Source: Limisphaerales bacterium
Lineage (GTDB): Bacteria; Verrucomicrobiota; Verrucomicrobiia; Limisphaerales; UBA1100
Length of the DNA: 64,000 nucleotides
Assembly: GCA_014382585.1 (NCBI GenBank)
Contig: JACNJL010000035.1
Span: forward strand, 3,756-67,755
Direction: 5' to 3'
In this document: positions 1 through 64,000 of the stretch, piece by piece
How the letters are laid out: each line of letters begins with the position of its first letter
Numbering within the stretch: the first letter of the stretch is position 1
Notes under the pieces: generated by a model
What the model was told of the DNA's origin: nothing
The model's input: only the letters and a program-made list of their open reading frames with translations
Database searches by the model: none
Translations under genes and position numbers: made by a program

Positions 1-1003
1 GTTCTTTTCAGCATATGTCACTTCATTCGTTCGAGCTGCTTTAGGTGAAATTCTACATCTGTTGCCGAAAGAAACACTGGTGAGTAATGCTACAACGGAT
101 GGTTTTCTTTCTACAGCAGGAGATGATCAATTAGAACACATCACATCTGGTGAACTTTGCCAAATGTTTGGTAACACTCGTAAATCAATCACAGGTGATT
201 TCGAAGTGTTGGAAGCAAAACATAAAATCCGACAACCGTTGGGTTGGAGAACACGTGGTCAAGCAACACTCTTACCACTGAGAGGTGAGAAGATGATTCT
301 AGCCAAAGCTGGCATGAAGCCGAAAACACAACACAAGTTGAAACAGAACACTTGGATTGAAGATATGTTTTTCCAAAGAACCCCTGAAAAAACATATAAG
401 TTTGATGTGTTCACTAGTCTTCGTGATATATGGTTAAAGGAATATGAGTTAACAAGCTTCACCGTTAAGAAGCGATTGTCGATGGAGTACGACTGGAAAC
501 GTATGCCGTGTAATCCGGCGATGAGATCATACAATGAACACAGTCATCTATACTTCGACACAAAGCCATGGGTTGATATGATCGAATACAACAAGTGTCG
601 TGAGTCTTGGGCAGAATACAATAGCGAGAGACACGTTTGCCTAAAAACAATCGAAGATTATGATTCATTCAATGCTTATCAAACTCTCGACATTAAAGGA
701 ACAGGCTTAAAGAAATCTCGAAAAGATCCTGTCATCAAGACGGCTTGGAAGATGTTTGTCAGGTCATATGCTCGCTCTGAGTGGGGTTTAGATAAAACAC
801 AATACTCATACCCAGAAATGGCAGAATGGTTGTCAAAAGCTGGATATCCCACTAAGCGAACTGACTTCGAAAATGGTTCTCGAAAAACAATGAAGCTGAT
901 TGAGAACATTGTCCCCAAGTCAGATGAGACATTGAAATTCCTCAAGATCATTAAAGAGAGGTTCCCACAATTCTATGAAGAGAAGTTCTTCGTCGTAGAC
1001 TAA
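1..1003 (+). CDS. Hypothetical protein in the AT-rich segment. The frame is open back to the window edge, so the 5' end probably lies outside the window; the listed start at 62 is a TTG.
   Basis: The reading frame has no stop from position 2 to 1003. The sequence is much more AT-rich than downstream DNA. I recognise no catalytic motif. Confidence 0.4.
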   Translation, partial: FFSAYVTSFVRAALGEILHLLPKETLVSNATTDGFLSTAGDDQLEHITSGELCQMFGNTRKSITGDFEVLEAKHKIRQPLGWRTRGQATLLPLRGEKMILAKAGMKPKTQHKLKQNTWIEDMFFQRTPEKTYKFDVFTSLRDIWLKEYELTSFTVKKRLSMEYDWKRMPCNPAMRSYNEHSHLYFDTKPWVDMIEYNKCRESWAEYNSERHVCLKTIEDYDSFNAYQTLDIKGTGLKKSRKDPVIKTAWKMFVRSYARSEWGLDKTQYSYPEMAEWLSKAGYPTKRTDFENGSRKTMKLIENIVPKSDETLKFLKIIKERFPQFYEEKFFVVD

Positions 1004-1012
1004 ATACTTTTG

Positions 1013-1390
1013 ATGGCTGGTCTATTTGAAAAAGCATTTTTGAAATCACTGAACGAAGACACATTTGCTGATATGGTCACGGACGGAAAAGCACCAGTGT
1101 CAGAAGAAGAAGTCGATGAACTTCTTGAGCTAGAGATTCTTGAACCCACCGAACCCGATGTCTGGGAGATGTATCATCGGGGATTGATCGACAAGGAAAA
1201 GAGAGACTCTCTCCTGTCTCCATTCAAACACAAACGTCAGATGAAGAAGCTGGAACGTGTCAGAAAGCAAAAACAGGTTCGTAGGTGGCAAGGTATGAGA
1301 CAGAATCAGATCGACATGGAATTGGCTAGAAATGCTGAACCTGACGAATGGGTTCAGTACATGATCTTGAAGAGACTGGGTGTTGTGTAA
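1013..1390 (+). CDS. Hypothetical acidic or charged small protein, island-borne
   Basis: ATG at 1013 immediately after the upstream stop. The product is Glu/Asp/Lys-rich. AT-rich context. Confidence 0.4.
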   Translation: MAGLFEKAFLKSLNEDTFADMVTDGKAPVSEEEVDELLELEILEPTEPDVWEMYHRGLIDKEKRDSLLSPFKHKRQMKKLERVRKQKQVRRWQGMRQNQIDMELARNAEPDEWVQYMILKRLGVV

Positions 1391-1494
1391 TGGCTGTTTA
1401 TCCCTGATTATCTGTCTTATTTGAATTCTCTTGGTCTTCTGAACTTCTCTGAATCAGGATGGTGGGGTATTTTTTAATTACCGTCTAACAAGAA

Positions 1495-2262
1495 ATGAAA
1501 AATTTTATATTATCACTATTGATTGTAATGCTAGGAGGGTGTTGCGCCCCGGCAGTGCAGCTCAAGGGTGACGAAGGGGCTAGAGCATATAAGCGAACAC
1601 TCATTGCTGGGCCATTGATTGAGCGAGGGTCCCAGGCTAGCGTATTAGGAGGGTTGAAGCCTGATGGAAAAATTCTGAAACTTATCGAAGCGTATCATAA
1701 AACCGGGAATAATTGGAGCGAGGAGGAAAGAGAAAAAAAACTTTTCAGTTTACCTAAGAAAAAAGTCTTAGAACAACTTCTTCTTATTCTTGAGAGTGAT
1801 GATCTATTGATTTGGGAGAACTATGACTTTAACCCTTCGAACGGGTTCTCCAGCAAAAATGTGTACCCTACTGTGCTTGACCTTTTACTCGACAGTTACG
1901 GTACTAAAAAAGAGTGCGCACCAATCCAGAAATTTCTCTCCAAACTACTGAAACGTGATACCGAAAATTATATGTTTTTCACAACAGTAAGGTGTTGTGA
2001 GTTTCTGGGAAAATTCCCTGAAGACTCATCAATTCCTGTCCTCGTCAGGGCCTTGGATAATCCGGGTAAGTATAGTCTTTGGTTCAGACAGAAGCTGATC
2101 CAAACTCAAAACGTAAGAGGTGAAGCATTACATGCCTTGGAATTAATCGCGGGCGATGAGGTGTCATCTTACAAGGTAAAAGGAAAAACAGCACCCGTAG
2201 CTGCCGAGCCAAAAGACATATGGATCAAGGAAGCAAAGCAATGGTTCTCAAAGTTTCAGTGA
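1495..2262 (+). CDS. Hypothetical lipoprotein or secreted protein, possibly helical-repeat
   Basis: ATG at 1495. N-terminus MKNFILSLLIVMLGGCC is signal-peptide/lipobox-like. AT-rich codon usage unlike the rest of the window. Confidence 0.45.
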   Translation: MKNFILSLLIVMLGGCCAPAVQLKGDEGARAYKRTLIAGPLIERGSQASVLGGLKPDGKILKLIEAYHKTGNNWSEEEREKKLFSLPKKKVLEQLLLILESDDLLIWENYDFNPSNGFSSKNVYPTVLDLLLDSYGTKKECAPIQKFLSKLLKRDTENYMFFTTVRCCEFLGKFPEDSSIPVLVRALDNPGKYSLWFRQKLIQTQNVRGEALHALELIAGDEVSSYKVKGKTAPVAAEPKDIWIKEAKQWFSKFQ

Positions 2263-2319
2263 GCCACCTCTGAACTAATTATGGGAAACTCAAAAACTCA
2301 CGGATTCCAATTGTGAAAC

Positions 2320-2360
2320 TGGAGCGGGTGATGGGAATCGAACCCAACGAACATCGAACC
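2320..2360 (-). other. 3' fragment of a tRNA gene (T-arm, acceptor 3' strand and CCA) with no matching 5' half. Putative att-site remnant.
   Basis: The minus strand reads ...GGTTCGATGTTCGTTGGGTTCGATTCCCATCACCCGCTCCA. That gives a TTCGATT T-loop, a CCCAT/TTGGG stem, a 7-nt acceptor strand CACCCGC, a discriminator and CCA. The complementary GCGGGTG acceptor 5' strand is absent from the next 150 nt. Confidence 0.5.
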
Positions 2361-2618
2361 AAAGGTTTTCCCCCTCAAATCAAAGGTTTTGTCCGCCAGA
2401 TCAATGGTTTTAGCGGCAAACCAATGGCTGCTTACGACAAATCACAGCCAGTTTCCCCCAATCCAAGACTATGAATTGCCCAAACCATGGGGCATTCTCG
2501 CCGATCCATAAGCACGTTTCCGGCCGAGAAATTGCTTGAGAGTCCTGTTAATTGGGCTTTCCGTATGTGACTGCGGAAACTTGTCCCCACCGGCAAACCG
2601 TGATTAAGTCGCGTAGTT

Positions 2619-3080
2619 ATGAGCATCGAAGACAAACTTACTGAGATGGGCCTCACGCTGCCCGAGGCACCGGCGGCGGTGGCGGCTTATCAGCCGTGGA
2701 TTCGCACGGGCAACCTCGTTTTCACTTCCGGCCAGTTGCCGTGGCGCGATGGGGAGATTGCTTACGCCGGCAAGCTGGGCGCTGAGGTTTCCAATGAGGA
2801 CGGCTATCACGCTGCCCGCCAATGTGCCCTTAATGCCATCGCCCAACTCAAGGCGGCCACGGGTGATTTGGAGAAGGTGCAAAAAATCGTCCGGATTGAA
2901 GGGTACGTCCATTGCGCCGAGGGATTCAGCAGCCACCCGCAAGTGCTCAACGGCGCATCGGATTTGGTAAGTGAACTTTTCGGCGAGCGCGGCCAACACA
3001 CGCGGCTGGCGCTGGGCATCAATGAAATGCCCCTAAACGCGGCGGTGCAATTGGCGATGACGGCGGAAGTTGCCGATTGA
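2619..3080 (+). CDS. ridA: RidA/YjgF/TdcF-family (L-PSP) enamine/imine deaminase
   Basis: 153 aa. Typical RidA length and end-to-end similarity (…GQLPW…GYHAARQCALNAIAQL…RLALGINEMPLNAAVQLAMTAEV). Confidence 0.75.
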   Translation: MSIEDKLTEMGLTLPEAPAAVAAYQPWIRTGNLVFTSGQLPWRDGEIAYAGKLGAEVSNEDGYHAARQCALNAIAQLKAATGDLEKVQKIVRIEGYVHCAEGFSSHPQVLNGASDLVSELFGERGQHTRLALGINEMPLNAAVQLAMTAEVAD

Positions 3081-4454
3081 TCAAAGAATTTCTTTGATGG
3101 CTTTGCCTTGGTCGACGAGCGGGACGGGGCGGCCGGCAAAATCTTTGAAGGTGGTTTCGGGGTCGATGCCCATCACTTCGTAAATGGTGGCGAGGACGTC
3201 ATCGGGCTTGAGGGCGCGCGCGATGGGATGCTCGGCTTTGCTATTGGTGGCGCCGATGACTTGGCCGGTCTTAAGTCCGCCGCCGGCGAGGATGACGCTC
3301 ATCGCCTGGCCCCAGTGATCGCGGCCGGGAATGGGGATGCCGGGTTGGCCGCTGTTCAGCTTGGGTGTGCGGCCGAATTCGCCCATCACGACGACGAGCG
3401 TGTCGTCGAGCATGCCGCGTTGTTTTAAATCTTCCAGCAGACCGGCCACGGCGCGGTCGAGAAACGGCAGGCGTGCCTCGAGGCCAACTTTAATTTTCGA
3501 GTGCGTGTCCCAATGCGGCATGTCGACGGTCACAAAACTCACGCCCGATTCCACCATCCGCCGCGCCATCAACGTATAATGCCCCCACGGGCCGCGGCCA
3601 TAAAGGTCGCGCATCTTGGCGCTTTCCTTTTCCATGTCAAACGCCTCGCGCGCCTTGCCGCCGGTGACCATGTCCACCGCTTCCTGCTGATAACGGTCCA
3701 GCGATTCGAGCGAGCCGGATTGGTCGATGTTGCGGTTGATTTGGTCGAGGCTATCCAGCAGGCCGACGCGGTTGCCGATGCGCTCAGTGTCGCCGGCCAA
3801 ATTCGCCAACACCGGCGGCGTCTGGATTTTTGTTTTCGAGGTCGCGCCGAGGTACTTCTGTTTCATGTTGAGCTGAAACGGATTGTACGCCGCGCCAAGA
3901 TAAGCCGCGCCTTGATAGCCGGGATAAAGATAAACGCTCTCCGCCGCGGGCAAGCCCACGTACGCCGGCATGCCCTTGGCGTTGGCGCCTTTCACGCGCG
4001 AAACACAGGAACCGACCGAAGGATATTTTTGCGCCTTGTTGGCCGAGGTGCTGCCGTAGCGGCCGGTAAGCATCCAGTGCGCGGCGGCAAAGTGATCGCC
4101 CGTGTCGTGATGCACCGAACGCAGCACGCACATTTTGTCCGCGTGTTTCGCCTGCAGTGGCAGCATTTCGGAAAAGCGAATGCCCGGCACGTTGGTGGGC
4201 ATGTCCAGCCACGGCCCGCGATACTCCTTGGGCGCGGCCGGCTTGGGATCGTACGTCTCCATATGGCTCGGGCCACCATCGAGCCAAATCAAAATCACGG
4301 ATTTATTATTCCGCTTTGCTACCCCCTCCGCCCGCAACCGCAATAAATCCGCCGTGGAAAGGCCCAACACCCCGAGAAATCCCGCCTTCAACGCCGTGCG
4401 CCGCGAGAAGCCCGCGCAGTTTTTTCCGATTTGGCCGTGGTTGATTTCCAGCAT
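3081..4454 (-). CDS. DUF1501 (sulfatase-like) protein with Tat signal
   Basis: RRTALKAGFLGVLG twin-arginine leader, then DGGPSHMETYDPKP and later the GEFGRTP…GRDHW motifs typical of DUF1501. Start re-derived to the internal ATG (MLEINHG). Confidence 0.8.
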   Translation of the reverse strand: MLEINHGQIGKNCAGFSRRTALKAGFLGVLGLSTADLLRLRAEGVAKRNNKSVILIWLDGGPSHMETYDPKPAAPKEYRGPWLDMPTNVPGIRFSEMLPLQAKHADKMCVLRSVHHDTGDHFAAAHWMLTGRYGSTSANKAQKYPSVGSCVSRVKGANAKGMPAYVGLPAAESVYLYPGYQGAAYLGAAYNPFQLNMKQKYLGATSKTKIQTPPVLANLAGDTERIGNRVGLLDSLDQINRNIDQSGSLESLDRYQQEAVDMVTGGKAREAFDMEKESAKMRDLYGRGPWGHYTLMARRMVESGVSFVTVDMPHWDTHSKIKVGLEARLPFLDRAVAGLLEDLKQRGMLDDTLVVVMGEFGRTPKLNSGQPGIPIPGRDHWGQAMSVILAGGGLKTGQVIGATNSKAEHPIARALKPDDVLATIYEVMGIDPETTFKDFAGRPVPLVDQGKAIKEIL

Positions 4455-4626
4455 CGCTGTGGATTGGACGTTACAAAAGATTGTGAATTCGAGAAAGAGA
4501 GGGGCAAGGACCATTTTGGAATGACCAATTCCCAATGACCAAATCCCAAGGAATTCCCAATATTCAAAACCCAATTTGGGAATTGGTTTTTTCCTTGGTT
4601 ATTGGGCTTTGGTCATTGGTCCTTGT

Positions 4627-6015
4627 TTATTGGTCCTTCTTTTTGCCAACGGCAAAAAGCGTTCTCGTGCCGCGCAGATACAGCACTCCATCGGACATCG
4701 CGGGCGTGGCCATGAGCGTTTCGCCGACAGCGCGTTCAATGGGCGGACGAAATTGCTCGCCCGCCGTGAACACGAACACGATGCCGTCCTCGCCGGCGCA
4801 GTAGATTTTGCCGTCGGCAGCAACGGGCGAGGCGCTGAAGCCGTGGCCGCGGTGGCGGATGCGCTCGTAGTAATGTTCCCGGCCGGTCTTCAAATCGAAG
4901 CAGCCGATAAGGCCGCTGTTGTTCAGCGCGTAGACCTTGCCGCGATAGATGAGCGGCGTGGGCATGTATGGGCCGCGACGGTTTTGCCACGCAACATGTT
5001 TGCTGCCGGTGAGGTTGCCGCGGCCGCCGGCGCTCAGGCAAAAGATGGGGCGCTCGGGATGCCGACCGCTAGCGACGATGATGCGGTCCCCGGCAAACAC
5101 CGGCGTGGGCGCGGTGATTTTCGAACTGCCGCCCAGCCGCCAGAGTTCCTTGCCGGTTTCGGGGTGGTAGCCGCGGATGAATTTCGAGCCGTTGGTGACC
5201 AGTTCCGGCGCCTTGCCCGGCCACACGTTGGGCGTGCCCCACGAGGGCAGCTCGTCGCGTTTCGTGCGCCACAGTTCCTTGCCGGTTTTCACATCCAGCG
5301 CGACGATGAATGAGTCCTTCTGCGTGTCGCATTGCACAAAGACTTTGCCGCGCCAGATGATCGGCGAACTGGCCGAGCCCCATTCGTACTCCGTCAAGTC
5401 GTACGCGCCCACGTCCAGCCGACCGAGGTTTTTCTTCCACAAAAATTTCCCCGCCATCGAATACGCAAAGAGCCCTTCCGAGCCAAAAAACGCGACCACG
5501 CACTCGCCATCCGTCGCCGGCGTGGCGTTGGCGTAAGTGGCCTTGATGTGCCGCTTGTCGGTCGGCGTCTTTTTCACCGCCACACGCGACCAAAGTGTCT
5601 TGCCGGTTTTTTTGTTCAAACAAATCACGCGCCACTCGTGCACCGACCGATCCGCCGCCGCCGTGCCCGCGCCGTACAAGCCCGGCTTGAACGTGGGATC
5701 CGCGATATTGCTCACGGCGGTGGTGAGAAACAATCGTTCACCCGCAATTACCGGCGATGAGTGCGCCAAACCAGGAATTTTAACTTTGAACAAAACTCCT
5801 TCGCCCTTTGCGGCATCCCATTGGGCGGGCAGCTTCATCCCATCCGCCACGCCGGATGCATTGGGCCCGCGAAAGGAAGACCAGTCCGCCGCGCCCAAGG
5901 AGGCGGCGGATTTTGCCCAAAGTTGGCCGTACAAATAGGTGGCGGGCTTGGGCGCGAACGGTGGCGCGGCGAGGACGTAGTTAGCTGTAAAAATGAACGC
6001 AATAATCCATCGCAT
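4627..6015 (-). CDS. PQQ-like beta-propeller repeat protein, secreted
   Basis: Signal peptide MRWIIAFIFTANYVLAAP. Repeated beta-propeller blades (…LWKKNLG…, …ALDVKTGKELWR…, …ETGKELWRLG…, …CFDLKTGRE…). Start moved to the ATG at 6013-6015. Confidence 0.7.
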   Translation of the reverse strand: MRWIIAFIFTANYVLAAPPFAPKPATYLYGQLWAKSAASLGAADWSSFRGPNASGVADGMKLPAQWDAAKGEGVLFKVKIPGLAHSSPVIAGERLFLTTAVSNIADPTFKPGLYGAGTAAADRSVHEWRVICLNKKTGKTLWSRVAVKKTPTDKRHIKATYANATPATDGECVVAFFGSEGLFAYSMAGKFLWKKNLGRLDVGAYDLTEYEWGSASSPIIWRGKVFVQCDTQKDSFIVALDVKTGKELWRTKRDELPSWGTPNVWPGKAPELVTNGSKFIRGYHPETGKELWRLGGSSKITAPTPVFAGDRIIVASGRHPERPIFCLSAGGRGNLTGSKHVAWQNRRGPYMPTPLIYRGKVYALNNSGLIGCFDLKTGREHYYERIRHRGHGFSASPVAADGKIYCAGEDGIVFVFTAGEQFRPPIERAVGETLMATPAMSDGVLYLRGTRTLFAVGKKKDQ

Positions 6016-6211
6016 TTGGGGAGTATATCGCAAGGCCACCAAACAAAAAAACTCAAATTTCACGAATGAGCTATTCGGCAGCACCCAGCAATCCAAACGC
6101 ACGCCCATGTGCATTCATGCGCGACAGTTTGAGAAACAATTGGTATAACTCGGCAGGTTAATCCTTTGAACATCCAAGCAAACAAGCAAATCTTTACGCC
6201 ATCATCCAGTT

Positions 6212-7843
6212 ATGAAAACACACCTGTTCGCCGCCTCTTTTTTCATTATCCTCCTGCAGCTCAATCCTACCGCATGGGCGGCGGCGTTGCTTGTGCCGCA
6301 GGATTTCAAAACCATCCAAGCCGCAATCGACGCGACCCGAGCTGGCGATTCAATTTTGGTCAGCGCCGGTAAATACAATGAGCGCATTCGGCTCAAACCC
6401 GGCCTCACCGTTCGAAGCGCTGGTGATGACGCGAAGGGAAAACTCGGCCTGCGGCGGGCAGAGGCGACGATCATCGATGGCACCGGCGGCAAAGGGCCCG
6501 GCGTGATGATGGCGGCGGGAGCGACACTCGATGGCTTCACGGTAACAGGTGTTGGGAAATACGACGAAGCACTTTGGCAAAAACATCACGCCACACAGGG
6601 CAATCAGCAGATACACGAACACATTGGAGCGGAGGGCACGCCCGGCATCGAGGCGCGACACGATTGCACGGTAGCGAACAATATCGTCCACCACATCGGC
6701 TACACCGGCATTGCCATCACGGGCGCGGAAGACCGGCGCGTGTCACCGCGCATTGTCGACAATGTCACGTACCGCAATATGGGCGGCGGCATCGGCTCGA
6801 TGAAAAAATCGACGGCCCGCATCGAAGGCAACCTTTGCTTCGAGAATTTTTACGCAGGCATTGGCCACAACGACGCCAGCCCGATTGTCATCGACAACAG
6901 TTGCTACGGCAACATCCGTGCCGGCATTGGCATCAGCGAAGGCTCTCGACCAATCGTCCGCGGCAATCGCTGCCATCACAACCGACGCGCTGGCATCGGC
7001 ATCCGTACTGGCGCGGACACCCAACCGGTGGTGGAAGACAACGACTGCCACGAAAACGACACGGCCGGCATCGGCACCGAGGAGGGCGCGCGGCCCATCC
7101 TGCGCGGCAACCGTTGCTGGAAAAACAAACTCGCCGGCATCGGCGCACGTGATAAGGCGCAGCCGATGATTATTGAAAACGAATGTTTTGAAAACACGCT
7201 CGCCGGCATCGGAATCGAGCACGAGGCGCGCGCATTGATTTCCAGAAACCTTTGCCGCAAAAACAAAACCGCCGGCATCGGCGTACAACATCGGGCCAGG
7301 GCCACAGTGCTCGGCAACCGCTGCCTCGAGAACGCAAAGGTGGCCATTGGCGTGGGCAACGGCGCCAGTGCGCACATCGCCGGCAACCAACTCACGCGCA
7401 CCGGCGGAATGCCTCCGCTCATCGCCATTCTCAAAGGCTCAAGCGCCGTCATCACCGGCAATACGTTTACCGGCGGAGGCGTGGCCGGCGTGCTCGTGCA
7501 GGGCAGTGCGCGCATCAGCAAAAACCGTTTTGAAGGCAATGGCCCACGTCGCGGCGGTCCACCCAATTTTGCCGTGTGGGCCCACGCCGGATCAGAAGTG
7601 GAGTTTCACCAAAATGAAATCAACCGCTGGCGCCACGCCCTCTCCTCCTCCGGTGCCAAATCCGTCACCGCCCACCACAACCGCACCAGCCAATTCCTCG
7701 GCACCGCCATTGTTATCCAAAAAACCGCCACCCCCGCCCACGCCACCCACAATACCGCCCTCACCACCAACGACCAGGACGAATCCGTCACCCTAACCGG
7801 CCCCCGCGGTGTGGTGGAGGGAAATGTGTGCAGGGCAAAATGA
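6212..7843 (+). CDS. Right-handed parallel beta-helix repeat protein (NosD/pectate-lyase-like fold), secreted, with a Pro/Thr-rich C-terminal tail
   Basis: Signal peptide. About 11 consecutive 22-23-residue repeats of consensus GN-C--N--AGIG------P-I. Low-complexity PT-rich C-terminus. Confidence 0.7.
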   Translation: MKTHLFAASFFIILLQLNPTAWAAALLVPQDFKTIQAAIDATRAGDSILVSAGKYNERIRLKPGLTVRSAGDDAKGKLGLRRAEATIIDGTGGKGPGVMMAAGATLDGFTVTGVGKYDEALWQKHHATQGNQQIHEHIGAEGTPGIEARHDCTVANNIVHHIGYTGIAITGAEDRRVSPRIVDNVTYRNMGGGIGSMKKSTARIEGNLCFENFYAGIGHNDASPIVIDNSCYGNIRAGIGISEGSRPIVRGNRCHHNRRAGIGIRTGADTQPVVEDNDCHENDTAGIGTEEGARPILRGNRCWKNKLAGIGARDKAQPMIIENECFENTLAGIGIEHEARALISRNLCRKNKTAGIGVQHRARATVLGNRCLENAKVAIGVGNGASAHIAGNQLTRTGGMPPLIAILKGSSAVITGNTFTGGGVAGVLVQGSARISKNRFEGNGPRRGGPPNFAVWAHAGSEVEFHQNEINRWRHALSSSGAKSVTAHHNRTSQFLGTAIVIQKTATPAHATHNTALTTNDQDESVTLTGPRGVVEGNVCRAK

Positions 7844-7973
7844 ATCAGCTTTGCCGGCTGCGCGAAAGACGCAGATGGGTGGGCGACCTGCACCTCGCCT
7901 TCCGCAAGGTTTCAAGATTGCCCACCTCTTTTTCCGGATCCAGCACCGGAACGTAATGCTTCTAAAGCCCAGT

Positions 7974-9191
7974 TCAAAACGGGCTGGGTACGAGGAAGGC
8001 GTGTTGCTCAAGGAGGCTGAGGGTGCCGTTCCATGAAACGTACTGAGTGAAAAATAGAATAACAACGTAGCTGAAGATGAAGGGCAGTGCCAGCCCGAGA
8101 GCGGTCAATCGGCAGAACCATCTCATCAAAACGTTGGGGGACGCCTCGCCGTGTGCGGCACGGCCCATAGCCCAACCGGTCAACAACCGGGCGGGCAGGC
8201 CGAAAACCACGAAGAAGAGCGCGGGCAACCAGGTGATCTCGGCAGGGGTCAGTTCAATTTTTAAAAGAAACAACGGCACGGCGAGCACAAGAGTAGACGT
8301 AAGCGCGAACCAAAATTTAAATGGCGCGCGGCCGGCGAGACGGCACACGGGCCAGATTTCAATGAAGGCGCGGAAGCGGTTTTCGGCGGCGAACCGCACT
8401 TGCAGGAAAGGAAGGAAAAGCAACACACCCATCAGCAATGCACCGCCCACTAGCGACACGAGCACGCCGGCGTTGTGGGCGATTTTCGAGGCGAGAATCA
8501 TCAGGCCCACGGGGATGAGCAACCACAGCACCGTGCCGGCAAAGCCGCGGGTGCCGAGCCAAAACAATTCCGGAAGGCGCAGACCGTCTGCGGTTTCCCA
8601 AACGGCATCGCGGGCGGAATTGAATTTATCGGGTGTTCCCAGCCAACGAAAAAACCGAATGGGTGCGGGCCAAAAAAAGTGACGCAGTTTGCCGCCGCGA
8701 AGCAGTGCCCAAATGATGTGAAGGCAGGTCATTCCAGTGAGTATCCACAGCCCCACGCTCCAGCCGCCGACGCGATCCGGGTTTACAATCACCGCTGAGT
8801 CGCGCAGCATCGCAAGATATCGCACCGGCCAGAGCGCCAACCAAATGCCCAGAACGATGCCGCCCAGTTGCCCGGCACGGCGCACGCCGATGAAGCCATC
8901 GCGCAATCGGCCAGTGAGTGCGATGGTGCCGCTCACTCGCAGCAGGTAGCCGAGGCTAATCAGATTTACGATCGGGATTACCGAGATCACCGCCAATCCG
9001 CCGATCAAGCTCACCATTCCAAAGCACCAACCACAAACCGAGTAGGTGCCGCGGGCAAGTCGCCTCGGAAAGGATCGCTTCAGCCCGGTGGTTGACGCCT
9101 CAATTTCCGGCGGCGAAACCTCCGGCGCAGTCACAAGCACAGGTGGCACCATCCGCGGCGGCACTCCTTCATCTTGCTTCGAGGTGTTCAT
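7974..9191 (-). CDS. Polytopic integral membrane protein of unknown function
   Basis: Multiple hydrophobic helices throughout. The start codon is uncertain: the ORF is open to 9338 and I chose the internal ATG at 9189-9191. Confidence 0.45.
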   Translation of the reverse strand: MNTSKQDEGVPPRMVPPVLVTAPEVSPPEIEASTTGLKRSFPRRLARGTYSVCGWCFGMVSLIGGLAVISVIPIVNLISLGYLLRVSGTIALTGRLRDGFIGVRRAGQLGGIVLGIWLALWPVRYLAMLRDSAVIVNPDRVGGWSVGLWILTGMTCLHIIWALLRGGKLRHFFWPAPIRFFRWLGTPDKFNSARDAVWETADGLRLPELFWLGTRGFAGTVLWLLIPVGLMILASKIAHNAGVLVSLVGGALLMGVLLFLPFLQVRFAAENRFRAFIEIWPVCRLAGRAPFKFWFALTSTLVLAVPLFLLKIELTPAEITWLPALFFVVFGLPARLLTGWAMGRAAHGEASPNVLMRWFCRLTALGLALPFIFSYVVILFFTQYVSWNGTLSLLEQHAFLVPSPF

Positions 9192-9213
9192 TGAGGTATA
9201 TTCAGGGACGACA

Positions 9214-10878
9214 ATGGCCCTCGAGAAGATAGCTTCACCCGTCTGGCAACGCAACCTGCTCTTCGCGGCGGTTTGTATCTTGGGAGCGGGCTGCGTGATT
9301 TCAAATATACTGAAATCCGACACGATGACGCTGCCCAACCATCAGGCGAGCCGTTATGAAAAACCTGCGTTTCGGATGGCTGTGGATTGGGTGGATGAGG
9401 AGTTTGCCGCCGACTGGGAAAAGGCCGGGCTAAAGCCTGCGCCGCGGGCGGATGACCTGACGCTGATCCGCCGCCTCTCACTCGGGCTCACGGGCACCAT
9501 TCCATCGCTTCAGGAAATCCGCGCACTCGAGGCACAGCCGGAGGGCGAGCGGATCCAATGGTGGCTCAGCCATCTATTCGAAGATCGTCGCACGAGTGAT
9601 TACCTCGCCGAACGGTTTGCCCGCACATATGTCGGCGTAGAAAACGGCCCCTTTCTCATTTATCGCCGCCGCCGGTTTGTTAGTTGGCTGGCCGACGAAA
9701 TTCACAACAACCAGAATTACGATAAAATTGTGCGCTCGCTCATCACCGCCGAAGGACTTTGGACCAATAATCCGGAGGTCAATTTTGTCACCGTGACGGT
9801 CAACCAAAATGAAGACGACAAAGGCCCTGACGAAGTGAAGCTCGCCGCACGCGTGACGCGGGCTTTCCTTGGCGTCCGCATCGACTGCGTCCAATGCCAT
9901 GACGATCATCTCGGCGAGGACTGGCTGCAAGAGGATTTCCACCAACTCGCCTCCTTCTTTGGTGGCACCGACATGGCCATCTCTGGCATTCGCGAGACCG
10001 GCAAGAAATACGAATTCAAATACCGCGGCAAACGCGAGCCCGTAAACGTGCCGGCGATCGTCCCGTTCCAACCCGAGCTACTCCCCGCTGACGGACGCCC
10101 GCGCCAACGCCTCGCCCGTTGGGTCACCCATTCCGAAAACCGCGCCTTCGCCCGTACCACTGTCAATCGCGTTTGGGCGCTGATGTTTGGCCGCCCATTA
10201 ATGGAGCCAGTCGATGAAATTCCGCTGACCAACACGAAAGAAAATCCTTATCCACCCGGACTCGAAACGCTTGCCGATGATTTCATCATTCACAAATATG
10301 ATCTCCGCCGACTCATTCGCGTCATCGCCGCCACTCGCGTGTTCAGCCTCGACAGCAAGTCGGCCGCCAACCAACCGCCGCCCACCTTAAAACAGGAACA
10401 ACACTGGGCGTCCTTCGCAATCACGCGGCTGCGCCCCGAACAAGTTGCCGGCAGCATCCTCCAAGCCGCCTCACTCACCGCCATCGATGCCGATTCACAT
10501 ATCATTTTCCAACTGAGCCGAACGTTTCAACAAAGCGATTTCATTAAACGCTACGGCGATATTGGCGAGGATGAATTTTTTATGCAGGGCGGAACCATCC
10601 CGCAGCGGTTGCTGATGATGAACGGGAAAATGGTTCACGAACGCATCAAAAACGATTTGATCGCCAACGCCGCCTCGCGCATTCTGGCCACGGGCGGTAC
10701 CGATGCAAGAATCGTCGAAGCCACCTTTCTCGCCGTGCTCACCCGTCGACCCAGCCCCGCAGAATCCAATTACATTGTCGGCGCACTCGCAAAAAAAGAT
10801 TCCCTCAGCCGCAAGGCAAAACAGGAAGACCTATACTGGGCACTGATCAACTCCACCGAATTTTCTTGGAATCATTAA
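9214..10878 (+). CDS. DUF1549/DUF1553 domain protein (PVC-specific, partner of DUF1501)
   Basis: …DDLTLIRRLSLGLTGTIPSLQEIRAL… (DUF1549 signature) and …RIDCVQCHDDHLG… motif. Stop TAA followed directly by the ATG of the next DUF1501 gene. Start re-derived to the ATG at 9214. Confidence 0.75.
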   Translation: MALEKIASPVWQRNLLFAAVCILGAGCVISNILKSDTMTLPNHQASRYEKPAFRMAVDWVDEEFAADWEKAGLKPAPRADDLTLIRRLSLGLTGTIPSLQEIRALEAQPEGERIQWWLSHLFEDRRTSDYLAERFARTYVGVENGPFLIYRRRRFVSWLADEIHNNQNYDKIVRSLITAEGLWTNNPEVNFVTVTVNQNEDDKGPDEVKLAARVTRAFLGVRIDCVQCHDDHLGEDWLQEDFHQLASFFGGTDMAISGIRETGKKYEFKYRGKREPVNVPAIVPFQPELLPADGRPRQRLARWVTHSENRAFARTTVNRVWALMFGRPLMEPVDEIPLTNTKENPYPPGLETLADDFIIHKYDLRRLIRVIAATRVFSLDSKSAANQPPPTLKQEQHWASFAITRLRPEQVAGSILQAASLTAIDADSHIIFQLSRTFQQSDFIKRYGDIGEDEFFMQGGTIPQRLLMMNGKMVHERIKNDLIANAASRILATGGTDARIVEATFLAVLTRRPSPAESNYIVGALAKKDSLSRKAKQEDLYWALINSTEFSWNH

Positions 10879-12177
10879 ATGATAAACCCTTGCAACAGCG
10901 CCAGTCACCTCTCGCGCCGCACCATGCTGCAAACCACCGGCCTCGGCGGGCTGGCGTGGCTCACACCGGTCGCTCATTTACTCGGTCGCGCGCAGGAAAA
11001 AGCGCCCACCGCTGCACCCGCCAAATCGGTCATTATGCTGTGGATGGCCGGTGGCCCCAGCCAATTGGAAACCTTTGACCCGCACGCGGGGAAAAAAATC
11101 GCCGGCGCCACCCGCGCCATCAACACTTCCGTCAAAGGCGTACAACTCGCCGAAGGCCTTCCGCAAGTAGCCGAGGTGATGGACGAGCTGACCCTCGTGC
11201 GCTCTATGATCAGCAAAGAAGGCGACCACGAACGCGGCTCCTACCACGTTAAAACCGGCTACCGCCCGGACCCCACACTCATCCATCCATCCATCGGCGC
11301 CGTGATGTGCCACCAACTGCCCGCGGGCAAATTGGACATCCCGCGCCACATCTCCATCCTCCCCGGCCAATGGCCCGCGCGCGGCGGCTACCTCGGTGCG
11401 CAGTACGACGCCTTTCAAGTTTACAATACCAACGGCCGTGCCGGAAACATCACCGCCCGCGTAAACCCCAAACGCATGGACAACCGCCTCACCGCGTTGA
11501 ACGCCATCGAACAATCTTTCGCCCGCGGCCGCCGGGCGGAACTTGATTCCAAAACCACTCTCCACAACGCCACCATCCAAAAAGCACTGCGGATGATGAA
11601 CTCCGATCAGCTCAGCGCCTTCGATGTCACTCTGGCTCCCGCCAAAACCCGCGCCGCCTTTGGCGACACCCAATTCGGCCGGGGCTGCCTCGCCGCCATC
11701 CAACTCATCGGCGCCGGCGTCCGCTGCGTCGAAGTCACCCTCAATGGGTGGGATACTCACGCCAATAATCACGAAGCCCACGTCGCGCAAAACGCCATTC
11801 TCGATCCCGCGTTCGCCTCGGTCATCCGCGAACTACGCGCACGCAAACTGCTCGACCACACCATCGTCATTTGCGCCGGCGAATTCGGCCGCACGCCAAA
11901 AATTAATCCCGCCAACGGCCGCGACCACTGGCCCACCGGCTTCTCCATCGCCCTCGCCGGCGGCGGCTTCCGCGCCGGCCACGTCCACGGTGCCACCGAT
12001 CCCAACGGCGGGAAAAAAACTGCCGAGGACAAAGACGCCATCCGGGTCGCAGACATCCACACCACCGTCCAACACGCCCTCGGCATCAAATACGAAAAAG
12101 AATTGATGACCCCCATTGGCCGCCCCATGGCCCTCAGCGAAGGTCGGGTCATCAACTCTCTGACCAAAAATATTTAA
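10879..12177 (+). CDS. DUF1501 (sulfatase-like) protein with Tat signal
   Basis: RRTMLQTTGLGGLAWL leader, then WMAGGPSQLETFDPH and GEFGRTPKINPANGRDHW. Confidence 0.8.
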   Translation: MINPCNSASHLSRRTMLQTTGLGGLAWLTPVAHLLGRAQEKAPTAAPAKSVIMLWMAGGPSQLETFDPHAGKKIAGATRAINTSVKGVQLAEGLPQVAEVMDELTLVRSMISKEGDHERGSYHVKTGYRPDPTLIHPSIGAVMCHQLPAGKLDIPRHISILPGQWPARGGYLGAQYDAFQVYNTNGRAGNITARVNPKRMDNRLTALNAIEQSFARGRRAELDSKTTLHNATIQKALRMMNSDQLSAFDVTLAPAKTRAAFGDTQFGRGCLAAIQLIGAGVRCVEVTLNGWDTHANNHEAHVAQNAILDPAFASVIRELRARKLLDHTIVICAGEFGRTPKINPANGRDHWPTGFSIALAGGGFRAGHVHGATDPNGGKKTAEDKDAIRVADIHTTVQHALGIKYEKELMTPIGRPMALSEGRVINSLTKNI

Positions 12178-12212
12178 TTTTCCTCCACAACAAAAAATAA
12201 ATTAAACGACTC

Positions 12213-13064
12213 TTGATTGTCGACGTCCACAGTCACACATGGCGGCATCCGGAGGATTTCACCTCCGACCACTGCGAGCAGGCGAAAAAGGCGCGGGGGG
12301 ATGTCGAGGTGGATCTCACCGTACGCTTCGAGGATTACGCGGCGGCTTGCCCCGCGAATGAGGACGTGCACACGATCGTCTTCGGTGGCAAAGCACGGCT
12401 CAGCGGAATTTGGGTGGACGACCCATACGTGGCGGAATACGCCGCCACGCGGCCAGACAAGCTCATCGGGTTTCTTTCACTCGACCCCACGCAGTATGGC
12501 TGGCAGGACGAACTTCGACACGGCCACCAAATTCTCGGCTTGCGCGGCATCAAGCTGCTCTCAATGTACGCCGGTTTCCGGCCGGATGATACGTTACTCG
12601 ATCCGCTTTGGGAATACGCCACCGACCACGCGCTACCGGTCCTCCTCCACACGGGCACTACGTTTATCAGCCAAGCGCCGCTGGAGTGTACCCTGCCGCG
12701 CCACCTCGACGTCGTTGCCACGCGTTTCCCCAAAGTAAAAATCATTATGGCCCACCTCGGGCATCCATACGAAGGCGAATGCATCGTCGTTGCCCGCAAG
12801 CACCCCAATGTTTACGCCGACATCAGCGCGCTTTATTATCGCCCCTTCCAACTCTATCAAAGCCTGATGCTCGTACAGGAATACGGTGTGTGGCACAAAA
12901 TCCTGTTCGGCACCGACTATCCCTACACCACCGTCAACGACACCATCGCCGGCCTGCATAACCTAAACAGCATGCTCGAAGGAAGTGCCTTGCCAAGACT
13001 GTTGGAAACGGAAATTGACAAGATGATTTACCGGGACACCTTGCCCTTGTTGGGGCTTAACTGA
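12213..13064 (+). CDS. Amidohydrolase-2 family (TIM-barrel metal-dependent hydrolase, COG2159-like)
   Basis: N-terminal VDVHSHTW metal-binding motif. Internal HTGT and AHLGHP motifs. Confidence 0.65.
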   Translation: MIVDVHSHTWRHPEDFTSDHCEQAKKARGDVEVDLTVRFEDYAAACPANEDVHTIVFGGKARLSGIWVDDPYVAEYAATRPDKLIGFLSLDPTQYGWQDELRHGHQILGLRGIKLLSMYAGFRPDDTLLDPLWEYATDHALPVLLHTGTTFISQAPLECTLPRHLDVVATRFPKVKIIMAHLGHPYEGECIVVARKHPNVYADISALYYRPFQLYQSLMLVQEYGVWHKILFGTDYPYTTVNDTIAGLHNLNSMLEGSALPRLLETEIDKMIYRDTLPLLGLN

Positions 13065-13152
13065 ATCGCTAATTTCCACGGCCACAATGGGGTTGCGTCT
13101 TTTGGGCTTCGGCGCATACTGGATTTACCATCCAAACACACCCCCAATTATC

Positions 13153-16119
13153 ATGAAAAAAAATCTTCTTCCTTTTTCATTTTCACTCCTCGCATTTCTC
13201 GCCGTGTCAGCATTCGGGCAGGCGGAGAAAGCGGCTTTCGCGCTGGCAAAACAGACCCGTGGCATTGCAGTAGTCACCGGCAAAGACGAACGCGCGATGG
13301 CGCTGTATGTCCTTGAATTAGCGCAAGCGAGTGAGTTAACGATTTATTTTCAGTCGCCCGATGCTGCCACCGCACTCGCTGTGCGCAAAGCGGCGGATGG
13401 CGCGGGGTTGCTGGGGCAGCGCGTGTTTGTGGAACAAAGCCAGCTGGACCGAATTTGCCTTGGCGACAACATGGCGGACTTTGCCACCCTGTTCGGACCA
13501 GATGTGAAGGACGCTGAAATCCTACGTGTACTCCGGCCGGGCGGGCAGGCAAATGTCGGTAACCGAATCATTACCAAACCCACCTCCCAAAAGACCGATG
13601 CGTGGAGCCATCCCTTTCACGGGCCGGATAATAATCCGCAATCCACCGACGCCGTGGCGCGCGCGCCGTATCTCACACAGTTTATTCAAGCACCGAAGTT
13701 TAGCCCGATGCCGCAAATCACCGTGGCCGCCGGGGGGCGCGTGTACCGCGCCTTCGGCCACATCGCGCACAAGGCCAACCAAAACGAAATGCTCAACACC
13801 CTCATTTGCGCCAGCGCGCATAACGGCATCATCCACTGGAAACGCAAGCTCACGCCGGGCTTTATGATCCACCGCAACACGATGGTGGCTACCGACGATG
13901 CCTTGTATATGGCGGATAACGAATCGTGTAAAATCATCGACGCGCACACGGGCAAAGTACGCGAAGAGATCATCATCCCCAAAGGCGTGGGCGACGGCCC
14001 AACGTGGAAATGGATGGCGATGGTCGATGGCACGCTGTACGCATTGGTGGGTTCCAGAGAAATTTCTGTGAAGACCGTCCCCTCCGGCAAACCCGGCCTC
14101 GGCCATTGGCCGTGGGGAATGTGGGAAGGGCACGATTACAAAAACCCCAAAACCAATTTCGGTTATGGCCGCACATTCGTGGCGATTGATTTGAAGACCA
14201 AAAAAATCAAGTGGCAGCATTCGGAAAAGGAATTCATCGACGCGCGCGGCGTGTGTTTGCGCGATGGGAAAATTTATTTTTATAGCCCCAAGAAATTCCT
14301 CGCCGCGATCGGCACCAACGGCAAACCGGCTTGGCGCAACTCAGACCAAGATTTGCTCGAGGCCATTGCGCCCCACGCGCGCGCACAGCATTATATCACC
14401 GGCTACGCAACGACCGCGTACATCAAGTGCACGAAGGACGAGATTTTCTTTTCCGGCCCCACACGGCCAAATTTGGTATCCGCCGCCACGAAAGATGGCC
14501 GATTGTTGTGGCACAAGAAAGGCGGCGGCAATGTGCAACTCGTGTTGCGCGAGGAAGGAATTTTTGCCGCGGGCGCGCAGCGCAGCAATGGCGGGATGAT
14601 TCTCGAATACAAAACCGGCAAAGTGAAAAGCATGATGCCGTGGCGCCGCGCCTGCACCCGTGCGACCGGCAGCATCGACAGCGTTTTCTTCCGCGCCAGC
14701 GGCGGCACAGTGCGGATGGATGTGCCGAGCAACACCGCCCAACACATCGCGCCGATGCGGCCGCCGTGTCAGGACGGCGTCATCATTTCCGACGGCAACC
14801 TTTTCTGGGGCCCGTGGATGTGCGGCTGCCAACTTTCGCTCTACGGCCACATCAGCCTCACCGCCGCCGGCAATCAACTCGCCAGCCCCGGCGAAGCGCG
14901 CCCGCAATTCGAGTCCAGCAAAGGAGATCTCAAAAACGTTCGCCCACTTGCCGCCCACAAAAATGATTGGTCAGTTTACCAAGGGAATAACCGCCGCACG
15001 TCCACCACCACACTGCCTTTGCCCGCCGCGTTGAAGGAGCGGTGGAGTTTCCCCGCCCCCACCGCCGCGCTGCCCACCGCGCCGGTTACCGCGGGTGGAT
15101 TAACCTTCATTGCCAACCGCAGCGGCGTGATCCGCGCGATGAATTCCAACGGTAAACTGATGTGGGAAACATTCACCGGCGGCGCGATTTATTTCCCGCC
15201 CGCCGTGGCAAAGGGCCGCGTGTATTCCGGCAGCGCGGACGGACGCGTGTACTGCCACGAAGCCGCCACGGGCCGCAAGTTGTGGAGCTATCGTGTGGCA
15301 CCGACGGAGCGCTGGATCGCGGTGTTCGGTAAACTCATTTCCACTTGGCCCGTCGCCGGCGGGGTGCTGGTGGAAGATGGAACGGTCTACGCCTCGGCCG
15401 GCATCGCGCATTACGACGGCACGCACGTGGTCGCGCTGGACGCCATCACCGGCAATCTCAAGTGGCACAATGACAGCAGCGGGTCGCTCAACAAAAAAGT
15501 GAACAGCGGCGTGAGTATGCAGGGTAGTTTATTTATGGAAAACGGCAAGCTCTGTTTCCTCGGCGGCGGCGTGCAGGAAGTCGCGCAGTTCAATCTCGAC
15601 GACGGCAAGTGCGTGAATACGCCGGTAAACAATCCGCAATCCGGATATCGCACCGCGTTTTATCCGTACTACCCCGAGTACGGCAACTACGTCTCGCTCG
15701 CGCACACACTGGCCGATGGACGCGAACTGGTGTTCGACGCCAGCTACGAGGGCAACAAATTCAATTACCTCCACGCATTGGCCGCGCTGCCTCCCGGCGC
15801 GCCGAAGCTCACCAAAGAACGCGCCCGCTGGAACGCCCGCCGTGGCGCGCCCCAACGCAAAGTGCTGTGGCGCGACGCCCGCGGCCGCCGCTTCGCCGGA
15901 TTCATCGTCGGCAAAACCCGCCTCCTCGGCGTCGGCGATCAAGGCGCGGAGAAGGACCCCTTCATCACCCTCATCAACCTCAAAACCGGCAATGACGAAT
16001 GGACCGCGAAACTCCCCGCGCAACCGATCAAAGGCGGCGCAAGCATCGACAGCGCCGGAAGGATTTGGGTGACGTTGGTGGATGGGCGGGTGATGTGTTT
16101 TGAAAAGGGATTAGAATGA
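13153..16119 (+). CDS. Large secreted PQQ-like beta-propeller repeat protein with an N-terminal non-propeller domain
   Basis: Signal peptide MKKNLLPFSFSLLAFLAVSAFG. Many propeller-blade repeats (…DAHTGKVREE…, …DLKTKKIKWQ…, …ATGRKLWSYR…, …AITGNLKWHN…). The 966-aa product ends …VMCFEKGLE. Confidence 0.7.
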   Translation: MKKNLLPFSFSLLAFLAVSAFGQAEKAAFALAKQTRGIAVVTGKDERAMALYVLELAQASELTIYFQSPDAATALAVRKAADGAGLLGQRVFVEQSQLDRICLGDNMADFATLFGPDVKDAEILRVLRPGGQANVGNRIITKPTSQKTDAWSHPFHGPDNNPQSTDAVARAPYLTQFIQAPKFSPMPQITVAAGGRVYRAFGHIAHKANQNEMLNTLICASAHNGIIHWKRKLTPGFMIHRNTMVATDDALYMADNESCKIIDAHTGKVREEIIIPKGVGDGPTWKWMAMVDGTLYALVGSREISVKTVPSGKPGLGHWPWGMWEGHDYKNPKTNFGYGRTFVAIDLKTKKIKWQHSEKEFIDARGVCLRDGKIYFYSPKKFLAAIGTNGKPAWRNSDQDLLEAIAPHARAQHYITGYATTAYIKCTKDEIFFSGPTRPNLVSAATKDGRLLWHKKGGGNVQLVLREEGIFAAGAQRSNGGMILEYKTGKVKSMMPWRRACTRATGSIDSVFFRASGGTVRMDVPSNTAQHIAPMRPPCQDGVIISDGNLFWGPWMCGCQLSLYGHISLTAAGNQLASPGEARPQFESSKGDLKNVRPLAAHKNDWSVYQGNNRRTSTTTLPLPAALKERWSFPAPTAALPTAPVTAGGLTFIANRSGVIRAMNSNGKLMWETFTGGAIYFPPAVAKGRVYSGSADGRVYCHEAATGRKLWSYRVAPTERWIAVFGKLISTWPVAGGVLVEDGTVYASAGIAHYDGTHVVALDAITGNLKWHNDSSGSLNKKVNSGVSMQGSLFMENGKLCFLGGGVQEVAQFNLDDGKCVNTPVNNPQSGYRTAFYPYYPEYGNYVSLAHTLADGRELVFDASYEGNKFNYLHALAALPPGAPKLTKERARWNARRGAPQRKVLWRDARGRRFAGFIVGKTRLLGVGDQGAEKDPFITLINLKTGNDEWTAKLPAQPIKGGASIDSAGRIWVTLVDGRVMCFEKGLE
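15895..16106. repeat. Left copy of an imperfect direct repeat, about 206 bp (3' coding end of the PQQ gene). The other copy is at 17624-17826.
   Basis: ttcatcgtcggcaaa…aatgacgaatggaccgc…gatgggcgggtgatgtgttttgaaaa recurs at 17630-17825. The copies differ by a 9-bp indel and scattered substitutions in the first third, and are nearly identical thereafter. Confidence 0.85.
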
Positions 16120-16304
16120 TCTGAGTCAAAACTCATCAATCCGCTACTGATAGTCCAATTGAAAAACATACCTGACACTTCGGGGCTGAATGTCTCGCCG
16201 CTAATTGGGAATTCTAATGAAGTGTCCATTGCCCCAGCAACACAACCGAAAAAGAATATGAAAAACCGCTTGACATTCGAGCGGCGTACGTCAGTTTTTC
16301 CCCA

Positions 16305-17210
16305 ATGTTATCAAAGCAAAGACATATCAAACTGCTAATCATATCAATCGCTCTCTGTCAGGTTTTCAGCGGCAACCTGAGAGCTGAAAATGATTTTTTT
16401 GTTTTAGAATACGAGGAGGAAATCAACGATGACACGGGTTTAGTTGAGTATTTTGAAAGCGGGTTTTCATTAACACAGGGATTTTATGAACAAGCGGGGC
16501 TGATTAACAAATTTGGCGATTATATTGAAACGGGGCAATCTTCAGAAGGAGGCCAATACATTTCCTGGACACCACAACCCACTAGTCCTGAATTTTTTGA
16601 GACCTCCAATTTTACAAACACCATAAATCATATCAATTGGTTTAATGATAAGTCACTTGAAGAACAATTGATTGAAGGAATGAACGGCTACAATGACTTG
16701 GATAATTTTTTCATGTCCATTCTCATATTCAATAAAGTAGATTCGATTACCATAAATTTCTACCCGAAAGCATTAATAATTGAAGATGACCCCCTAAAAA
16801 ATGACCCAGTATTACATCAACAGGAAATCGAGATTACTCTCAAAAATAATAATAACGAACTGGAGTTCCTCCTTTCCCTCGATAAGCAAAAGGTTGACGC
16901 TGATGTTGTGGGGTTGCGGTTTTATTTAACAACAAAAATAAACGTTCGCGATTTACGCTTTAACGAAAGGGAGGATCTTAGCCATGAAGTAGAATTCGGT
17001 AAAGTTAGAACAGGATTCGGGAATGCTGTCTATGAGCCAGGCACCCAATATCGTTATAAACAACATTGGGCAGACGAGAAGTTTCCAAACAATGACAATA
17101 TCAACAGATTTGTATTTGGCGGCAGAATAAATGAACTTGATTTATTGTTTTGGACTCATTTTGAACTGAATGTTTTTTTAGTAAATTGGATAGAATCATG
17201 GATCGAATAA
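16305..17210 (+). CDS. Hypothetical secreted protein encoded in the AT-rich insert
   Basis: ATG start, N-terminal hydrophobic leader, Asn/Asp/Glu/Phe-rich composition. The sequence is strongly AT-rich relative to its flanks. Confidence 0.45.
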   Translation: MLSKQRHIKLLIISIALCQVFSGNLRAENDFFVLEYEEEINDDTGLVEYFESGFSLTQGFYEQAGLINKFGDYIETGQSSEGGQYISWTPQPTSPEFFETSNFTNTINHINWFNDKSLEEQLIEGMNGYNDLDNFFMSILIFNKVDSITINFYPKALIIEDDPLKNDPVLHQQEIEITLKNNNNELEFLLSLDKQKVDADVVGLRFYLTTKINVRDLRFNEREDLSHEVEFGKVRTGFGNAVYEPGTQYRYKQHWADEKFPNNDNINRFVFGGRINELDLLFWTHFELNVFLVNWIESWIE

Positions 17211-17599
17211 TCATTATTTGCTGCCTGTCATCAGGGTTAACACTAGGCTGCTTGAACATAGGCAATCAAGTGCATAAGCCTGAAGAGTTTTCAACAAAAC
17301 CCATCAAAAATGATTTTTCCGAGGTTGATGCGGAATTAGAAAGAAAGGTTCGCAACTTAGCTGAAGCCATCTACTTTCCTCGAGAGCTTAAAGATTTAGA
17401 TTTGGAAACAGCGACTGTCGAGGAAATTTATTTGGCTCAAAGATTTCCGATGCTTAGGGACAGCATGACAAACACAATGATAGAGAGTTTTCGGACCGAC
17501 AAATTTGTGACAGGCAGAGTTAGCAAGGCGGATTTAAACCATGTTATACAAAGATTGAAAGATGCCGAAAAAGCAGCTTTTGCGAAATGGGGGAAGTAG
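17198..17599 (+). CDS. Hypothetical small lipoprotein encoded in the AT-rich insert
   Basis: ATG at 17198 (the track's 17186 start is TTG). MDRIIIICCLSSGLTLGC is a lipobox-like leader. AT-rich. Confidence 0.4.
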   Translation: MDRIIIICCLSSGLTLGCLNIGNQVHKPEEFSTKPIKNDFSEVDAELERKVRNLAEAIYFPRELKDLDLETATVEEIYLAQRFPMLRDSMTNTMIESFRTDKFVTGRVSKADLNHVIQRLKDAEKAAFAKWGK

Positions 17600-17629
17600 T
17601 GAAACTAACCGGCGATTCCTAACGCCGCG

Positions 17630-17826
17630 TTCATCGTCGGCAAATCCAGCCTTCTCGGCGTCGGCGATGAAGGCGCGGAAAAGGAACCCTTCATCAACCT
17701 CAATACCGGCAATGACGAATGGACCGCCAAACTCCCCGCCCAACCGATCAAAGGCGGCGCAAGCATCGACAGCGCCGGAAGGATTTGGGTGACGTTGGTG
17801 GATGGGCGGGTGATGTGTTTTGAAAA
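17630..17826 (+). pseudogene. Start-less duplicated C-terminal fragment (about 65 codons) of the PQQ-propeller gene; right copy of the direct repeat
   Basis: Translates in the original frame to FIVGKSSLLGVGDEGAEKEPFINLNTGNDEWTAKLPAQPIKGGASIDSAGRIWVTLVDGRVMCFENAK*. It is preceded by in-frame TAG, TGA and TAA stops and has no start codon. Confidence 0.7.
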
Positions 17827-17837
17827 CGCGAAATAAC

Positions 17838-19280
17838 TTAGGCCAAGATCTCTTTCACCACCCGTGTGGGATGCGTGTGAGTTAGTCGCTCGTGGAGTCC
17901 ATTGCGATCGAAGAAAAGTTTTTCATGGTTCATGCCGAGCTGGTGGAGGATGGTGGCATGCCAATCTTGAATGCTCACACGGTCTTTTACTGCCCCAAAA
18001 CCGATGTCATCGGTTTCGCCATACACAGTGCCGCCTTTCACGCCGCCACCAGCCATCCAGTTAGTAAATCCGCTCGGGCCGTGGTCGCGACCGGCCTTGG
18101 CATATTCACCCTGAGCCATCGGCAACCGACCGAATTCGCCTCCCCACAGAATAAGCACATCGTCGAGCAGTCCACGTTGCCGCAGATCACGCAGCAATCC
18201 GGCAGTGGGAAGATCGCTTTGTTTACAGGCAGCCGGCAAAGAAGTCTTGATGTTGTTGTGGTTATCCCACATTTGGCCTTTTGGATAAATTTGGATTAAT
18301 CGTACGCCTCGCTCCACCAACCGTCGCGCCATAAGGCAACGCTTGCCAAAATTATCCGTTTCCTTCCCGCCGATGCCGTACTGCTTACGCGTACTCTCCG
18401 TTTCTGTTGAAACATCCAGTGCTTCAGTAGCCTGCACCTGCATTCGTGCAGCCATTTGATAATTGGCAATGCGCGAATCAAGCACATGCTGGTTAGGGCG
18501 CTCTGCCTTGTGAATTCGATCAAGCGCGTTGATCAGGTTGTGCTTGGCAGCACTCACACCCGCGGGCTCTTTAAAATCCGGCTTGAGATGCAGCATTGGG
18601 GTGCCTTCACTCTTAATGGACGTGCCTTGAAACAGCGGTGGCAAATATCCGCTCATCCAGTTTTCCACGCCGTTTACTGGCAGTCGGTTTTGAGGATCAG
18701 CCAGCACTACGTAGGCGGGGAGATTCTGGTTCACGCTGCCGAGGCCGTATGTGATCCAAGATCCCATGGTCGGGTGACCGGGAAAGGTCTCACCACTTTG
18801 CCATTTATAACAAGCCGGCTCGTGATTTTCGTGCACGTTAAACATGGAGCGAATGACAGCAATATGATCCATTTCCTTTGCTGTCTCCGGCAGCAATTCG
18901 CTCACCCACGCGCCGCTTTGCCCATATTGTGCAAACTTCCAATGGCTACGCATGAGATGACCTTTCATGCTGCGACCAGCAGGCGCGACCTTGGTAAATT
19001 CCTCCGGCGCATCTTTACCGTGCAATGTTTCCAGTGCCGGCTTGGGATCAAACAAATCCACTTGCGACGGCCCACCCTGCATGCAGAATTGAATAACCGC
19101 CTTGGCGCGGGGCGCAAAGTGCGGCTGGCGTGGCTGGGTATCCGTAGGGAGAGCTGATTTGTGGTGCCGCTCCGTTCCATACAGATCACGAGTCAATAGT
19201 GAGGCCAGCGCCGCACCATAAAGACCGTCGCCCACGCGATCAAAAAATGTGCGGCGATTGATTTCGATCGAGTTCATCAT
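17838..19280 (-). CDS. DUF1501 (sulfatase-like) protein with Tat signal
   Basis: RRTFFDRVGDGLYGAALASLL leader, CMQGGPSQVDLFDPKP, GGEFGRLP…GRDHG. Confidence 0.8.
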   Translation of the reverse strand: MMNSIEINRRTFFDRVGDGLYGAALASLLTRDLYGTERHHKSALPTDTQPRQPHFAPRAKAVIQFCMQGGPSQVDLFDPKPALETLHGKDAPEEFTKVAPAGRSMKGHLMRSHWKFAQYGQSGAWVSELLPETAKEMDHIAVIRSMFNVHENHEPACYKWQSGETFPGHPTMGSWITYGLGSVNQNLPAYVVLADPQNRLPVNGVENWMSGYLPPLFQGTSIKSEGTPMLHLKPDFKEPAGVSAAKHNLINALDRIHKAERPNQHVLDSRIANYQMAARMQVQATEALDVSTETESTRKQYGIGGKETDNFGKRCLMARRLVERGVRLIQIYPKGQMWDNHNNIKTSLPAACKQSDLPTAGLLRDLRQRGLLDDVLILWGGEFGRLPMAQGEYAKAGRDHGPSGFTNWMAGGGVKGGTVYGETDDIGFGAVKDRVSIQDWHATILHQLGMNHEKLFFDRNGLHERLTHTHPTRVVKEILA

Positions 19281-21658
19281 TAGTCAACGTACAAAAATGC
19301 GGCGGAATTAAACAACGCGTGGCACACCGCCGACAGTGCTTTGTTGCGTTGGCCGGTTTCTTTTGCCGCCACGAATTGACGCTCCAGTTCCTGCATCGAT
19401 TTCGTCATTCCTAGCAGCTCTTTCTCTGACGGCGGTCGATTAATGATTTTGCGATACGCCAACCTGGTGGCCGCCTCGATGGTTTTGGCTTCTTTCTGAA
19501 TCTCCGAAGCCAGCTTGCGCGACAGCTCGTAAATCACTTTGTCATGCAATAAAAACAGTGGCTGCTGCACCACAGTGGAGTTGATACGGGTGACACAATT
19601 GGGGTTCATCGCCGGCAGATCAAACGTCTCCAACATTGTCATCATGTGTATGCGGCGTTGGCGAATATAAACACTACGGCGCCATCCCCCTTTCCCCGGC
19701 TTGCCCGTGACATAACCTCTTTCACGCACCTGCACATCATCAGGCTTGCCCCCCAAACGGATATTCAATTGACCGGTGATAGCAAGCAGTCCGTCGTGCA
19801 ATTCCTCCGCATCCAGCCGCCGCATACGCATGCGCGAAAGCCAGATGTTGTCGGGATCCTTTATCGCGGTAGTTTTGGCATTAAAAGAAGATTGCCGATA
19901 AGCGGTGCTGGTACAGATAAGGCGATGCAGATGCTTGGTGCTCCATTTGTTTTCGACCAACTCGATGGCCAGCCAGTCGAGCAACTCAGGATGCGTAGGC
20001 ACACTACCGAGTTTGCCAAAGTTATCCAGGCTCGCGACAATTCCCCGGCCGAAATGATGTTTCCAAATGCGATTCACCCACACCCGGGAGGTGAGCGGAT
20101 GATCCGGATTGGTCATCCACCGCGCCAGCGCCAGCCGGTTACCCGTCTTGTTTTTGCCCACCACTTTAGCAGGCTGGAAGGGGGTTTCTGAAAACACCCG
20201 TGGCAATGCCGGCCCTACCCGCGCCCCGGGGCTCCCGGGATTGCCGCGCAGATTCACATAAGTCGGGGAAGATTCACCTCGATCCCACAGCGCGCGAATG
20301 AGCGGCATAGTTTTCTTCTTTGCTTTCAGGTCGTCTATTTTCTTCTTCAACTCCTTGCGTTCCATTCCCTTTGCGGATGTGAAATTCTTCTCTAGTGGAT
20401 CCAACTCCTCTTTCAACTTCGCGTTGTAAGCCTCAATGGGTTTGCGTTCTTCAGGCAACGCCACCGGCAAATGCCGGCGTGTACTGCCTGCCCATTGATT
20501 TCTAAATGGCTGTGGTGTCAGCCAGTTGTACTCATCATATGAAGCTTTAAAGATGGCTGCGAAGGAATAGTAATCTCGCTGACTGATTGGGTCGTACTTG
20601 TGATCGTGGCAACGCGCACATTTCATGGTCAACCCCATCACGCCACCGGCGAGAATTTGCAATTCATCACCGATGACTTCAATTCGGTCCTCCACGCGGT
20701 TTACGGGATTAGCACTGGTGCCATCGGGGGCCATACGAAGGAATCCTGTGGCGACTAATTTCTCGATGACGTTTTCATCGATCGCCTCGGGGTCCGAATA
20801 ATCCACCAACTCATCACCGGCGATTTGCTCCACTAGAAAATCATTGTACGGCTTGTCGGCATTAAAAGAGTTGATGACGTAGTCGCGATATTTCCACGCG
20901 TAATCCCGAATCATGTCTGCATTGCGTTTGCCTTCGGAATCTGAATAGCCGGCTAGATCCAGCCAATGCCGCCCCCAACGCACCCCGTACGCGGGCGAAG
21001 CCAGCAGCCGATCTACAACTTTCATATAAGCCGTTGGGCTAGTGTCTTCTTCGAACGCCACCATCTCCGAAGGCGTGGGCGGAAGGCCAGTGAGGTCGTA
21101 GGTGACCCGCCGCAGCAACGTGTGCTTTGATGCTTCGGGCGAGTATCCCAGTTTTTGAATGGCCAGTTTTCTTAGCAGAAAAACATCGATAGGATTGCGA
21201 ATCTTGGATTGGGGGATGGCAACTGTTGGAATGGTCGGCCGTTTCGGGGGTTGAAACGCCCAATGATTGCGAGCTCCGGGTTTTAGCTTCACCGGCTTCA
21301 GCGTTTGCCATACTTCCGGTGCCCCAACACTGATCCAATCGCGCAGGGTTTTTAACTCGCTTGCACCCATGCGCTCAATACCGGCCATGCTGATGTTTTT
21401 ATCTGGCGGGCATTCACGCGAAACAATGCGCTGAATCATTTTACTTTCCGCCGGTTTCCCGGAAACAAATGCACCGCCAGCAAGCATGGTTGACTTGGTG
21501 CGCAGATCGAGCCCGCCCTCGCGTGCGTCCTGCCCATGGCACATCACACACCGCCGCAGCAACACCGGAATGGCGTCGTGCTGCGTGACCTTGGGTACGG
21601 CGGTTGCGGAAAGGGACAACAACACAACCGGCAGCCAATGATGGATTCGCAAATTCAT
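19280..21658 (-). CDS. PSCyt1/DUF1549/DUF1553 multi-domain protein (planctomycete cytochrome-c-like N-terminal domain)
   Basis: Signal peptide. CVMCHGQDAREGGLDL (PSCyt-type CxxCH). …DLTGLPPTPSEMVAFEED… (DUF1549). …KCARCHDHKYDP… (DUF1553). One nucleotide is shared between its stop and the start of the downstream DUF1501 gene. Confidence 0.8.
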   Translation of the reverse strand: MNLRIHHWLPVVLLSLSATAVPKVTQHDAIPVLLRRCVMCHGQDAREGGLDLRTKSTMLAGGAFVSGKPAESKMIQRIVSRECPPDKNISMAGIERMGASELKTLRDWISVGAPEVWQTLKPVKLKPGARNHWAFQPPKRPTIPTVAIPQSKIRNPIDVFLLRKLAIQKLGYSPEASKHTLLRRVTYDLTGLPPTPSEMVAFEEDTSPTAYMKVVDRLLASPAYGVRWGRHWLDLAGYSDSEGKRNADMIRDYAWKYRDYVINSFNADKPYNDFLVEQIAGDELVDYSDPEAIDENVIEKLVATGFLRMAPDGTSANPVNRVEDRIEVIGDELQILAGGVMGLTMKCARCHDHKYDPISQRDYYSFAAIFKASYDEYNWLTPQPFRNQWAGSTRRHLPVALPEERKPIEAYNAKLKEELDPLEKNFTSAKGMERKELKKKIDDLKAKKKTMPLIRALWDRGESSPTYVNLRGNPGSPGARVGPALPRVFSETPFQPAKVVGKNKTGNRLALARWMTNPDHPLTSRVWVNRIWKHHFGRGIVASLDNFGKLGSVPTHPELLDWLAIELVENKWSTKHLHRLICTSTAYRQSSFNAKTTAIKDPDNIWLSRMRMRRLDAEELHDGLLAITGQLNIRLGGKPDDVQVRERGYVTGKPGKGGWRRSVYIRQRRIHMMTMLETFDLPAMNPNCVTRINSTVVQQPLFLLHDKVIYELSRKLASEIQKEAKTIEAATRLAYRKIINRPPSEKELLGMTKSMQELERQFVAAKETGQRNKALSAVCHALFNSAAFLYVD

Positions 21659-21724
21659 GCTGAAAAATCCTCCTGTTAGAAGCCTCTTACGGCAAGGGTA
21701 TTCGACGATCTATCATCTTGGAAA

Positions 21725-23632
21725 TCAGGACAAACTGGTCGGTGCCTTCACAGTTGGCTCGGGTTCTGGCGAGCCACTCCAGGCCCATTTAGCGGCGCAA
21801 GCGATAAGGAGAAGGATCGCGGCCATGATAATAAGCAAGCTGCCCCAGCGAACTTGGAGGCCGGATTTGTCCGGATTGAGCACGGGCTGGAAATTGCGGC
21901 GGCTGGGGGGAATGACGAGCAACCAACCGCTCTCAGTTTTTTTGCCTTCAGTGAGGCAAATGCCCAACGCGAACAGACCAGACAGAATGCCCAACACAAT
22001 CCAAAATGGTTGATGGGAAGAATGCGGCCAAACAAACCAATCACAAATGATGGCGACCACGGAAGGGAACAATAAAATCTCAACCCATTGGCGCAGCAAA
22101 CGTGGGAAGCTTCGCAGTGCGGCCAAAGCCACGGTGACACCAAGTCCGGTGAGGGGGGCGATCCACCAGAGGTGCAGCCAATGAAAATGCCAGAAATGAA
22201 TCGCACCCGCGGCGGCGAGCAGCGTGGCGGCGGTGAGCAGCGGCACGTTGTAAAAGGGCAGTGTGCGAAATTGGCCGGGGCGCGTGCGAGGCAGCGGTTT
22301 GATATTTTTTTCCTTGGGGATGAGCTTGGCACCATTCCAAAAAAGTGCCACCACCATTCCGATGCCGAGCGACCACTTGAGCCAAAGATCCCACCAGTAA
22401 AAAATGGGATCCACGAATGACACGGAAACAACGGCGCCGAAAATCAATCCCATCAAAATGATGTGCCAGATTTTGCGCAAGGCAAAACGCGCGGGGGCTG
22501 AGTGTGTGGTGGAGGGTTGCACGGTGCGGTCTAGCGCGGGCATTAGGTTTATCCCCGCTGCGCCGAGAGCCATCACGAGCAGCCCAGCGATGCCCGTGCC
22601 CGCGAGTGACCACGGCGCTGCTGACCACGCGGAATAGGCCACTACTTCTCCGCCGGGCAATTCGAATTCCCAGCGCGTGGCATCCCAAACCAACACCGCC
22701 GCTCCCGTGGCGGCGGCGACGAGCACGAAGCCGCCTTGGGCGGCGAGGAAATGGCGGAAGCCGTGCCAGAAATCGATGTAGCCAGCTTTAGCAGCAGCTT
22801 GTTTTTCTTCGGATGTGGGGAACATTGAATCTTCCACGCGGCGCATTTGCAAACTGCCAAGGCCGAGCGCACAGCCAATGGAGAGGACAACCATCAAACG
22901 CCCGGTGAATCCGTCGGCGGGTTTGAATGTGTCCGCTGTTTCTGCCGGAGGTGTGACCGGTGACTTCGGCGTAACAGGCGGAATTGGGGTAATGATTTTG
23001 GGCGTCGTGGGGCCTTTGGCGATCTCGTCCGGCTTGGGTTTAGCGGATTGAGATTGAACGATGGCGGCGATCCATAAGCCGAGCACCACCAACGTAGCCA
23101 TACCGAGGCCGGTTCCGATGACGATTTTTTTGTGCTGCTTAATCCAATTCAAAAAAGTGGTCACGGTGGCAACTTCCGGCGTGGATTTGCGTTCGCGTTT
23201 GAAAACAAAACCGAAACTGATAATGAGCGTGCCCAACCCCAACACAAACAGCCAACCGACCGTGCCGTTTGTGACTCCGCCGCCGGCTTTTTGGGCAATG
23301 AGGACGATTCCCATCACAAAGGCCAACAGCGCGGAGGCGAGTGCGGTGGTGAAGAATGGCCGGGCTTTGATCCATGCCCACGTGGCGGAGGGGGCACGTT
23401 CTGGCTCCAGCTGCGGCTCGGGTTGAACAATGACCGGCTCGGGTTTGGCTACGGGGATTTCCTCCGCCACGGGCTGGCGGTTTTTCTCGAGCTGCGCCTC
23501 GAGAGCGGCGCGGAGTTTGTCGAGATCCACCGAGCCATCGGTGGGCAGGCGCAGCCGCAACTTCACATCACCCGCGCCCCTCGCTTTGGAACGGGCCGCT
23601 GTGTCACGAGGTTGATGTCGGGGTTTGGCCAC
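21725..23632 (-). CDS. Large polytopic membrane protein of unknown function, with a roughly 90-aa charged N-terminal cytoplasmic segment and a Pro/Thr/Val-rich linker
   Basis: At least 12 hydrophobic segments. Linker PTTPKIITPIPPVTPKSPVTPP. Its start lies 4 bp after the stop of the upstream PLD-family gene. Confidence 0.5.
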   Translation of the reverse strand: MAKPRHQPRDTAARSKARGAGDVKLRLRLPTDGSVDLDKLRAALEAQLEKNRQPVAEEIPVAKPEPVIVQPEPQLEPERAPSATWAWIKARPFFTTALASALLAFVMGIVLIAQKAGGGVTNGTVGWLFVLGLGTLIISFGFVFKRERKSTPEVATVTTFLNWIKQHKKIVIGTGLGMATLVVLGLWIAAIVQSQSAKPKPDEIAKGPTTPKIITPIPPVTPKSPVTPPAETADTFKPADGFTGRLMVVLSIGCALGLGSLQMRRVEDSMFPTSEEKQAAAKAGYIDFWHGFRHFLAAQGGFVLVAAATGAAVLVWDATRWEFELPGGEVVAYSAWSAAPWSLAGTGIAGLLVMALGAAGINLMPALDRTVQPSTTHSAPARFALRKIWHIILMGLIFGAVVSVSFVDPIFYWWDLWLKWSLGIGMVVALFWNGAKLIPKEKNIKPLPRTRPGQFRTLPFYNVPLLTAATLLAAAGAIHFWHFHWLHLWWIAPLTGLGVTVALAALRSFPRLLRQWVEILLFPSVVAIICDWFVWPHSSHQPFWIVLGILSGLFALGICLTEGKKTESGWLLVIPPSRRNFQPVLNPDKSGLQVRWGSLLIIMAAILLLIACAAKWAWSGSPEPEPTVKAPTSLS

Positions 23633-23635
23633 AGG

Positions 23636-24340
23636 TCAGCTAAAGTTGCGCCAGAGTTTGTCAAACATTCGGGTAAACGACTTGATTAAATCGGCATCGC
23701 CGGTGATGAGAAAATTTTCGTCGTTGTGCAACGAAGCGGAGCGGGTCCAGTTGTAACTGCCGGTGAGCAGTTTGGATTTGTCGAAGATGGCGAATTTGTG
23801 GTGCATGTGATGTTCGGACCGATCCATACGCACGGCGATGCCGGCGCGCTCGAGGCGCCTGATGTCCGAGCCGGCGTCCATCGATTTGTCGTCATCACTG
23901 ATGACGCGGATTTGCACGCGGCGGCGATGCGCTTTTTCAATGGCGCCGGCAATTCGATTGTCGGTGATGGTGAACACGCAAATATCCACCGAAGCGCGGA
24001 CTTGCGCCAAGCAATCGATGATTTTGCCAACGCAATCATCGTCGGGGCTGAAGAAGGCGGCGGCCGCATCGACTTTGCCGGTGTTGGGGATATTCTCGGC
24101 GGGGTGCAGGGTTTTGACGGTATTTTCAAGCCACTCCAAAACCTGATGGCGCTGACCGGCATCGGCTTTAGCCAGCGCCTCGCGCGCGGCATCGAAAGCC
24201 ATACTTCGATAAAGTGCGCGGCGCTGTTCGCTGCCGTTGATGGAATCGGTGAGCGTGCGGACCTCGTTGCGTTCGCTGCGGGATAGCTGGAAATCTTCCA
24301 GCGTCGATTGGAAGAGGGCTTTGACCTCGTGATCTTTCAT
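23636..24340 (-). CDS. Phospholipase-D-family (single HKD, Nuc-like) nuclease/phosphodiesterase with a roughly 90-aa N-terminal helical extension
   Basis: HHKFAIFDKSKLLTGSYNWTRSA is the H-x-K-x4-D-x6-G-S-x-N HKD signature. The upstream FFSPDDD…VFTIT…GVkVRVI-like layout matches the PLD/Nuc fold. Confidence 0.7.
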   Translation of the reverse strand: MKDHEVKALFQSTLEDFQLSRSERNEVRTLTDSINGSEQRRALYRSMAFDAAREALAKADAGQRHQVLEWLENTVKTLHPAENIPNTGKVDAAAAFFSPDDDCVGKIIDCLAQVRASVDICVFTITDNRIAGAIEKAHRRRVQIRVISDDDKSMDAGSDIRRLERAGIAVRMDRSEHHMHHKFAIFDKSKLLTGSYNWTRSASLHNDENFLITGDADLIKSFTRMFDKLWRNFS

Positions 24341-24513
24341 AGCAGATATTTTCCCCCGTTTTGTAAATTAGGGGCGTTTGGCGCTGGGAAGGATACATTA
24401 CCGCGATCGGCGGATTTCGCCAACGAAAAAGGTTTCCCGATGGGTGGGTTTTTTGTAGTATTCACTCACCCACGCGACGACTCAAACCGTCAACCACAAC
24501 GAAAGGCAATCTT

Positions 24514-25326
24514 ATGGCCAAGTTTATTAAAAATCTGAAATCAAAAGTCGAACACTACAAAACCAAGGCGGAGGAAATTCGCGCGATGGTTGAAGAGGGA
24601 GCGGAAACGATTCGCGAAATTCGCAGCGACGTGGAAAGCACAGTGGACGATTTGAAAGCGGACAGCGAAGAAAAGATGATGGAGAGCCTGGAAAAAATTC
24701 AGGACGCCGAGCGGGTTTTCAAAGAGGCCGGTTACAAACTGCAGGCGGTGCGGTTGGAGATGGGGTTTAACCCCAAGGTGGTTTCGGTGCTGCGGCGCGA
24801 ATCGGCAATCAACGCGCGCAAACAGGAACGCCTACTCCAACAGCACGCGGACAACAAGCTCTTGAGCAGTATGCTGAATTCGCTTTTCAAGGCCGAGGCG
24901 TTGGAGGACAAAGTGCATCTTCGCCGGTTGACGTTTCACGAAGTGCAAATCGAGGTGGGCGTGGTGCCGGCAGTACACGTGGTTTGGGAGGACAAAAACA
25001 GCGTGACACTGACCCCCACTGCGGCGGCGGAAAAAGAACCCGCCTACAGCAGCCCGTTCACCAGCAGCAGTTCATTTACAAGCGGCAGTTCATTTACAAG
25101 CGGCAGCTCGTCATTCCCGCGCAGTTCGTTTGCGGAAGATGTCGAGGTTGAAGAAGAAACCACGGACCTTGAGCCAACACCTCAGCCTGAACCCGCCGAG
25201 GCCCCGGTGGAAGTCGCCGCGGTGGAGGGAGATTTTGCTGCGCCGACGGTGTCTGCCTCCGCGCGGGATCCAGAGGATGACAAGTGGACAAGCTTCCCGG
25301 ACATCTCATTTCCAGGGAGTAAGTAG
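24514..25326 (+). CDS. Hypothetical protein with an N-terminal coiled-coil, an internal Ser/Phe/Thr tandem repeat and an acidic Pro/Glu-rich C-terminus
   Basis: ATG start with a GC-typical codon pattern. The SSSFTSGSSFTSGSS repeat is encoded by tandem agttcatttacaagcggc units. Convergent with the giant AAA+ gene. Confidence 0.45.
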   Translation: MAKFIKNLKSKVEHYKTKAEEIRAMVEEGAETIREIRSDVESTVDDLKADSEEKMMESLEKIQDAERVFKEAGYKLQAVRLEMGFNPKVVSVLRRESAINARKQERLLQQHADNKLLSSMLNSLFKAEALEDKVHLRRLTFHEVQIEVGVVPAVHVVWEDKNSVTLTPTAAAEKEPAYSSPFTSSSSFTSGSSFTSGSSSFPRSSFAEDVEVEEETTDLEPTPQPEPAEAPVEVAAVEGDFAAPTVSASARDPEDDKWTSFPDISFPGSK

Positions 25327-25357
25327 TCGGGAGGGACGGGGGACGGGCATCGTACCC

Positions 25358-28300
25358 TTACCCTCCTTTGCTATCTGCGGGCGGTTCCTGTTGCTGCGCT
25401 TCCTGCAATTGAGCGAGGAGTTGTTGGATGAGGGCGTCACTGTCCTGCACCATATCCTGGCTGACATCGACAACCACTTCAGTGGGCTGAGCGGCGTCGA
25501 GGCGTTCACGCAGTTCGCGATGGCGTTCCTGATAGTTGGCGAAGAGCACGCCAATCTTCGACAGCGCCGCCTGCATTTGGTTGGCCTGCGTTTGGGATTG
25601 TGAATCGCGGATGGTATCAGCGAGCGTGACGTTGCTTTGCTCAATGAATTCGGCCAACGCCATTTGGCGGTCGGCGAGGGCGGATTGGCTTTCCTGTGTG
25701 GCGGCGGCTGCGGTGCTGGATTGCTCCAGATATTTCTCAAATGCGCCGCGCAAGGCGGTGAGATTTTCGTTGGTTGCGTCGCTCGGCACTGTGCCCTCGG
25801 TGGGGGTGGGTGCGGCGGTTTGCTGGCCGGAAAGGTGCTGGGAAATCGTATCACGAAGGGCATCGAGGCTTTCGTTCATCCCGCCCAGATCGAGCTGGGT
25901 GGTCCGGGGTTTAGAAAGCTCTTCTTTTAGCGTGCCTTGGATGGCATCAAGACCACCGGTGAAGAGTGAGAGCTGGCTGACCACGCGGCTGACAGGATCG
26001 CCTTGGTCGCCGCCCTGCAGGAATTGATTCCGGCCATAGGTTTTTTTGATATCCTCCCAACGCGCTTCCTCGTCTTCGGTCATCACCCCGATGAGCTGCT
26101 TGAATTTCAGGAAGTTTGCCTCTGCGCCAGTGGTGAGTGTTTGGCTTTCGCCTTTGTAATGGTCGAGCACGAGATCCATCAGCTCCTGATCATTCATAAT
26201 CGCCAACACCTTTTCGGCGAGGCGATTCATATTGCGATAGGAGCCCTGCATCTTGAAGGCCGGTTCGGTGCGGAATTCATCCGCTTGCCCGGCGCTCTCA
26301 ATGTACAACTGATTTACTTTCAAAACCACATCGCGCAGTACGGTGAGTTTTTTGAGGACGTTGAGTAATTCCTCGGTTTCATTCGCGGAATAACTTCCCT
26401 GTAACTCGATGCCCTCGCGTTGGCCGGTCTCGGCCATCCGAATAAACGCTTGAATATCTTTTTGTGCTGCCTTGGCGAGCGGTTGCAAAACGGGATTGGA
26501 GGTGATGGCATTCTCAATGTAGCTGCCGTTGAACGCTTCCTCGCGCCCCTTCATATCGTCGCCGAGATTGTATGTGTCAGCACGGTTGGCGAGCATATCG
26601 GGGATGCGGAATTTCTCGCCGCTCTCGGTGTACGGGTTGCCGGCCATCACGACGACGACGCGGCGACCGCGCATATCGTAGGTTTTGGGTTGACCGCGCC
26701 AGACACCCTCGATTTTGCGCTGGGCGTCACAGAGCGAAATAAATTTCTGCAAAAACTCCGGGTTGCAGTGCTGAATGTCATCCAAGTAAATCATCACGTT
26801 ATCGCCCATCTCCAGTGCGAGATTGAGTTTATTGACTTCCGCGCGCGCGCCGGCGTTGGGGGCATCCTCGGGATCCAGCGACCCCACTTCGTGGCCCAGC
26901 GCCGGCCCGTTGATTTTCATAAAAATCAGGCCCATTCGATTGGCGAGATATTCCATCAACGTGGTTTTGCCATAACCGGGCGGAGAGATGAGTAGCAGCA
27001 AGCCCATCAAATCCGTGCGCTTGCCTTCGCCGGTGACGCCAATTTGCTTGGCAAGATTGTCGCCCACGATCGGCAGGTATACAGTGTCCACCAATTGATT
27101 GCGCACGAAGGAGGACAGCACGCGCGGCTCAAATTCGTGCAGGCGCAACACTTCTTTTTCGTCTTCGATGAGTTTTTGTTTCAACTCCTGATACTGCTCA
27201 AAACGCGGCACGCTTTCGCGTGCGAAGCGGCCGAGCTTCTCCTGAAACACAAGATAATCAAAATCGTAACTACCTTCCTGCACCGCATCGTGCGCGCCCT
27301 GCAGACCGGTGATGGCCTGAGCGGTAGCAGCTTTCACCACGGCTTGTTTGTGATGATGGCCGCAGAAAATCAACGCAGCGACTTCCTCGAGATATTTATT
27401 TTCGCCGTTGCGCGTGAGCAGGAAGCCGCGCACCCAATCGCGCACGAGCTGATAATGACTGTGCGGATTGGCCTTGAGCGGTTTCTGCGCTTTGTCAAAT
27501 TCGGCTTCGCTGCCTTTCTTGACGAGATGCCGCTCAAATTCAGTGAGCAATTGATCCGCTTCCTGACTGACGGCCCAATCTTTGCCATTCGTAATTTCGT
27601 AAAATAAATATTCGCCCGCGGGCGCGGCATCTTCTTCGGGGAACAAAACGGTGTCCGTGACAAAACCCGCCACCAATTCCTGCAGCGCCACGATATATTC
27701 GCGCTGCGTGGGATCGCCGGGGAACAGCTCGTTACGTTTGGCGAAGCCTTCGAGTTTGGCGGCCCAAAGTTTGCGCGTGTCCTCGGGACAAAAGTGATGC
27801 CAATAAACCGCGCCGCACGCCCGTACGCGGGGATGATAGCGCGCCAGCTGCAGGGCGGCGTGGGTGTTGAGCAGCGCGGCGAGAATCTTGGCCGCGTCCT
27901 GATCGTGAATGCCTTTGGTGTACGCCTCGGCGTAGCGGTCGCCCATGAAATCCTGCACGAGTTTGAGGCGGTCGGCGGCCTTCATCGCGGCGACTTCGGC
28001 GAGACGTTCGCCGCTTTCGTGCTCGAGTTTCTGCCAAAGCAAATAGGCGAGATATTCGGCGCGGTAAATTTCGCGGTCTTCGCTGATAACCTGTTGCTCC
28101 CACACTTCGCGCGTGGCGAGGAAAGCCTCGTCCTCGATGGGGTCGAAATACTGGGTGCCGGTGAGGTGCAAATTCTGCTCGTCGCCCCGGCGCACGATGG
28201 TGAGGTCCAGCGGTTGGGTGTTTACGGCGAATTTGTGTTTGCCGAACTGGATAACGTTTTGGCCGTCGACGTAGAGTTCTTTTTTGTCTTTGAGCTGGCG

Positions 28301-30862
28301 AACGGCTTCCTCGTGGATGGATTTGAGCTGGGACTGGATGCCCTCCGCTTCGCCGGCTTTTTCAAGTTCGGTGAGTTCCTTCACGCGTTCGCGGATGGAA
28401 TCGATCATCCGATCGGCCGCCATGTAGCCGTTGATGTCGTTGACGTCGTCGAAGGTGCCGAGTTTGTGCTCCACGCTCTTGAGCATGCGTTCGGCGGAAG
28501 ACACCAGCGCGGTGGCTTTGCGGTTGCGGGCTTCTTCGAGTTGCAGCCGTTTTTGCTCAAAGGCGGCTTCGAGTTCGCCGCGTTTTTCGTCAAGTTGCTC
28601 GATGTACTCCGGAAAATCCGCGAAGTCGCCGCCTAAATCCTCGAGCTGATTGATGACGTTATTAAAATATCCGTCGCATTTTTCCGGCGAGTCGGACATA
28701 TCCAGATAATTTACCGCCGTTTGGCTAAGCAATAAAATCTGGGCATTAAACTGCGCGGCACCCTCGGCGCTCATCAGCGTGCGAGATTTGTTTTTGAGCG
28801 CTTCTTTCACCTGATTCACCACCTGATAAATTGCGGTGATGGATTCGATGATGCGAGTCTGCTCGGTCGTGTCATCGATTTGCAAACTGCGCACGATGTC
28901 GATGAGCATTTCGAGGTCTTCACCCGCCTGAGTGATTTCCGCATTCAACTCTTTGGCCTCGGCCATTTTGGTGACGCCCTCGACTTGGCTACGCTGTTCG
29001 TCAGCGCGTTCGCGATAGGGATCCAGCGCCTCGGGTTGCAGCAGAAATTGGACGCACGATTGCGAAAGCGTTTCCACTTGCTCCTTCACCTCCGCTTCTA
29101 GGGAGTCCATCGCAGCGGTGTTGATGAAGCGCACCTCGTCTTTGAGCGTGATGATTTCCCCGCGCATTCGGCGCAGTCCGCCGAGGTTGGCCACGAAATC
29201 ATCGACCGACCGGAAATCCGCGCGGAGGACTTGATTGAACAACGTCTTGGCGCGCTTTTGGATTTCATCGGCCTTTTCTTTGGCGTCGAGGCGGAGGCGT
29301 CGCACTTTGTCAAACTCGGCGATGGCCTTCTCAGCGGAGCTGCCGATCTCTTTTAGAATTTCCACTACGCTGCCGCCATCGCCGGAGGTCAGCCACGCGT
29401 ATGAATTGGGGATACTTTCACAACGGCGCGCCACATCGGCGTAGAGATCGGCATAGGGCGATTCTTTTTGGATGAGAATGAGCACCTCATTGCACTCGGC
29501 CATCGCGCGTACTACGGATTTGTTGCCCACTTGGTACAGGAACGATTCGCGGTTGCCGCTTTCCGGTTCGAAACCGGGTTGATAAAATGGCGTTTGGCGC
29601 AGTTGAATCGTGTGATGTTTGATGGCCTCTTCCTCGGCGCGGAAGCTCACGAGGTCGCCATTGGGGAACAGTGAGAACCCGTGGCACGTGATGCGCTCGG
29701 TGACCTCCTGTTCGATGAGCCGATAAGGCATCAGCGCGTAGAGACCGGTCATTCGGTTGAAAAAAACATACAAAAAATCCTCGCCGTTGGGTGATGACAC
29801 CGTGCGTTCGAGCACCATCTCTCCCAGCTCACCCTCGTAGCGTTTCAGCTCGCCGGTTTGCAAGTAGTAGCCGTCGGGGAAAATTAAGCCATGCTCTTCG
29901 GGCAACATTACGCACGATTGCCCCAGCGTATCCACGCGATGCACGGCTTGAAGTTTTTCGTTGAAAATAAAATAGCGCGTTTGCTTTTCGCGATAGGGCG
30001 TCATCTTCAGCAAAATCAACGAGCCTTGGATGGCGTATTGAATTTCGGCATCGCCCACTTTTTGATTCGCGTCCACTACCTCCTCGGCGTAGATACCTTC
30101 GCCGGTGGCGGTGTTGTCCTCCACTTTGATCGTGAGATCGCCGCCCACGCATTCCACAAACACGCGGTCCTCGATGGATACGTGCGGGTTGTCTCCGTGC
30201 CGAACCGCACTACTCGCCGGAGTTTTCCACTGAAAATTATACTGGCCGGGAAAGCCTTGGCGAAGATAGTCCGGCGCGCTGCGGTCATCCTCGTAAACCA
30301 GCTCGCCATCTTTGTAGAGCCACTTGAACACCGTCACATCATCCACCATTTTGCCGGTGCGAAACACCATGTAAAGGTGAACCCCAATTATGGCGAACCG
30401 GTGGAACGTGGCGGATTGATCAATTTTGAAAAGACGCGAGAACGATTCTTTGAAATGTTCGTCCTGCAACAACGTGAGATCGCCCTCGTGAAACGTCTGC
30501 GCCTCGGCGTCATATTCAAATACGCTGAACACATCGCTCAACTGCCCTTGCTTGAGGCCGAGGTTCACATTGAAACCAAACAGGAACCGATTGTGGCCGA
30601 GCTGAATCATATCGCGCGGCTCGCAATTGAGCTGCGTGGACACGCGATCCATTTTCTTCAACTCCAGCTTGCGCGTGCCAAAGACTTCCGCGCGTTGCTC
30701 GTCGAGCGTGCCCAATCGCTCGCGCAACACCTTGGCCTGATCAGTCAGGCGTTGCTTGATGAGATCGTACGCGCCGCCTTCCAGCGCGGTTGATGCGCCT
30801 TCCGCGGGGGTGCCACTGTCGCCACTGTCAGGAGGTTCCGCCATCGGGAATTTGGAATCCAA
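25358..30862 (-). CDS. Giant (1834 aa) coiled-coil protein with a central MoxR/AAA_5-like AAA+ ATPase module
   Basis: Walker A LLLISPPGYGKTTLMEYLANRMG. Walker B/sensor region VMIYLDDIQHCNPEFLQKFISLCDAQRKIEGV resembles the MoxR-type DEINRA…LLEAM…G motif. Long heptad-like Glu/Lys/Ala/Gln-rich stretches lie before and after. The start is 33 bp downstream of the flotillin stop. Confidence 0.65.
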   Translation of the reverse strand: MDSKFPMAEPPDSGDSGTPAEGASTALEGGAYDLIKQRLTDQAKVLRERLGTLDEQRAEVFGTRKLELKKMDRVSTQLNCEPRDMIQLGHNRFLFGFNVNLGLKQGQLSDVFSVFEYDAEAQTFHEGDLTLLQDEHFKESFSRLFKIDQSATFHRFAIIGVHLYMVFRTGKMVDDVTVFKWLYKDGELVYEDDRSAPDYLRQGFPGQYNFQWKTPASSAVRHGDNPHVSIEDRVFVECVGGDLTIKVEDNTATGEGIYAEEVVDANQKVGDAEIQYAIQGSLILLKMTPYREKQTRYFIFNEKLQAVHRVDTLGQSCVMLPEEHGLIFPDGYYLQTGELKRYEGELGEMVLERTVSSPNGEDFLYVFFNRMTGLYALMPYRLIEQEVTERITCHGFSLFPNGDLVSFRAEEEAIKHHTIQLRQTPFYQPGFEPESGNRESFLYQVGNKSVVRAMAECNEVLILIQKESPYADLYADVARRCESIPNSYAWLTSGDGGSVVEILKEIGSSAEKAIAEFDKVRRLRLDAKEKADEIQKRAKTLFNQVLRADFRSVDDFVANLGGLRRMRGEIITLKDEVRFINTAAMDSLEAEVKEQVETLSQSCVQFLLQPEALDPYRERADEQRSQVEGVTKMAEAKELNAEITQAGEDLEMLIDIVRSLQIDDTTEQTRIIESITAIYQVVNQVKEALKNKSRTLMSAEGAAQFNAQILLLSQTAVNYLDMSDSPEKCDGYFNNVINQLEDLGGDFADFPEYIEQLDEKRGELEAAFEQKRLQLEEARNRKATALVSSAERMLKSVEHKLGTFDDVNDINGYMAADRMIDSIRERVKELTELEKAGEAEGIQSQLKSIHEEAVRQLKDKKELYVDGQNVIQFGKHKFAVNTQPLDLTIVRRGDEQNLHLTGTQYFDPIEDEAFLATREVWEQQVISEDREIYRAEYLAYLLWQKLEHESGERLAEVAAMKAADRLKLVQDFMGDRYAEAYTKGIHDQDAAKILAALLNTHAALQLARYHPRVRACGAVYWHHFCPEDTRKLWAAKLEGFAKRNELFPGDPTQREYIVALQELVAGFVTDTVLFPEEDAAPAGEYLFYEITNGKDWAVSQEADQLLTEFERHLVKKGSEAEFDKAQKPLKANPHSHYQLVRDWVRGFLLTRNGENKYLEEVAALIFCGHHHKQAVVKAATAQAITGLQGAHDAVQEGSYDFDYLVFQEKLGRFARESVPRFEQYQELKQKLIEDEKEVLRLHEFEPRVLSSFVRNQLVDTVYLPIVGDNLAKQIGVTGEGKRTDLMGLLLLISPPGYGKTTLMEYLANRMGLIFMKINGPALGHEVGSLDPEDAPNAGARAEVNKLNLALEMGDNVMIYLDDIQHCNPEFLQKFISLCDAQRKIEGVWRGQPKTYDMRGRRVVVVMAGNPYTESGEKFRIPDMLANRADTYNLGDDMKGREEAFNGSYIENAITSNPVLQPLAKAAQKDIQAFIRMAETGQREGIELQGSYSANETEELLNVLKKLTVLRDVVLKVNQLYIESAGQADEFRTEPAFKMQGSYRNMNRLAEKVLAIMNDQELMDLVLDHYKGESQTLTTGAEANFLKFKQLIGVMTEDEEARWEDIKKTYGRNQFLQGGDQGDPVSRVVSQLSLFTGGLDAIQGTLKEELSKPRTTQLDLGGMNESLDALRDTISQHLSGQQTAAPTPTEGTVPSDATNENLTALRGAFEKYLEQSSTAAAATQESQSALADRQMALAEFIEQSNVTLADTIRDSQSQTQANQMQAALSKIGVLFANYQERHRELRERLDAAQPTEVVVDVSQDMVQDSDALIQQLLAQLQEAQQQEPPADSKGG

Positions 30863-30895
30863 CCCATCTGGCCGAAGCCGGATGGGGAATTGGAT

Positions 30896-33106
30896 TTATT
30901 TCGCCGCCTTATCGCCCAGCAACACGCCGGAGATCATATCGCCGATGCCGGATTCTTTCACCGCCTTTTGCGCCTGACGGATCACCGATTTCGTGCCGCC
31001 GTCATCCGCTTGGCTCACTAACTTGGTGAGCAGCGCTGAGATGGTGAGATTTTTCACGTCCTCGCTGGAGACGCCCAGATCCTTCACCCAACCGCGAAGT
31101 TGGGTTTTGAAATAATCGGGGTCGCCGTTGAAGAAGGTGTTCTTCACGTCGGTGATGGATTGGCTGTTGTTCACGAGGCGGTCGACCGATTTGCCGTAGC
31201 TCACCGAGCGCACGACCTTCTCGAAGAAGTCGTTCTCGCCGCCGACGATGTCGATGTTCGCGCTCTTGAGCGCTTCGCCCACCACGCGCGCCTGCGCTTC
31301 GGCCACATCCTTTTGGATTTGGATTTCGGCCAAATCCACGTCGCGGTCCTTGTTGAGTTGCAGTCGGAATTCTTCGTGATCCTGCGAGGCTTTGTTGAAG
31401 ATCTCGATGGCTTTTGCCATTTCGGTTTTGGACACCGCCTGCGCGAGGCCCATTTTTTCAGCGCCGGCCGCTTCGGCGGCTTTCACCGCGTCGATCGCTT
31501 TGCCTTCGCCCTCGCCTTCCGCCGCCTTGGCAAGGCCGCTCGCCTCGCCTTGTTTGGCCATCACTGAGGCTTCGGCCATGCCTAAAGCTTGTTCGGCTTC
31601 AGCGTCCGCTTTCTTTGCATCCGCCTTGGCGATGGTCACGCGGGCCTCGGCCAAACCATCGACACTCCGCATTGCCGCTGTGCCTTCGGCTTCCTGTTGC
31701 ATGGCGTGGTTGCGTTTCTCGCTGGCCTTGGCTTCCGCCTCGGCGATGGTGATGATCTCGTCGGCTTTCTTTTCTGCCGCTTGTTTCGAAGATTCGGCGG
31801 AGGTGACCTCCAGATACAAATCCTTGTCGGCAATTTCCTTTTGCGCCCGATGTTGGGCCTCGGCCATTTTCACTTCCTCCACCAAAGACGCTTCGGCTTT
31901 GGCGGTGGCTTCCACCATTAGCACGCGTTTGGCGCGGTCGGCTGACATATCGGCCTCCACATCCAACCGGCCTTGGTGTTGGGTGGTGACTTCCTTTTCT
32001 TTGGATTCCAAACCGGCCTTGCTCTCGGCCACTTCAAAGGCGGCCGCGATGATCTTGGCTTCCTTCTCCTGCTGCATCAGGCCGATGCGCCGCAAGCGAT
32101 CCACCTCGGCTTGTTCGCCGGATTCAATTTTCTCCTGCTCCAAGCGCAGCAAATCTTGATCCTTCGCGTACGTGGCACTCATGACCACACGATCCTGTTC
32201 CACCTTGCGTTCCTCGATGTGCTGGCTGGCCTCGATCTCAGCCTTCTCGGAGACCTCACGATTTTTCTGCACCTCCACCTGCGCCGCCGCGCCCTCACGG
32301 GCCTTGGCCTCTTCCACGGCGCGGGTTTGCTTGGCTAAATCTTCTTCGTTTTGTTTGTCCAACTCGCGTTTCTCCATTTCGGCGCGGATGTTGTCGTTCT
32401 TAATTTCAACATCCTTTTCCTGCGTGCGCTTGTTGGTTTCCTCCTCTTTTTGGGCGGTGATGCGGTTGATTTTTTCAATACCCTGCGCGTCAAGCACGTT
32501 GGCAGGGTCGTGATCTTCGCGGGCGGTTTGCTCCAAATAATCAATCGCCACGTCCTCCAGTTTGTAGCCGTTGAGATCCTCGCCAATTTCTTTGACAATC
32601 ATATCCCGAAATTGGGAACGCTGAACATAAAGCTGATCAAAATCCATTTGCTTGCCGGCCGCCTTCAAGGCATCGGAGAATTTCGCCTCAAACAAATTGC
32701 GCAGCAATTCGATTTCAGAAGCACGTTCACAACCCACCGCTTCAGCCACTTCCTTAATGTTTTCTACCTCCGGTGCCACGCGCACATAAAATGCCACCTC
32801 GATGTCTGCGCGGATGTTGTCCTGGCAAATTAGGCCGTCCTTGCCTTTCCGCGCCACCTCCAGTTTCTTCACCTGAATATCCATAATATCCCAGCGATTC
32901 AGGAAAGGAAACCGGAACATCCAATCCTTGGTGACCTTGAGCCCGCCAACACCCGTCCGCACACCGGCCTCGCCGGCCCGAACTTTTTTCAGGCAAAACA
33001 TGGAAAGAAACGCAAGGATAAGCAGGGATAAGCCAATGACGATGGCCGCCACCACACCGGCGGCAAGACCGCCAAGACTGATAAAACTAAGAACAGGTTG
33101 GATCAT
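30896..33106 (-). CDS. Flotillin/SPFH (band-7, YqiK-like) membrane protein with a greatly extended Ala/Glu/Lys coiled-coil tail
   Basis: N-terminal TM helix (LGGLAAGVVAAIVIGLSLLILAFL). SPFH core (…GGLKVTKDWMFRFPFLNRWDIMDIQV…ADIEVAFYVRV…). EA-rich flotillin repeats. YqiK-like C-terminal end (…NIDIVGGENDFF…). Start re-derived to the ATG at 33104-33106. Confidence 0.75.
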   Translation of the reverse strand: MIQPVLSFISLGGLAAGVVAAIVIGLSLLILAFLSMFCLKKVRAGEAGVRTGVGGLKVTKDWMFRFPFLNRWDIMDIQVKKLEVARKGKDGLICQDNIRADIEVAFYVRVAPEVENIKEVAEAVGCERASEIELLRNLFEAKFSDALKAAGKQMDFDQLYVQRSQFRDMIVKEIGEDLNGYKLEDVAIDYLEQTAREDHDPANVLDAQGIEKINRITAQKEEETNKRTQEKDVEIKNDNIRAEMEKRELDKQNEEDLAKQTRAVEEAKAREGAAAQVEVQKNREVSEKAEIEASQHIEERKVEQDRVVMSATYAKDQDLLRLEQEKIESGEQAEVDRLRRIGLMQQEKEAKIIAAAFEVAESKAGLESKEKEVTTQHQGRLDVEADMSADRAKRVLMVEATAKAEASLVEEVKMAEAQHRAQKEIADKDLYLEVTSAESSKQAAEKKADEIITIAEAEAKASEKRNHAMQQEAEGTAAMRSVDGLAEARVTIAKADAKKADAEAEQALGMAEASVMAKQGEASGLAKAAEGEGEGKAIDAVKAAEAAGAEKMGLAQAVSKTEMAKAIEIFNKASQDHEEFRLQLNKDRDVDLAEIQIQKDVAEAQARVVGEALKSANIDIVGGENDFFEKVVRSVSYGKSVDRLVNNSQSITDVKNTFFNGDPDYFKTQLRGWVKDLGVSSEDVKNLTISALLTKLVSQADDGGTKSVIRQAQKAVKESGIGDMISGVLLGDKAAK

Positions 33107-33334
33107 AATTTTCTCCGAAACAGTTGAGTTGTTAATTGCACAAACATATTGCGACACAGGACACCGCGCGCGTTGGAGTACCGCCCGGGGAAGCAGTGCG
33201 TGGTGTCGAGGCGAGAATACACAATTCCCCCGAAGGCGCGCCACTATAATCTTTAAGAAAGATTATAATCGCTCAATGCCAAAAACCCCAAAAAACCGGT
33301 GGCACATTACCCGATGGCGAGTTAGGTTCTCTCA

Positions 33335-34642
33335 ATGAAAACCACGCTGCTTTCGCTCACCCTTATTTTTACCTTCACCTCCACCATCGCAACTGCCGCA
33401 AATCCGCCTTCGCTGCTTAACCGCCTCAAAGACGAAAACGCCCGCGGGCAGGATCAATGGATTTACAACGACCTCAAAAAAGCGATGGCCGAAGCCAAGC
33501 GCACCGGCAAACCGATCTTCGTCACCTTCCGCTGCGTGCCGTGCCACGCCTGCAAAGCCTTCGACGCCGAGGTGGCCAAAGACAACCAAGCCATCCGCGC
33601 GCTCGCCGAAAAACATTTCATCTCCCTTCGCCAAGTGGAAATGAAGGGCGTGGACCTCAGTCTGTTCCAGTTCGATTACGATCTCAACTGGGCCGCCATG
33701 TTCATCAATGCCGACGGCGTTGTCTACGGCCGTTACGGCACGCAATCCGCCGATGGCCCCGATGCATTTAATTCCATCGGTAGCCTCGAGAAAGCGATGC
33801 GTCGCGTGCTCGCGCTGCACGCCGGTTATCCAAAAAACAAATCCATCCTCGCCGCCAAACGCGGCGCGCCCAAGCCGTACCGCACCGCGATGGAAATGCC
33901 CGGCCTCGAAAACAAAAACAATTACCGCAAAACCACCGAACGCAATAACTGCATTCATTGCCACAACATTCACGACGCCGAAAACCACAAGCTCCATCTC
34001 GAAAAAAAGATGACCCACGAAACACTTTGGCGCTATCCCTTCCCCGATAACCTCGGCCTCAGCATCGACCCCAAAGACGGCCAGCGCATCGCAACGGTTG
34101 CCCCCAACAGCGCCGCCGCCCGCGCCGGATTGCGCCCCGGCCAAACGCTCACTCACGTCAACAGCCAACCCATCATCTCCATCGCCGACATCCAATGGGT
34201 GCTGCACAACCTTTCCAACGATGCCGAACTCATCCGCATCAACATCGCCGGCAGTTCCCGCCAACATCTCATCCGCACCACGCCCGGTTGGAAGAAAACC
34301 GATATTTCCTGGCGCGGTTCATTGTGGAATCTGCACCCGCGCCTGCGCGTGTGGACGCCCGAGGTGAAGGATGACGAACTCAAGCGCCTCCGTCTCCCCG
34401 CCGGCCACCAAGCGCTCAAGGTGAAATGGATCAACCAAGGCAGTCCCGAGGGCAAAGCTGCCGCCCGGGCCGGGCTCCGCCTCAACGACTATATCATCGC
34501 CATCAACGGCAAACCGCTCGCCAAAATGGGCCATCGCGAATTTAACACCCACGTAAAACTCAACTATCAATCCGGCCAACAACTTCCGCTCACATTGATC
34601 CGCAATGGCAAACGCATCCTGTTTAATTGGCCGCTGCAATAA
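33335..34642 (+). CDS. Secreted thioredoxin-fold (CxxC) protein fused to two PDZ domains
   Basis: Signal peptide. FVTFRCVPCHACKAF CxxC motif in a thioredoxin-like context. Two PDZ-like segments (…IATVAPNSAAARAGLRPGQTLTHVNSQPI…, …INQGSPEGKAAARAGLRLNDYIIAINGKPL…). Confidence 0.6.
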   Translation: MKTTLLSLTLIFTFTSTIATAANPPSLLNRLKDENARGQDQWIYNDLKKAMAEAKRTGKPIFVTFRCVPCHACKAFDAEVAKDNQAIRALAEKHFISLRQVEMKGVDLSLFQFDYDLNWAAMFINADGVVYGRYGTQSADGPDAFNSIGSLEKAMRRVLALHAGYPKNKSILAAKRGAPKPYRTAMEMPGLENKNNYRKTTERNNCIHCHNIHDAENHKLHLEKKMTHETLWRYPFPDNLGLSIDPKDGQRIATVAPNSAAARAGLRPGQTLTHVNSQPIISIADIQWVLHNLSNDAELIRINIAGSSRQHLIRTTPGWKKTDISWRGSLWNLHPRLRVWTPEVKDDELKRLRLPAGHQALKVKWINQGSPEGKAAARAGLRLNDYIIAINGKPLAKMGHREFNTHVKLNYQSGQQLPLTLIRNGKRILFNWPLQ

Positions 34643-34645
34643 ATA

Positions 34646-35518
34646 ATGAGAAAAATCCTCCTCGCCACCGCGCTGCTATGGGCGGTCGATACGAATGCCG
34701 CCGAGCCGCTCTTCCGTTTCGGCGCGCTGGCCGATTGCCAGTACTGCAAGCAAACCAGCTCCGTCCGCAAATACAGCCAATCGCCCAAAAAACTCACCGC
34801 GTGCGTCACGCAATTCAACAAGCTCGACCTCGCTTTCGTCGTGCATCTCGGAGATTTTATTGACCGCGATTTTGAGAGCTTCGCCAAAGTGGTGCCTATT
34901 TATAACCGCCTCAAAGCCCCACATTATCACGTGTTGGGCAATCACGATTTCTCCGTGGCTGATGACAAGAAATCGCTGGTGCCCGCCCAACTCGGCCTCA
35001 CAAATCGCTACTACGATTTCAACCACAAAGGGTGGCGCTTCATTGTTTTGGACGGCAACGATGTAAGCCTCTACGCGTATCCCAAAGACGATTTGCGCAC
35101 GCAGGCCGCCACCGCCTTTCATCGCCGCCTCAAGGCCGGCACCCCCACTTGGAACGGCGGCGTGGGCAGCAAACAACTCGCGTGGATTGAATCCAAATTA
35201 AAGGCCGCCACCAAAGCAAATGAACGCGTCATTCTCTTCTGCCATTTCCCCGTGCACCCCGCCAACATTCACAACCTTTGGAATGCCGAGGCGATTACAA
35301 CTTTACTCGCCAAATATCCCTGCGTGGCCGCCTACCTCAACGGCCACAACCACGCCGGCAATTATGGAGCAAAAAACGGAATCCACTATCTCACACTCAA
35401 TGGAATGGTGGATACCCCCACCTCGGCCTACTCCGTGGTGGAAGTCCACAAGGAGGACCGCCTGGAAATAAAAGGCTTCGGCCGACAAAAAAATCGCACA
35501 ATGAAACTGGCCCGGTAG
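34646..35518 (+). CDS. Calcineurin-like metallophosphoesterase, secreted
   Basis: Signal peptide. VVHLGDFIDRD, HYHVLGNHDF and GHNHAGNY metal-coordinating motifs. Confidence 0.75.
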   Translation: MRKILLATALLWAVDTNAAEPLFRFGALADCQYCKQTSSVRKYSQSPKKLTACVTQFNKLDLAFVVHLGDFIDRDFESFAKVVPIYNRLKAPHYHVLGNHDFSVADDKKSLVPAQLGLTNRYYDFNHKGWRFIVLDGNDVSLYAYPKDDLRTQAATAFHRRLKAGTPTWNGGVGSKQLAWIESKLKAATKANERVILFCHFPVHPANIHNLWNAEAITTLLAKYPCVAAYLNGHNHAGNYGAKNGIHYLTLNGMVDTPTSAYSVVEVHKEDRLEIKGFGRQKNRTMKLAR

Positions 35519-35528
35519 GGCAGCACAA

Positions 35529-37169
35529 TCACCGCCACTCCGTCTTGTGAATGTGCGCGCGGATGCGCCAGTAAAACAGCCCCACCGTGAACAGCGCGAT
35601 GGCGGCGGTTGAGAAGAAGATTTCCTGCGACCCCACTCCCAGTTGGCGCATCAGAAAAAATAAACCCGTGCCGGATATTTCGAACACCGCATCAACGGCG
35701 TTGGAGGCGCCGATGTATTGCCCGCGCGAATCGTTCGGCGAAAGTTTTTGAATCAACGCCTGCAGCGGAATCACGTACAACCCCGCACACACGCCCACGA
35801 TGAAGAGATATCCCACCACCCGCCAAATATCTGCCTTGCGTGCCTCCACCGCCGTGGCCACGAGGCCGGTGGGTTTGCCGTCTCGCTGCAACTCATAGTA
35901 GCCGATAGTTTTTGTTTGATCATCAATTTTACGCGCCCGCTTTTTTTTATTTTCAAACGTATCGAGATACGCCGAAGAAATTACCATCGCCCCCACTTCG
36001 CCATTTTCCACTCGCTCCATTCGTTCGCTCAACGAAATGCTGCCTTCGCGCTCGAATTCCAAATCCGACCGCAACTCCGCAAGCCGATCCTCCGCGCGAT
36101 CCAAATGATGACTCACCGTGATCCCCTCCGGCAAACCGGCCAACCCTTTCTCCGCCGTTGCAGTGTCGGCGCGATGAATCACCATATAACTCGATGGCGC
36201 CCATGCCAGCAACAGACTCGCCACCACCAACCCAATCGCGCCCGCCGGAATCAGCCGCGGTTGAATGCCATTACGCGAAATCAATCCCGCCGAAATGCTG
36301 CCTACCCCAATGGCCACACCGATGGTTCCCAGCAAGTAGACGCCCACTTTCGTTTCCGGCAAACCCAGCACCACCGTGTAGTCCGCCAAGATTAACAGAA
36401 ACATAAACGCCAGCATCCCGAAGCCGCCCTTGAGCAGACACACCATAAAGACCGGCGAATCGCCCTTGCGCATCCGGCGGATGGTGCGCAGGTGCGGTGC
36501 AAAAAATTCCCACTTCACTTTCAGGGTTTCCGCGCTGGCCTTGAGTTTGGGCATTTGAAGCGCCGCAATCAGCCCCACAATGGCCACGCACAAGAGCGCC
36601 ACGCCGGGAAGCCAAACTAATCCTACCGGTGCCGCAACGCCATCCGGCCCGCGATAGGCTTCGTAGATTGCCCCCGCCACTAACGTGGCCGCGATCACCG
36701 CCACGTTGGTCAGCATATTGATGATGCCGTTGGCCATGCTGATTTTTGAAGCGTCCACCAGCTCCGGAATCACTCCGTACTTGGCCGGACCAAAAAACGC
36801 GCTTTGCGTTCCCAGCAAAAACATCGCGAAGAGGCACAGATAAACATTGTTAAAATAGAAGCCCGCGAACGCCGCCAGCACGATGAGGAATTCCGCCTGC
36901 TTCACGCGCACCGCGACGAGTTGTTTACTGTAGCGATCGCACAACTGCCCGGCCACAGCGGAGAACAATAAAAACGGCAGCGCCAACACCGCCGCCACGT
37001 AGCTCTGCCCGCCATCGCCCAGCGTGCTGTTCCAAATCCCCGCCGCCGCAAGGCCGAAAGTGAGCACTTGTTTGAGCAGATAATCATTGCCCGCGCCAAG
37101 GAATTGCGTGACCACCAAAGACAAAAAACCTTTGTTGGCCAGCGGGTTTTTGGGCGTTGCGTCACTCAT
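35529..37169 (-). CDS. lplT: MFS transporter, lysophospholipid-transporter (LplT)-like
   Basis: 12-TM MFS topology with the LplT-like N-terminus (…GFLSLVVTQFLGAGNDYLLKQVL…). Adjacent to an acyltransferase, as in the lplT-aas pairing. Confidence 0.55.
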   Translation of the reverse strand: MSDATPKNPLANKGFLSLVVTQFLGAGNDYLLKQVLTFGLAAAGIWNSTLGDGGQSYVAAVLALPFLLFSAVAGQLCDRYSKQLVAVRVKQAEFLIVLAAFAGFYFNNVYLCLFAMFLLGTQSAFFGPAKYGVIPELVDASKISMANGIINMLTNVAVIAATLVAGAIYEAYRGPDGVAAPVGLVWLPGVALLCVAIVGLIAALQMPKLKASAETLKVKWEFFAPHLRTIRRMRKGDSPVFMVCLLKGGFGMLAFMFLLILADYTVVLGLPETKVGVYLLGTIGVAIGVGSISAGLISRNGIQPRLIPAGAIGLVVASLLLAWAPSSYMVIHRADTATAEKGLAGLPEGITVSHHLDRAEDRLAELRSDLEFEREGSISLSERMERVENGEVGAMVISSAYLDTFENKKKRARKIDDQTKTIGYYELQRDGKPTGLVATAVEARKADIWRVVGYLFIVGVCAGLYVIPLQALIQKLSPNDSRGQYIGASNAVDAVFEISGTGLFFLMRQLGVGSQEIFFSTAAIALFTVGLFYWRIRAHIHKTEWR

Positions 37170-37246
37170 CGCGGTGGCACGTTAACGCGATTTAGGGCGA
37201 AATGGAAAATTGATTCCTCACGAGTATTCATTGATCGAGTCAATGC

Positions 37247-38488
37247 TCAAAACAACTCACCACCGGGATGAGGATTGGTGGCATTGAGTTCGTCCAGCCC
37301 CGCCTGCACGCCCTTTTCAAAATCCACCGTAAGCCCCGCCATCGCCTCGCGCGGCTTGGCGGCAGCGGCGAGTTGTTCGGAAACATCAATCGGTTCGCCC
37401 AACCGTACGCGCGCGATGCGTTCGCCGTACGGTGGGAAATCACGCGAATACAAATCCTCGCGCATTTTTTCAATCGTTTCGCCCACCCGATCGAGCGTTG
37501 GATTTTCGCTAAGGTAATTGCCCGCGTAACTCAGGATCCGAAACGCCAAAATCGCCTCATCCGCCCATGTGGCCGCTACGGAATGATCAATCTCGCGTGC
37601 CGCACTCGTCCGCACTTTGTGAATCTCCCGCCGCGCACCGCGAATGCGATCCATCAAATCCGCCCCGGCCTTGGGCGTGATGCCGATTTTGTGTTCGAGC
37701 TTTTCCAGAATGAGTTCCGTCGAAGCCCGCAGTAATCCGGGCAAATCGTTGTAGTCCGGATTGAGCGGCAGAAATCCGCGCATTTTTAAATTCCGCTCCA
37801 CCATTGCGATCCCCACCCGATGCACCTCCACCACAATGTCCCCATCCGAATCAATCTCCACATCCAACACTGCCGCCATCGCGGCGAGCATTTCGCGCAA
37901 GCGCGGCCGAACATCCGTCACGTGCGAAACCTTGATCGAGACCGGCACAGCAAAAATGCAGCCACCTTCCTTCAATTCCTGCTGCGCCTTCATCGCGATG
38001 TACGCCGGCCCATCGAGAAAGGGTGTCACGCGGTCGTTCATAAAATACACATTGCCCTCGGGAAAAATCGTGAGCGCGTAACGTCCATCGATCACCGAAC
38101 GCACTGCCTCCTTTAAGCTCTGCCGGTCGCTTCCATCGCGATCTACCGAAAAAGCCCCCATGCGCTGCATTACCCACGCCACTTTTGCGTCACGCTCAAA
38201 CACATCGTACGCCGCCATAAAAAACGACCACAATTTGATCTGCCGGCACGTCTCCACCATGATTTGCGGATCGCTGTGCGTCGAATGATTGGGCATCAAC
38301 AATACTCGCGCACCGTGACGCCGATGAATCTCCAACAACGGCCCGGCATTTTCCACCTCCACGTTGGAAATAAGATGCCTCGTCCCTGGCAAATGACAGC
38401 GTCCATTCCACTGTTCGCCCAGCCAAGCAATGAGGCGGTTGGGCTTGGGCGGAAAGTAGCGGTACGGGTTATCGGCAAACTGCAACAT
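37247..38488 (-). CDS. PlsC/GPAT-family (lyso)phospholipid acyltransferase
   Basis: NHSTHSD (H-x4-D catalytic motif), FPEGN acyltransferase motif, and a typical LPLAT layout. Confidence 0.65.
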   Translation of the reverse strand: MLQFADNPYRYFPPKPNRLIAWLGEQWNGRCHLPGTRHLISNVEVENAGPLLEIHRRHGARVLLMPNHSTHSDPQIMVETCRQIKLWSFFMAAYDVFERDAKVAWVMQRMGAFSVDRDGSDRQSLKEAVRSVIDGRYALTIFPEGNVYFMNDRVTPFLDGPAYIAMKAQQELKEGGCIFAVPVSIKVSHVTDVRPRLREMLAAMAAVLDVEIDSDGDIVVEVHRVGIAMVERNLKMRGFLPLNPDYNDLPGLLRASTELILEKLEHKIGITPKAGADLMDRIRGARREIHKVRTSAAREIDHSVAATWADEAILAFRILSYAGNYLSENPTLDRVGETIEKMREDLYSRDFPPYGERIARVRLGEPIDVSEQLAAAAKPREAMAGLTVDFEKGVQAGLDELNATNPHPGGELF

Positions 38489-38562
38489 TCAGTCTGCCGC
38501 AATACTACAAAAAAACAGGCAATGACTCAAGCCATCGCCTGTTTGATTTTGATTTGTTGCAA

Positions 38563-39456
38563 TTAGCTCTTCAGCGCCTTCTGCGCACCGGCCGCAGCGA
38601 TGGCGAGGCATTGTTTAATATCCGCAATCGGATTGGCGGCGTTTTCCTCGTACTCAAGACTCAAGGCGCCATCGGCGGGAAATTTCACTTTCTTCAACGC
38701 CTTAAACACCGCTACCACATCGAGATGGCCTTTGCCTAAAATCACGCCGTGCGTCGATTTTTTTTGTTCGGCGAAATCCTTCAAGTGAATGCCATACAAC
38801 CGGTCACCCAGTTTATGAATCACCTCCACCGGATCTTCCGAGCTGCGGATGTAGTGGCCGAGATCCGCGCAGAACCCAATCCGCTTGTCGTGCCCCTTCA
38901 CCGCTTTCAAGGCATCATCAATTTTATCAAAACGCGCGGATGGCCCGTGATTGTGAATCGCAATCCGCACATCATATTTCGCCACCAACTTGTCGAGGCT
39001 ATCAAAAGAATCCGGCTTCGGATCCGCGCTGATGTTCCGAATGCCCGCCAGTTTGGCAAACCGGAAAATCTTTTCATTCGCTTCGTGATTGCCGCCAAAC
39101 CCGTTCACCCCGTGCGCACTCACGTGCAAATCGTGCTTTACCAGCTTCGCATTCATTTCGCCAATTTTTTTCTTATCCGGCGTGATCGGATAATGCCGTC
39201 CGAAAAACTCCACCCAATGCAGCCCCAAATCATCAATCTTTTGGAGGGCCCCTTCCTTGCCATCAATACCGAAGGCTCGCAGCGAATAGCTCTGGATACC
39301 CATTGGAAAACCCCCGTATTTCTTGAGGGAAGCCGCACGCGCCTTGGAGAGCTTCACGGACTTGGCGAGGATTTGGGGCACATCAAACCAAGTTGCACCC
39401 GCAGCGGCTGCAGTTGTGAGTGTGGTTTGCAGAAAAGAACGTCGATTCATATTCAT
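38563..39456 (-). CDS. Sugar-phosphate isomerase/epimerase (xylose-isomerase-like TIM barrel) with Tat signal
   Basis: MNMNRRSFLQTTLTTAAAAGA twin-arginine leader. Conserved H/D/E-containing TIM-barrel segments (…HGVNGFGG…, …IAIHNHG…, …GIHLKD…). Confidence 0.6.
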   Translation of the reverse strand: MNMNRRSFLQTTLTTAAAAGATWFDVPQILAKSVKLSKARAASLKKYGGFPMGIQSYSLRAFGIDGKEGALQKIDDLGLHWVEFFGRHYPITPDKKKIGEMNAKLVKHDLHVSAHGVNGFGGNHEANEKIFRFAKLAGIRNISADPKPDSFDSLDKLVAKYDVRIAIHNHGPSARFDKIDDALKAVKGHDKRIGFCADLGHYIRSSEDPVEVIHKLGDRLYGIHLKDFAEQKKSTHGVILGKGHLDVVAVFKALKKVKFPADGALSLEYEENAANPIADIKQCLAIAAAGAQKALKS

Positions 39457-39569
39457 AATAAAAAGTGGAACAACCGGAGGATGAGCCTACTTCACCCCTC
39501 TGGCAAGGCCAATTCGGGAGGGTTTTTAAGACTTCTGCCTTGCGTGGATTTGGTGAGGGTGGTTAGGAT

Positions 39570-40052
39570 TTGGGTATGAAGACCGTGCTGACAACTTTGC
39601 TGGCGATTTGCCTGTGTGTGCCTTTGGTGGCGGATGAGAAGAAGAAGGAGCGTTTTGAGAAGAAGAAGGAGCGTTTTGAGAAGAAGAAGGCAGCGGCGGA
39701 GAAAGGAGATGCAAGGGCGCAAGCCAGCCTTGGGCAGTTGTATAGCTTAGGCATAGGAGTGGAGAAGAATTTCAAGGAAGCGGTGAAGTGGTTCCAGAAA
39801 GCTGCCGATCAGGGAAATGCCTTGGGGCAATACAACATTGGGTGGCACCATTCATTAGGCCAAGGAGTAGAGAAGGATAATGTGACCGCTTATGCGTGGT
39901 GGAATATTGCTGAGGCTAATGGCTATGAGTATGCCAAGAAACGCGAAGAAACTCTCGCCAAGAAAATGACCGGCGAAGACATCACCAAAGCCGAGGCACT
40001 GGTTAAGGAGATGATCAAAAAGAATCCGAAGCTGATTCAGAAAAAGAAGTAA
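39570..40052 (+). CDS. Small secreted Sel1-repeat (TPR-like) protein
   Basis: Signal peptide, then an EKKKERFEKKKERFEKKK tandem motif (21-bp DNA repeat), then Sel1 units (…AQASLGQLYSLGIGVEKNFKEAVKWFQKAADQGNALGQYNIGW…). Confidence 0.65.
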   Translation: MGMKTVLTTLLAICLCVPLVADEKKKERFEKKKERFEKKKAAAEKGDARAQASLGQLYSLGIGVEKNFKEAVKWFQKAADQGNALGQYNIGWHHSLGQGVEKDNVTAYAWWNIAEANGYEYAKKREETLAKKMTGEDITKAEALVKEMIKKNPKLIQKKK

Positions 40053-40060
40053 CTACTCCC

Positions 40061-41002
40061 TTAGCGGATTGTTACCCCGTAAAATTTCGCTGCATTCTTC
40101 CAGAAGAGCTTTTCAGTCACCCCCTTGCCTTTGGCAGCAAAATATTCATTAATGATCGCCAGTTGCTCACCATATTTCCCGCCCCGATCAGTCACCGGCC
40201 AGTTGCTGCCATAAATGATCCGGTCCTCCCCAAAAGCTTCATACACCACTTCAAAAATAGGCGCATAGTAGCTCACCTTCTTCGGGGCCGGACTGCGGTT
40301 ACTGCGCTGGAAGATGCCTGAAACTTTGCAGCACACATTCGGGTATTGTGCAGCCGCCTGCACCTTCTTTGTCCACGCTGCTTCAGCCGGCACACCATTA
40401 ATAATCAGCCCCGTCAGATGATTAATCAGAATCTTCAGTTTCGGCAGACGTTTTGCAATCAGAACAATGTCATCCAAATCGAAATCAGACATCAATACAT
40501 CGAGCGTGAGTCCTTTGTCTGAAAGCAGTTTTAAATCCCGCCAAACCGCATCATTAAACCCACTCACTCCCTCAGGAAAACTACGCAGCCGGATCCCCAC
40601 ATACCGCTTATCCTTGGCAAACCGCTCCAGATGCTTGGCAAATTCCGGTGTGCCCACCGGAAGGTTCCCCACCACTCCTACGTAGTGCTTGGGATTATGG
40701 GCCACCAGATCAAGAATCCACTGGTTATCCTCCACCCGATCACTCGCTTCCACAATCACCGTGGCCGTAACGCCATTGGCCTTGGTGACTTTATCATAAT
40801 GCTTTGGCAACACCGGCCGGTAAAGCACCTGATCTGATGGCTTTGGCCAGGGCACCCCACCCGCACGCGTGGTGTCATACAAATGAATGTGGGTATCGAT
40901 CACCGGAATTCCACCGGTCATACCCGGCGGTATGGCGGTGCAGCAACCGGCAAGTCCCAGTACAAAAATCAAACTCGGAATCATGGAAATTAATGGGCGC
41001 AT
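40061..41002 (-). CDS. Amidohydrolase-2 family TIM-barrel hydrolase, lipoprotein/secreted
   Basis: Leader with LAGCC lipobox. IPVIDTHIHLYD metal-binding start. Paralogous in type to the 12213-13064 gene. Confidence 0.6.
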   Translation of the reverse strand: MRPLISMIPSLIFVLGLAGCCTAIPPGMTGGIPVIDTHIHLYDTTRAGGVPWPKPSDQVLYRPVLPKHYDKVTKANGVTATVIVEASDRVEDNQWILDLVAHNPKHYVGVVGNLPVGTPEFAKHLERFAKDKRYVGIRLRSFPEGVSGFNDAVWRDLKLLSDKGLTLDVLMSDFDLDDIVLIAKRLPKLKILINHLTGLIINGVPAEAAWTKKVQAAAQYPNVCCKVSGIFQRSNRSPAPKKVSYYAPIFEVVYEAFGEDRIIYGSNWPVTDRGGKYGEQLAIINEYFAAKGKGVTEKLFWKNAAKFYGVTIR

Positions 41003-41072
41003 GCGGCAATGTCTAACGACCAGCCTTCAATGTCCACTGAAAATAAAGAGGCCAGAGAAAACCTGGTTTCGG

Positions 41073-42122
41073 TTAGGAACAGCGCTTTAATTCAATCGCC
41101 AAGTCCGGCAAATACATTGGTGAACTGCCACACAAAACAACGTCTGCACCCGCCGTAATAAAGTCTTCGAAATCTGCCGCGCTGGAAACCCCGCCCACGG
41201 CAGCTAATGCGAGCGGGAGCTGTTCCGAGTTGATCACCACCCGCGCTTCGCGCACCGCCGTCACGCATGGCTCGTGAATGATGCGGCCCATCACTCCCGC
41301 CTTTAGATAATCATCACCGAACACCGGCTGCCCGTCAGCGTGCCTCACTTCGCGCGCAATCCCGTTCACCAATGTGATACCCGAAGCGTTATCGGCCACC
41401 GCATGCAAAAATGCGCGTTGTTTTTCTAAATCAGGAAACACCCCAATCTTAAGCAACAACGGCGTGACACCAATCGCACTCCGAACGGTTTGTGTAACCA
41501 TTTCACTCAGGTTTTCATCACAATACACCTGCCCTTCGGCAGAGCAGACATTCGGACAGGAGTAGTTGGCCTCAATCACATCCGCCCCGGCCTCAGCAGC
41601 CCATGCGGCGCATTGGGCATAGTCATCAGCCACTTGCTTGGCACTCCAGCCGGCCTCTGGACTTGCCACCACCGAGACAATTAAGCGTTGCCCTTCACGT
41701 AAAACCCCCTTCGCGCGTGCGATATCTTCCCGCCAAAATTCCGGTGACATCGACGGCATCCCAAAACACACCGCCGAGCTAATATCCGCCGGATCATTCG
41801 GTAAATCATCGGTTGCATAAACCGGCCCCTCGCCAGCATCGGCATCCACAAAAGCCCAATTGGGCGGCGGATAACACGCACGCGCGGACGAGCGCACAGT
41901 TTTGTATGTCAACAAATCCCACCCGCGCTCGGCGTAGCCTTCGATCCATTTCGCATTGAGCAATAAACCGGCGGCGATCCCGAGGCGGCTGTTCACTGGA
42001 AAGCCGAGAAATTCGACCCGTTCGTTTTCGGGGGTAACAGAAACATGGGTTGGCGATGAAAGCCGCGGGCCGCGCTGAAAGTTTTCCGCATAAGTCGCGG
42101 CGAGATCGTAAGCACAGTGCAT
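41073..42122 (-). CDS. Dihydroorotate/dihydropyrimidine dehydrogenase-family FMN TIM-barrel oxidoreductase
   Basis: NYSCPNV active-site motif (the N-x-S-C-P-N signature of the DHOD/DPD family). Glycine-rich FMN-binding segments. Confidence 0.5.
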   Translation of the reverse strand: MHCAYDLAATYAENFQRGPRLSSPTHVSVTPENERVEFLGFPVNSRLGIAAGLLLNAKWIEGYAERGWDLLTYKTVRSSARACYPPPNWAFVDADAGEGPVYATDDLPNDPADISSAVCFGMPSMSPEFWREDIARAKGVLREGQRLIVSVVASPEAGWSAKQVADDYAQCAAWAAEAGADVIEANYSCPNVCSAEGQVYCDENLSEMVTQTVRSAIGVTPLLLKIGVFPDLEKQRAFLHAVADNASGITLVNGIAREVRHADGQPVFGDDYLKAGVMGRIIHEPCVTAVREARVVINSEQLPLALAAVGGVSSAADFEDFITAGADVVLCGSSPMYLPDLAIELKRCS

Positions 42123-42162
42123 TTGCGATGATAACCACGCGCGCGGTGGCGGGCAAGTGCAG

Positions 42163-43104
42163 CTATGGTTTTACGAAGCGATAGGTGCCGTCATTCTCGC
42201 GCGCGATGCGTTGAAGGATATCCGCGCCGGCTTTGTCGTGAAAGGCAAGCGTGTTGATGCGCGCCTTGAGTTGGCGATTGCCCGCAGCGATCGCATCCAG
42301 CGGTGGGCCATCAGAAAACTGGCCGTCCGTGAGCAACCACACCGTGTCTGGCTTGAGATTAAAACACCATTGTAATGCCTGTGTGGGATTGGTTCCGCCG
42401 TCCACACTTCGCCCGCGAACCCAGTCGATCGCCCAGTTGATATTTTTCGGCGTGCCGGCCAGCATCGCCCGCGCGGGCATCGCCTGGGCCCCGTCACTGA
42501 AAAAATAAATCATAAATTGGTCGGTGGGTTTCAGGCCTTTCAGTGTGGCGCATAATTCTTTTTTCGCGCCGGCCAGTCGATTGCCCGACATGCTGTATGA
42601 TTTATCAATGATGAACACAAACTTGTTGCCCCGACTGGCTGTGCCAAAAAAGCTCACGCCCTCTTCCGGCTTGGCGCGCAGCATGTTGAGGTTTGCCATC
42701 GCCACCGGATGACGATTGCGTGCGGCCAATTTCCACCAATATTCGGCGGCGGCTTTGTTGACATCCGCGCCACGACCCTCGAAGAAAAGATTGCCCAAGT
42801 CCACCTGCGCATTGGCGTCACCCGCTTTGGCGCGCCGAACCAGTTCCTCCATTTCAGCGCGAGACAATACCGGCGCAGGATCGGACTCCGGCGCGGGCTC
42901 ATTACCGGCTTCAATCTCTTCACCCTCGGCTGCCACGGTTTCGGAGGAATCCTTGGCCACCGGCACAACGGGTTCTGCGGTGAGGGATTGGCCGGATTTT
43001 TCTAAGCGCGGATTGGCAGCGGGCTTAGCCTGTTTTGAACAGCCGGAAATAAAAACAGCAATTAAAAGTAGCATACCCAAAATCGGGATTGCGAAACGCC
43101 TCAT
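42163..43104 (-). CDS. Lipoprotein with a Sel1-like repeat and a C-terminal von Willebrand factor A (MIDAS) domain
   Basis: MRRFAIPILGMLLLIAVFISGCS lipobox. Sel1-like AKAGDANAQVDLGNLFFEGRG. vWA MIDAS FVFIIDKSYSMSG with downstream …TDGQFSD. Start re-derived to the ATG at 43102-43104. Confidence 0.65.
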   Translation of the reverse strand: MRRFAIPILGMLLLIAVFISGCSKQAKPAANPRLEKSGQSLTAEPVVPVAKDSSETVAAEGEEIEAGNEPAPESDPAPVLSRAEMEELVRRAKAGDANAQVDLGNLFFEGRGADVNKAAAEYWWKLAARNRHPVAMANLNMLRAKPEEGVSFFGTASRGNKFVFIIDKSYSMSGNRLAGAKKELCATLKGLKPTDQFMIYFFSDGAQAMPARAMLAGTPKNINWAIDWVRGRSVDGGTNPTQALQWCFNLKPDTVWLLTDGQFSDGPPLDAIAAGNRQLKARINTLAFHDKAGADILQRIARENDGTYRFVKP

Positions 43105-43238
43105 ATGATTAATATAGCACAATTTAAGATGCTTCGCAATTGCTGTGGATTGTAGTCCCGGCTCGGCGGGCCGGGACCCGGGCCACCGGCCCGGGCTACA
43201 TTGATTCGCCTCACCGTTGCGAGTGAAGCGAAATATCA

Positions 43239-44678
43239 TTAACTCCCCCACCCTTCCGCCAAACGTACGAGCGTGCGCACAGCAATGCCACTGGCGCCTT
43301 TGCCGGCGTTGGGCTGGGCTTTGTCGAACCACGCGGTACCGGCGATGTCGAGGTGCGCCCACGGGGTGCCTTCGACGAATTGCTCCAAAAATTTTGCGGC
43401 AGTGATCGTGCCAGCTTTGCGATCCGAACCGGCATTGCGCAGGTCGCTCATATCGCCACGCATCGGCTCAAAATAATCGGCATCCATCGGCAACGGCCAA
43501 AAGCGTTCACCACATTCGCGTCCGCGCATTGCGATGCCGTCGCCGAGCGCTTTGTGATTGCCGAGCAACGCCACGCGTACGCTGCCGAGTGCGACGCTGA
43601 CTGCCCCGGTCAGCGTGGCGGCGTTGATGATGTGCGTTGCGCCGAGGCGATTGGCGTAGGTGAGCGCATCGGCAAGTACGAGGCGGCCTTCGGCATCCGT
43701 GTTGATGACTTCAATGGTTTTGCCATTCATCGCGGTGATGATGTCGCCCGGGCGCGTGGCGGTGCCGCTGGGCATATTTTCCGCCATGGCGAGCAGACAG
43801 GTGACGCGCACGCGCGGCTGCAAACGGCCGATGGCGGTGATGGCGCCGATCATCGTGGCGGCGCCGCCCATGTCGTACTTCATTTTCTCCATCGAATTGG
43901 CAGGTTTAAGCGACAGCCCGCCGGTGTCGAAGGTGATGCCTTTGCCAACCAGAAAAAGATGATCATCGTTAATTGGATCCTCGGGATTCCAGCTGAGCCG
44001 AACCATTCGTGGTGGGCGCACGGAGCCTTGGCCGACAGCGAGGAGCGCGCCCGCGCCCATTTCGCGCAGGGCATTTTCGTCGAGCACTTCCACTTCCAAT
44101 CCGGCCGCTTCGCCTTCGCGTGCGGCGCGCGTTGCGAATTCTTCGGGGCCCAAATCGTTGCCGGGAATTTCCACCAACTCGCGCGCAAGATTGACACACT
44201 CGGCAGTGACGCGTCCGGCATCAGCGGTCGATTGGTCACCGGTGGTCAGCAAAATGACTTCCTCGACCGGCCAAGGTTTTTGTTCTTTATAACCACTGGG
44301 CCGATGCTCGCCAAAGCCCGCGCCCTCGGCGGCCAAACGCACGCAAGCCTCGGGCGGCAGCAGCAACGCGACCGAGCGGCACTTGGCCCTGGCGGCGGCG
44401 CGCACGGCTTGGCCGGCGGCAGCAAACCAATGGCGCGCCATCGGCGCTTCGCCAAGGCCAATCAGGAAGACGCGTTTTACGGCGGTATCCGGCACGCGAT
44501 GGATGAGCGTGCACGCGCCGGTTTTGCCGGTGAATTCGCCGGTCTCAATGAGTTCGCCGGGCAAGCCGCCAAGGCGCGCATTGAGCGCGGCGTCCACCGC
44601 TGCGCCATTGGCCAACGGCACGGCCAGCGCGTCGACGTTGAGTTCTTCCCAGTTTCCAGAATGAAGGGTGATGTTCAT
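43239..44678 (-). CDS. pepA: Leucyl aminopeptidase, peptidase family M17
   Basis: NTDAEGRLVLADAL M17 signature. Typical length of 479 aa. Confidence 0.85.
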   Translation of the reverse strand: MNITLHSGNWEELNVDALAVPLANGAAVDAALNARLGGLPGELIETGEFTGKTGACTLIHRVPDTAVKRVFLIGLGEAPMARHWFAAAGQAVRAAARAKCRSVALLLPPEACVRLAAEGAGFGEHRPSGYKEQKPWPVEEVILLTTGDQSTADAGRVTAECVNLARELVEIPGNDLGPEEFATRAAREGEAAGLEVEVLDENALREMGAGALLAVGQGSVRPPRMVRLSWNPEDPINDDHLFLVGKGITFDTGGLSLKPANSMEKMKYDMGGAATMIGAITAIGRLQPRVRVTCLLAMAENMPSGTATRPGDIITAMNGKTIEVINTDAEGRLVLADALTYANRLGATHIINAATLTGAVSVALGSVRVALLGNHKALGDGIAMRGRECGERFWPLPMDADYFEPMRGDMSDLRNAGSDRKAGTITAAKFLEQFVEGTPWAHLDIAGTAWFDKAQPNAGKGASGIAVRTLVRLAEGWGS

Positions 44679-44690
44679 ATTTTTAAAATT

Positions 44691-45356
44691 TTATTTGTGG
44701 TCCGGCCCGGGCTCCATCGTCGCAATAGCGTGCAATAAATCGGTGGCGGCTTGGTGATATAATTTTTTGAGCTGTTCTTTGTCTTTGGTTTCGTTTGCCT
44801 TGGCCCGAAGGTCGCGGAAGTCGAGTGGTTCGCCAAACTTAATTTCCACGCGATACGGGCGCGGCAGCCAATGGTGGCGGTTGTAGGCTTCAAAAGCACC
44901 AAACAATCGGACGGGAACCACGGGCGCATCGCTCTTGAGAATGATGAGGCCCACGCCCGGCTGCGGAGCCTGGATTTGGCCGGTGGCCGAGCGGGTGCCT
45001 TCGGGATACATCATCACCGCATCGCCGGCGCGCAGGCGGGTGAAAAAAGTTTTCAAGCCACGACCACTGCCGGATTGGTCGACGGGGATGACATTCCAGC
45101 TATGCAACAACCAACCGAGCACGGGCACTTTGTAGGCGCTGTCGCGCGCCAAAGCGATGACCAGCCGTTGCAGCGAGCACACCAAATAAATGGGGTCGAG
45201 ATAACTCACGTGGTTGGAGGCCAGAATCACGCTATGCTCGGCGGGCACACGATCGACGTGCAGCACGCGGCGGCGAATCCAAAAGCGAGTGAGCAGCCCG
45301 AACAAAAACCGCGCCAGTCGGTAAGAGAAATTGATGCGCGTGGGCGTTCGGGCCAT
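44691..45356 (-). CDS. plsC: 1-acyl-sn-glycerol-3-phosphate acyltransferase (PlsC family)
   Basis: NHVSYLDP (H-x4-D) and YPEGTRS motifs. 221 aa. Confidence 0.75.
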   Translation of the reverse strand: MARTPTRINFSYRLARFLFGLLTRFWIRRRVLHVDRVPAEHSVILASNHVSYLDPIYLVCSLQRLVIALARDSAYKVPVLGWLLHSWNVIPVDQSGSGRGLKTFFTRLRAGDAVMMYPEGTRSATGQIQAPQPGVGLIILKSDAPVVPVRLFGAFEAYNRHHWLPRPYRVEIKFGEPLDFRDLRAKANETKDKEQLKKLYHQAATDLLHAIATMEPGPDHK

Positions 45357-45359
45357 CAG

Positions 45360-46166
45360 TCAGTTTCCCTGCCCGCGAAAAATGCGCAGCACTTTGCGGC
45401 GCAACAGCGCGGGCCATAGCGCTTTGAGAATGGGCGCGAGGCGCAGGCGGGGCGGGATGATGAGTTCGCTCTGGCGCTCGCGCATCGCATCGATGATTTC
45501 GCGCGCGCATTCGTCAAGCGTGATGGATTCGTGATTGTGCGAGCGCTTGCTTTCACCCATCGCCGCACCATCGGCGGTGCACGCGTTGGCGCGCATTTGG
45601 GTGCCTTGAATCCAATGCGGATGGACGGTCAAAATATCAACGCCGGTTTCCTCCAACTCGTAGCGCAGCGTATCACAAAAACCTTCGAGCGCGTGTTTGC
45701 TGGCAACGTATCCGGAATGCGCGGGCACGGCTATTTTGCCTTGGATGCTGCCGATGGAAACTATGAGGCCGCCGGTCTTCTTGAGCGCGGGCAGCGCGAA
45801 GTGCAGGGTGTTCACAAGGCCCAAATAATTGACCTCCATCAATCGGCGAAACAAATTGAGGTCAGTCACTTCATCGAATTTGGCCCACATACTGAGGCCG
45901 GCGTTGGAGATGAGAAAATCGATACCGCCAAAGCGCTCCGTGGTTTTGGCGATGAGGCACTCGCAATCTTCAGGTTGCGTGACATCGCCGGTGACAGCCA
46001 TCGCTTCCCCACCCGCCGCTTCGCATTCGGCCACGGCCTCGGCCAAGGCTTCGGCGTTGCGGGCGAATAGCACCACGCGACATTGTCGCGCGGCAAGATC
46101 GCGCGCAAGTTGGCGGCCCAAGCCGGATGAGGCACCGGTGATGATGACGACTTTTTCGGCAAACAT
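45360..46166 (-). CDS. Short-chain dehydrogenase/reductase (SDR); candidate acyl/alkyl-DHAP reductase
   Basis: VVIITGASSGLGRQLA (TGxxxGxG). YVASKHALEGF (catalytic Y-x3-K). Four-nucleotide overlap with both neighbours. Confidence 0.75.
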   Translation of the reverse strand: MFAEKVVIITGASSGLGRQLARDLAARQCRVVLFARNAEALAEAVAECEAAGGEAMAVTGDVTQPEDCECLIAKTTERFGGIDFLISNAGLSMWAKFDEVTDLNLFRRLMEVNYLGLVNTLHFALPALKKTGGLIVSIGSIQGKIAVPAHSGYVASKHALEGFCDTLRYELEETGVDILTVHPHWIQGTQMRANACTADGAAMGESKRSHNHESITLDECAREIIDAMRERQSELIIPPRLRLAPILKALWPALLRRKVLRIFRGQGN

Positions 46167-47902
46167 TAGTCCGCCTTGTTGAACGACGCAATGGCCTCAT
46201 CGGTCAAGCCCCATTCGCGCAGCGGCTCGGGGCCGGGAAGAATTTTGCCGGGGTTCATCACGGCTTTGGGGTCGAGGCCGTCCTTGAGCGCGCGCACGGC
46301 TTTGACGCCGGTGGGCGAAAGATCGGCCTCAATCCACGGGAGATGCTCCGTGCCGATGGCGTGATGATGGCTGACGGTGCCGCCGTTTTGGAGGAAGGAA
46401 TCTTCGGCGGCTTTTTTGATATAAAGATATTGATCCATCTCGCGGCCTTCGATTTGGCGGCAACCGAAGGTGAAGTAGAGGCTCGCGCCGGTGTGATAGT
46501 TGTGGCTGATGTGGCAGCCTACCCACGGATCCACGCCGGTATCGCGAATGGCTTTGCGAATGTTGGCAAGGGTTTTGGTATAAAGATTGTGAAGATTGTC
46601 CCAGGTGGTGGAGGTTTCGCTGACGTCGCCCATCACGCCGCGGTCCATCAAATAATCGCGCACATGCGGGAAATCATACTTCGCTTCCTTGAAGGAATTG
46701 CCCGGACCTTCGCCGAGGTTCACGCCGCCGTGCTTTCGGAAAACCCGATTGGATTCCCGGCGCTGCAAATGGAACGTATCGTAATCACCTTCGTACGCGG
46801 TGGTCATCATACAGCATTTCGTGAAGTCAATGCCTTTGATGTTTCGTAAATACCATTTCATCATCGCGCCAATTTTTTGTTTCACCGGCGACTCCACTTT
46901 TTTGAAAGCCGCACTCAGGGCCGTCTTGCCCGGATCGTTGAGGCGCGTGATGACCGGCATCGCGCCGTGCCGCATGCATTCGTGAATGGCGTGAATGCCG
47001 CTCTCGAAATCCGGGAACAACCAACCTTCAAACAATTTATATTCCGGCAAGCGATGCACTTGCATCGTCACCTCGGTGATGACGCCGAGGATGCCTTCGC
47101 TACCCACGCACAAACTCCGCACGTCAATGCCGTTGGAAGTATTGGGAACCGTGCGCGTGACGATCGTGCCGCTGGGCGTGACCATTCGCACCGCGATGAC
47201 CATATCCTCGATCTTGCCGTACTTGTCGCTTTGCATTCCCGCCGAACGCGTGGCCACCCAACCGCCGAGCGTGGAGTGCACAAACGAATCCGGAAAATGC
47301 CCAAGCGTAACGCCTTCCGCCTCAAGCTGTTCCTCCATATGCGGCCCGTAAACGCCGGCCTCGATGCGGGCGAGTAGCGATTTTTTATCCACCGCCAACA
47401 CGCGATGCATCCGGCACATATCGAGACTCACAATGAATCGCCCATCGCGGTCCTTCGGCTCAATGCAACCGGCGATGTTTGTGCCGCCGCCAAACGGAAT
47501 GAGCACGGCGTTGTGTTCGTGCGCGGCTTTGACGATGGCCACCACGTCGTCTTCGCTTGCCGGATAGATAACAAGGTCGGGCGCGAAATCCACTTGCCCG
47601 CGCCGCAGGCGAAACAAATCGCGAAAGGCTTTTCCAGCGGCGTGGATGAGGCGGTCTTTTTTGTCGACAGAAACTTGATCGCCCGCCAGCGCGTCACGCA
47701 GCGCGGCAACAAAGGGAGCGTTCTCTTTGGCGGCGGGCAAATGCACGTCATCAAACTTCACCGGTGGGGTGGGCTCGACTTGTTCCAGCCCCAACTCGCC
47801 GCTGAGGTAGGGCCACAGCTTCGGCTTGTCAGCATCGCTGAAGCGCACATCCTCATAGCCCCATCCCCACCATTTCATGTGGCGAATTTTCGGGTCAGCC
47901 AT
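46166..47902 (-). CDS. FAD-linked oxidase of the alkyl-dihydroxyacetonephosphate synthase (AGPS) type
   Basis: N-terminus MKWWGWGYEDVRF, the hallmark of alkyl-DHAP synthases. PCMH-type FAD-binding domain (…GGGTNIAG…). 578 aa. Confidence 0.7.
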   Translation of the reverse strand: MADPKIRHMKWWGWGYEDVRFSDADKPKLWPYLSGELGLEQVEPTPPVKFDDVHLPAAKENAPFVAALRDALAGDQVSVDKKDRLIHAAGKAFRDLFRLRRGQVDFAPDLVIYPASEDDVVAIVKAAHEHNAVLIPFGGGTNIAGCIEPKDRDGRFIVSLDMCRMHRVLAVDKKSLLARIEAGVYGPHMEEQLEAEGVTLGHFPDSFVHSTLGGWVATRSAGMQSDKYGKIEDMVIAVRMVTPSGTIVTRTVPNTSNGIDVRSLCVGSEGILGVITEVTMQVHRLPEYKLFEGWLFPDFESGIHAIHECMRHGAMPVITRLNDPGKTALSAAFKKVESPVKQKIGAMMKWYLRNIKGIDFTKCCMMTTAYEGDYDTFHLQRRESNRVFRKHGGVNLGEGPGNSFKEAKYDFPHVRDYLMDRGVMGDVSETSTTWDNLHNLYTKTLANIRKAIRDTGVDPWVGCHISHNYHTGASLYFTFGCRQIEGREMDQYLYIKKAAEDSFLQNGGTVSHHHAIGTEHLPWIEADLSPTGVKAVRALKDGLDPKAVMNPGKILPGPEPLREWGLTDEAIASFNKAD

Positions 47903-48623
47903 GGAGTTCCTTCAGTTTGTGAATGCGGTTTTCCATCTCGCGAGTGATCGCGCTGTAAATCATGCGACCACCGCCATGTTCTTCGCGAAAACGGTTGGGG
48001 TCAATCGCTTCCCCTATGTAAACCCGCAGGCGCGTGGGTTTGAAAAACTTGCCGCCTTTCGGGTACGCGCGGTGCGTGCCGTTAATATAAACCGGCACAA
48101 TCGGCAGGCTTAATTCGGTGGCGATCATCGCCGGCCCTTTTTTCATCGGCGCCATCTCGCCGGTTTGCGAGCGCGTGCCTTCGGGATAAATGATGAGGCT
48201 GCGGTGTCCGTGACCGGTGAATTCTCGGCAGGCGACCATCAGCTTCACGATGCTCTCGCGGTTCGCGCCACGATCGGCAGGGATAAGATTCATCAGACGC
48301 GAGAGAAAGCTGTTGCGTTTTTGGTTGTCGAAAAAATAATCTTTCGCCGCCACCATTCCGTATTGCTCGAAATCCTCGCCACCGGCGTACATCAACGCGG
48401 CGCTGTCCATATGGCTGCAGTGGTTGCTGCAAAACATAAAGGGCGCGGACGGGAGATTTTCGCGCCCCACCACTTTCAGCGGACACCACACATTAAAAAG
48501 CACGCGACAAAACAGCTCGAAACACTTGTGCCACATCGCCGCCGTGCCGTGCGGGGATTTGCGCAAATAGCCGTACTCCGGCTCGAGTTCCGTCTCTTTC
48601 AGCAATTCCTGAAAGCTCGACAC
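47895..48623 (-). CDS. PlsC/GNPAT-like acyltransferase; candidate DHAP acyltransferase
   Basis: CSNHCSHMDSAAL (H-x4-D) and IYPEGTRS motifs. Overlaps AGPS by 8 nt. Confidence 0.65.
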   Translation of the reverse strand: MSSFQELLKETELEPEYGYLRKSPHGTAAMWHKCFELFCRVLFNVWCPLKVVGRENLPSAPFMFCSNHCSHMDSAALMYAGGEDFEQYGMVAAKDYFFDNQKRNSFLSRLMNLIPADRGANRESIVKLMVACREFTGHGHRSLIIYPEGTRSQTGEMAPMKKGPAMIATELSLPIVPVYINGTHRAYPKGGKFFKPTRLRVYIGEAIDPNRFREEHGGGRMIYSAITREMENRIHKLKELHG

Positions 48624-48626
48624 GTC

Positions 48627-49778
48627 TTACCTTCCGAATTTCGCGTGGGCCTCGGCAAACTCGTTGCTCACAATGGCCCCCGCCAGTGAAATCTCCAACG
48701 CCAACGCCGAAGCACAAATGATCTCCGCCAGTTTGCACGAAGAATGTTCACCACCGGCGCAGCCCAATAATTCCAAATTCGCCCGTTGCGCGTGCAAGCG
48801 CGTGGCGCCACCCACCGTGCCCACCGTCACGCTCGGCATACTCAGCGTGGCGTACAAATCGTCGCCGCGTTTTTCGTACGTCGCAATACCGATGGCGTTC
48901 TCCGCCACGCACGCCACGTCCTGCCCCAGCGCGAGGTAGAGCGCGGCCAGCGCGTTGGCGGTGTGGAGATTCATCCCCAACATCCCGGCCATTTGCGAGC
49001 CGAGATGTTTGTCGGTAAGCGCCTCGATGAGTTGATCAGCCGTGACGCGCAGCAGCTTTTTCAGGATGCGATTGGGAATCTGAAAACTGGCGATGACGTG
49101 ATGGCCTCGCCCTTTGGTAAGGCTGCGGTGCGCGGGATTTTTGTCCGCGTTATAATTGCTTTCCAACAAATATCGAAACGGCGTTTCGCCGGAAAGATGT
49201 TCGACAATGTAACGGCACGCGGCATCGGTGCTCAACGTCACCATATTTTGTCCGGCCGCCTCGGCGGTATGATAAATGAAATCGAGGATGACGCGGTTGT
49301 GGATGATTTGTTTATCAATCCGCAATAGTTTGCCGTAGCGCGTGGTGTTTTCGGCGGCATTTTTGATATCATCGTAGCGGGCGTCGATGATGTTGAGAAA
49401 AGCCAGCGCCTCTTCGATTTCATCAAACCGAAACACCGGCGCGCGCGAAAGTTCCTGCTTCACGTGGCGCGTCTTGATGCCGCCCGCGCGATGGGTGAGA
49501 TAAAGTCCGCGCGTCATCGAAAGGCTCAGCGTGCCTTCCACCGTGCACAGCGGCACATAAAAATCACCGTGCGCATAAGTGCCATCGATTTTCAGCGGCC
49601 CGGAAATGCTCAACGGCAGCCCCACAAAGCCCACGTGATTTTCGATGAGCCCCTTGAGATTTTCTGGCTCATCCAGCGCGAACTCCGGCACCGTGTGCCC
49701 CGTCTGCTCCTGCAACCATTGCTGGCGTGCCTCAGTGTCCGCTTGGGCGTACCCGCGCGGTGGTGTCAGTTTGTTCAT
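48627..49778 (-). CDS. HMG-CoA-reductase-family NAD(P)H oxidoreductase (short, 383 aa)
   Basis: ENHVGFVGLPLSISGPLKIDG (compare ENVIG…P…GPL), VPLCTVEGTLSLSMTRG (compare PMATTEGCLVAS), MAGMLGMNLH (compare DAMGMNM), VGTVGGAT (compare GTVGG). Confidence 0.6.
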   Translation of the reverse strand: MNKLTPPRGYAQADTEARQQWLQEQTGHTVPEFALDEPENLKGLIENHVGFVGLPLSISGPLKIDGTYAHGDFYVPLCTVEGTLSLSMTRGLYLTHRAGGIKTRHVKQELSRAPVFRFDEIEEALAFLNIIDARYDDIKNAAENTTRYGKLLRIDKQIIHNRVILDFIYHTAEAAGQNMVTLSTDAACRYIVEHLSGETPFRYLLESNYNADKNPAHRSLTKGRGHHVIASFQIPNRILKKLLRVTADQLIEALTDKHLGSQMAGMLGMNLHTANALAALYLALGQDVACVAENAIGIATYEKRGDDLYATLSMPSVTVGTVGGATRLHAQRANLELLGCAGGEHSSCKLAEIICASALALEISLAGAIVSNEFAEAHAKFGR

Positions 49779-49878
49779 TATATTTGGCCAAAAAACCGCT
49801 CGAAAAAGCGGGTCCGCAGCGTTGGGTCGCTCATCGCGGATGCGGGCAATCTAGCGGCAAACCCCAGTCAGTCCAGCT

Positions 49879-52299
49879 TTACTTGCCCAAATTGCGCGCC
49901 CCGCCTCCAAGCCACGCCGGTAACAACCCCAGCGCCGCCCCCAACGCCCCTGCCAAACCCGCCGCCAACAACAACCCAAAATGCACCACCGGCGGAAATT
50001 CCGACACCCAAAACACCCCCGCCATTCCCACCAAAATCGCCGTGGTCGCCACGATAGGCCGCCCCTTCACCGCCAACGTCCGCCGCGCTGCTTCCTTTGC
50101 ATCCGCGCCCGCCGCCCGTTCGCCGAGCCAATGCGTGATAAAATGAATCGTGTCGTCCACCGCAATCCCCAACGCGATGGCCGCCACCATAATGGTAATC
50201 GAATTAAGCGGCACCCCCGCAAACCCCTGCAACGCGATAAGCATCCCCACCGGCAAAACATTCACCGCCAACGCCAACACCGCCAAGCCCAGCGACCGCC
50301 ACAACACCGCCAACAAAATCGCGATCAACCCAATACTCCACAGCACACTCCGCCGTTGACTGCGCACGATGCGGCGATCCGCCTCGAGGATCGCGCGCAC
50401 CCCGCTCTCAATGGACACCGTGACGCCGGGCGGCGCATTCTTCCGCGCGTGCGTTTCCATTCGATGCAGCAAATCCAAATACGCCGCGCTGCTCATATCG
50501 CGCGTGCGCAACAAAAGCTGTGCCGTTTGCCCGCGTCCGTCGCTCAGCATTTCCATAAACGGCGTGTGCGTTTCGCCACCACGTTCTTTATTTAGCACCG
50601 CCACGAACATGGGGATTTTCCAAAACTCCTTTGGCAACACCCGCGTGCCTTCCGCGCCGCCTTCCCACACTTCGTTGATCGTCGCCAACAATTGCGCGTA
50701 CGAATAAACCGCTGTCACCTCCTCCTGGGCGGTGGCGTGTTGATGCACCGTATCGAGGTAATTCAAAAAAATGGGATGATTGATGCCATTGGTCATCCCC
50801 GAATCCACCGCCATTTGCACCACGTTGATGCCGCCGTACGCCGCGTCCAATTCTTCAATCATCAAACGCGTGGGACTCTTTTTGCCCAAAAACTCCGAAG
50901 CCCGAATATCTGTGCGCACTTTGGAAATCCCCAGCACCATTACCCCCACCGCCACCAAAGCCGCCACTGCAACTCTACGCCGATGCCTCAACAAAAACTC
51001 CACCCACGAGGCGCCCTGCCCTGTTTCCACCGTTGCCTCCGCGACCTCCGGCGCTGTTGATTTTACATTCCGGAACAACACCAACAACAAGCCCAAGGCC
51101 GGCCCGAACGTCACCAAAAACAACATTGCAATCCCCGCTGCGCCGAGTTGGCCGAACTCGCGGATCTGCTGGACATCGCTCGCCATCAACGCCGCCAGCC
51201 CTACCATTGTGGTCAACGCCGCATACGCGCTCGCGCGAAACACTTCACCCAACATTGCGTGAATCGCGTCCACGGCATTGAACTCGCGCCCCCACGCCCG
51301 TTGAAATGCCGTCGCCATGTGAATCAATAGCGTCAGATGCACCCCCGTCAACAAAGGCAGTAGCAACACCGTAAAAATGTTGAGATACAAACCCGTCACT
51401 TCCATCAAGAACGGAATCAGCATGAGCCCCATCGCCTGGCTCCCCAGCACGAAAACCATCAAGCGCGGCAGCCGCCAAAATGTCACCGCCAACACCCCCA
51501 CCAACAACGCCAACGCCAGTGGCATAAAACGCCAAGCGTCCTGCACCAACGTGGTATAAATTTCGTGCTCAATCAGCGGCAACGCAATCGCCCGCGCCGA
51601 GTGCCCCTCATCGCGGAAAGGCTGCAACACCGCTTCCACTTGATGATGAAATAAAAGCTGCTCCTCAGTGGTGAACGCCGGATCCGTGAGGTTGATGATC
51701 AGCATCGTGTGCCGGCCATCTGCCGCCACCAAAATATTGCGCGCAAAAGGATGTTCCTGCGACCAACGCCGCAGCTCGCGCAATCCATGTTCATCCAACC
51801 GCTCCGGCACCAAAGGCAACCACTTCAGGCCCAACCCGTCCCGCACCGGCCGTTCCACCGTGACGAGGCTGTTCACATTGGTGCGCACGACCTCGTGAAA
51901 GAGACCCTCGCGAAAAACTCGATTCGTCACCGTCACCCCCGGCAACGTCCCCAGTGCCGCCGTCACCCGCCGGATCAACGCCACCCCCTCCGCCGAGTAC
52001 ACCTCGCCGCAGTCGAGACTCACCGCGAGTGGCTCTGCATCGCCAAGAACCCCCTGCGCGCCCTCGTAACTTTCCAAGTTCCGCTGATCCCCCGCCAGTA
52101 GATCGCCCACCTCGGTCGACACCTCTATTTCGTCGACACACAAGACGCTTGGCAGACTCACCAACAGCCCCAACACCAGCAACAACACCGCTGGCTCCAA
52201 ATTAAACTGTCGTTTCCCGTCCGCCAAAGCCCCGCTTGTACAAGCGACCGCCCCGGATGTCCGCCAAAAAAAACGGGTATGGTGGCATTCCTTCTCCAA
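49879..52299 (-). CDS. MMPL/RND-superfamily transporter (HpnN-like lipid exporter architecture)
   Basis: Two 6-TM bundles, each followed by a large periplasmic loop. 806 aa. Duplicated GxxxD-containing TM regions typical of MMPL/RND. Confidence 0.65.
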   Translation of the reverse strand: MEKECHHTRFFWRTSGAVACTSGALADGKRQFNLEPAVLLLVLGLLVSLPSVLCVDEIEVSTEVGDLLAGDQRNLESYEGAQGVLGDAEPLAVSLDCGEVYSAEGVALIRRVTAALGTLPGVTVTNRVFREGLFHEVVRTNVNSLVTVERPVRDGLGLKWLPLVPERLDEHGLRELRRWSQEHPFARNILVAADGRHTMLIINLTDPAFTTEEQLLFHHQVEAVLQPFRDEGHSARAIALPLIEHEIYTTLVQDAWRFMPLALALLVGVLAVTFWRLPRLMVFVLGSQAMGLMLIPFLMEVTGLYLNIFTVLLLPLLTGVHLTLLIHMATAFQRAWGREFNAVDAIHAMLGEVFRASAYAALTTMVGLAALMASDVQQIREFGQLGAAGIAMLFLVTFGPALGLLLVLFRNVKSTAPEVAEATVETGQGASWVEFLLRHRRRVAVAALVAVGVMVLGISKVRTDIRASEFLGKKSPTRLMIEELDAAYGGINVVQMAVDSGMTNGINHPIFLNYLDTVHQHATAQEEVTAVYSYAQLLATINEVWEGGAEGTRVLPKEFWKIPMFVAVLNKERGGETHTPFMEMLSDGRGQTAQLLLRTRDMSSAAYLDLLHRMETHARKNAPPGVTVSIESGVRAILEADRRIVRSQRRSVLWSIGLIAILLAVLWRSLGLAVLALAVNVLPVGMLIALQGFAGVPLNSITIMVAAIALGIAVDDTIHFITHWLGERAAGADAKEAARRTLAVKGRPIVATTAILVGMAGVFWVSEFPPVVHFGLLLAAGLAGALGAALGLLPAWLGGGARNLGK

Positions 52300-52425
52300 C
52301 TCCCCCCAACACCGCCAACAGCAGCCACCGGTTCCGCAGATGGGCGCAGGAAAAACCAGAGAAAAAACCTGCGCAATCTGCGATTAAAAATTAGACCCTC
52401 ACCCGTTCCGTAGCTACACTTCCGC

Positions 52426-53796
52426 ATGCTTTCCCGTCGCAACTGGCTTCTTGCCTCGGCAACCGCCCTGCCGTTCCTGGGCTGCACGCAACTGCGCTCA
52501 CCCGCCGCCCGTCCGGGCCGTGATGAGCCTGGGCTGCGCATCAAGCACATCCGTCGCACTACCGTTCATTTGCCATACCGCGCCGTGCCTGCGCGCAGTA
52601 TGGCGCGCGAACTGCCGCATTGGGTGTACGCCGAAATTTGCGAGGTGGAGCTGGCCAATGGCGTCATCGGGTTTGGCGAGACGATGCTTTACTATACGTG
52701 GGGCGTCACTTCGGATGCGGATGTGAAATTCGCGCGCGGCAAAAATGCCGCCGACATGATGTGGCGCGATGAGCTTGGCGCGGGTTTGCAAATGGCGTGC
52801 TTCGATGCCGTGGGACGCTCGCTTGATGTGCCGGTACACGCGCTGCTCGGTAAACAGGTTCACACGCAAACCCCCGTGGCGTGGTGGAACATCGACCTCC
52901 CGCCCGAGGATGTAGCCAGCGAAGCGAAGACGGCCGCCGCCGCAGGCTACAAAGCGTTCAAGACGAAGGGCCGGCCGTGGTTTGATATTTGGGAACAAGC
53001 CAAACAAGGCAACGCCGCCGCACCCGATGGGTTTTCGATTACGTTTGATTACAACGACACCTTGCTTGACGCGAAGCGCGGCATTCCAATCCTCAAAGAC
53101 GTTGAACAATATCCCATCACCAAAATGGTCGAGACCCCCATTCCGCAGGGCGACATCCCCGGCAACCAAGAAATCCGCCGCGAAACCAAAGCCGCCGTGG
53201 CGATGCATTACGGCAACCCCGCGCCCGCCACTGCCATCCGCGAACGCGTGTGCGACGGCTTCGTGGTAGGCGGCGGAGCCACCAAAGTGATGAACGCCGG
53301 TCACGTGGCCGCGATGGCCGATTTGCCTTTTTGGTTACAGCTTGTCGGCAGCACGATCACCGGCGCGTGGGCGCTGCATTTCGGCGCCGTGCTCAGCCAC
53401 GCCACTTGGCCGGCGGTGACGTGTTTCCAACTCTACGCCGACTCGCCCCTGCAACAACCGCTCACGGTGAAAGACGGCTTCTCCAAAATCCCCAACGGCC
53501 CAGGCCTCGGCGTGGATCTCGATTGGAACGTCATCAAAAAATTAACCGTCCCCAAGCCTCCCGCACGCCCCGAACCCGAACGCCTCCTTGAAACCCGCTG
53601 GCCCGGCGGCCGCATAATGTACGTCGGCAGCAATGGCTCCGTGAATTATATGCTCCGAAAATTTATGCGCCCCGGCAACCTCCCCTACTTCGAGCCCGGC
53701 GCCACCACCCGCCTCCTGCCCGACGACGGCTCCAAAGATTGGCGCACCCTCTACACCCGCGCCCGCAAAAATCCGGTCATCATTAACCGATCATGA
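52426..53796 (+). CDS. Enolase-superfamily (mandelate racemase/muconate lactonizing enzyme-like) protein with a Tat/secretory leader
   Basis: RRNWLLASATALPFLG leader. MR/MLE N-terminal capping region …YAEICEVELANGVIGFGET…. KxK and D/E metal-ligand spacing in the barrel. Confidence 0.5.
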   Translation: MLSRRNWLLASATALPFLGCTQLRSPAARPGRDEPGLRIKHIRRTTVHLPYRAVPARSMARELPHWVYAEICEVELANGVIGFGETMLYYTWGVTSDADVKFARGKNAADMMWRDELGAGLQMACFDAVGRSLDVPVHALLGKQVHTQTPVAWWNIDLPPEDVASEAKTAAAAGYKAFKTKGRPWFDIWEQAKQGNAAAPDGFSITFDYNDTLLDAKRGIPILKDVEQYPITKMVETPIPQGDIPGNQEIRRETKAAVAMHYGNPAPATAIRERVCDGFVVGGGATKVMNAGHVAAMADLPFWLQLVGSTITGAWALHFGAVLSHATWPAVTCFQLYADSPLQQPLTVKDGFSKIPNGPGLGVDLDWNVIKKLTVPKPPARPEPERLLETRWPGGRIMYVGSNGSVNYMLRKFMRPGNLPYFEPGATTRLLPDDGSKDWRTLYTRARKNPVIINRS

Positions 53797-53891
53797 AACA
53801 ACTCCTTCCATTCGTAATTGCCCTCAATCTCAATGCGGTATCGCCAACGACCCGAGCAACGTGAAACGCAAATGAAAGCGTGGATCCCCCG

Positions 53892-55700
53892 TCAAGCCGC
53901 CAAGTGAGCGCGGGAGATTTGCTGCGCCTGAGCAATTTGCTCGGGCATCATATAGCGGGCGGTGTGGCGTTTGTTTTTCTCGGCAATCTCAAGGCCGTGC
54001 GATGAGGCACGGTTGAACCACACATACGCCAGCACATAATCCTCCGGCACGCCGCGCCCGCGCAGATAGCAATCGGCCAAAATCAATTGCGCCTCAGGCA
54101 CCTCCTGCTCGGCGGCAAGCTGGCACCACTTGGCCGCCTCGGCCGCGTCCGCCTCCACGCCTTCGCCATGATAATAAAGCGACGCCAACACATGCTGCGC
54201 CATCGCGTGTCCCTGCTTCGCCGCTTGGCGATACCACGTGATGGCCTGCTTCAAATTGGCCTCCGTGCCGCGTCCGAGATGCAGCATCACGGCAAGATTG
54301 TATTGCGCCCGCGCCAAGCCTTGATCGGCGGCTAGTTCGTACCAGCGCAAAGCCGAAGCAAAACTTTGTCCCGTGCCGCGCCCTTGTTCGTAAAATGCGC
54401 CGAGATTGCACTGCGCGCTGGCGATACTTTGTTCGGCAGCGAGTTTGTAAAACTTGAAGGCCTTGGCGTCATCGGCAGGCACACCGCGACCGCGCGCGTG
54501 CATTGCGCCAAGGTTAAACTGCGCCGCCGCGTGGCCGGCATCGGCGGCGAGGGTGTACCAATCGACGGCTTCCGTAAGATTTTCAGAAACACCATCGCCG
54601 CGTTCCAAGCTCACCGCCAACCGAAATTGAGCTTCATTCACGCCGCCTTCGGCGGCTTTGCGCAGCCACTTCACGGCGGCCACTGCATCGCGCGGCAGAG
54701 TGCTGCCGTCATCCAACGCACGCCCGAGCAGCCATTGCGCCTCGGTGTGATCGGCAGCCGCGGCCAATTCGAGCCATTGTGCGGCTTCGGGCGAATGCGC
54801 TGCCAAAAGATTCCGACCGAGATTGAATTGCGCGGGCAAACAATCCTGTTCCGCTGCGCGGCGATACCACTCCACGGCTTCGTCGGCATCCGCTTCCACG
54901 CCGATGCCTTCGGCAAGGCAACGACCCAAATTATTTTGGGCGGCGGCGTGGCCGGCCTCGGCGGCGGCACGATACCAACGCGCGGCTTGGGCGTCATCGT
55001 CGCCTGCCAACAAATCGGCCAAGTGCGCCTGCGCAGCGGCGTGATTTTTCTCGGCGGCTTTGGTGAGCCATTCCTTGGCAACTTCCAAATCTTTTTCCGT
55101 GCCGCGCCCCTGCGCGCAGCGGAGGCCAAGGTTGAATTGCGCGGCGGTGTTGCCCTGCTCGGCGGCTTTACGAAACCAACCGACGGCCTGAGCTTCATCG
55201 GCGTCCACCCCGGTGCCTTCGGAGAAGCACACGCCCAAATTATTTTGTGCCAACGCGAAACCTTGCTCGGCGGCTTTCGTTAGCCACGCCGCGCCTTCCT
55301 CGGGATTGGTGGGCGCGCCGTTGCCGCACACGAGTCGCCAGCCAAGGACGGCTTGGGCGCGGGCGTAGCCGAGTTCGGCGGCTTTACGGTACCACTTCAG
55401 CGCGGCTTTGAGATCCGGCGCGCCGAGGGCATCGCCGGTATACAACAGGGCGAGATTATTCATCGCGGGAGGGAAGTCGCGCCGGGCGGCTTTGCGATAC
55501 CATTTTTCGGCCTCCCTGGCGCACTTCTCATTAGCCTCCCCGCCATCTCCGTTGGCGAGCTTCACGGCGAGCAAAAACTGCGCTTTGAGCACGCCGTCTT
55601 TGGCTTGCGAGCGCAATTCTTTCAGTTCCGCTTTGGCGGTTTTTTCTGCCTGTTTGTCTTCGGCCATCAGTGCAGTTGGTATTTTTCGCCGCGGGAACAA
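53892..55700 (-). CDS. Sel1-repeat (TPR-like) protein, about 14 repeats
   Basis: Recurring …AQ-NLG--Y--G-GV--D---A--W-RKAAEQG-A-AQ… units over 602 aa. Confidence 0.8.
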   Translation of the reverse strand: MFPRRKIPTALMAEDKQAEKTAKAELKELRSQAKDGVLKAQFLLAVKLANGDGGEANEKCAREAEKWYRKAARRDFPPAMNNLALLYTGDALGAPDLKAALKWYRKAAELGYARAQAVLGWRLVCGNGAPTNPEEGAAWLTKAAEQGFALAQNNLGVCFSEGTGVDADEAQAVGWFRKAAEQGNTAAQFNLGLRCAQGRGTEKDLEVAKEWLTKAAEKNHAAAQAHLADLLAGDDDAQAARWYRAAAEAGHAAAQNNLGRCLAEGIGVEADADEAVEWYRRAAEQDCLPAQFNLGRNLLAAHSPEAAQWLELAAAADHTEAQWLLGRALDDGSTLPRDAVAAVKWLRKAAEGGVNEAQFRLAVSLERGDGVSENLTEAVDWYTLAADAGHAAAQFNLGAMHARGRGVPADDAKAFKFYKLAAEQSIASAQCNLGAFYEQGRGTGQSFASALRWYELAADQGLARAQYNLAVMLHLGRGTEANLKQAITWYRQAAKQGHAMAQHVLASLYYHGEGVEADAAEAAKWCQLAAEQEVPEAQLILADCYLRGRGVPEDYVLAYVWFNRASSHGLEIAEKNKRHTARYMMPEQIAQAQQISRAHLAA

Positions 55701-55833
55701 ATGAATTGCACGCGGAAAACGGTCGTTTTTACCCGTTTTTCACGCAAAAATCCAGTCATTCTCCTTGGCAATTGTATTTGTAATAATAGAGCAGCACTTG
55801 TGCCAAAGTTTGTTTTTTTTGGGAAAACCCACA

Positions 55834-55872
55834 AAAAACCCCGCCCCCGCCGAAGCGAGGGAGGGGGGAAAC
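55834..55872 (-). terminator. Rho-independent terminator for the minus-strand operon ending at 55906
   Basis: The minus strand reads CCCCTCCCTCGC-TTCG-GCGGGGGCGGGG followed by TTTTTT. That is a 12-bp GC-rich stem with one mismatch, a tetraloop and a U-tract. Confidence 0.6.
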
Positions 55873-55905
55873 AGGCAGGTTGGGTAACCCGTTATTGTCT
55901 GTTTT

Positions 55906-56604
55906 CTAATTCTTATTGACGGTGCGCTTTTGACGTTTAAGGCGGGCTTCAAATGTTTCCTCTTCGCCGTCGCCATCAACCACTTTGATAATCGCCAAGC
56001 CGGTGGCGGTGGTGATAAATTCGACGGTGGCATCCCCTTCGCCTTCTTCGTCTTTGGACTTCACCGTGGCGATCAGGCCTCGCTTGGTGGCGTTCCATTT
56101 GCCGACATAGATTGGGCCGCCCTTTAAATCTTCGAAGGGGGTGACGGTGAATGCGCCATCGGGTTTCACTTGCAGGGAGAGACGCTCTTCATCGAACCAT
56201 CCAGTGTACACGCCGGCGGGGCCTTTGCCGGCCAGTCGTTTGTTGCGCTTGAATTGGGGCATCCCGAATTCCTCCACTTCGCCATCGGGCGAAATGATTT
56301 TTACCAGAACAAGATCGCCTTTATCCAAATTGAACACCCCCGTGCCTTCGTCGCCGGTGGGGTCTTTGAGCTTGACGGTGAGCGTGTTGCCATCGCGCTT
56401 CCACTTGCCGCGCAGCGTGAACTTGGGTTGCTCGGCATTCGGCCGAACGATAATGGAGCCATCGGCTTTGAGAATCGCGGTGGCTATATCGCCTTCGATT
56501 TCGCCTTTGTAAGTGCCGGCGATGGGCGGTGCTTTTTTATCCGCGCCAAAGACCGTAAGGCCGAGGGCGAGGGTGAAGGTGGCGAACAGATTTACTCTCA
56601 TCAT
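55906..56604 (-). CDS. Hypothetical secreted protein, lipocalin/beta-rich-like
   Basis: Signal peptide MMRVNLFATFTLALGLTVFGA. Lys/Gly/Glu-rich repetitive beta-strand-like sequence. ATG overlaps the upstream gene's TAA. Confidence 0.45.
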   Translation of the reverse strand: MMRVNLFATFTLALGLTVFGADKKAPPIAGTYKGEIEGDIATAILKADGSIIVRPNAEQPKFTLRGKWKRDGNTLTVKLKDPTGDEGTGVFNLDKGDLVLVKIISPDGEVEEFGMPQFKRNKRLAGKGPAGVYTGWFDEERLSLQVKPDGAFTVTPFEDLKGGPIYVGKWNATKRGLIATVKSKDEEGEGDATVEFITTATGLAIIKVVDGDGEEETFEARLKRQKRTVNKN

Positions 56605-57968
56605 TAGATTTCCCATCCGGCGCGATAGTCTTTTGTGGCGAAGGCGGTGGCTTTGGGGTTTGATGATTGGAGTTTCTTTGCGTTCCAATCAAAGCCTTCG
56701 CCGACGCGCATTGCGATGTTGCCCAACAGGATGGCTTCGGTGAAGTTGCCGGCGTGGTTGAAATTGGAGAGCGCGAGTTCGGGGTTGTTGGCCTTGATGG
56801 CTTCGGCCCACTCGAGTTTCATGCCGTCATCGCCTTTGTTATTGCGGGCGAGCACGGGGTCAGTTTTTTTGAATTCCGGCGCTGCTTTGCCGCCGGGCAT
56901 GGGGAGGAGTTTCCACGCGGCGCCGTAATCGTTGGGGGAGTATAAAATGCCTTTGGTGCCAACAATGAGCGAGCCGCTTCCGGGAGGATTGTTGCCGTGG
57001 AAAAGCTCGGCGGGCGGCAGTTTCTTTTTGCCGTTTTGCTTGCCTTCATACCAAAAGAAATCAACCGGCCCGCGGCCTTTGATGGCGGGGAATTTTAGTT
57101 TGATCACGGCCCACGCGGGAAAGGTCTCCGGGTTGATGGGGCCGACGGTGATGGGCTCGACCCACGTCGGTTGCGTGAGGCTACAACCCATATAAGCGAG
57201 GTTGGCAGTGTGGCAAGCCATATCGCCCATCGCACCGGTGCCGTAGTCCCACCAGCCGCGCCATTTGAAGGGATGATAACCGGCGTTGTACGGGCGCATC
57301 TTGGCCGGGCCAATGAACGAATCCCAATCGACGTGGTCGGGCACGGCTTGCTCGGGTAATGCCTTGGTAATGCCCGGCGCTTGGGGCCACACGGGACGGT
57401 TGGTCCACACGTGGCATTCTTTGATCGTGCCTATGGCGCCAGACCATAACGCCTCAACGCCTTCGCGCATACCGGTCATCGAGGTGCCTTGGTTTCCCAT
57501 TTGGGTGCACACTTTATTTTTCTTCGCCTCGAGGCGCATTTGTCGGGCTTCCCAAACGGTGTGGGTCAGCGGTTTTTGGCAATAAACGTGAATGCCCTGG
57601 CGCATCGCGCGGATGGCGGCGGGAGCGTGCGTGTGGTCGGGGGTGGACACGGTGCAGGCGTCGATCTCCTTGCCCATCTTGTCGAGCATCTCGCGGAAGT
57701 CGGTAAACTTTTTTGCCTTGGGAAAATTCTTGGCCGCGCCGCCGCCACGTTGGAAGTCGACATCGCAAAGCGCTACCACCTCTCCAATTTTACCCGCGCC
57801 GTTGATGTCGCTGCCGCCTTTGCCACCCACGCCGATGCCGGCAACGGCAAGGCGTTCATTGGCGCCAAATACGCGGGCAGGGAGAAAGTTCACTGCAATG
57901 GCCGAGGCCGCGCCGGCTTTGAGGATGTCGCGTCGGGTATAGGATTTGATCAATGTTTTGTGTGACAT
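56604..57968 (-). CDS. Gfo/Idh/MocA-family NAD(P)-dependent oxidoreductase with Tat signal
   Basis: RRDILKAGAASAIAVNF twin-arginine leader. GIGVGGKGG Rossmann motif. …VSTPDHTHA… family segment. Start re-derived to the ATG at 57966-57968. Confidence 0.75.
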   Translation of the reverse strand: MSHKTLIKSYTRRDILKAGAASAIAVNFLPARVFGANERLAVAGIGVGGKGGSDINGAGKIGEVVALCDVDFQRGGGAAKNFPKAKKFTDFREMLDKMGKEIDACTVSTPDHTHAPAAIRAMRQGIHVYCQKPLTHTVWEARQMRLEAKKNKVCTQMGNQGTSMTGMREGVEALWSGAIGTIKECHVWTNRPVWPQAPGITKALPEQAVPDHVDWDSFIGPAKMRPYNAGYHPFKWRGWWDYGTGAMGDMACHTANLAYMGCSLTQPTWVEPITVGPINPETFPAWAVIKLKFPAIKGRGPVDFFWYEGKQNGKKKLPPAELFHGNNPPGSGSLIVGTKGILYSPNDYGAAWKLLPMPGGKAAPEFKKTDPVLARNNKGDDGMKLEWAEAIKANNPELALSNFNHAGNFTEAILLGNIAMRVGEGFDWNAKKLQSSNPKATAFATKDYRAGWEI

Positions 57969-58327
57969 AAGAACGTGTGTGGCGGCCGAGTATCGGCTGT
58001 GCGCGAGGATGCGCAAGGGTTTTTTTGTTGAACCGCCAAATCCCCAAGTCGCCAAGTTTATTGTTTTTCAGCGTCTTTGTGATTTCGCGGTTCACCCAAT
58101 TTACCAACCCCAGCCTTTGCGGGATTCGCGACGGACAAATCGGTTGGCCCTGGCGGTTTTGGCGATGCTTCTTGGGGATCCCGCTCGAGCGGGGCGTTGG
58201 CGCGGATAGCATGGTTTCCGAGCAACATCACCTCGATGGATGGACCGGCAATCTCGAAGCGGCTCAATGGCGCGCGGCCTTTGCCGCATGAGGACTGTTT
58301 GCCGGATAATTAAATCGTGCTGAAAAA

Positions 58328-59722
58328 CTAAATCAACTGCCGTATCGGCTGGCTGTTGGTAATCGCGCGTTGGACATCGTCTGGGAGATCGGTTCGGAGG
58401 CGGAGGTTGGGGATATCGAGCAACGAGTGCATTACGGTGCCGAGGAGTTGATTGCTGGAAACCGGATCACTCGCAGGTTCGCTGACGGTTTTGTTAGACG
58501 CACCGATAATCTGACCCATCTTCAGACCGCCCCCGGCGAAGGCGAGAGTGCAAAGGTTGCCCCAGTGATCGCGGCCACCTTTTGAATTGATCTTGGGTGT
58601 GCGGCCGAATTCGCCGGTGATCACCAGCAGCACTTTCTCATAAAGCCCGCGCCGGATGAGATCCTCGATGAACGCGCTGGCCGCGCGATCGACCGCCGGA
58701 GCCTGCACCGGCATCCCGTCGGTGATGGTGTATTCCTTGCCGCCGCCGTGCATATCCCAGCCGGTGCAGGTGACGGTGACGAAACCGCAGCCGGCCTCGA
58801 CGAGCCGACGCGCCATGAGCATTTGTTTGCCGAGCGCGACGGGTGAAAACTGTTTGGCGTAACTGTTGCGTTTCATCGTGCCGGCGTCGGGTTTGATGCT
58901 GGCCGTGTCATAACGGGCAATCGTGCGTGGGTCTTCTTTCGTTAAATCAAACGCCGCACTCATGCCGCGCAGCACGATGTTGATCGCCTGCTGTTCAAAG
59001 GTGGTGGCGCTCTCGATTTGGGCATCCACACGCCGACGCAGGGTATCAAAATTTTGCAGCAGCTCGCGGCGGTTATCGAAGCGGCCACCGGGCAAATTCA
59101 GTTTCATATCCTCCAGTAGCGTGCTGCCCTTGCTGGGATCAAACGCTTTGTACGCTGGCGGCAGTGAACCGGTGGCCGTCACGCGCTGGGGCACAGCACT
59201 CAGTGCTTTGTAATCCGGGCTGATGGCCGCGGGGATAAGAATACTGTTGTTGGGCAGGCCGGTTTTGGGATTGGTGATCCCCGCCACCCGCGCATAGAGG
59301 CTGGCCATGCATGCGCCGGTGGGATTACCGCCCGCAGCCACGTGCAACGCGGCCGGACCGTGACTGCCAATGCCGTGCCGATAGCTGCGCACCACGGCCA
59401 TCTTGTGGGCCAGCTTCGCGAGCATCGGAAAATGGCTGCCAAAAGTGACGCCCGGCAGGCTGGTTTTCACCTCGCCAAACATCGCGCGATACTCGCGCGG
59501 CGCAGACATCTTGGGATCAAACGTTTCCACTTGCGACGGGCCGCCTTGCAGGTTCAGCATCACCACCGCCTTGTCGCGCACAGTGCCGCCGATTTCTCCC
59601 GCCACCCCGAGCATGTTTGGCAGCGTCAACCCACCCAGGCCCAGCGCACCAATGCGCAGAAACTCCCGCCGCGTAGCGCCTTCGCAGGTGTGTGTGAGTT
59701 CATTGGAGGTGATGCGAATCAT
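58328..59722 (-). CDS. DUF1501 (sulfatase-like) protein with Tat signal
   Basis: RREFLRIGALGLGGLTLP leader, LQGGPSQVETFDPK, GEFGRTPKINSKGGRDHW. Confidence 0.8.
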   Translation of the reverse strand: MIRITSNELTHTCEGATRREFLRIGALGLGGLTLPNMLGVAGEIGGTVRDKAVVMLNLQGGPSQVETFDPKMSAPREYRAMFGEVKTSLPGVTFGSHFPMLAKLAHKMAVVRSYRHGIGSHGPAALHVAAGGNPTGACMASLYARVAGITNPKTGLPNNSILIPAAISPDYKALSAVPQRVTATGSLPPAYKAFDPSKGSTLLEDMKLNLPGGRFDNRRELLQNFDTLRRRVDAQIESATTFEQQAINIVLRGMSAAFDLTKEDPRTIARYDTASIKPDAGTMKRNSYAKQFSPVALGKQMLMARRLVEAGCGFVTVTCTGWDMHGGGKEYTITDGMPVQAPAVDRAASAFIEDLIRRGLYEKVLLVITGEFGRTPKINSKGGRDHWGNLCTLAFAGGGLKMGQIIGASNKTVSEPASDPVSSNQLLGTVMHSLLDIPNLRLRTDLPDDVQRAITNSQPIRQLI

Positions 59723-59966
59723 AATTTGTCTTTTTACCGATTATTTGGACGGTGCCGAACCACCGTAAACTCATTTTTTCCAGCGTGCAAAAATCGATTT
59801 CCAATCGGGCTCATTCAGTTGCACTAAAAGTTTAACAGCAGCTTGCCGGTATCCTGACAAATCGGCATCGGCAAAGTGCCCACGTCTCAACCGAGATTCG
59901 CCCTCCGCGAAAAGCCCGCACCCGATCCATTACACTGCCCATCATCGTTAGCACTCCGATGCTGCG

Positions 59967-60299
59967 TTGAGATTTCCTTGGCCTCAAGAGAACCTTGCGG
60001 TTATCAATCGCTGCGTGTTTGATTATTTGCGCGATCATTCTTTTCAATATTTCGGCTTCGACTGGGCGGCCATGGTTTTTTCATTCCTCTCCATTTATTT
60101 GTTGGGAAACCGCAACCGCACCGGCTTTATCATGGGGATCATAGCCAATTTGTTTTGGTTCAGTTACGGACTGCTCACGGAGAGCGTCGCCAATATGTTG
60201 TGTTCCGCAATCATTACCGTCCTTCAGGCCCGCGGCTGGTACAACTGGAGCAAAAGCGAAGCCGAAGCTGAATCGAACTCAAAATCCGCTGATGCGTGA
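59967..60299 (+). CDS. Small hydrophobic membrane protein, hypothetical
   Basis: Two or three predicted TM helices (…MVFSFLSIYLLG…, …FIMGIIANLFWFSYGLL…). The start is uncertain. Confidence 0.35.
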   Translation: MRFPWPQENLAVINRCVFDYLRDHSFQYFGFDWAAMVFSFLSIYLLGNRNRTGFIMGIIANLFWFSYGLLTESVANMLCSAIITVLQARGWYNWSKSEAEAESNSKSADA

Positions 60300-60371
60300 T
60301 AGCTCGACATTCGATGCAATTTTGCCTAGCTTCGAACCCGTTCCGGATGAACCGGATCACCCAAACGCACT

Positions 60372-60956
60372 ATGAACTCCCGCTCATTCCTCGCCGCGCT
60401 GGCGGCCGCCTTCGTTGTTTTTGTCTGGCAATCCATTTCGCATATGGCCCTGCCGTGGTTTCACGATTCGCTCAACAAATTTGAAAACGAATCCGCGATG
60501 GTGGAGGCGATCAAGGCCAATGCCAAAGCCGATGGCGTGTACCATTTGCCTCAAGCCGACATGAATGATAAAGCGGCAATGGAAATTGCAACAAAGCAAA
60601 GCGAAACCGGCGTCTCGATGTTTCTCGCCGTGCGGCTTAATGGCCGCAGCTCCTTTGGCGTGTCGCTGGTGTACCAGTTTGTTTTCAATCTCCTCGGCGC
60701 GGTATTCGTCACATTTTTGCTCACCAAACTTTCACACTCGGGCACAGGCTGTCGCGTGGGCGTCACGGTGTTCTTCGCGCTGTTCGCCGTCGTCACCGCC
60801 ATCCTCCCCAACTGGTCGTGGTGGGCCTTTTCCAATTCCTTCACCGGCTTTATGGTGTTTGATCATCTCGTGGGCTGGACGCTTGCCGGCTTCGTGCTCG
60901 CCAAGCTCGTACCCAAAAATGATGAGGCCGAACCGGCTCAGGAAGAATCCGAGTAA
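60372..60956 (+). CDS. Hypothetical membrane protein
   Basis: N-terminal TM (FLAALAAAFVVFVW), three further C-terminal hydrophobic helices, acidic C-terminus. Confidence 0.4.
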   Translation: MNSRSFLAALAAAFVVFVWQSISHMALPWFHDSLNKFENESAMVEAIKANAKADGVYHLPQADMNDKAAMEIATKQSETGVSMFLAVRLNGRSSFGVSLVYQFVFNLLGAVFVTFLLTKLSHSGTGCRVGVTVFFALFAVVTAILPNWSWWAFSNSFTGFMVFDHLVGWTLAGFVLAKLVPKNDEAEPAQEESE

Positions 60957-60974
60957 ATTTGTGAATTCCGTGTC

Positions 60975-62552
60975 TTGCCTCCAAACCCATTGAATGGTTG
61001 CATTGGCGCACACGTGAAACGCATTACTCTTTTTCTCTTGGGGCTGCTTCTGCTGCCATCACTCTCCGCCGCACCCGCCGGCAAACGACCGAACATTTTA
61101 TTCGTCTTCACCGACGACCACGCGGCGCACGCCATCAGCGCTTATGGCTCCAAGATAAATACCACGCCCAATATGGATCGGCTGGCGAAGGAGGGGATGC
61201 TTTTTGAAAAATGTTATGTGAGCAATTCCATTTGCGGGCCAAGCCGTGCGGTGATTCTCACCGGCAAGTATAATCACCTCAACGGTTACTTCCGCAACGG
61301 CCTCACCTTCGATGGCTCGCAGCTAACTTTTCCCAAATTGCTCGGCAAGGCTGGCTACGCCACGGCGATGATCGGCAAATGGCATTTGAAAAGCACGCCC
61401 ACAGGGTTTGATTACTTCGACGTGCTCGTCGGCCAAGGGCCTTATTATAATCCGCCCATGAAAACGACTGATGCGGAAGGCAATGTCGTCACCGTGCGGC
61501 ACACCGGTTACACGACCGACATCATCACCGACAAAGCGCTGGCGTGGCTCAAGAATGATCGCGATCAATCCAAACCATTCATGCTGATGTACCAACACAA
61601 AGCTCCGCATCGCAACTGGCAGCCGGGGCCCAAGTATTTGAATATGTTCGATGGCGAAACCATCCCCGAACCGGAAACTTTGTGGGACAATTACGAAGGC
61701 CGCACCTCCGCCGCACACAAACAAGCGATGACCATCGCGCGCCATCTCAGCCCCAACGATCTCAAACTCAACGCCGCCCCCGGCAACCTCACGCCCGCCC
61801 AAAAGAAAATCTGGGACGCCGCTTACGGCCCCAAAAACGAAGCCTTCCGCAAAGCCAACCTCCAAGGCAAAGCGTTGGTGAAATGGAAATATCAGCGCTA
61901 CATCAAAGATTACCTCCGCTGCGTGCAAAGCGTGGACGACAACCTCGGCCGCGTGCTCGATTATCTCGACGCCAGCGGCCTCGCCAAAAACACCATCGTC
62001 ATTTACAGCAGCGACCAAGGCTGGTACCTCGGCGATCACGGCTGGTACGATAAACGCTGGATGTACGAGGAAAGCCTCGTGATGCCGCTGCTCGTCCGCT
62101 GGCCCGGCGTCGTCAACCCCGGCAGCCGCAACACCGACATTGTTTCCAACCTGGACTTTGCCGAAACATTTTTAGACATCGCCGGCGTAAAAATCCCCGC
62201 AGAAATGCAGGGCCACAGCCTCGTGCCGCTCCTCGAAGGCCGCACGCCCAACAATTGGCGCACGCATTTTTATTATCACTACTACGAATTCCCCGGCGCC
62301 CACAGCGTCGCCCGTCACTACGGCGTCACCAACGGCCGCCACAAACTCATTTACTTTTATCAAAACGACGAGTGGGAACTTTTTGACCTCGGCAAAGATC
62401 CCAACGAGCTCACCAGCGTCTACGGAAACAGCGACTACAAAAAAGTGCAGTCCGACCTCCTCGCCCAACTTAAACGCCTCCGCGCCCAATACAAAGTCCC
62501 CGAGCAAGACCCCGTCCGGTCACCCCGCAAACCCAGCCCAAAGAAAAAGTAG
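60975..62552 (+). CDS. Formylglycine-dependent sulfatase (arylsulfatase family)
   Basis: [25 protein letters not shown] (C-x-P-S-R FGly motif). GKWHL. Signal peptide after an N-terminal extension, so the true start may be a downstream GTG or ATG. Confidence 0.85.
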
Positions 62553-62608
62553 AGGCGCAAAACGTCGACACGGATTTATCATCCGTGTGAATCCGTGAAA
62601 TCCGTACC

Positions 62609-64000
62609 TCACTCCCCGCGCAAGTAAGCCAGCAAATCGGCCAACGCGGCAGGCGGCAACGCGGCTTCGAGGCCGGGGGGCATTAGGGAGAGGCCGGTGC
62701 TTTGGAGGGTTTTAATGTTGGCGCGAAGGATGGTTTGCTCGGCGCCGATGGCGGTGCGCAGGGTGAGGCTGGTGGGGGTCTCGGCGGTGATGACGCCGGT
62801 GTGCGCGGTGGCGTTGCGGGTGATGATGACGTAACCGACGTACTTGTCTTCCACGGCGCGGTTGGGATCGAGGATGCCGGTGAGCCAATCGGCGATGGGT
62901 TTGCCGGCGAGCGTGGCGAGGTCGGGGCCGACGGGGTTGCCTTGGTTTTTGAATCGATGGCAAACGGCGCAGTTGGCTTTGAACAGGAACGCGCCGTCCT
63001 CGGCGTTACCATTGAGTTTTCCAACACCGGCATACCGGGCGATAACTTTGGCGCGGTTGGGATCGACTTTACCAAAGAGTTCAGTGGCGCGCGCGCGGAG
63101 GGTGGCGTCAGCGTGTTGGGTCAATTTCTGCCGGTGCGCGGGGCTGATTTGGTTCGCGGCCAAAGTACCTTTCTCGAGCGCGGCAAGGAGGGTTTGCGTC
63201 CACGCGGGCCGGGTTAGAAAAGTTTCAATCGCTTCAGCGCGAATAGCCGGGCTGAAGGTTTTCCAACTATCGAGCAGCGCGGAAACCAAATGCGGCTGGT
63301 GAACTTTTCGCAAAGTGGCGAAAGCAATTTTTTGAAGCGCGGGCGGATGCTCGGCGGCGAGCAATTTGACGAGCGTTTTTTTGTCGGCATCAATCGGTGT
63401 GAGGCCACGGGCAAGGAGGGGGATGGCGGCTTGGCGCTCGGCGAGTGTGGCATTCGGATTGGCGGCGGTGGCGCGGGCGTGATTGAACAGGGCTGTGGTT
63501 TTGTCGAGGGCGGCTTTGAGTTTTGGCGGAGCGGTCTTTTGGAAATCGATGAGGGTTTGGCCGCGGGCGTTGAGGGCGTCGAGGAGGCCGGCCATGATGG
63601 TGAGTTCGCCGGGCGTGATGCGGACGTCGGACGTGAGGTCAGCCAACACGGTGGTGAGGGCATCGAGTTGTTTGCCGGTGGTGGCGAGTTGGAGGAGGTG
63701 ATTGGAGAGGTCGACGGGTGGGCGGCCTTTTTGGGTGAAGATTTGCTTGAGCATCGCGGCGGCGTGCGGGGCGGCAGAGCTTTTTACAGCCAACTGAATG
63801 TCAGCATTTTTCGGATGCTGCACGGCGAGGTACACGAGGCCTTCGGTGACGAGCTTGCCCTTGCCTTGGCCGAGCGTGAAGGCGAGTTGACGAAGGACGC
63901 GCGGGGATTTGTCGGCGAGGCATTGGCGGGCGAGGGCTTCGTGGCCGCCTTCGCAGAGGCGCACGGCGTGTTCGCGGACGGCGGCGTGGTCATCGCGCAG
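62609..64000 (-). CDS. PVC-type HEAT-repeat protein with a C-terminal c-type cytochrome (CxxCH) domain. The N-terminus lies beyond the window end.
   Basis: CAVCHRFKNQGNPVGPDL heme-binding motif near the C-terminus. Upstream helical-repeat sequence. The frame stays open through position 64000. Confidence 0.6.
   Translation of the reverse strand: MRDDHAAVREHAVRLCEGGHEALARQCLADKSPRVLRQLAFTLGQGKGKLVTEGLVYLAVQHPKNADIQLAVKSSAAPHAAAMLKQIFTQKGRPPVDLSNHLLQLATTGKQLDALTTVLADLTSDVRITPGELTIMAGLLDALNARGQTLIDFQKTAPPKLKAALDKTTALFNHARATAANPNATLAERQAAIPLLARGLTPIDADKKTLVKLLAAEHPPALQKIAFATLRKVHQPHLVSALLDSWKTFSPAIRAEAIETFLTRPAWTQTLLAALEKGTLAANQISPAHRQKLTQHADATLRARATELFGKVDPNRAKVIARYAGVGKLNGNAEDGAFLFKANCAVCHRFKNQGNPVGPDLATLAGKPIADWLTGILDPNRAVEDKYVGYVIITRNATAHTGVITAETPTSLTLRTAIGAEQTILRANIKTLQSTGLSLMPPGLEAALPPAALADLLAYLRGE

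What the first reader, a model, noticed from the sequence alone, without database searches (positions are those of the whole stretch)
15895..17826. AT-rich 1.5 kb insert bracketed by a roughly 200 bp diverged duplication of a gene's 3' end
A strongly AT-rich segment (16120-17620) carrying two orphan secreted or lipoprotein genes sits immediately after the stop of the 966-aa PQQ-propeller gene. It is followed by a second, start-less copy of that gene's last 65 codons. The copies are near-identical over the last 130 bp, but the first third has a 9-bp indel and several substitutions. This is the footprint of a foreign-DNA insertion into or next to the gene's 3' end with duplication of target sequence, and it is far longer than a normal transposon target-site duplication. 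Alternatively it is recombination-mediated cassette capture, with later gene conversion homogenising part of the repeat.
Basis: seen in the sequence. Interest (0 to 1): 0.55.

Follow-up and report, generated by a model that had tools for sequence, protein, structure and literature searches.

The report
Foreign gene islet flanked by duplicated gene-end
A 1.5 kb piece of foreign, AT-rich DNA carrying two genes with no known relatives has been spliced onto the end of a conserved gene in one marine Verrucomicrobia lineage, leaving a working gene end on one side and a decaying copy on the other; this is a familiar footprint of gene acquisition, unusual here only because the insert is tiny and has no recombinase of its own.

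Summary
Window 15894-16106 (the last 71 codons of the PQQ-propeller gene) recurs at 17623-17826 at 90.6% identity (E 1e-83). The first 80 nt carry 8 substitutions and a 9-bp indel, the last 133 nt carry 3 substitutions, and the final 86 nt are identical. Between the copies lie 1.5 kb at 33-42% GC, against 55-65% in the flanks, holding two ORFs with no homologue in any database searched.

At least nine related Verrucomicrobia contigs have the empty site, with the PQQ gene abutting the convergent DUF1501 gene across 11-19 nt. The left part of copy A and the right part and tail of copy B are ancestral. The left part of copy B and the tail of copy A (KGLE* instead of NAK*) are new. That reciprocal pattern fits a single-crossover (Campbell-type) insertion of DNA carrying its own copy of the gene end, as with e14 in E. 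coli icd/icdC.

The insert and the 64 kb window contain no integrase, transposase or tRNA gene, so the recombinase is unknown. Sister lineages show other rearrangements with end points at the same ~210-nt segment. My verdict is a real, lineage-specific islet insertion of a known kind and moderate interest.

The parts
13087..16119 (+). PQQ/BamB-like beta-propeller gene (1010 aa from the first ATG; 988 aa in the NCBI annotation). This is the target gene. It is intact and now ends ...MCFEKGLE*.
   Evidence: Pfam PQQ_2 at 7e-27. ORF list. All relatives end ...MCFENAK*.
15894..16106 (+). Repeat copy A (attL-like), the functional 3' end of the gene. Its left part is identical to relative L006. It has one private change, at 16020.
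16107..16119 (+). New last four codons and stop (KGLE*), supplied by the inserted DNA in place of the ancestral NAK*.
   Evidence: Alignments. C-termini.
16107..17622 (+). Inserted AT-rich DNA (1516 bp, GC about 0.37), absent from every relative.
   Evidence: Composition. No blastn match in any related locus. No match in plasmids, phages or IMG/VR.
16305..17210 (+). ORFan 1, 301 aa, with a signal-peptide-like N-terminus. GC at codon positions 1/2/3 is 0.45/0.27/0.37, which looks like coding sequence.
   Evidence: Only itself found among 5.8e9 proteins and 1.84e9 representatives. No hit in Pfam, PHROGs, NCBIfam or PADLOC. AlphaFold2 pLDDT 32. Codon GC.
17198..17599 (+). ORFan 2, 133 aa, lipoprotein-like (…GLTLGC), overlapping ORFan 1 by 13 nt as in an operon.
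   Evidence: Only itself found. No family hits below E 0.01. pLDDT 39.
17623..17835 (+). Repeat copy B (attR-like), the displaced, start-less 3' fragment of the PQQ gene. It comprises the repeat at 17623-17826 and the ancestral tail NAK* at 17827-17835. It carries 7 private substitutions and a 9-bp slippage deletion, all in its left 91 nt.
17610..17627 (.). Short inverted repeat CGGCG-N8-CGCCG straddling the junction between the insert and copy B. Its significance is unknown.
   Evidence: reported as a terminator-like stem on the minus strand, with no convincing T-run.
17838..19280 (-). DUF1501 gene, the ancestral convergent neighbour of the PQQ gene. It marks the right side of the empty site.
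   Evidence: Pfam 1e-133. Adjacency in relatives.
19280..21658 (-). PSCyt/PSD1 (DUF1553-type) gene, the partner of DUF1501. The pair is itself variable among sister lineages.

Best explanation
After this lineage split from its ~90%-identical sister lineages, a piece of foreign AT-rich DNA was inserted at the 3' end of the PQQ-propeller gene. It carries a two-gene operon for a secreted protein and a lipoprotein, neither with any known relative. I infer a single reciprocal crossover (Campbell-type integration) between the chromosomal gene end and a ~210-nt copy of that gene end on the incoming, presumably circular, DNA.

The crossover lay between positions 15984 and 16020. The working gene (copy A) is therefore chromosomal on its left and insert-derived on its right. 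The insert supplies the last ~30-40 codons and a new KGLE* terminus. The displaced fragment (copy B) is insert-derived on its left and chromosomal on its right, so it keeps the ancestral NAK* stop and the junction to DUF1501. Copy B is untranslated and decaying.

What is shown: the insertion, its polarity, the ancestral and novel ends, and the ORFan cargo. What is inferred: the circular intermediate and the single crossover.

The enzyme is not identified. It could be a site-specific integrase acting in trans, or one lost from a once larger element, which would make this a decayed e14/icd-type island. It could also be RecA acting on the 210-nt homology.
For: 1. Empty site. At least nine related contigs have PQQ and DUF1501 tail to tail across 11-19 nt, against 1725 nt in the window.
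2. The tail of copy B and the sequence downstream (GAAAACGCGAAATAACTTAGGCCAAGATCTC) match the native gene end of the relatives. The tail of copy A (AAGGGATTAGAATGA) is unique. All relatives' proteins end MCFENAK.
3. Copy A from 15860 to 16002 is identical to L006. All seven substitutions private to copy B, and its deletion, lie at or left of 15984. The only substitution private to copy A lies at 16020.
4. The left part of copy B keeps the clade signature GAAGGCGCGG and two ancestral bases (15940, 15957) where copy A and L006 are derived. Copy B is therefore not a copy of the present copy A, but it comes from the same clade.
5. The insert has 37% GC against 57-59% in the host and strictly ORFan genes.
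6. The same arrangement occurs in several independent assemblies.
7. A documented analogue exists. Prophage e14 is flanked by icd, which extends into the prophage, and by the icdC C-terminal pseudogene (PMC13626634). More generally, islands regenerate the target and displace a fragment (PMC4383910, PMC7192596).
8. The same genome has a second AT-rich ORFan island ending in a tRNA 3' fragment, so att-type acquisition does occur here.
Against: The insert has no integrase, excisionase, transposase or replication gene. Its ~1.5 kb is filled by the two ORFs. None of these genes appears in the rest of the 64 kb window.

The insert was found in no other genomic context and in no virus or plasmid collection, so mobility is not shown.

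The reciprocal pattern rests on few sites: 7 against 1-2. The substitution asymmetry is only p = 0.018.

Both copies share a lineage-private base (16067 G, Leu to Trp). Either the incoming copy came from the same lineage, or gene conversion homogenised the right-hand part. The second case weakens the crossover inference.

The putative incoming copy is itself unevenly diverged, at about 8% on its left and 1-2% on its right. This needs an extra assumption: selection acts only on the translated right part, or conversion has occurred.
Confidence: 0.55

Rival explanations
1. In-situ long target duplication. The foreign fragment had no homology to the gene. It was joined by illegitimate or microhomology end-joining between two positions ~206 nt apart, left end at 16106 and right end at about 15901. 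This could happen across a staggered break, a collapsed fork or an unequal sister-chromatid exchange. The two copies would have started identical. Copy B then decayed, and gene conversion or junction-proximal mutagenesis produced the uneven divergence.
For: No recombinase is present. Both copies share the private base at 16067 and an identical last 86 nt. In L007/L085 a second copy of the same segment sits at a junction made through a CGGATT microhomology, so illegitimate joins at this segment do happen in the clade. The 9-bp indel site is a slippage hot spot, since P0015 has a +9 bp ITI insertion there.
Against: Copy B keeps ancestral bases at 15940 and 15957 where copy A is derived and shares the change with L006. 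This needs a later allele replacement in copy A. Seven private substitutions in 91 nt of copy B against none in its remaining 122 nt is hard to obtain by uniform neutral decay. The mechanism is rarely documented in bacteria.
Confidence: 0.2
2. Import of a ready-made arrangement. The whole block (PQQ 3' end, insert, copy B and perhaps DUF1501-PSD) was built in another strain. It then entered this lineage by homologous, or homology-facilitated illegitimate, recombination. On this view the window only inherits the footprint.
For: There is a phylogenetic break exactly at the PQQ stop codon. DUF1501 is 91-96% identical to L087, but the PQQ gene is only 82-90% identical to L087 and about 90% to L006/L007. 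The neighbourhood is a mosaic of small gene indels, including the amidohydrolase at 12213-13064 and the DUF1501-PSD pair.
Against: Copy B is not L087-like (82%). It belongs to the window/L006/L007 clade. This rival does not explain how the duplication arose and only moves the event to a donor. No donor with the insert exists in any collection searched.
Confidence: 0.1
3. Ancient native arrangement. The two copies and the genes between them are old, and the relatives lost them repeatedly by recombination between the repeats. Such a loss restores a perfect empty site.
For: Pop-out between such repeats is plausible. L006 lacks DUF1501-PSD, and its gene tail equals the tail of the second repeat in L007.
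Against: At least nine contigs at several phylogenetic depths (64-97% C-terminal identity) have the empty site. The insert is 20 points lower in GC than the host and unameliorated. Its proteins have no relative even in sister lineages.
Confidence: 0.05
4. Assembly artefact. An empty-site chromosome plus a separate ~1.7 kb circle or another locus sharing the 86-nt identical stretch was threaded together wrongly by the assemblers.
For: Logan k=31 contigs break exactly 30 nt into the repeat on both sides. The insert forms its own 1694-bp unitig. That graph is equally compatible with an excised circle plus an empty site.
Against: At least six contigs of 50-200 kb from different samples, and the NCBI MAG, carry the identical integrated arrangement. 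The exact repeat is only 86 nt, which is shorter than an ordinary read. The two copies differ at 11 sites that phase the junctions.
Confidence: 0.05

Closest known systems
e14 cryptic prophage (and phage 21) integrated in the E. coli icd gene, with the icdC pseudogene
   Same: The element sits at the 3' end of a conserved protein-coding gene. The working gene runs into the element, which supplies a slightly different C-terminus. The displaced C-terminal fragment remains as a start-less pseudogene at the far end. The repeats are in the 100-200 nt range with scattered substitutions. Recombination between them gives a chimeric but functional gene (PMC13626634, citing Hill et al. 1989).
   Different: e14 is 15 kb, encodes its own integrase and excisionase, and excises on SOS induction. 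Here the insert is 1.5 kb, has only two ORFan cargo genes and no recombinase, and shows no sign of excision or of copies elsewhere.
tRNA/tmRNA-targeting genomic islands (Islander/TIGER-type integrative genetic elements) and marine tycheposons
   Same: The footprint is a regenerated target plus a displaced fragment marking the island ends. The cargo is AT-rich and of unknown function. Degenerate remnants and extra partial target copies from older events are reported (PMC4383910, PMC7192596, bioRxiv 10.1101/2020.12.28.424599). A tRNA-fragment-bounded AT-rich island lies in the same window (2320-2346).
   Different: The target is a protein-coding gene, not a tRNA gene. There is no integrase. The size is below the 2 kb lower limit those pipelines use for an element.
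CIMEs (cis-mobilisable elements: att-flanked, integrase-less derivatives of ICEs, as described for Streptococcus thermophilus at the 3' end of fda; from my own knowledge)
   Same: A small segment bounded by direct att-like repeats at the 3' end of a housekeeping gene, lacking any recombination module, possibly mobilisable in trans.
   Different: CIME repeats are short (about 27 bp) core sites recognised by a known ICE integrase. Here the repeats are about 210 nt and no cognate element is known.
Campbell-type single-crossover integration by homologous recombination, and homology-facilitated illegitimate recombination (from my own knowledge)
   Same: The insert is flanked by a direct duplication of exactly the homologous segment, with reciprocal hybrid copies. 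L007's second copy is joined through a 6-nt microhomology.
   Different: These are known mainly from laboratory suicide-vector integration and transformation experiments. A natural case needs a donor that had captured a 210-nt host fragment, and none was found.

Membership tests
Integrative genetic element at a gene 3' end (e14/icd type) | The element is absent from related genomes at an otherwise conserved site (uninterrupted attB). | tested here: met
   At least nine related contigs have PQQ and DUF1501 11-19 nt apart.
Integrative genetic element at a gene 3' end (e14/icd type) | Direct repeats consisting of a regenerated target gene end and a displaced fragment, with the element supplying the new terminus. 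| tested here: met
   Copy A with the new KGLE* tail, and copy B with the ancestral NAK* tail.
Integrative genetic element at a gene 3' end (e14/icd type) | An integrase (tyrosine or serine recombinase) gene inside the element, usually next to one end. | tested here: not met
   The two ORFs fill the insert and hit no family. No recombinase domain appears in the window by Pfam.
Integrative genetic element at a gene 3' end (e14/icd type) | Evidence of mobility: the same element in other genomes or sites, or excision products. | tested here: not met
   The insert proteins occur only in this context (7 contigs). There is no hit in IMG/VR, phages, plasmids or 5.8e9 proteins. Excision cannot be tested without reads.
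Transposon or insertion sequence | A transposase gene, terminal inverted repeats and a short (2-15 bp) target-site duplication. | tested here: not met
   No transposase. No terminal inverted repeats at the insert ends. The duplication is 204-213 bp.
Integron gene cassette | An IntI integrase with attI nearby, and an attC recombination site at the cassette end. | tested here: not met
   No integrase domain in the window. The only inverted repeat at a junction is a 5-bp stem. No attC model was available, so attC itself was not formally tested.
Polymorphic-toxin C-terminal displacement (Rhs/CdiA orphan modules) | The orphan fragment carries a different C-terminal domain from the main gene, followed by an immunity gene. 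| tested here: not met
   The orphan fragment encodes the same C-terminus as the main gene (86% aa identity). The gene is a PQQ/BamB-like propeller.
CIME-like integrase-less att-flanked remnant | Flanked by att-type direct repeats at a conserved gene end, and lacking recombination or transfer genes. | tested here: met
CIME-like integrase-less att-flanked remnant | Derives from, or is mobilised by, a cognate integrase-bearing element that uses the same site. | not testable with these tools
   Only 64 kb of the genome is available. No element using this site was found in 78 genome loci and 6 metagenome loci.

The most novel reading that the evidence does not exclude
The last ~210 nt of this PQQ-propeller gene may act as a recurrent, recombinase-independent docking module for downstream gene cassettes in this Verrucomicrobia clade. 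Three roughly equidistant sister lineages show three different outcomes, with end points within a few nucleotides of each other (left about 15897-15901, right 16105-16106).

1. In the window, ORFan cassette insertion between two copies.
2. In L007/L085, a second copy on the far side of the DUF1501-PSD pair.
3. In L006, loss of that pair, with a gene tail equal to the tail of L007's second copy.

In addition, the ancestry of the DUF1501-PSD alleles changes exactly at the PQQ stop codon. If this is true, small circles that each carry one copy of the gene end plus cargo would shuttle genes between strains by ordinary homologous recombination, like an integron without an integrase.
Probability: 0.2. 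Interest if true: 0.6.

Novelty: new member of a known kind. Interest (0 to 1): 0.33.

Why it matters
This is a clean natural example, in an uncultured marine Verrucomicrobia lineage, of how very small packets of ORFan genes enter a genome without disrupting the target gene. The empty site, both junctions and the polarity of the crossover can all be read from the sequence.

The lack of any recombinase, together with recurrent rearrangements at the same 210-nt segment in sister lineages, hints that homology carried by the incoming DNA may be enough for such additions. That bears on how flexible genes turn over in bacteria that lack obvious mobile-element machinery.

The practical value is modest. 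The finding flags copy B as a pseudogene fragment, the KGLE terminus as insert-derived, and the two ORFans as recent arrivals that encode envelope or secreted proteins.

Tried and rejected
1. Function of the cargo. Both ORFans were searched against 5.8e9 proteins, and the 301-aa ORFan also against 1.84e9 representatives with full HMMER. They were also searched against Pfam, PHROGs, NCBIfam and PADLOC, and the 301-aa ORFan or the insert DNA against IMG/VR, phages and plasmids. Nothing matched except the proteins themselves. AlphaFold2 single-sequence models were too poor (pLDDT 32 and 39), so no fold search was run.

2. RNA target. There is no tRNA or tmRNA gene in the window and no credible Rfam match in 15500-18200. 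This is therefore not a tRNA-type attachment site.

3. Promoters and terminators in the insert occur at chance level.

4. More variants at the site. A metagenome scan with the C-terminal peptide gave only six loci, all empty-site or L007-type. No further orphan copies were found in 78 genome loci.

5. I tested whether the diverged left third of copy B comes from the L087-like lineage that matches the adjacent DUF1501 gene. This was rejected, because copy B carries the window/L006/L007 clade signature.

6. I tested whether copy A is a recent import from an L006-like donor. The identity profile rises only mildly towards the 3' end and does so for L007 too, so there is no clear breakpoint.

7. 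The left boundary of the second AT-rich island (window 1-2320) lies outside the window and at contig ends in all assemblies.

8. Toxin-type C-terminal displacement, transposon and integron readings were rejected, as set out in the membership table.

Full report
**Observation**

Window 15894-16106 is the last 71 codons of the PQQ/BamB-like beta-propeller gene (13087-16119, Pfam PQQ_2 at 7e-27). It is repeated at 17623-17826. The two copies are 90.6% identical (blastn E 1e-83) and the window holds no third copy.

The differences are unevenly spread. The first 80 nt carry eight substitutions and one 9-bp indel. The last 133 nt carry three substitutions, and the final 86 nt are identical. Fisher's test on the substitutions gives p = 0.018.

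Copy B has no start codon. It follows three in-frame stops and ends with its own tail, NAK*.

The 1516 bp between the copies has 33-42% GC, against 55-65% on either side. It is filled by two overlapping ORFs. The first is 301 aa with a signal-peptide-like N-terminus. The second is 133 aa with an LTLGC lipobox-like motif. Their codon-position GC looks like coding sequence.

**Is the arrangement real?**

The identical arrangement occurs in ENA contigs of 111-130 kb, in the NCBI MAG of a Verrucomicrobia subdivision 3 bacterium, and in Logan assemblies from several run series.

Logan k=31 contigs stop exactly 30 nt inside the repeat. The insert forms its own 1694-bp unitig in 10 samples. This is the expected behaviour of a true two-copy repeat. 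Taken alone, it would also fit an excised circle plus an empty site. The long contigs and the 11 phasing differences argue for the integrated form. Only reads can settle the point.

**Empty site**

A genome scan with the PQQ protein returned 78 loci, and a metagenome scan with its C-terminus returned six more. In L007/L085, L008, L056, L013, L086, L087, L017, L010 and L064 the PQQ gene is followed after 11-19 nt by the convergent DUF1501 gene. In the window the gap is 1725 nt.

No relative has any part of the insert. All relatives' proteins end ...MCFENAK. The window's protein ends ...MCFEKGLE.

**Polarity of the copies**

Alignment with the relatives shows the following.

- The tail of copy B and the sequence after it are the ancestral gene end and the junction to DUF1501.
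- The tail of copy A is new sequence continuous with the insert.
- Copy A is identical to L006 from before the repeat up to 16002.
- All seven substitutions private to copy B, and its 9-bp deletion, lie at or left of 15984.
- The only substitution private to copy A is at 16020.
- The left part of copy B still carries the clade-specific GAAGGCGCGG. It also keeps ancestral bases at 15940 and 15957, where copy A and L006 are derived.
- Both copies share one lineage-private base, 16067 G (Leu to Trp).

A single reciprocal crossover predicts this pattern. The chromosomal gene end would have recombined with a diverged copy of it on the incoming DNA, somewhere between 15984 and 16020. The result is an attL-like working hybrid and an attR-like displaced hybrid.

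The 9-bp indel lies in a slippage-prone TTCATCAC/TCATCA repeat. One relative has a +9 bp insertion at the same spot.

**Cargo and machinery**

Neither ORF has a homologue. The only hits among 5.8e9 proteins (both ORFs) and among 1.84e9 representatives (the 301-aa ORF) were the proteins themselves. No family matched in Pfam, PHROGs, NCBIfam or PADLOC. Viral contigs, phages and plasmids gave nothing. Single-sequence AlphaFold2 models were unusable.

The insert contains no integrase, transposase or replication gene. Precomputed and fresh Pfam annotation of the rest of the window shows none either. There is no tRNA gene and no Rfam match at the locus.

**Mechanism**

The best-supported reading is a Campbell-type insertion, with the insert regenerating the target gene's end. 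This is the architecture documented for e14 in E. coli icd/icdC (PMC13626634). In general terms it is the pattern of islands that restore their target and leave a displaced fragment (PMC4383910, PMC7192596).

The event falls short of membership in that family. It has no integrase, it is below the usual size of an element, and no mobility is seen. It is therefore either a decayed or satellite, CIME-like remnant, or a RecA-mediated integration of DNA that had captured a 210-nt host fragment.

The main rival is an in-situ 206-nt duplication made during illegitimate insertion, followed by decay and partial gene conversion. That rival explains the shared private base. It does not easily explain the ancestral bases kept by copy B or the clustering of copy B's private changes.

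**Context in sister lineages**

Three roughly equidistant sister lineages (about 90% nt identity) each have a different structure at this segment.

- L007/L085 carry a second partial copy (R2, L007 11688-11856) on the far side of the DUF1501-PSD pair. It is joined through a CGGATT microhomology inside the 3' end of the next gene, and it has a 41-nt internal deletion.
- L006 lacks DUF1501-PSD. Its PQQ gene ends with the tail that follows R2 (SPKAQ*). This fits recombination between the two copies, or an L006-type donor for L007.

The novel sequence starts within 1 nt of the same position (after TTTTGAAA) in the window and in L006/L007. The left ends of copy B and R2 fall within about 5 nt of each other.

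In the window, ancestry also changes exactly at the PQQ stop. DUF1501 is 91-96% identical to L087, while the PQQ gene is only 82-90% identical to L087.

Together these observations suggest that the gene end is a recurrent recombination anchor. I rate that reading at about 0.2.

**Verdict**

It is a lineage-specific insertion of a tiny foreign ORFan operon at a gene's 3' end, with a 204-213-bp duplicated gene end. It is a new member of a known kind of footprint. Its interest is moderate and comes from the missing recombinase and the recurrent use of the segment.

Noticed in passing
window 1-2346: A second AT-rich island (GC 0.40-0.44) has three ORFs without Pfam hits, one of them lipoprotein-like (1495-2262). 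Its right edge carries a tRNA 3'-end fragment on the minus strand (2320-2346, T-arm plus acceptor strand plus CCA). ARAGORN finds no whole tRNA, so this looks like a displaced att fragment of an integrase-type island. Most assemblies break here.
   Followed up: partly
L007 11688-11856 (also L085 14151-14319): A second, partial copy of the PQQ gene's 3' end lies beyond the DUF1501-PSD pair. It sits inside the 3' end of the next gene, is joined at a CGGATT microhomology, has a 41-nt internal deletion and is followed by a 185-nt unique tail.
   Followed up: partly
L006 13010-13199: This sister genome lacks the whole DUF1501-PSD pair. Its PQQ gene ends with the tail that follows the second copy in L007 (…MCFESPKAQ*). 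This fits a deletion by recombination between the two copies.
   Followed up: partly
window 17826-18900 versus L087: Ancestry changes exactly at the PQQ stop codon. DUF1501 is 91-96% identical to L087, but the PQQ gene is only 82-90% identical to it. L006/L007 are the closest for the PQQ gene, while L007 is only 74-88% identical for DUF1501.
   Followed up: partly
window 12213-13064: The amidohydrolase gene just upstream of the PQQ gene is present only in the window, L007 and L085. It is absent in L006, L056 and L087, so it is another small gene indel in the same neighbourhood.
   Followed up: no
window 15961-15979: The TTCATCACC/CTCATCAACC stretch is a slippage hot spot. Copy B lacks 9 bp there, and a related protein (P0015) has 9 extra bp (ITI duplicated).
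   Followed up: yes
window 21725-30862: A minus-strand cluster holds a 635-aa protein with no Pfam hit, a PLDc_2 protein (234 aa) and a 1828-1834-aa DUF3686/DUF7902/AAA protein, with a 270-aa ORF on the plus strand between them. This may be a defence-type module. It was not examined.
   Followed up: no
window 17610-17627: A short inverted repeat, CGGCG-N8-CGCCG, lies exactly across the junction between the insert and copy B. Its right arm is the first 5 nt of the repeat.
   Followed up: no

Follow-up and report, generated by a model that had tools for sequence, protein, structure and literature searches.

Cages of SPFH proteins pair with AAA+ enzymes at membranes, as in the HflK/C–FtsH and prohibitin–m-AAA protease assemblies. 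Flotillins of the SPFH2 type are furthermore encoded in operons with NfeD2 proteins, namely yqiJ–yqiK in E. coli and yuaF–floT in B. subtilis. A comparative-genomics study described envelope-stress PspA clusters that include operons with the order CesT/Tir–PspA–YqiJ/YuaF–band-7/flotillin, followed by a gene for a protein combining a beta-propeller, coiled coils and an AAA+ ATPase (Ravi et al. 2024, mSystems 9:e00847-23; PMC11237479; bioRxiv 2020). This purely computational description reported a PLD-family gene in some proteobacterial operons and mentioned "abbreviated" operon versions that still contain YqiJ/YuaF. It was the single comparative-genomics mention of the module in the literature searched, where we found neither experimental work on any member nor a paper mentioning DUF3686 or PF12458. 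Here, we analyze a related locus in a 64-kb stretch of DNA from a Limisphaerales bacterium (the window), for which a sequence-only reading had proposed an undescribed system.

Results and discussion

As the sequence-only reading had claimed, two genes lie together on the minus strand. They encode a YqiK-like flotillin of the SPFH2 type (736 aa, 30896–33106) and a giant soluble AAA+ ATPase (1828 aa, 25358–30844) that is annotated as "DNA repair ATPase". The lengths of 782 aa and 1834 aa given previously correspond to existing open reading frames, which start mechanically at GTG 33244 and TTG 30862. The public gene calls, together with a database protein 100% identical to the 1828-aa ATPase (P0001), instead place the starts at ATG 33106 and ATG 30844. 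Because the called starts differ from the mechanical ones, the ATPase ATG follows the flotillin stop codon after a spacer of 51 nt (30845–30895, minus strand) and not of 33 bp; a terminator scan detected no terminator-like site within it. The pair is bordered by a divergent gene for a thioredoxin-PDZ protein upstream and a convergent open reading frame downstream. The latter, termed orfX (270 aa, 24514–25326, plus strand), separates the ATPase gene from a gene for a single-HKD PLD-family protein (234 aa, 23636–24340, minus strand).

The flotillin assignment was corroborated by an SPFH/Band_7 domain (Pfam, E = 6e-11, residues 41–190) and by homology to E. coli YqiK (29% identity over 454 aa, E = 3e-38); no match to the Pfam Flot model or to any NCBIfam model was obtained. 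Hydropathy analysis indicated a single N-terminal hydrophobic anchor (residues 1–44). The long Ala/Glu/Lys stretch noticed earlier was recovered as well, since these three residues make up 46% of positions 251–620 in a helical region of about 370 residues. Compared with YqiK, the protein has about 180 additional residues, and alignment revealed a C-terminal segment (HEEFR...IVGGE) that is common to eight ATPase-linked flotillins and gapped in YqiK. Moreover, yqiJK of E. coli K-12 is not followed by an ATPase gene.

The ATPase is composed of an N-terminal helix, a beta-propeller, helical bundles including DUF7902, a small beta domain, an all-alpha domain, a single AAA+ module, a lid, and a disordered and helical tail. 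Its beta-rich N-terminal domain corresponds to DUF3686 (about residues 60–420, Pfam E = 1.7e-153). The protein thus carries the named Pfam domains DUF3686 and DUF7902 and does not belong to a well-characterized family unrelated to flotillins. According to monomeric AlphaFold2 models (pLDDT 85 and 76), the helical bundles are spectrin-like with longest helices of about 52 residues, residues ~934–1167 fold into a compact all-alpha domain, and the C-terminus forms one long helix of low confidence. Hydropathy gave no transmembrane segment in the ATPase. The sequence-only reading had pictured an AAA core embedded between very long coiled coils. Helical regions and an AAA+ core are indeed present, but the protein is not mainly coiled coil: the beta-propeller had been missed, no helix of the bundles exceeds about 52 residues, and the AAA+ core accounts for about 7% of the chain.

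Foldseek searches with the N-terminal model returned beta-propeller matches (E = 7e-7 to 1e-3), including proteins such as Elp1, IFT-A subunits and the clathrin heavy chain (terminal domain plus linker), in which helical repeats follow the propeller. The host belongs to the PVC group, from which coat-like proteins have been reported. Both observations would suit a coat-like or cytoskeletal role, in which propeller and alpha-helical repeats form a lattice on flotillin domains and the AAA+ module acts as an assembly switch only. However, the matches are generic and fold-level (6–12% identity, low TM-scores), the ATPase family is not PVC-specific, and we found no evidence of lattice formation. 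In addition, the catalytic AAA+ motifs are so highly conserved that the core function appears to be enzymatic rather than that of a scaffold. We therefore regard a coat-like role as quite unlikely.

Both AAA+ motifs quoted before, GYGKTT and IYLDDIQHCNPEFL, were found in the ATPase. The Walker A (K1293), Walker B (D1355-D1356), sensor-1 (N1403), arginine finger (R1421) and sensor-2 (R1537) residues are invariant across six phyla (1828-aa numbering). Walker B reads Asp-Asp rather than Asp-Glu in all family members compared, so the rate of ATP hydrolysis is uncertain. Since an aromatic pore loop is absent from the ATPase, a threading-unfoldase mode of action would be unlikely. The motif pattern hhhDx(I)xH/R ... 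NP ... (D)R with a GSxR sensor 2 resembles that of MoxR, CbbQ, NorQ and RuvB, from which the window ATPase differs by the absence of a VWA partner and by its Asp-Asp Walker B. Its classification as a MoxR/AAA_5-type core holds in so far as an AAA_5 match exists, although this match is weak, as is that to the Pfam AAA model (both E about 1e-6). Foldseek ranked RuvB first, followed by CbbQ/NorQ, dynein and MCM (all E > 1e-3), and the PDB sequence matches were to p97/VCP around Walker A, beyond which the module is not of the FtsH/classical type.

The rank of RuvB, a weak Pfam RuvB_N match and the database names ("DNA repair ATPase" and "ATPase involved in DNA repair" in NCBI and the Pfam description) could be taken to mean that the module acts on DNA like RuvB and that the adjacent flotillin is incidental. 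Yet the name could be traced to no experiment in the literature searched, and the RuvB matches reflect a generic AAA+ fold, with CbbQ, NorQ, dynein and MCM scoring comparably. Pfam detected no DNA-binding domain in the ATPase. Its gene is invariably linked to those of membrane proteins, and its surroundings in the loci examined contain no genes for DNA repair. A function in DNA repair is hence highly improbable, and the annotation is without support.

We then turn to gene order. Upstream DNA of 2.3 kb or more was available for 80 genome loci, of which essentially all carry a full-length flotillin homologue directly upstream of the ATPase gene on the same strand, with one clear exception (L067). 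This arrangement spans Verrucomicrobiota, Planctomycetota, Bacteroidota, Pseudomonadota, Actinomycetota and Deinococcota, and recurs on annotated replicons from Pseudomonas (pQBR103), Streptomyces, Deinococcus, Vibrio and Proteus. Pairwise identities of the two proteins are correlated (r = 0.88, reached by 0 of 999 Mantel permutations), which could reflect shared species phylogeny alone. The conserved order rules out the chance adjacency that the sequence-only reading had considered, and judging from these comparisons flotillin and ATPase are a conserved functional pair. The statement that known flotillin partners are small NfeD/YqiJ proteins proved incomplete: a YqiJ-like gene (E = 9e-7, Pfam YqiJ_N match; 44/84 loci) precedes the pair in most other lineages, where the same flotillin is also paired with the ATPase.

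CesT_Tir_1 and PspA_IM30 genes lie immediately upstream of YqiJ–flotillin–DUF3686 ATPase in three loci (L064, L073, L074), which confirmed that the ATPase family of the published operons (Ravi et al. 2024) is that of the window. The operon type is consequently already described, contrary to the initial proposal. On pQBR103 a PspA cluster directly precedes the module, in Vibrio a TelA gene follows the PLD gene, and in Proteus LemA/TPM genes adjoin the module. Like the published operons, the window encodes a flotillin with transmembrane segment, band-7 domain and coiled coil, an ATPase of the same family and architecture, and an accessory HKD-type PLD. It differs in that homologues of CesT, PspA and YqiJ/YuaF are absent from all 64 kb, so that any link to PspA would have to act in trans, and in that an inverted orfX is inserted between the PLD and ATPase genes. 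By gene content, the locus is an abbreviated variant of the module that lacks YqiJ, PspA and CesT, keeps PLD and adds orfX; a flotillin–ATPase pair devoid of YqiJ represents, on this comparison, a reduction beyond the published abbreviated operons.

No Pfam family matched orfX, which public assemblies also call as a gene; its product comprises a helical N-terminal part, a small alpha/beta core and a disordered Ser/Pro/Glu tail. tblastn searches revealed orfX in Verrucomicrobiota only, with the inverted placement seen across L001–L016; in more distant Verrucomicrobiota (L010, L012, L014 and L071) it is located directly after the ATPase gene on the same strand. It is thus a probable lineage-restricted accessory component, as suggested by its placement.

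The PLD protein (Pfam PLDc_2, E = 8e-29) contains the HKD motif, and the nearest protein of solved structure is mitochondrial cardiolipin hydrolase (mitoPLD/PLD6/Zucchini; PDB 9lkx, E = 8e-30; 4ggj, E = 2e-28), with which it can be aligned across the entire catalytic domain. In place of the mitochondrial transmembrane anchor it has a soluble, helical N-terminal extension of about 100 residues. Relatives of mitoPLD/Zucchini can have nuclease instead of lipase activity. The substrate of the window protein may be a lipid or a nucleic acid. In Vibrio campbellii a full-length orthologue (40% identity) overlaps the ATPase stop codon, in five Pirellulaceae loci the orthologue is upstream of the YqiJ-like gene, and in Roseivirga it adjoins a regulator. 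Given these three different positions across Verrucomicrobiota, Planctomycetota, Bacteroidota and Vibrio, PLD is, by its genomic placement, a recurrent accessory gene of the flotillin–ATPase module.

Some defence systems employ PLD/Nuc-family proteins as nuclease effectors, and a relationship of the window PLD to both Nuc and NucT is detectable. One might thus envisage an anti-phage or conflict system in which flotillin and ATPase sense infection-induced membrane perturbation and PLD acts as a nuclease or membrane-damaging effector in abortive infection. The patchy cross-phylum spread, the occurrence on megaplasmids (pQBR103) and on Streptomyces, Deinococcus and Hymenobacter plasmids, a DMP19-like gene inserted inside the Pontibacter operon and an AbiEii fragment adjoining the ATPase gene in L067 would fit such a role. 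Nevertheless, neither flotillin nor ATPase matches PADLOC-DB, and the surrounding genes, in the window as well as in most loci, are of housekeeping or lineage-syntenic type and do not form defence islands. Strong conservation of the AAA+ core across phyla is atypical for fast-evolving defence genes, PLD matches cardiolipin hydrolase much more strongly (E = 8e-30) than it does Nuc (E = 4e-9), and the recurrent partners are the envelope-stress genes PspA, CesT, TelA and LemA/TPM. The defence function suggested earlier accordingly gained no positive support, and we consider it unlikely.

Conclusions

Taken together, we assign a probability of roughly 0.6 to the reading that the locus represents a shortened version of an envelope-stress module that is widespread and horizontally mobile, with a YqiK-type flotillin and a DUF3686 giant soluble AAA+ ATPase as its core. 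The likeliest role, as far as sequence comparison can indicate, would be that of a machine powered by ATP that works on flotillin scaffolds in envelope stress or membrane remodelling. The membrane remodelling or repair put forward at the outset fits all context found, i.e. PspA/IM30, CesT, YqiJ, the cardiolipin-hydrolase-like PLD, TelA and LemA/TPM. The likeness to HflK/C–FtsH and prohibitin–m-AAA, which we count as precedent, would be one of principle, an SPFH scaffold with an AAA+ ATPase at the membrane. Unlike FtsH-type partners, the window ATPase lacks a protease domain and a transmembrane segment, and it is predicted to be cytoplasmic instead of being enclosed on the periplasmic side as in HflK/C–FtsH.

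In analogy to HflK/C and flotillin structures, the long helical region of the N-terminally anchored flotillin would mediate oligomerization, giving rise to an SPFH ring or cage on the cytoplasmic side of the inner membrane. The ATPase, presumably oligomerizing via its single AAA+ module, might dock onto this assembly with its beta-propeller and spectrin-like arms, perhaps at the C-terminal segment of ATPase-linked flotillins. Energy from ATP hydrolysis would then serve to build up, take apart or remodel this scaffold and its clients, among which may be PspA/IM30 polymers encoded elsewhere. As its homology suggests, the mitoPLD-like hydrolase may have a phospholipid of the same microdomain as its substrate, either cardiolipin or a different one.

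Gene layout and boundaries

The flotillin and ATPase genes are encoded in tandem on the reverse strand. Mechanical ORF prediction extended the flotillin gene over 30896–33244 (−; 782 aa, GTG start) and the ATPase gene over 25358–30862 (−; 1834 aa, TTG start). However, ATG codons at 33106 (flotillin) and 30844 (ATPase) are used by P0001, a database protein 100% identical to the window ATPase, and by the public calls on identical contigs. We therefore assigned a flotillin of 736 aa (30896–33106, −), an ATPase of 1828 aa (25358–30844, −) and a spacer of 51 nt, in which a terminator scan detected no terminator-like site. The gene pair proposed in the sequence-only reading is real, while its gene lengths, its spacer and, as judged by Pfam and AlphaFold2, its domain architecture had to be corrected. 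The pair is bordered upstream by a divergent thioredoxin-PDZ gene and downstream by a convergent 270-aa ORF. The best genome match was a Verrucomicrobiia (Limisphaerales) MAG with 96% protein identity. No RNA genes were returned when the window was scanned for tRNAs and against Rfam. Two islands of low GC content (1–2300 and 16300–17600; 41–43% compared to about 57% elsewhere in the window) encode ORFs of 313, 126, 255, 301 and 137 aa, none of which has a Pfam match; these islands are possibly recently acquired DNA.

Conservation of the flotillin–ATPase pairing

When one genome per species was scanned, relatives of the ATPase turned up at no fewer than 576 loci. The best 80 of these belong to Verrucomicrobiota, Planctomycetota, Bacteroidota, Desulfobacterales and Calditrichia. 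With the flotillin as tblastn query, essentially all loci that extend far enough upstream showed a full-length homologue immediately before the ATPase gene in the same orientation; the pairing is conserved. The one clear exception was a locus from a Cytophagales MAG (L067, 6000–10000), where flotillin is absent before the ATPase in spite of ample upstream DNA. The region looks fragmented and contains short ORFs including an AbiEii fragment, suggesting rearrangement or assembly errors. The same arrangement was found on annotated replicons, namely plasmid pQBR103 of Pseudomonas fluorescens and plasmids of Streptomyces and Deinococcus, as well as in Vibrio campbellii and Proteus mirabilis. Pairwise identities of flotillins and ATPases from 49 loci were correlated with r = 0.88, a value reached by none of 999 Mantel permutations, although shared species phylogeny may contribute to this correlation. 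Chance adjacency of the two genes was ruled out by the synteny across genomes. In Pontibacter virosus (L046, 8578–9910), and likewise in loci L040 and L052, two extra genes separate flotillin and ATPase; of the inserted Pontibacter genes, one encodes a DMP19-like protein (E = 6e-28) and the other a protein of 186 aa without a match.

An SPFH2/YqiK-type flotillin with a shared C-terminal segment

The flotillin carries a single N-terminal hydrophobic anchor (residues 1–44) and a Band_7 (SPFH) domain at residues 41–190 (Pfam, E = 6e-11). BLASTP aligned it to E. coli YqiK with 29% identity over 454 aa (E = 3e-38). With its SPFH domain following the anchor and its YqiK homology running through the coiled-coil region, the protein is of the SPFH2/YqiK type. 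Band_7 was the only domain reported by Pfam; the flotillin C-terminal model (Flot, PF15975) did not match, nor did any NCBIfam model, and a PDB sequence search yielded no solved structure at E ≤ 0.01. The long Ala/Glu/Lys-rich tail initially noted was retained, with these three residues accounting for 46% of positions 251–620, albeit in a protein of 736 rather than 782 aa. We aligned the window flotillin and YqiK with seven further ATPase-linked flotillins from Bacteroidota, Planctomycetota, Pseudomonas, Streptomyces, Deinococcus, Vibrio and Proteus. A C-terminal 'HEEFR...IVGGE...GK.VD' segment (window 30896–31400, −; alignment columns ~640–760) is common to all eight ATPase-linked proteins, which span six phyla, whereas YqiK of E. 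coli, a solo flotillin, shows a gap where the 'HEEFR' part aligns. The segment is a candidate site at which the ATPase may dock.

Domain architecture of the giant ATPase

Pfam assigned DUF3686 ('ATPase involved in DNA repair') to residues 46–488 of the ATPase (E = 1.7e-153) and DUF7902 to residues 611–694 (E = 1.5e-22), and returned weak matches to AAA, AAA_5, AAA_22 and RuvB_N around residues 1274–1413 (E = 1e-6 to 3e-4). Two AlphaFold2 models were computed from 84-sequence alignments. The model of residues 7–700 (pLDDT 85) consists of an N-terminal helix, a beta-rich domain (~60–420) and helical bundles. When searched against the PDB with Foldseek, it matched beta-propellers, including those of Elp1, IFT-A, the clathrin terminal domain, prolyl oligopeptidase, neuraminidase and WD40 proteins, at E = 7e-7 to 1e-3 and 6–12% identity. 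The model of residues 690–1834 (pLDDT 76) comprises helical hairpins (690–863), a small beta domain (870–908), a compact all-alpha domain (934–1167) and an AAA+ alpha/beta core with lid (~1299–1620), followed by a disordered stretch and one long helix of low confidence (~1698–1790). Neither the all-alpha nor the small beta domain had a Foldseek match, and no transmembrane segment was found in the ATPase. With helical bundles, beta domains and an all-alpha domain, the modelled ATPase is a multidomain protein; the picture of an AAA+ core embedded between very long coiled coils therefore had to be abandoned in favour of the predicted propeller, helical bundles and all-alpha domain. The protein has the features of the DUF3686 family: its DUF3686 domain is N-terminal and resembles a beta-propeller in fold, DUF7902 lies within the central helices, the only AAA+ module is C-terminal and has kept its catalytic motifs, and its gene directly follows a flotillin gene. 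A search with the N-terminal domain against 1.84 billion representative proteins retrieved 622 clusters at E ≤ 1e-3; among the 150 matches listed, full-length members measured ~1600–1930 aa.

The motifs SPPGYGKT, DDIQH, GNPYTE.G..F.IPDML.NRAD and LQGSYRNMN of the AAA+ module did not vary among eight proteins representing six phyla, nor among 84 closer homologues. Every family member examined across the six phyla has Asp-Asp in its Walker B motif instead of the usual Asp-Glu (residues 1355–1356, corresponding to about 26777–26782, −, in the window). No aromatic pore loop could be discerned in the stretch from Walker A to Walker B. PDB sequence matches of the module were to p97/VCP/Cdc48 and covered the surroundings of Walker A only (E ~1e-6). 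By structure, Foldseek ranked RuvB first, followed by CbbQ, NorQ, dynein, Mdn1, MCM and PspF, all at E > 1e-3 (CbbQ and NorQ at 0.02–0.2, below RuvB). The AAA_5 match (E = 1.4e-6) was on par with that of generic AAA, and the module neighbourhood contains no gene for a VWA-domain partner. Given these weak sequence and structure matches, the initial designation 'MoxR-like' can serve only as a rough label; on the models, the module is a divergent AAA+ with RuvB, MoxR-type ATPases and dynein as its nearest structural neighbours.

No support was found for the database annotation 'DNA repair ATPase'. NCBIfam RuvB models scored 19–23 bits, far under their cut-offs of 282–299, and Pfam detected no DNA-binding domain in the protein. 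The label, which is attached to several thousand sequences, is unsupported and probably misleading.

Accessory genes and envelope-stress context

When the ORFs of 80 loci were clustered all against all, no conserved neighbours emerged beyond YqiJ, a phospholipase D-family (PLD) gene and orfX; the remaining clusters, i.e., PSCyt/PSD1, a 635-aa membrane protein, a racemase and ABC-F, reflected lineage synteny. A YqiJ/NfeD-like third gene directly upstream of flotillin, encoding a membrane protein of ~210 aa with weak matches to Pfam YqiJ_N and E = 9e-7 to E. coli YqiJ, was present in 44 of 84 loci, all from other lineages. It is absent from the window's clade, and no NfeD2-type (YqiJ/YuaF) partner occurs upstream of the window flotillin or elsewhere in the 64 kb.

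The PLD gene (23636–24340, −) encodes a 234-aa protein with a single HKD motif (PLDc_2, E = 8e-29). Its closest solved homologue is the mitochondrial cardiolipin hydrolase mitoPLD/Zucchini (E = 8e-30), while Nuc matched at E = 4e-9. The position of PLD differs between lineages: it follows the module in the window's clade, sits beside the regulator in Roseivirga and precedes the YqiJ-like gene in five Pirellulaceae loci. In Vibrio it overlaps the stop codon of the ATPase gene, shares 40% full-length identity with the window copy and is followed by a gene for TelA (toxic anion resistance; Vibrio campbellii, L088, 13554–14612). The Vibrio, Pirellulaceae and Roseivirga copies are orthologous to that of the window. 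Three nucleotides past the PLD stop codon begins the gene of a 635-aa polytopic membrane protein without Pfam match (21725–23632, −), which is kept only in the window's own clade (L001–L006, L009, L013 and L016). Next come genes for a 792-aa PSCyt1/PSCyt2/PSD1 protein (19280–21658, −) and a 480-aa ORF (17838–19280, −), whose counterpart on the identical contig L085 is a DUF1501 protein.

The convergent gene orfX (24514–25326, +) encodes a 270-aa protein with a disordered Ser/Pro/Glu tail and no family match. More distant Verrucomicrobiota (L010, L012, L014 and L071) carry orfX directly after the ATPase gene on the same strand. It is probably an accessory gene restricted to this lineage. In Proteus mirabilis (L089, 2693–4473), a pair of genes for LemA and a TPM-domain protein precedes the module in divergent orientation; this pair and the Vibrio TelA are further neighbours of the envelope-stress type.

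Of the 84 loci, no more than 3 have a CesT/Tir–PspA dyad adjoining the module, as does pQBR103. In Parvicellaceae (L073) and Roseivirga (L074), CesT_Tir_1 (E = 3e-58 and 4e-54) and PspA_IM30 (E = 6e-41 and 4e-41) form a block immediately upstream of the YqiJ-like–flotillin–ATPase genes, next to a divergent HTH (XRE-type) regulator, which in Roseivirga also has an S24 peptidase domain. Locus L064 is similar in this respect. On pQBR103, a PspA–rhomboid–DUF2491–DUF350–DUF1190–glutathionylspermidine-synthase cluster precedes the module. When PspA and CesT of L073 and L074 were used as tblastn queries against the window, no homologue was found (all E > 0.4).

Relation to described operons

A literature search for DUF3686 or PF12458 found no paper mentioning either, and searches for flotillin with 'DNA repair ATPase' or for YqiK/YqiJ/AAA gave nothing specific; we found the pairing in Ravi et al. 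2024 only (mSystems 9:e00847-23, PMC11237479; preprint 2020). These authors described operons in which CesT/Tir–PspA is combined with three other genes, including that of a YqiJ/YuaF protein, and noted the addition of a PLD (HKD) hydrolase in some Proteobacteria as well as abbreviated operons, which may function together with a PspA from another locus; a supplementary table makes the Dokdonia context explicit. The CesT/PspA blocks upstream of YqiJ-like–flotillin–DUF3686 ATPase genes in L073 and L074 confirmed that their ATPase belongs to the same family as that of the window. The pairing is therefore already known from comparative genomics. The claim of an undescribed system falls, while the assumption of a functional pair with a membrane role pointed in the right direction, as judged by synteny and envelope context. 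The window holds a reduced variant of this computationally described module, lacking YqiJ, PspA and CesT, keeping PLD and adding orfX.

Proposed function

As far as gene neighbourhoods tell, all recurrent context (YqiJ/NfeD, PspA/CesT, TelA, LemA/TPM and the cardiolipin-hydrolase-like PLD) points to the cell envelope. We propose that a cytoplasmic AAA+ remodelling motor, whose oligomerisation, docking and substrate we infer, would dock on membrane-anchored flotillin assemblies. By analogy, it may act like the SPFH–AAA+ pairs HflK/C–FtsH and prohibitin–m-AAA, or like Vps4 on ESCRT-III/PspA-type polymers, and PLD would modify lipid locally. A bolder version, to which we give roughly one chance in five, is that flotillin, ATPase and mitoPLD-like hydrolase constitute a hitherto unrecognised bacterial ATP-driven machine for remodelling lipid microdomains: a hexameric, long-armed motor would grip and reshape SPFH cages while cardiolipin is locally converted to phosphatidic acid, in this Verrucomicrobial lineage without NfeD/YqiJ or PspA in cis. 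If true, this machine would give prokaryotes an equivalent of the membrane fusion and repair machinery of eukaryotes.

A role in anti-phage defence, raised as an option in the sequence-only reading, is a minor alternative. Carriage of the module on plasmids, the DMP19-like insertion in Pontibacter and the nuclease potential of PLD-family proteins could be counted in its favour, but PADLOC-DB 2.0 matched neither the flotillin nor the ATPase, the two proteins scanned, and the neighbours of the module are not defence islands. The defence option thus gained no positive support, and we favour the envelope-remodelling motor.

By comparative genomics, from which it is known so far, the flotillin–ATPase system appears widespread and mis-annotated in databases. 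Bacterial flotillins are widely studied. In E. coli, mutants of YqiK show next to no phenotype (Hinderhofer et al. 2009, PMC2636767). Concrete biochemical handles are provided by a dedicated and conserved ATPase partner and by a cardiolipin-hydrolase-like enzyme; they could reveal what job the flotillin scaffold performs and how it is linked to the PspA/ESCRT-III-like membrane-repair system.

Follow-up and report, generated by a model that had tools for sequence, protein, structure and literature searches.

It has been shown that FcrA, a homologue of class I HMG-CoA reductase (HMGR), yields alcohol from acyl-CoA, leaves HMG-CoA unreduced and is insensitive to statins (Grossi et al. 2025, ISME J, PMC11948995). 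With this publication in 2025, the use of an HMGR-type enzyme as fatty acyl-CoA reductase is not a new idea. The same authors suggested that some FcrA proteins may feed alcohol to alkyl-DHAP synthase (AGPS); the AGPS gene they reported, in one genome, was not adjacent but nine genes away (PMC11948995). In Myxococcus xanthus a single operon codes for AGPS, for a protein in which FAR and GNPAT are fused, and for an NAD-dependent reductase (PMC9131029; PMC13012113). Disruption of the Myxococcus AGPS gene lowered the ether lipids only slightly (PMC9131029). Genes are not always predictive: Pontiella has ElbD homologues, yet no ether lipids were found in it (PMC11868695). Here we describe a compact operon, located in a 64,000-nucleotide stretch of DNA (the window), whose sequence makes it very probable that it produces ether-linked membrane lipids through the eukaryote-type AGPS route, with an HMGR-related enzyme as the source of the fatty alcohol. 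The enzyme families involved are already known; of the conserved gene cassette no description was found in the literature searched.

The source genome of the operon is that of a marine member of the Verrucomicrobiota. All seven genes named in the earlier note, from the MMPL gene to pepA, are present on the minus strand. The note had reported overlaps of 4-8 nt, whereas just the AT1/AGPS (8 nt) and AGPS/SDR (1 nt) pairs overlap; the remaining junctions from the cassette to pepA are gaps of 3 nt (HMGR-like/AT1), 3 nt (SDR/AT2) and 12 nt (AT2/pepA). The distance between the MMPL stop and the start of the HMGR-like gene is exactly 100 nt, as had been stated.

The fcrA-like gene, the gene of the acyltransferase AT1 and agps are adjacent and in the same order in 69 of the 73 assessable loci, each from a species-representative genome, an arrangement far beyond chance. 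These loci represent about nine phyla (Verrucomicrobiota, Planctomycetota, Ignavibacteria, Marinimicrobia, Gemmatimonadota, KSB1, Calditrichota, Bacteroidota and Gammaproteobacteria). Complete genomes such as CP065001 and OZ243038 are among the carriers of the cassette. The SDR gene follows agps directly in 56 of 61 assessable loci and is absent from five cassette loci; four Planctomycetaceae genomes carry a stand-alone fcrA-like gene. Most phyla have a single acyltransferase in the cassette, and outside the Verrucomicrobiota AT1 is always encoded between the fcrA-like gene and agps. Among the cassette loci compared there were no further neighbours common to different phyla, no linked head-group, storage-lipid or wax-synthase gene in any phylum, and no elb homologue in the cluster. 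A linked PEDS1/CarF desaturase gene was not found either, and therefore alkyl rather than vinyl-ether lipids would be expected.

The fcrA-like gene (48627..49778, minus strand) codes for a 383 aa protein that consists of the catalytic core of the class I HMGR fold only. It matches PF00368 over its full length (340 bits in a profile search), and public databases label it hydroxymethylglutaryl-CoA reductase. With the HMGR equivalog model TIGR00533 it scored 297 bits, about 145 bits short of the cutoff of 441.8; the cassette reductase family as a whole scored 277-297 bits, whereas two HMGRs of solved structure taken as controls, 6HR7 (619 bits) and human HMGR (504 bits), were above the cutoff. 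The catalytic tetrad is kept (E81, K213, D287 and H378), and the positions of S684, K692 and L862 of human HMGR are occupied by E206, N214 and F374. In an alignment of the window protein with 86 relatives (human HMGR numbering) E559, K691, D767 and H866 were invariant, position 684 was Glu in 87/87, position 692 Asn in 86/87 and position 862 Phe in 85/85 sequences, and the K735 column was variable. The reductases of the Verrucomicrobiota subclade retain R590 and have a Lys that may be placed opposite the HMG-binding K735, a position to which a larger alignment assigns Asp instead. The window reductase carries the signature residues of FcrA, including the specificity changes published for S684 and L862 and the lack of conservation at K735.

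In a neighbor-joining tree of 158 sequences (100 bootstraps), which did not include the assayed Pb-FcrA sequence itself, the canonical S-K-L HMGR group split off in 99/100 bootstraps with the window reductase outside it. The cassette reductases formed a clade (89/100) nested among proteins with the FcrA signature, some of which have the N-terminal domain PF25653. The nearest relatives outside the cassette are fusions to AMP-binding and PP-binding domains, which are fatty-acid activation modules, and the nearest Pb-FcrA-type representatives found, which have the extra N-terminal domain, are about 40% identical to the cassette reductase. The proposal of the earlier note that the fatty acyl-CoA reductase otherwise lacking from the route is this protein gains support from the FcrA residues, the failed TIGR00533 match, the tree and the linkage to AT1 and AGPS. 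Its predicted reaction is fatty acyl-CoA + 2 NADPH to fatty alcohol.

The FAD protein encoded by agps (46166..47902, minus strand; 578 aa) is a real AGPS. Its best PDB match is the Dictyostelium enzyme 2UUU, with which it shares 40% identity over 513 aa (E=1.3e-135); the match to guinea-pig AGPS 4BBY has 3.4e-92, as against 6.5e-26 for the best non-AGPS match. The earlier note had named a failure of the FAD oxidase to group with AGPS as a point against its reading, and these matches place the protein with AGPS. A WWGWGY motif is located near the N-terminus, at residue 11. R320, Y476 and H512-514 correspond to R419, Y578 and H615-617, and these active-site residues are invariant across 69 cassette AGPS proteins.

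AT1 (47895..48623, minus strand; 242 aa, PF01553) has the motifs H68-x4-D and E148GTR, and its sole relative in the PDB is the T. maritima PlsC 5KYM. It had been called GNPAT-like; it is a short PlsC-type enzyme from which the GNPAT architecture is absent, and the label amounts to a functional guess. We infer that AT1 is a DHAP acyltransferase yielding 1-acyl-DHAP. The next protein (45360..46166, minus strand; 268 aa, PF00106) is a classical SDR with TGxxxGxG at residue 10 and Y153xxxK, whose closest solved structures include SDRs of the 11-beta-HSD1 type; its probable role is that of an acyl/alkyl-DHAP reductase giving 1-O-alkyl-sn-glycerol-3-phosphate. AT2 (44691..45356, minus strand; 221 aa, PF01553), the second PlsC-type acyltransferase, has H49-x4-D and E119GTR, is 24% identical to AT1 and is a putative sn-2 acyltransferase. 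Its orthologues (41-96% identity) come after the SDR solely in Verrucomicrobiota loci: AT2 is an addition to the cassette specific for this phylum.

The flanking genes show a different pattern. The membrane protein of the MMPL/RND family (49879..52299, minus strand; longest ORF 806 aa, start codon uncertain) matched PF03176 with 76 bits, but stayed under the cutoffs of the HAE3 and HpnN models, and its PDB matches to HpnN and MmpL3 reached just E~1e-5. A crude hydropathy scan gave an RND-like topology (1 TM, large loop, 4 TM, large loop, 4 TM). The gene was found in 20 loci, all in a part of the Verrucomicrobiota, and its N-terminal two thirds (50315-52299) differ between otherwise near-identical genomes. 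In the relatives L001-L003 a PAP2 phosphatase gene is located upstream of the MMPL gene. Between the MMPL and fcrA-like genes lies a conserved intergenic leader (49779..49878, minus strand) that contains a promoter-like pair (GCTGGAC-N17-TAGATT, 49848-49877, minus strand), a conserved ACCCAACG box and, 17 nt before the ATG of the fcrA-like gene, a hairpin followed by a U-run (49796-49811). The hairpin stem covaries (CCGC/GCGG, CCCC/GGGG, CCUU/AAGG, CCUC/GAGG). An Rfam search of the leader gave no match. The promoter-like pair also precedes the fcrA-like gene in L024 and L029, loci without MMPL. Because the promoter-like motif and the hairpin with its U-run set MMPL apart from the cassette, and given its partial range in the Verrucomicrobiota and its variable N-terminal part, the suggestion that it exports the ether lipid found no support and is only a guess; MMPL is a lineage-specific neighbour outside the conserved module. 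The same applies to pepA (43239..44678, minus strand), an M17 leucyl aminopeptidase gene (NF002073, 483 bits, above cutoff) that follows AT2 in Verrucomicrobiota loci only and is probably a co-transcribed passenger. It does lie on the minus strand 12 nt past AT2, but outside the interval 44691-52299 to which it had been assigned.

The core is thus a cassette of three to four genes (fcrA-like, AT1, agps and usually the SDR), which would by itself suffice to make 1-O-alkyl-sn-glycerol-3-phosphate out of acyl-CoA and dihydroxyacetone phosphate (DHAP). The HMGR-fold enzyme would use the HMGR catalytic tetrad to reduce long-chain acyl-CoA with 2 NADPH (four electrons) to fatty alcohol, and AT1 would acylate DHAP to 1-acyl-DHAP. 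AGPS would then form the ether bond by putting the fatty alcohol in place of the acyl group, and the SDR would reduce the keto group to yield 1-alkyl-glycerol-3-phosphate. In Verrucomicrobiota AT2 may add the sn-2 acyl chain, and the resulting alkyl-acyl phosphatidic acid could enter ordinary phospholipid synthesis. The gene order in the cassette is the order of these reactions. The family identities, intact catalytic motifs, specificity residues of FcrA type and gene linkage across phyla support the eukaryote-type route proposed in the earlier note, and we estimate the probability of the whole scheme, with the roles as described and all substrates and products inferred, at about 75 per cent. 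The lack of reports of ether lipids from the uncultured lineages bearing the cassette counts against it, as do the more distant relationship of the assayed Pb-FcrA, the retained R590 and possible Lys at K735, the small effect of AGPS disruption in Myxococcus, the Pontiella case, the five cassette loci that lack the SDR and the four genomes with a stand-alone fcrA-like gene.

That the reductase is a genuine HMGR making mevalonate for isoprenoids, adjacent to AGPS by coincidence or linking isoprenoid alcohols to ether lipids, is very improbable. The full-length PF00368 match, the intact tetrad, the retained R590, the possible Lys at K735 and the database name are what such an enzyme would show, but it falls far below the TIGR00533 cutoff that the controls pass, has the Glu, Asn and Phe replacements throughout the family, separates from canonical HMGR in the tree and is linked to AT1 and AGPS in about nine phyla. 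Moreover, no mevalonate-pathway genes were found in the annotated parts of the window (~24-64 kb and two low-GC islets), and bacteria with this homologue type alone are reported by Grossi et al. (PMC11948995) to lack the mevalonate pathway. It is also unlikely that the pathway is the same and the roles are distributed otherwise, with the HMGR-like enzyme stopping at the fatty aldehyde or using acyl-ACP, the SDR completing the reduction to alcohol, AT1 then acting as sn-2 acyltransferase, and housekeeping enzymes responsible for acyl-DHAP formation and alkyl-DHAP reduction. Acyl-CoA reduction by two enzymes occurs in other bacteria (Acinetobacter Acr1 and an aldehyde reductase). AT1 is of PlsC type with an sn-2 LPA acyltransferase as sole solved relative, most phyla have one acyltransferase per cassette, and five loci have no SDR. 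On the other hand, HMGR-type chemistry is a four-electron reduction in which the aldehyde is not released, and Pb-FcrA alone yields alcohol (PMC11948995). In the Myxococcus and eukaryotic systems both the acyltransferase for DHAP and the reductase that accompany AGPS are dedicated enzymes, and the separate AT2 of Verrucomicrobiota fits different substrates for the two acyltransferases.

Little weight is given to an ether-linked product other than bulk membrane phospholipid, such as a neutral alkyl-diacylglycerol storage lipid or a signalling or stress lipid of low abundance, possibly exported by MMPL in some Verrucomicrobiota. M. xanthus accumulates the alkyl-diacylglycerol TG-1 in development, with a small contribution of AGPS (PMC9131029), the terminator-like hairpin in the leader suggests conditional expression, and in one lineage MMPL is a neighbour, with the PAP2 gene upstream of it in L001-L003. 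Against this, no phylum has a head-group, storage-lipid or wax-synthase gene linked to the cassette, and MMPL is conserved in a pattern of its own and is variable even among close relatives. This possibility differs from the preferred membrane-lipid route in the end product and leaves the core chemistry unchanged.

Compared with known systems, the neighbouring MMPL protein shares the MMPL domain and RND-like topology with HpnN, MmpL3 and BstA, and like hpnN its gene adjoins lipid biosynthesis genes; the similarity is remote (E~1e-5 to HpnN and MmpL3, under all subfamily cutoffs), and it is not kept with the cassette beyond one lineage, its N-terminal two thirds being variable. The elbABCDE/ElbD system of myxobacteria also represents aerobic bacterial formation of alkyl glycerol ethers from activated fatty acids by a reductase and an acyltransferase, but ElbD combines ACS-ACP-FAR-AT in one protein and is independent of AGPS. 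With FcrA the window reductase has in common the HMGR fold, the catalytic Glu/Lys/Asp/His, Glu for S684, a bulky aromatic residue for L862, a non-conserved Lys735 position and the location outside the canonical HMGR clade. It differs in being a bare 383-aa core, whereas Pb-FcrA and the N. pharaonis protein have the N-terminal alkyl-carrier domain PF25653; in having Phe where N. pharaonis has Trp; in belonging to a separate clade (89/100 bootstraps), the assayed enzyme being the more distant Pb-FcrA; and in its gene, which has no adjoining wax synthase, lies 3 nt upstream of AT1 and is tightly packed with agps.

The reaction sequence of the cassette is the same as that of the eukaryotic peroxisomal pathway (FAR1/2, GNPAT, AGPS, PexRAP/DHRS7B, then AGPAT). 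Clear homology is limited to AGPS, a true homologue that shares 40% identity with the Dictyostelium enzyme and has the same active-site residues and WGWGY motif. By contrast, the FAR step is assigned to an unrelated fold, the GNPAT step to a PlsC-type enzyme, and the bacterial cassette has no organelle. The M. xanthus operon MXAN_1676-1675-1674 (AGPS; FAR-GNPAT fusion; NAD-dependent epimerase/dehydratase) follows the same eukaryote-type logic: one bacterial operon combines AGPS and an acyltransferase with two reductases, one that forms alcohol from acyl substrates and one that is NAD(P)-dependent. In the cassette FcrA with its HMGR fold replaces the FAR domain and is not fused to the acyltransferase, which is a short enzyme of PlsC type. 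As last reductase the cassette has a classical SDR where the operon has an extended one of epimerase type, the gene order is different, and the cassette occurs in about nine non-myxobacterial phyla.

By the names given to close homologues, the window belongs to a marine Verrucomicrobiota lineage of the Pedosphaerales/Limisphaerales type. The locus consists of seven co-directional genes on the minus strand. The most upstream of them, encoding an MMPL/RND protein (49879-52299, start uncertain), ends exactly 100 nt before the start of the gene for an HMG-CoA reductase (HMGR) family protein (48627-49778; 383 aa), a distance given correctly in the earlier note. The following genes encode AT1, a PlsC-type acyltransferase (47895-48623; 242 aa), an FAD-linked oxidase, the AGPS (alkyl-DHAP synthase) discussed below (46166-47902; 578 aa), a classical short-chain reductase (SDR; 45360-46166; 268 aa), AT2, a second PlsC-type acyltransferase (44691-45356; 221 aa), and PepA (43239-44678). 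All genes named in the earlier note were thus found, but pepA lies outside the interval that had been assigned to the locus. Tight packing from the HMGR-like gene to pepA was also borne out, although not as overlaps of 4-8 nt: three of the junctions are gaps (3, 3 and 12 nt) and only two are overlaps (8 and 1 nt). A motif check found intact catalytic motifs in AT2 and in all enzymes of the cassette, by which we mean the HMGR-like (fcrA-like) gene, AT1, agps and usually the SDR gene.

The HMGR-like protein had been proposed to be an unconventional fatty acyl-CoA reductase. Such enzymes, named FcrA, were described by Grossi et al. 2025 (PMC11948995), first in a wax-ester context. They keep the HMGR catalytic tetrad but differ from HMGR at three pocket positions, Ser684, Lys735 (printed as 795) and Leu862. 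The assayed FcrA was reported there to be NADPH-dependent and to reduce acyl-CoA of C14 or longer to the alcohol; HMG-CoA was not reduced and simvastatin was without effect. The same text suggests that some FcrA proteins feed alcohol to ether lipids, taking into account that in one genome an AGPS gene lies nine genes from the gene of the assayed enzyme, Pb-FcrA.

One alternative is that the window protein is a canonical HMG-CoA reductase. It matches the class-I HMGR catalytic domain (PF00368) with 340 bits, and when 87 family members were aligned with human HMGR and the archaeal HMGR of structure 6HR7, the tetrad Glu559/Lys691/Asp767/His866 (E81, K213, D287 and H378 in the window protein) proved invariant in all 87. 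Several pocket residues and the overall score point to a different enzyme. The position of Ser684, Ser in both human HMGR and 6HR7, is occupied by Glu in 87/87 members (E206 in the window protein), that of Lys692 by Asn in 86/87, and that of Leu862, Leu in both controls, by Phe in 85/85 (F374). The curated HMGR equivalog model TIGR00533 has its cutoff at 441.8 bits; scores of 296.9 for the window protein and of 277-297 for five relatives from other phyla fell short of it, whereas the controls, truncated human HMGR (504) and 6HR7 (619), were above the cutoff. With this score and with E, N and F replacing S, K and L, the canonical assignment was rejected. No mevalonate-pathway genes were found in the approximately 40 kb annotated of the 64-kb window. 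The pocket comparison proposed in the earlier note gave a clear answer at Ser684, Lys692 and Leu862 but not at Lys735. Family members have K, C, L, M, A, I or still other residues in this column, which lies beside a one-residue deletion, and the placement depends on the alignment: for the window protein, one alignment puts K257 there and another, larger one D256. For the Verrucomicrobiota subclade it is likewise possible to align a Lys at this column, where the larger alignment puts Asp.

Phylogenetic analysis pointed in the same direction. In a neighbor-joining tree (158 domains, 376 columns, 100 bootstraps), five canonical S-K-L sequences, human HMGR and 6HR7 among them, were split from all others, the window protein included, in 99/100 bootstraps, and the cassette clade (89/100) was nested within the non-canonical part. 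The window protein grouped with FcrA-signature proteins, including some bearing PF25653. In this tree E-x-W proteins with PF25653 served as proxies for the assayed Pb-FcrA and for N. pharaonis FcrA, so the membership of the window protein in the FcrA clade, although well supported by these comparisons, is anchored only indirectly. When 1.84 billion cluster representatives were searched exhaustively, 2913 matched the HMGR-like protein; none of the representatives searched had a residue numbering identical to that of N. pharaonis FcrA. Only a few clusters were of the cassette type, and the relatives that came after them, at 35-42% identity, were mostly multidomain, the fusion partners of the HMGR-like domain being AMP-binding with or without PP-binding, APH/EcKL kinase-like, PilZ and DUF3419 domains (fusion proteins P0129, P0140, P0166, P0132, P0133, P0138, P0180 and P0126). 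That members of this branch are fused to modules for fatty-acid activation argues independently for acyl thioesters as its substrates. Some relatives combine an N-terminal PF25653 domain with the E-x-W signature and thus match the architecture given for characterised FcrA proteins. The fusions reported in the accessible portion of PMC11948995 are to an N-terminal alkyl-carrier domain and to ACP, and a kinase is not mentioned there; the kinase fusions seen here could point to fatty-alcohol phosphorylation. Taking into account the conserved tetrad, the Ser684 to Glu and Leu862 to Phe replacements and the sub-cutoff TIGR00533 score, the proposed role as a fatty acyl-CoA reductase is supported, as judged from sequence.

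The assignment of the FAD protein as AGPS, for which the earlier note had demanded grouping with AGPS, held firmly at the level of sequence comparison. The best PDB matches were Dictyostelium AGPS (2UUU; 1.3e-135, 40% identity over 513 residues) and guinea-pig AGPS (4BBY; 3.4e-92), whereas the best non-AGPS match was D-lactate dehydrogenase (6.5e-26). The protein has the FAD_binding_4 + FAD-oxidase_C architecture. Arg419, Tyr578 and the His615-617 loop (guinea-pig numbering) are reportedly the active-site residues of AGPS, as described by Nenci et al. in 2012; via the 4BBY alignment they correspond to R320, Y476 and H512-514 (the HHH triplet) of the window protein, which also has the N-terminal W11WGWGY motif. 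Among the 69 cassette-linked AGPS proteins that were extracted, the Arg, Tyr, HHH and WGWGY residues do not vary. This holds also for the divergent copies of the Marinimicrobia type (L054, L057 and L060-L062, loci of Marinimicrobia and of one gammaproteobacterial MAG), whose identity to the window AGPS is no more than about 31%; since they keep the Arg, Tyr and HHH active-site residues, they are a deeply divergent AGPS lineage in the same gene order.

The first acyltransferase had been called GNPAT-like. GNPAT has a GPAT/DHAPAT-type architecture and is approximately 680 aa long in human. AT1, in contrast, is a 242-aa protein with a single PF01553 domain, its sole PDB relative is PlsC (5KYM), and membership in the GNPAT family was rejected. 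Because AT1 is PlsC-like by sequence, the label can stand for its presumed function only: AT1 may work like GNPAT without belonging to that family. Both AT1 and AT2 contain the HX4D and EGTR motifs, and the SDR, a candidate acyl/alkyl-DHAP reductase of the PexRAP/Ayr1 type, has the TGxxxGxG and YxxxK motifs of classical SDRs.

Conservation of the gene string was assessed by one scan of 185,579 species-representative genomes, which gave 80 loci encoding relatives at 55-95% identity; the window proteins were then mapped on these loci by tblastn. Of the 73 loci with enough flanking DNA, 69 had agps next to the fcrA-like gene together with AT1, nearly always in the order fcrA-like, AT1, agps, and an orthologous SDR gene directly followed agps in 56 of 61 assessable loci. 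The carriers belong to Verrucomicrobiota, Planctomycetota, Ignavibacteria, Marinimicrobia, Gemmatimonadota, KSB1, Calditrichota, Bacteroidota and several Gammaproteobacteria (sponge-symbiont families, Halothiobacillaceae and Legionellales). In the two Legionellales loci AT1-agps is upstream of the fcrA-like gene, directly adjacent to it in one of them (L086). Exceptions were five loci without the SDR gene, and four Planctomycetaceae genomes in which the fcrA-like gene stands alone, without AGPS, in an uninformative setting beside uvrB. Complete genomes with the cassette include CP065001 (Ignavibacteriales), OZ243038 and OZ244999. When all flanking ORFs were clustered, no desaturase, head-group enzyme, transporter or other further neighbour proved common to several phyla; MMPL was present in 20 Verrucomicrobiota loci only, and orthologues of AT2 and pepA only in Verrucomicrobiota. 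By this pattern of conservation, the functional unit comprises the fcrA-like gene, AT1 and agps, usually with the SDR gene, and on these comparisons the window locus is a lineage-specific extended version of it.

Two of the loci, L026 and L039, come from environmental MAGs titled 'Akkermansia muciniphila' and carry the cassette at 64-66% identity. Their context is like that of other Verrucomicrobiota loci, with AT2 after the SDR gene in both and also MMPL and pepA in L039. Since the remaining loci with comparable identity bear titles of Verrucomicrobiales, Verrucomicrobiota or Pedosphaera, the species label looks doubtful. In three other homologous loci (L001-L003, 5347-7550), genes for a PAP2 phosphatase and an M20 peptidase, absent from the window, lie between an enolase-superfamily gene and MMPL; the phosphatase could dephosphorylate alkyl-acyl-glycerol-3-phosphate, as in the eukaryotic pathway.

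The 100 nt between MMPL and the fcrA-like gene form a conserved leader (49779-49878, minus strand). A promoter-like pair, GCTGGAC-N17-TAGATT, is located directly after the MMPL stop codon and was also found upstream of the fcrA-like gene in loci without MMPL. It is followed by a conserved ACCCAACG box and then by a hairpin with compensatory stem changes and usually a U-run, 17 nt before the fcrA-like ATG. Neither the promoter-like motif nor the ACCCAACG box has a second copy elsewhere in the window, and Rfam (gathering thresholds) and tRNA scans of the whole window found nothing. RNAalifold applied to a MAFFT alignment of the leaders yielded a 5-bp upstream stem only; because indels misalign the second hairpin in this alignment, the hairpin was read from single-sequence folds. 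An upstream ORF of 18 codons that would end where the fcrA-like gene starts was rejected: its ATG is absent in two homologous loci (L001 and L014), and the frame past the T-run is not conserved. These features suggest a separate promoter for the cassette and a structured leader that possibly attenuates transcription; it may be an attenuator or another regulatory RNA.

The MMPL protein had been suggested to export the ether lipid. It has an RND-like topology (PF03176, 76 bits), but its likeness to HpnN and MmpL3 is only remote, and it scored far below the cutoffs of the subfamily models (HAE3, 137 vs 352; HpnN, 55 vs 752). In three homologous loci (L007, L009 and L010), approximately 86-90% identical in nucleotide sequence across the cassette, homology to the window ends inside MMPL at about 50314, and the N-terminal two thirds of the transporter (window 50315-52299) are present in a version with only 41% protein identity, whereas L011, L012 and L082 have the window-type version (87-94%). 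From the alignments, most of the transporter seems to have been exchanged by recombination. Neither this exchange nor the remote likeness to HpnN/MmpL3 nor the promoter-like pair before the cassette supports MMPL as a dedicated ether-lipid exporter, a role that it may nevertheless have.

Several features outside the locus were also recorded. Two low-GC islets (62-2262 and 16305-17599; GC3 0.37-0.46 vs about 0.7 elsewhere), with ORFs lacking Pfam matches, are probably recently acquired DNA. An MFS transporter gene adjoining the gene of a 413-aa PF01553 acyltransferase (35529-38488, minus strand) recalls the LplT/Aas lysophospholipid recycling pair, and this acyltransferase is also found in the same relative position in L001-L003. 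At 25358-33244 (minus strand), a 1834-aa DUF3686 + DUF7902 + AAA protein is encoded beside a 782-aa SPFH/Band-7 protein.

Non-isoprenoid alkyl glycerol ethers of bacteria serve as environmental biomarkers, but many of their producers and of the pathways involved are unclear (PMC5552659, PMC11868695). In MAGs of Verrucomicrobiota and Marinisomatota, AGPS homologues have already been counted. None of the enzyme families is new, and the link from FcrA to AGPS exists as a published suggestion (PMC11948995); full-text literature searches found no published description of the directly linked cassette. We consider it possible, with a probability of roughly 0.4, that fcrA-like, AT1, agps and SDR genes form a horizontally spread compact module which is sufficient for the synthesis of 1-O-alkyl glycerolipids in at least nine phyla and which, in Verrucomicrobiota, is under the control of an undescribed structured 5' leader. 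If so, abundant uncultured marine Verrucomicrobiota, Marinimicrobia and Planctomycetota would be important unrecognised sources of marine non-isoprenoid alkyl glycerol ethers, and AGPS supply, not wax-ester synthesis, would be a main role of a whole FcrA subclade. An FcrA-subclade gene, a candidate DHAP-type acyltransferase and AGPS in one compact string, in dozens of species across phyla, are much stronger genomic evidence for the FcrA-AGPS link than one gene nine positions away. The published speculation thus becomes a minimal three- or four-gene module that has a wide environmental distribution and can be tested in E. coli, and the fcrA-like gene beside agps could serve as a specific marker for ether-lipid producers in metagenomes.

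The best-supported reading is a eukaryote-type ether-lipid route that runs via partly non-homologous enzymes, all substrates being those that we infer. The FcrA-like enzyme would supply the fatty alcohol, AT1 would form acyl-DHAP, AGPS would convert it to alkyl-DHAP and the SDR would yield 1-alkyl-glycerol-3-phosphate, whereas the sn-2 acyl chain would come from AT2 or, in other phyla, from a housekeeping PlsC. No PEDS1/CarF-type desaturase is linked to the cassette, thus alkyl rather than vinyl-ether lipids are to be expected. Among the bacterial systems described so far, the M. xanthus operon MXAN_1676-1674 comes closest; its genes encode AGPS, a fusion of FAR with GNPAT, and an NAD-dependent reductase of the epimerase type (PMC9131029, PMC13012113). 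In the cassette, FcrA is found instead of FAR, and a classical SDR replaces the epimerase-type enzyme as the last reductase. The cassette is also a clear case of non-orthologous replacement in a pathway common with eukaryotes.
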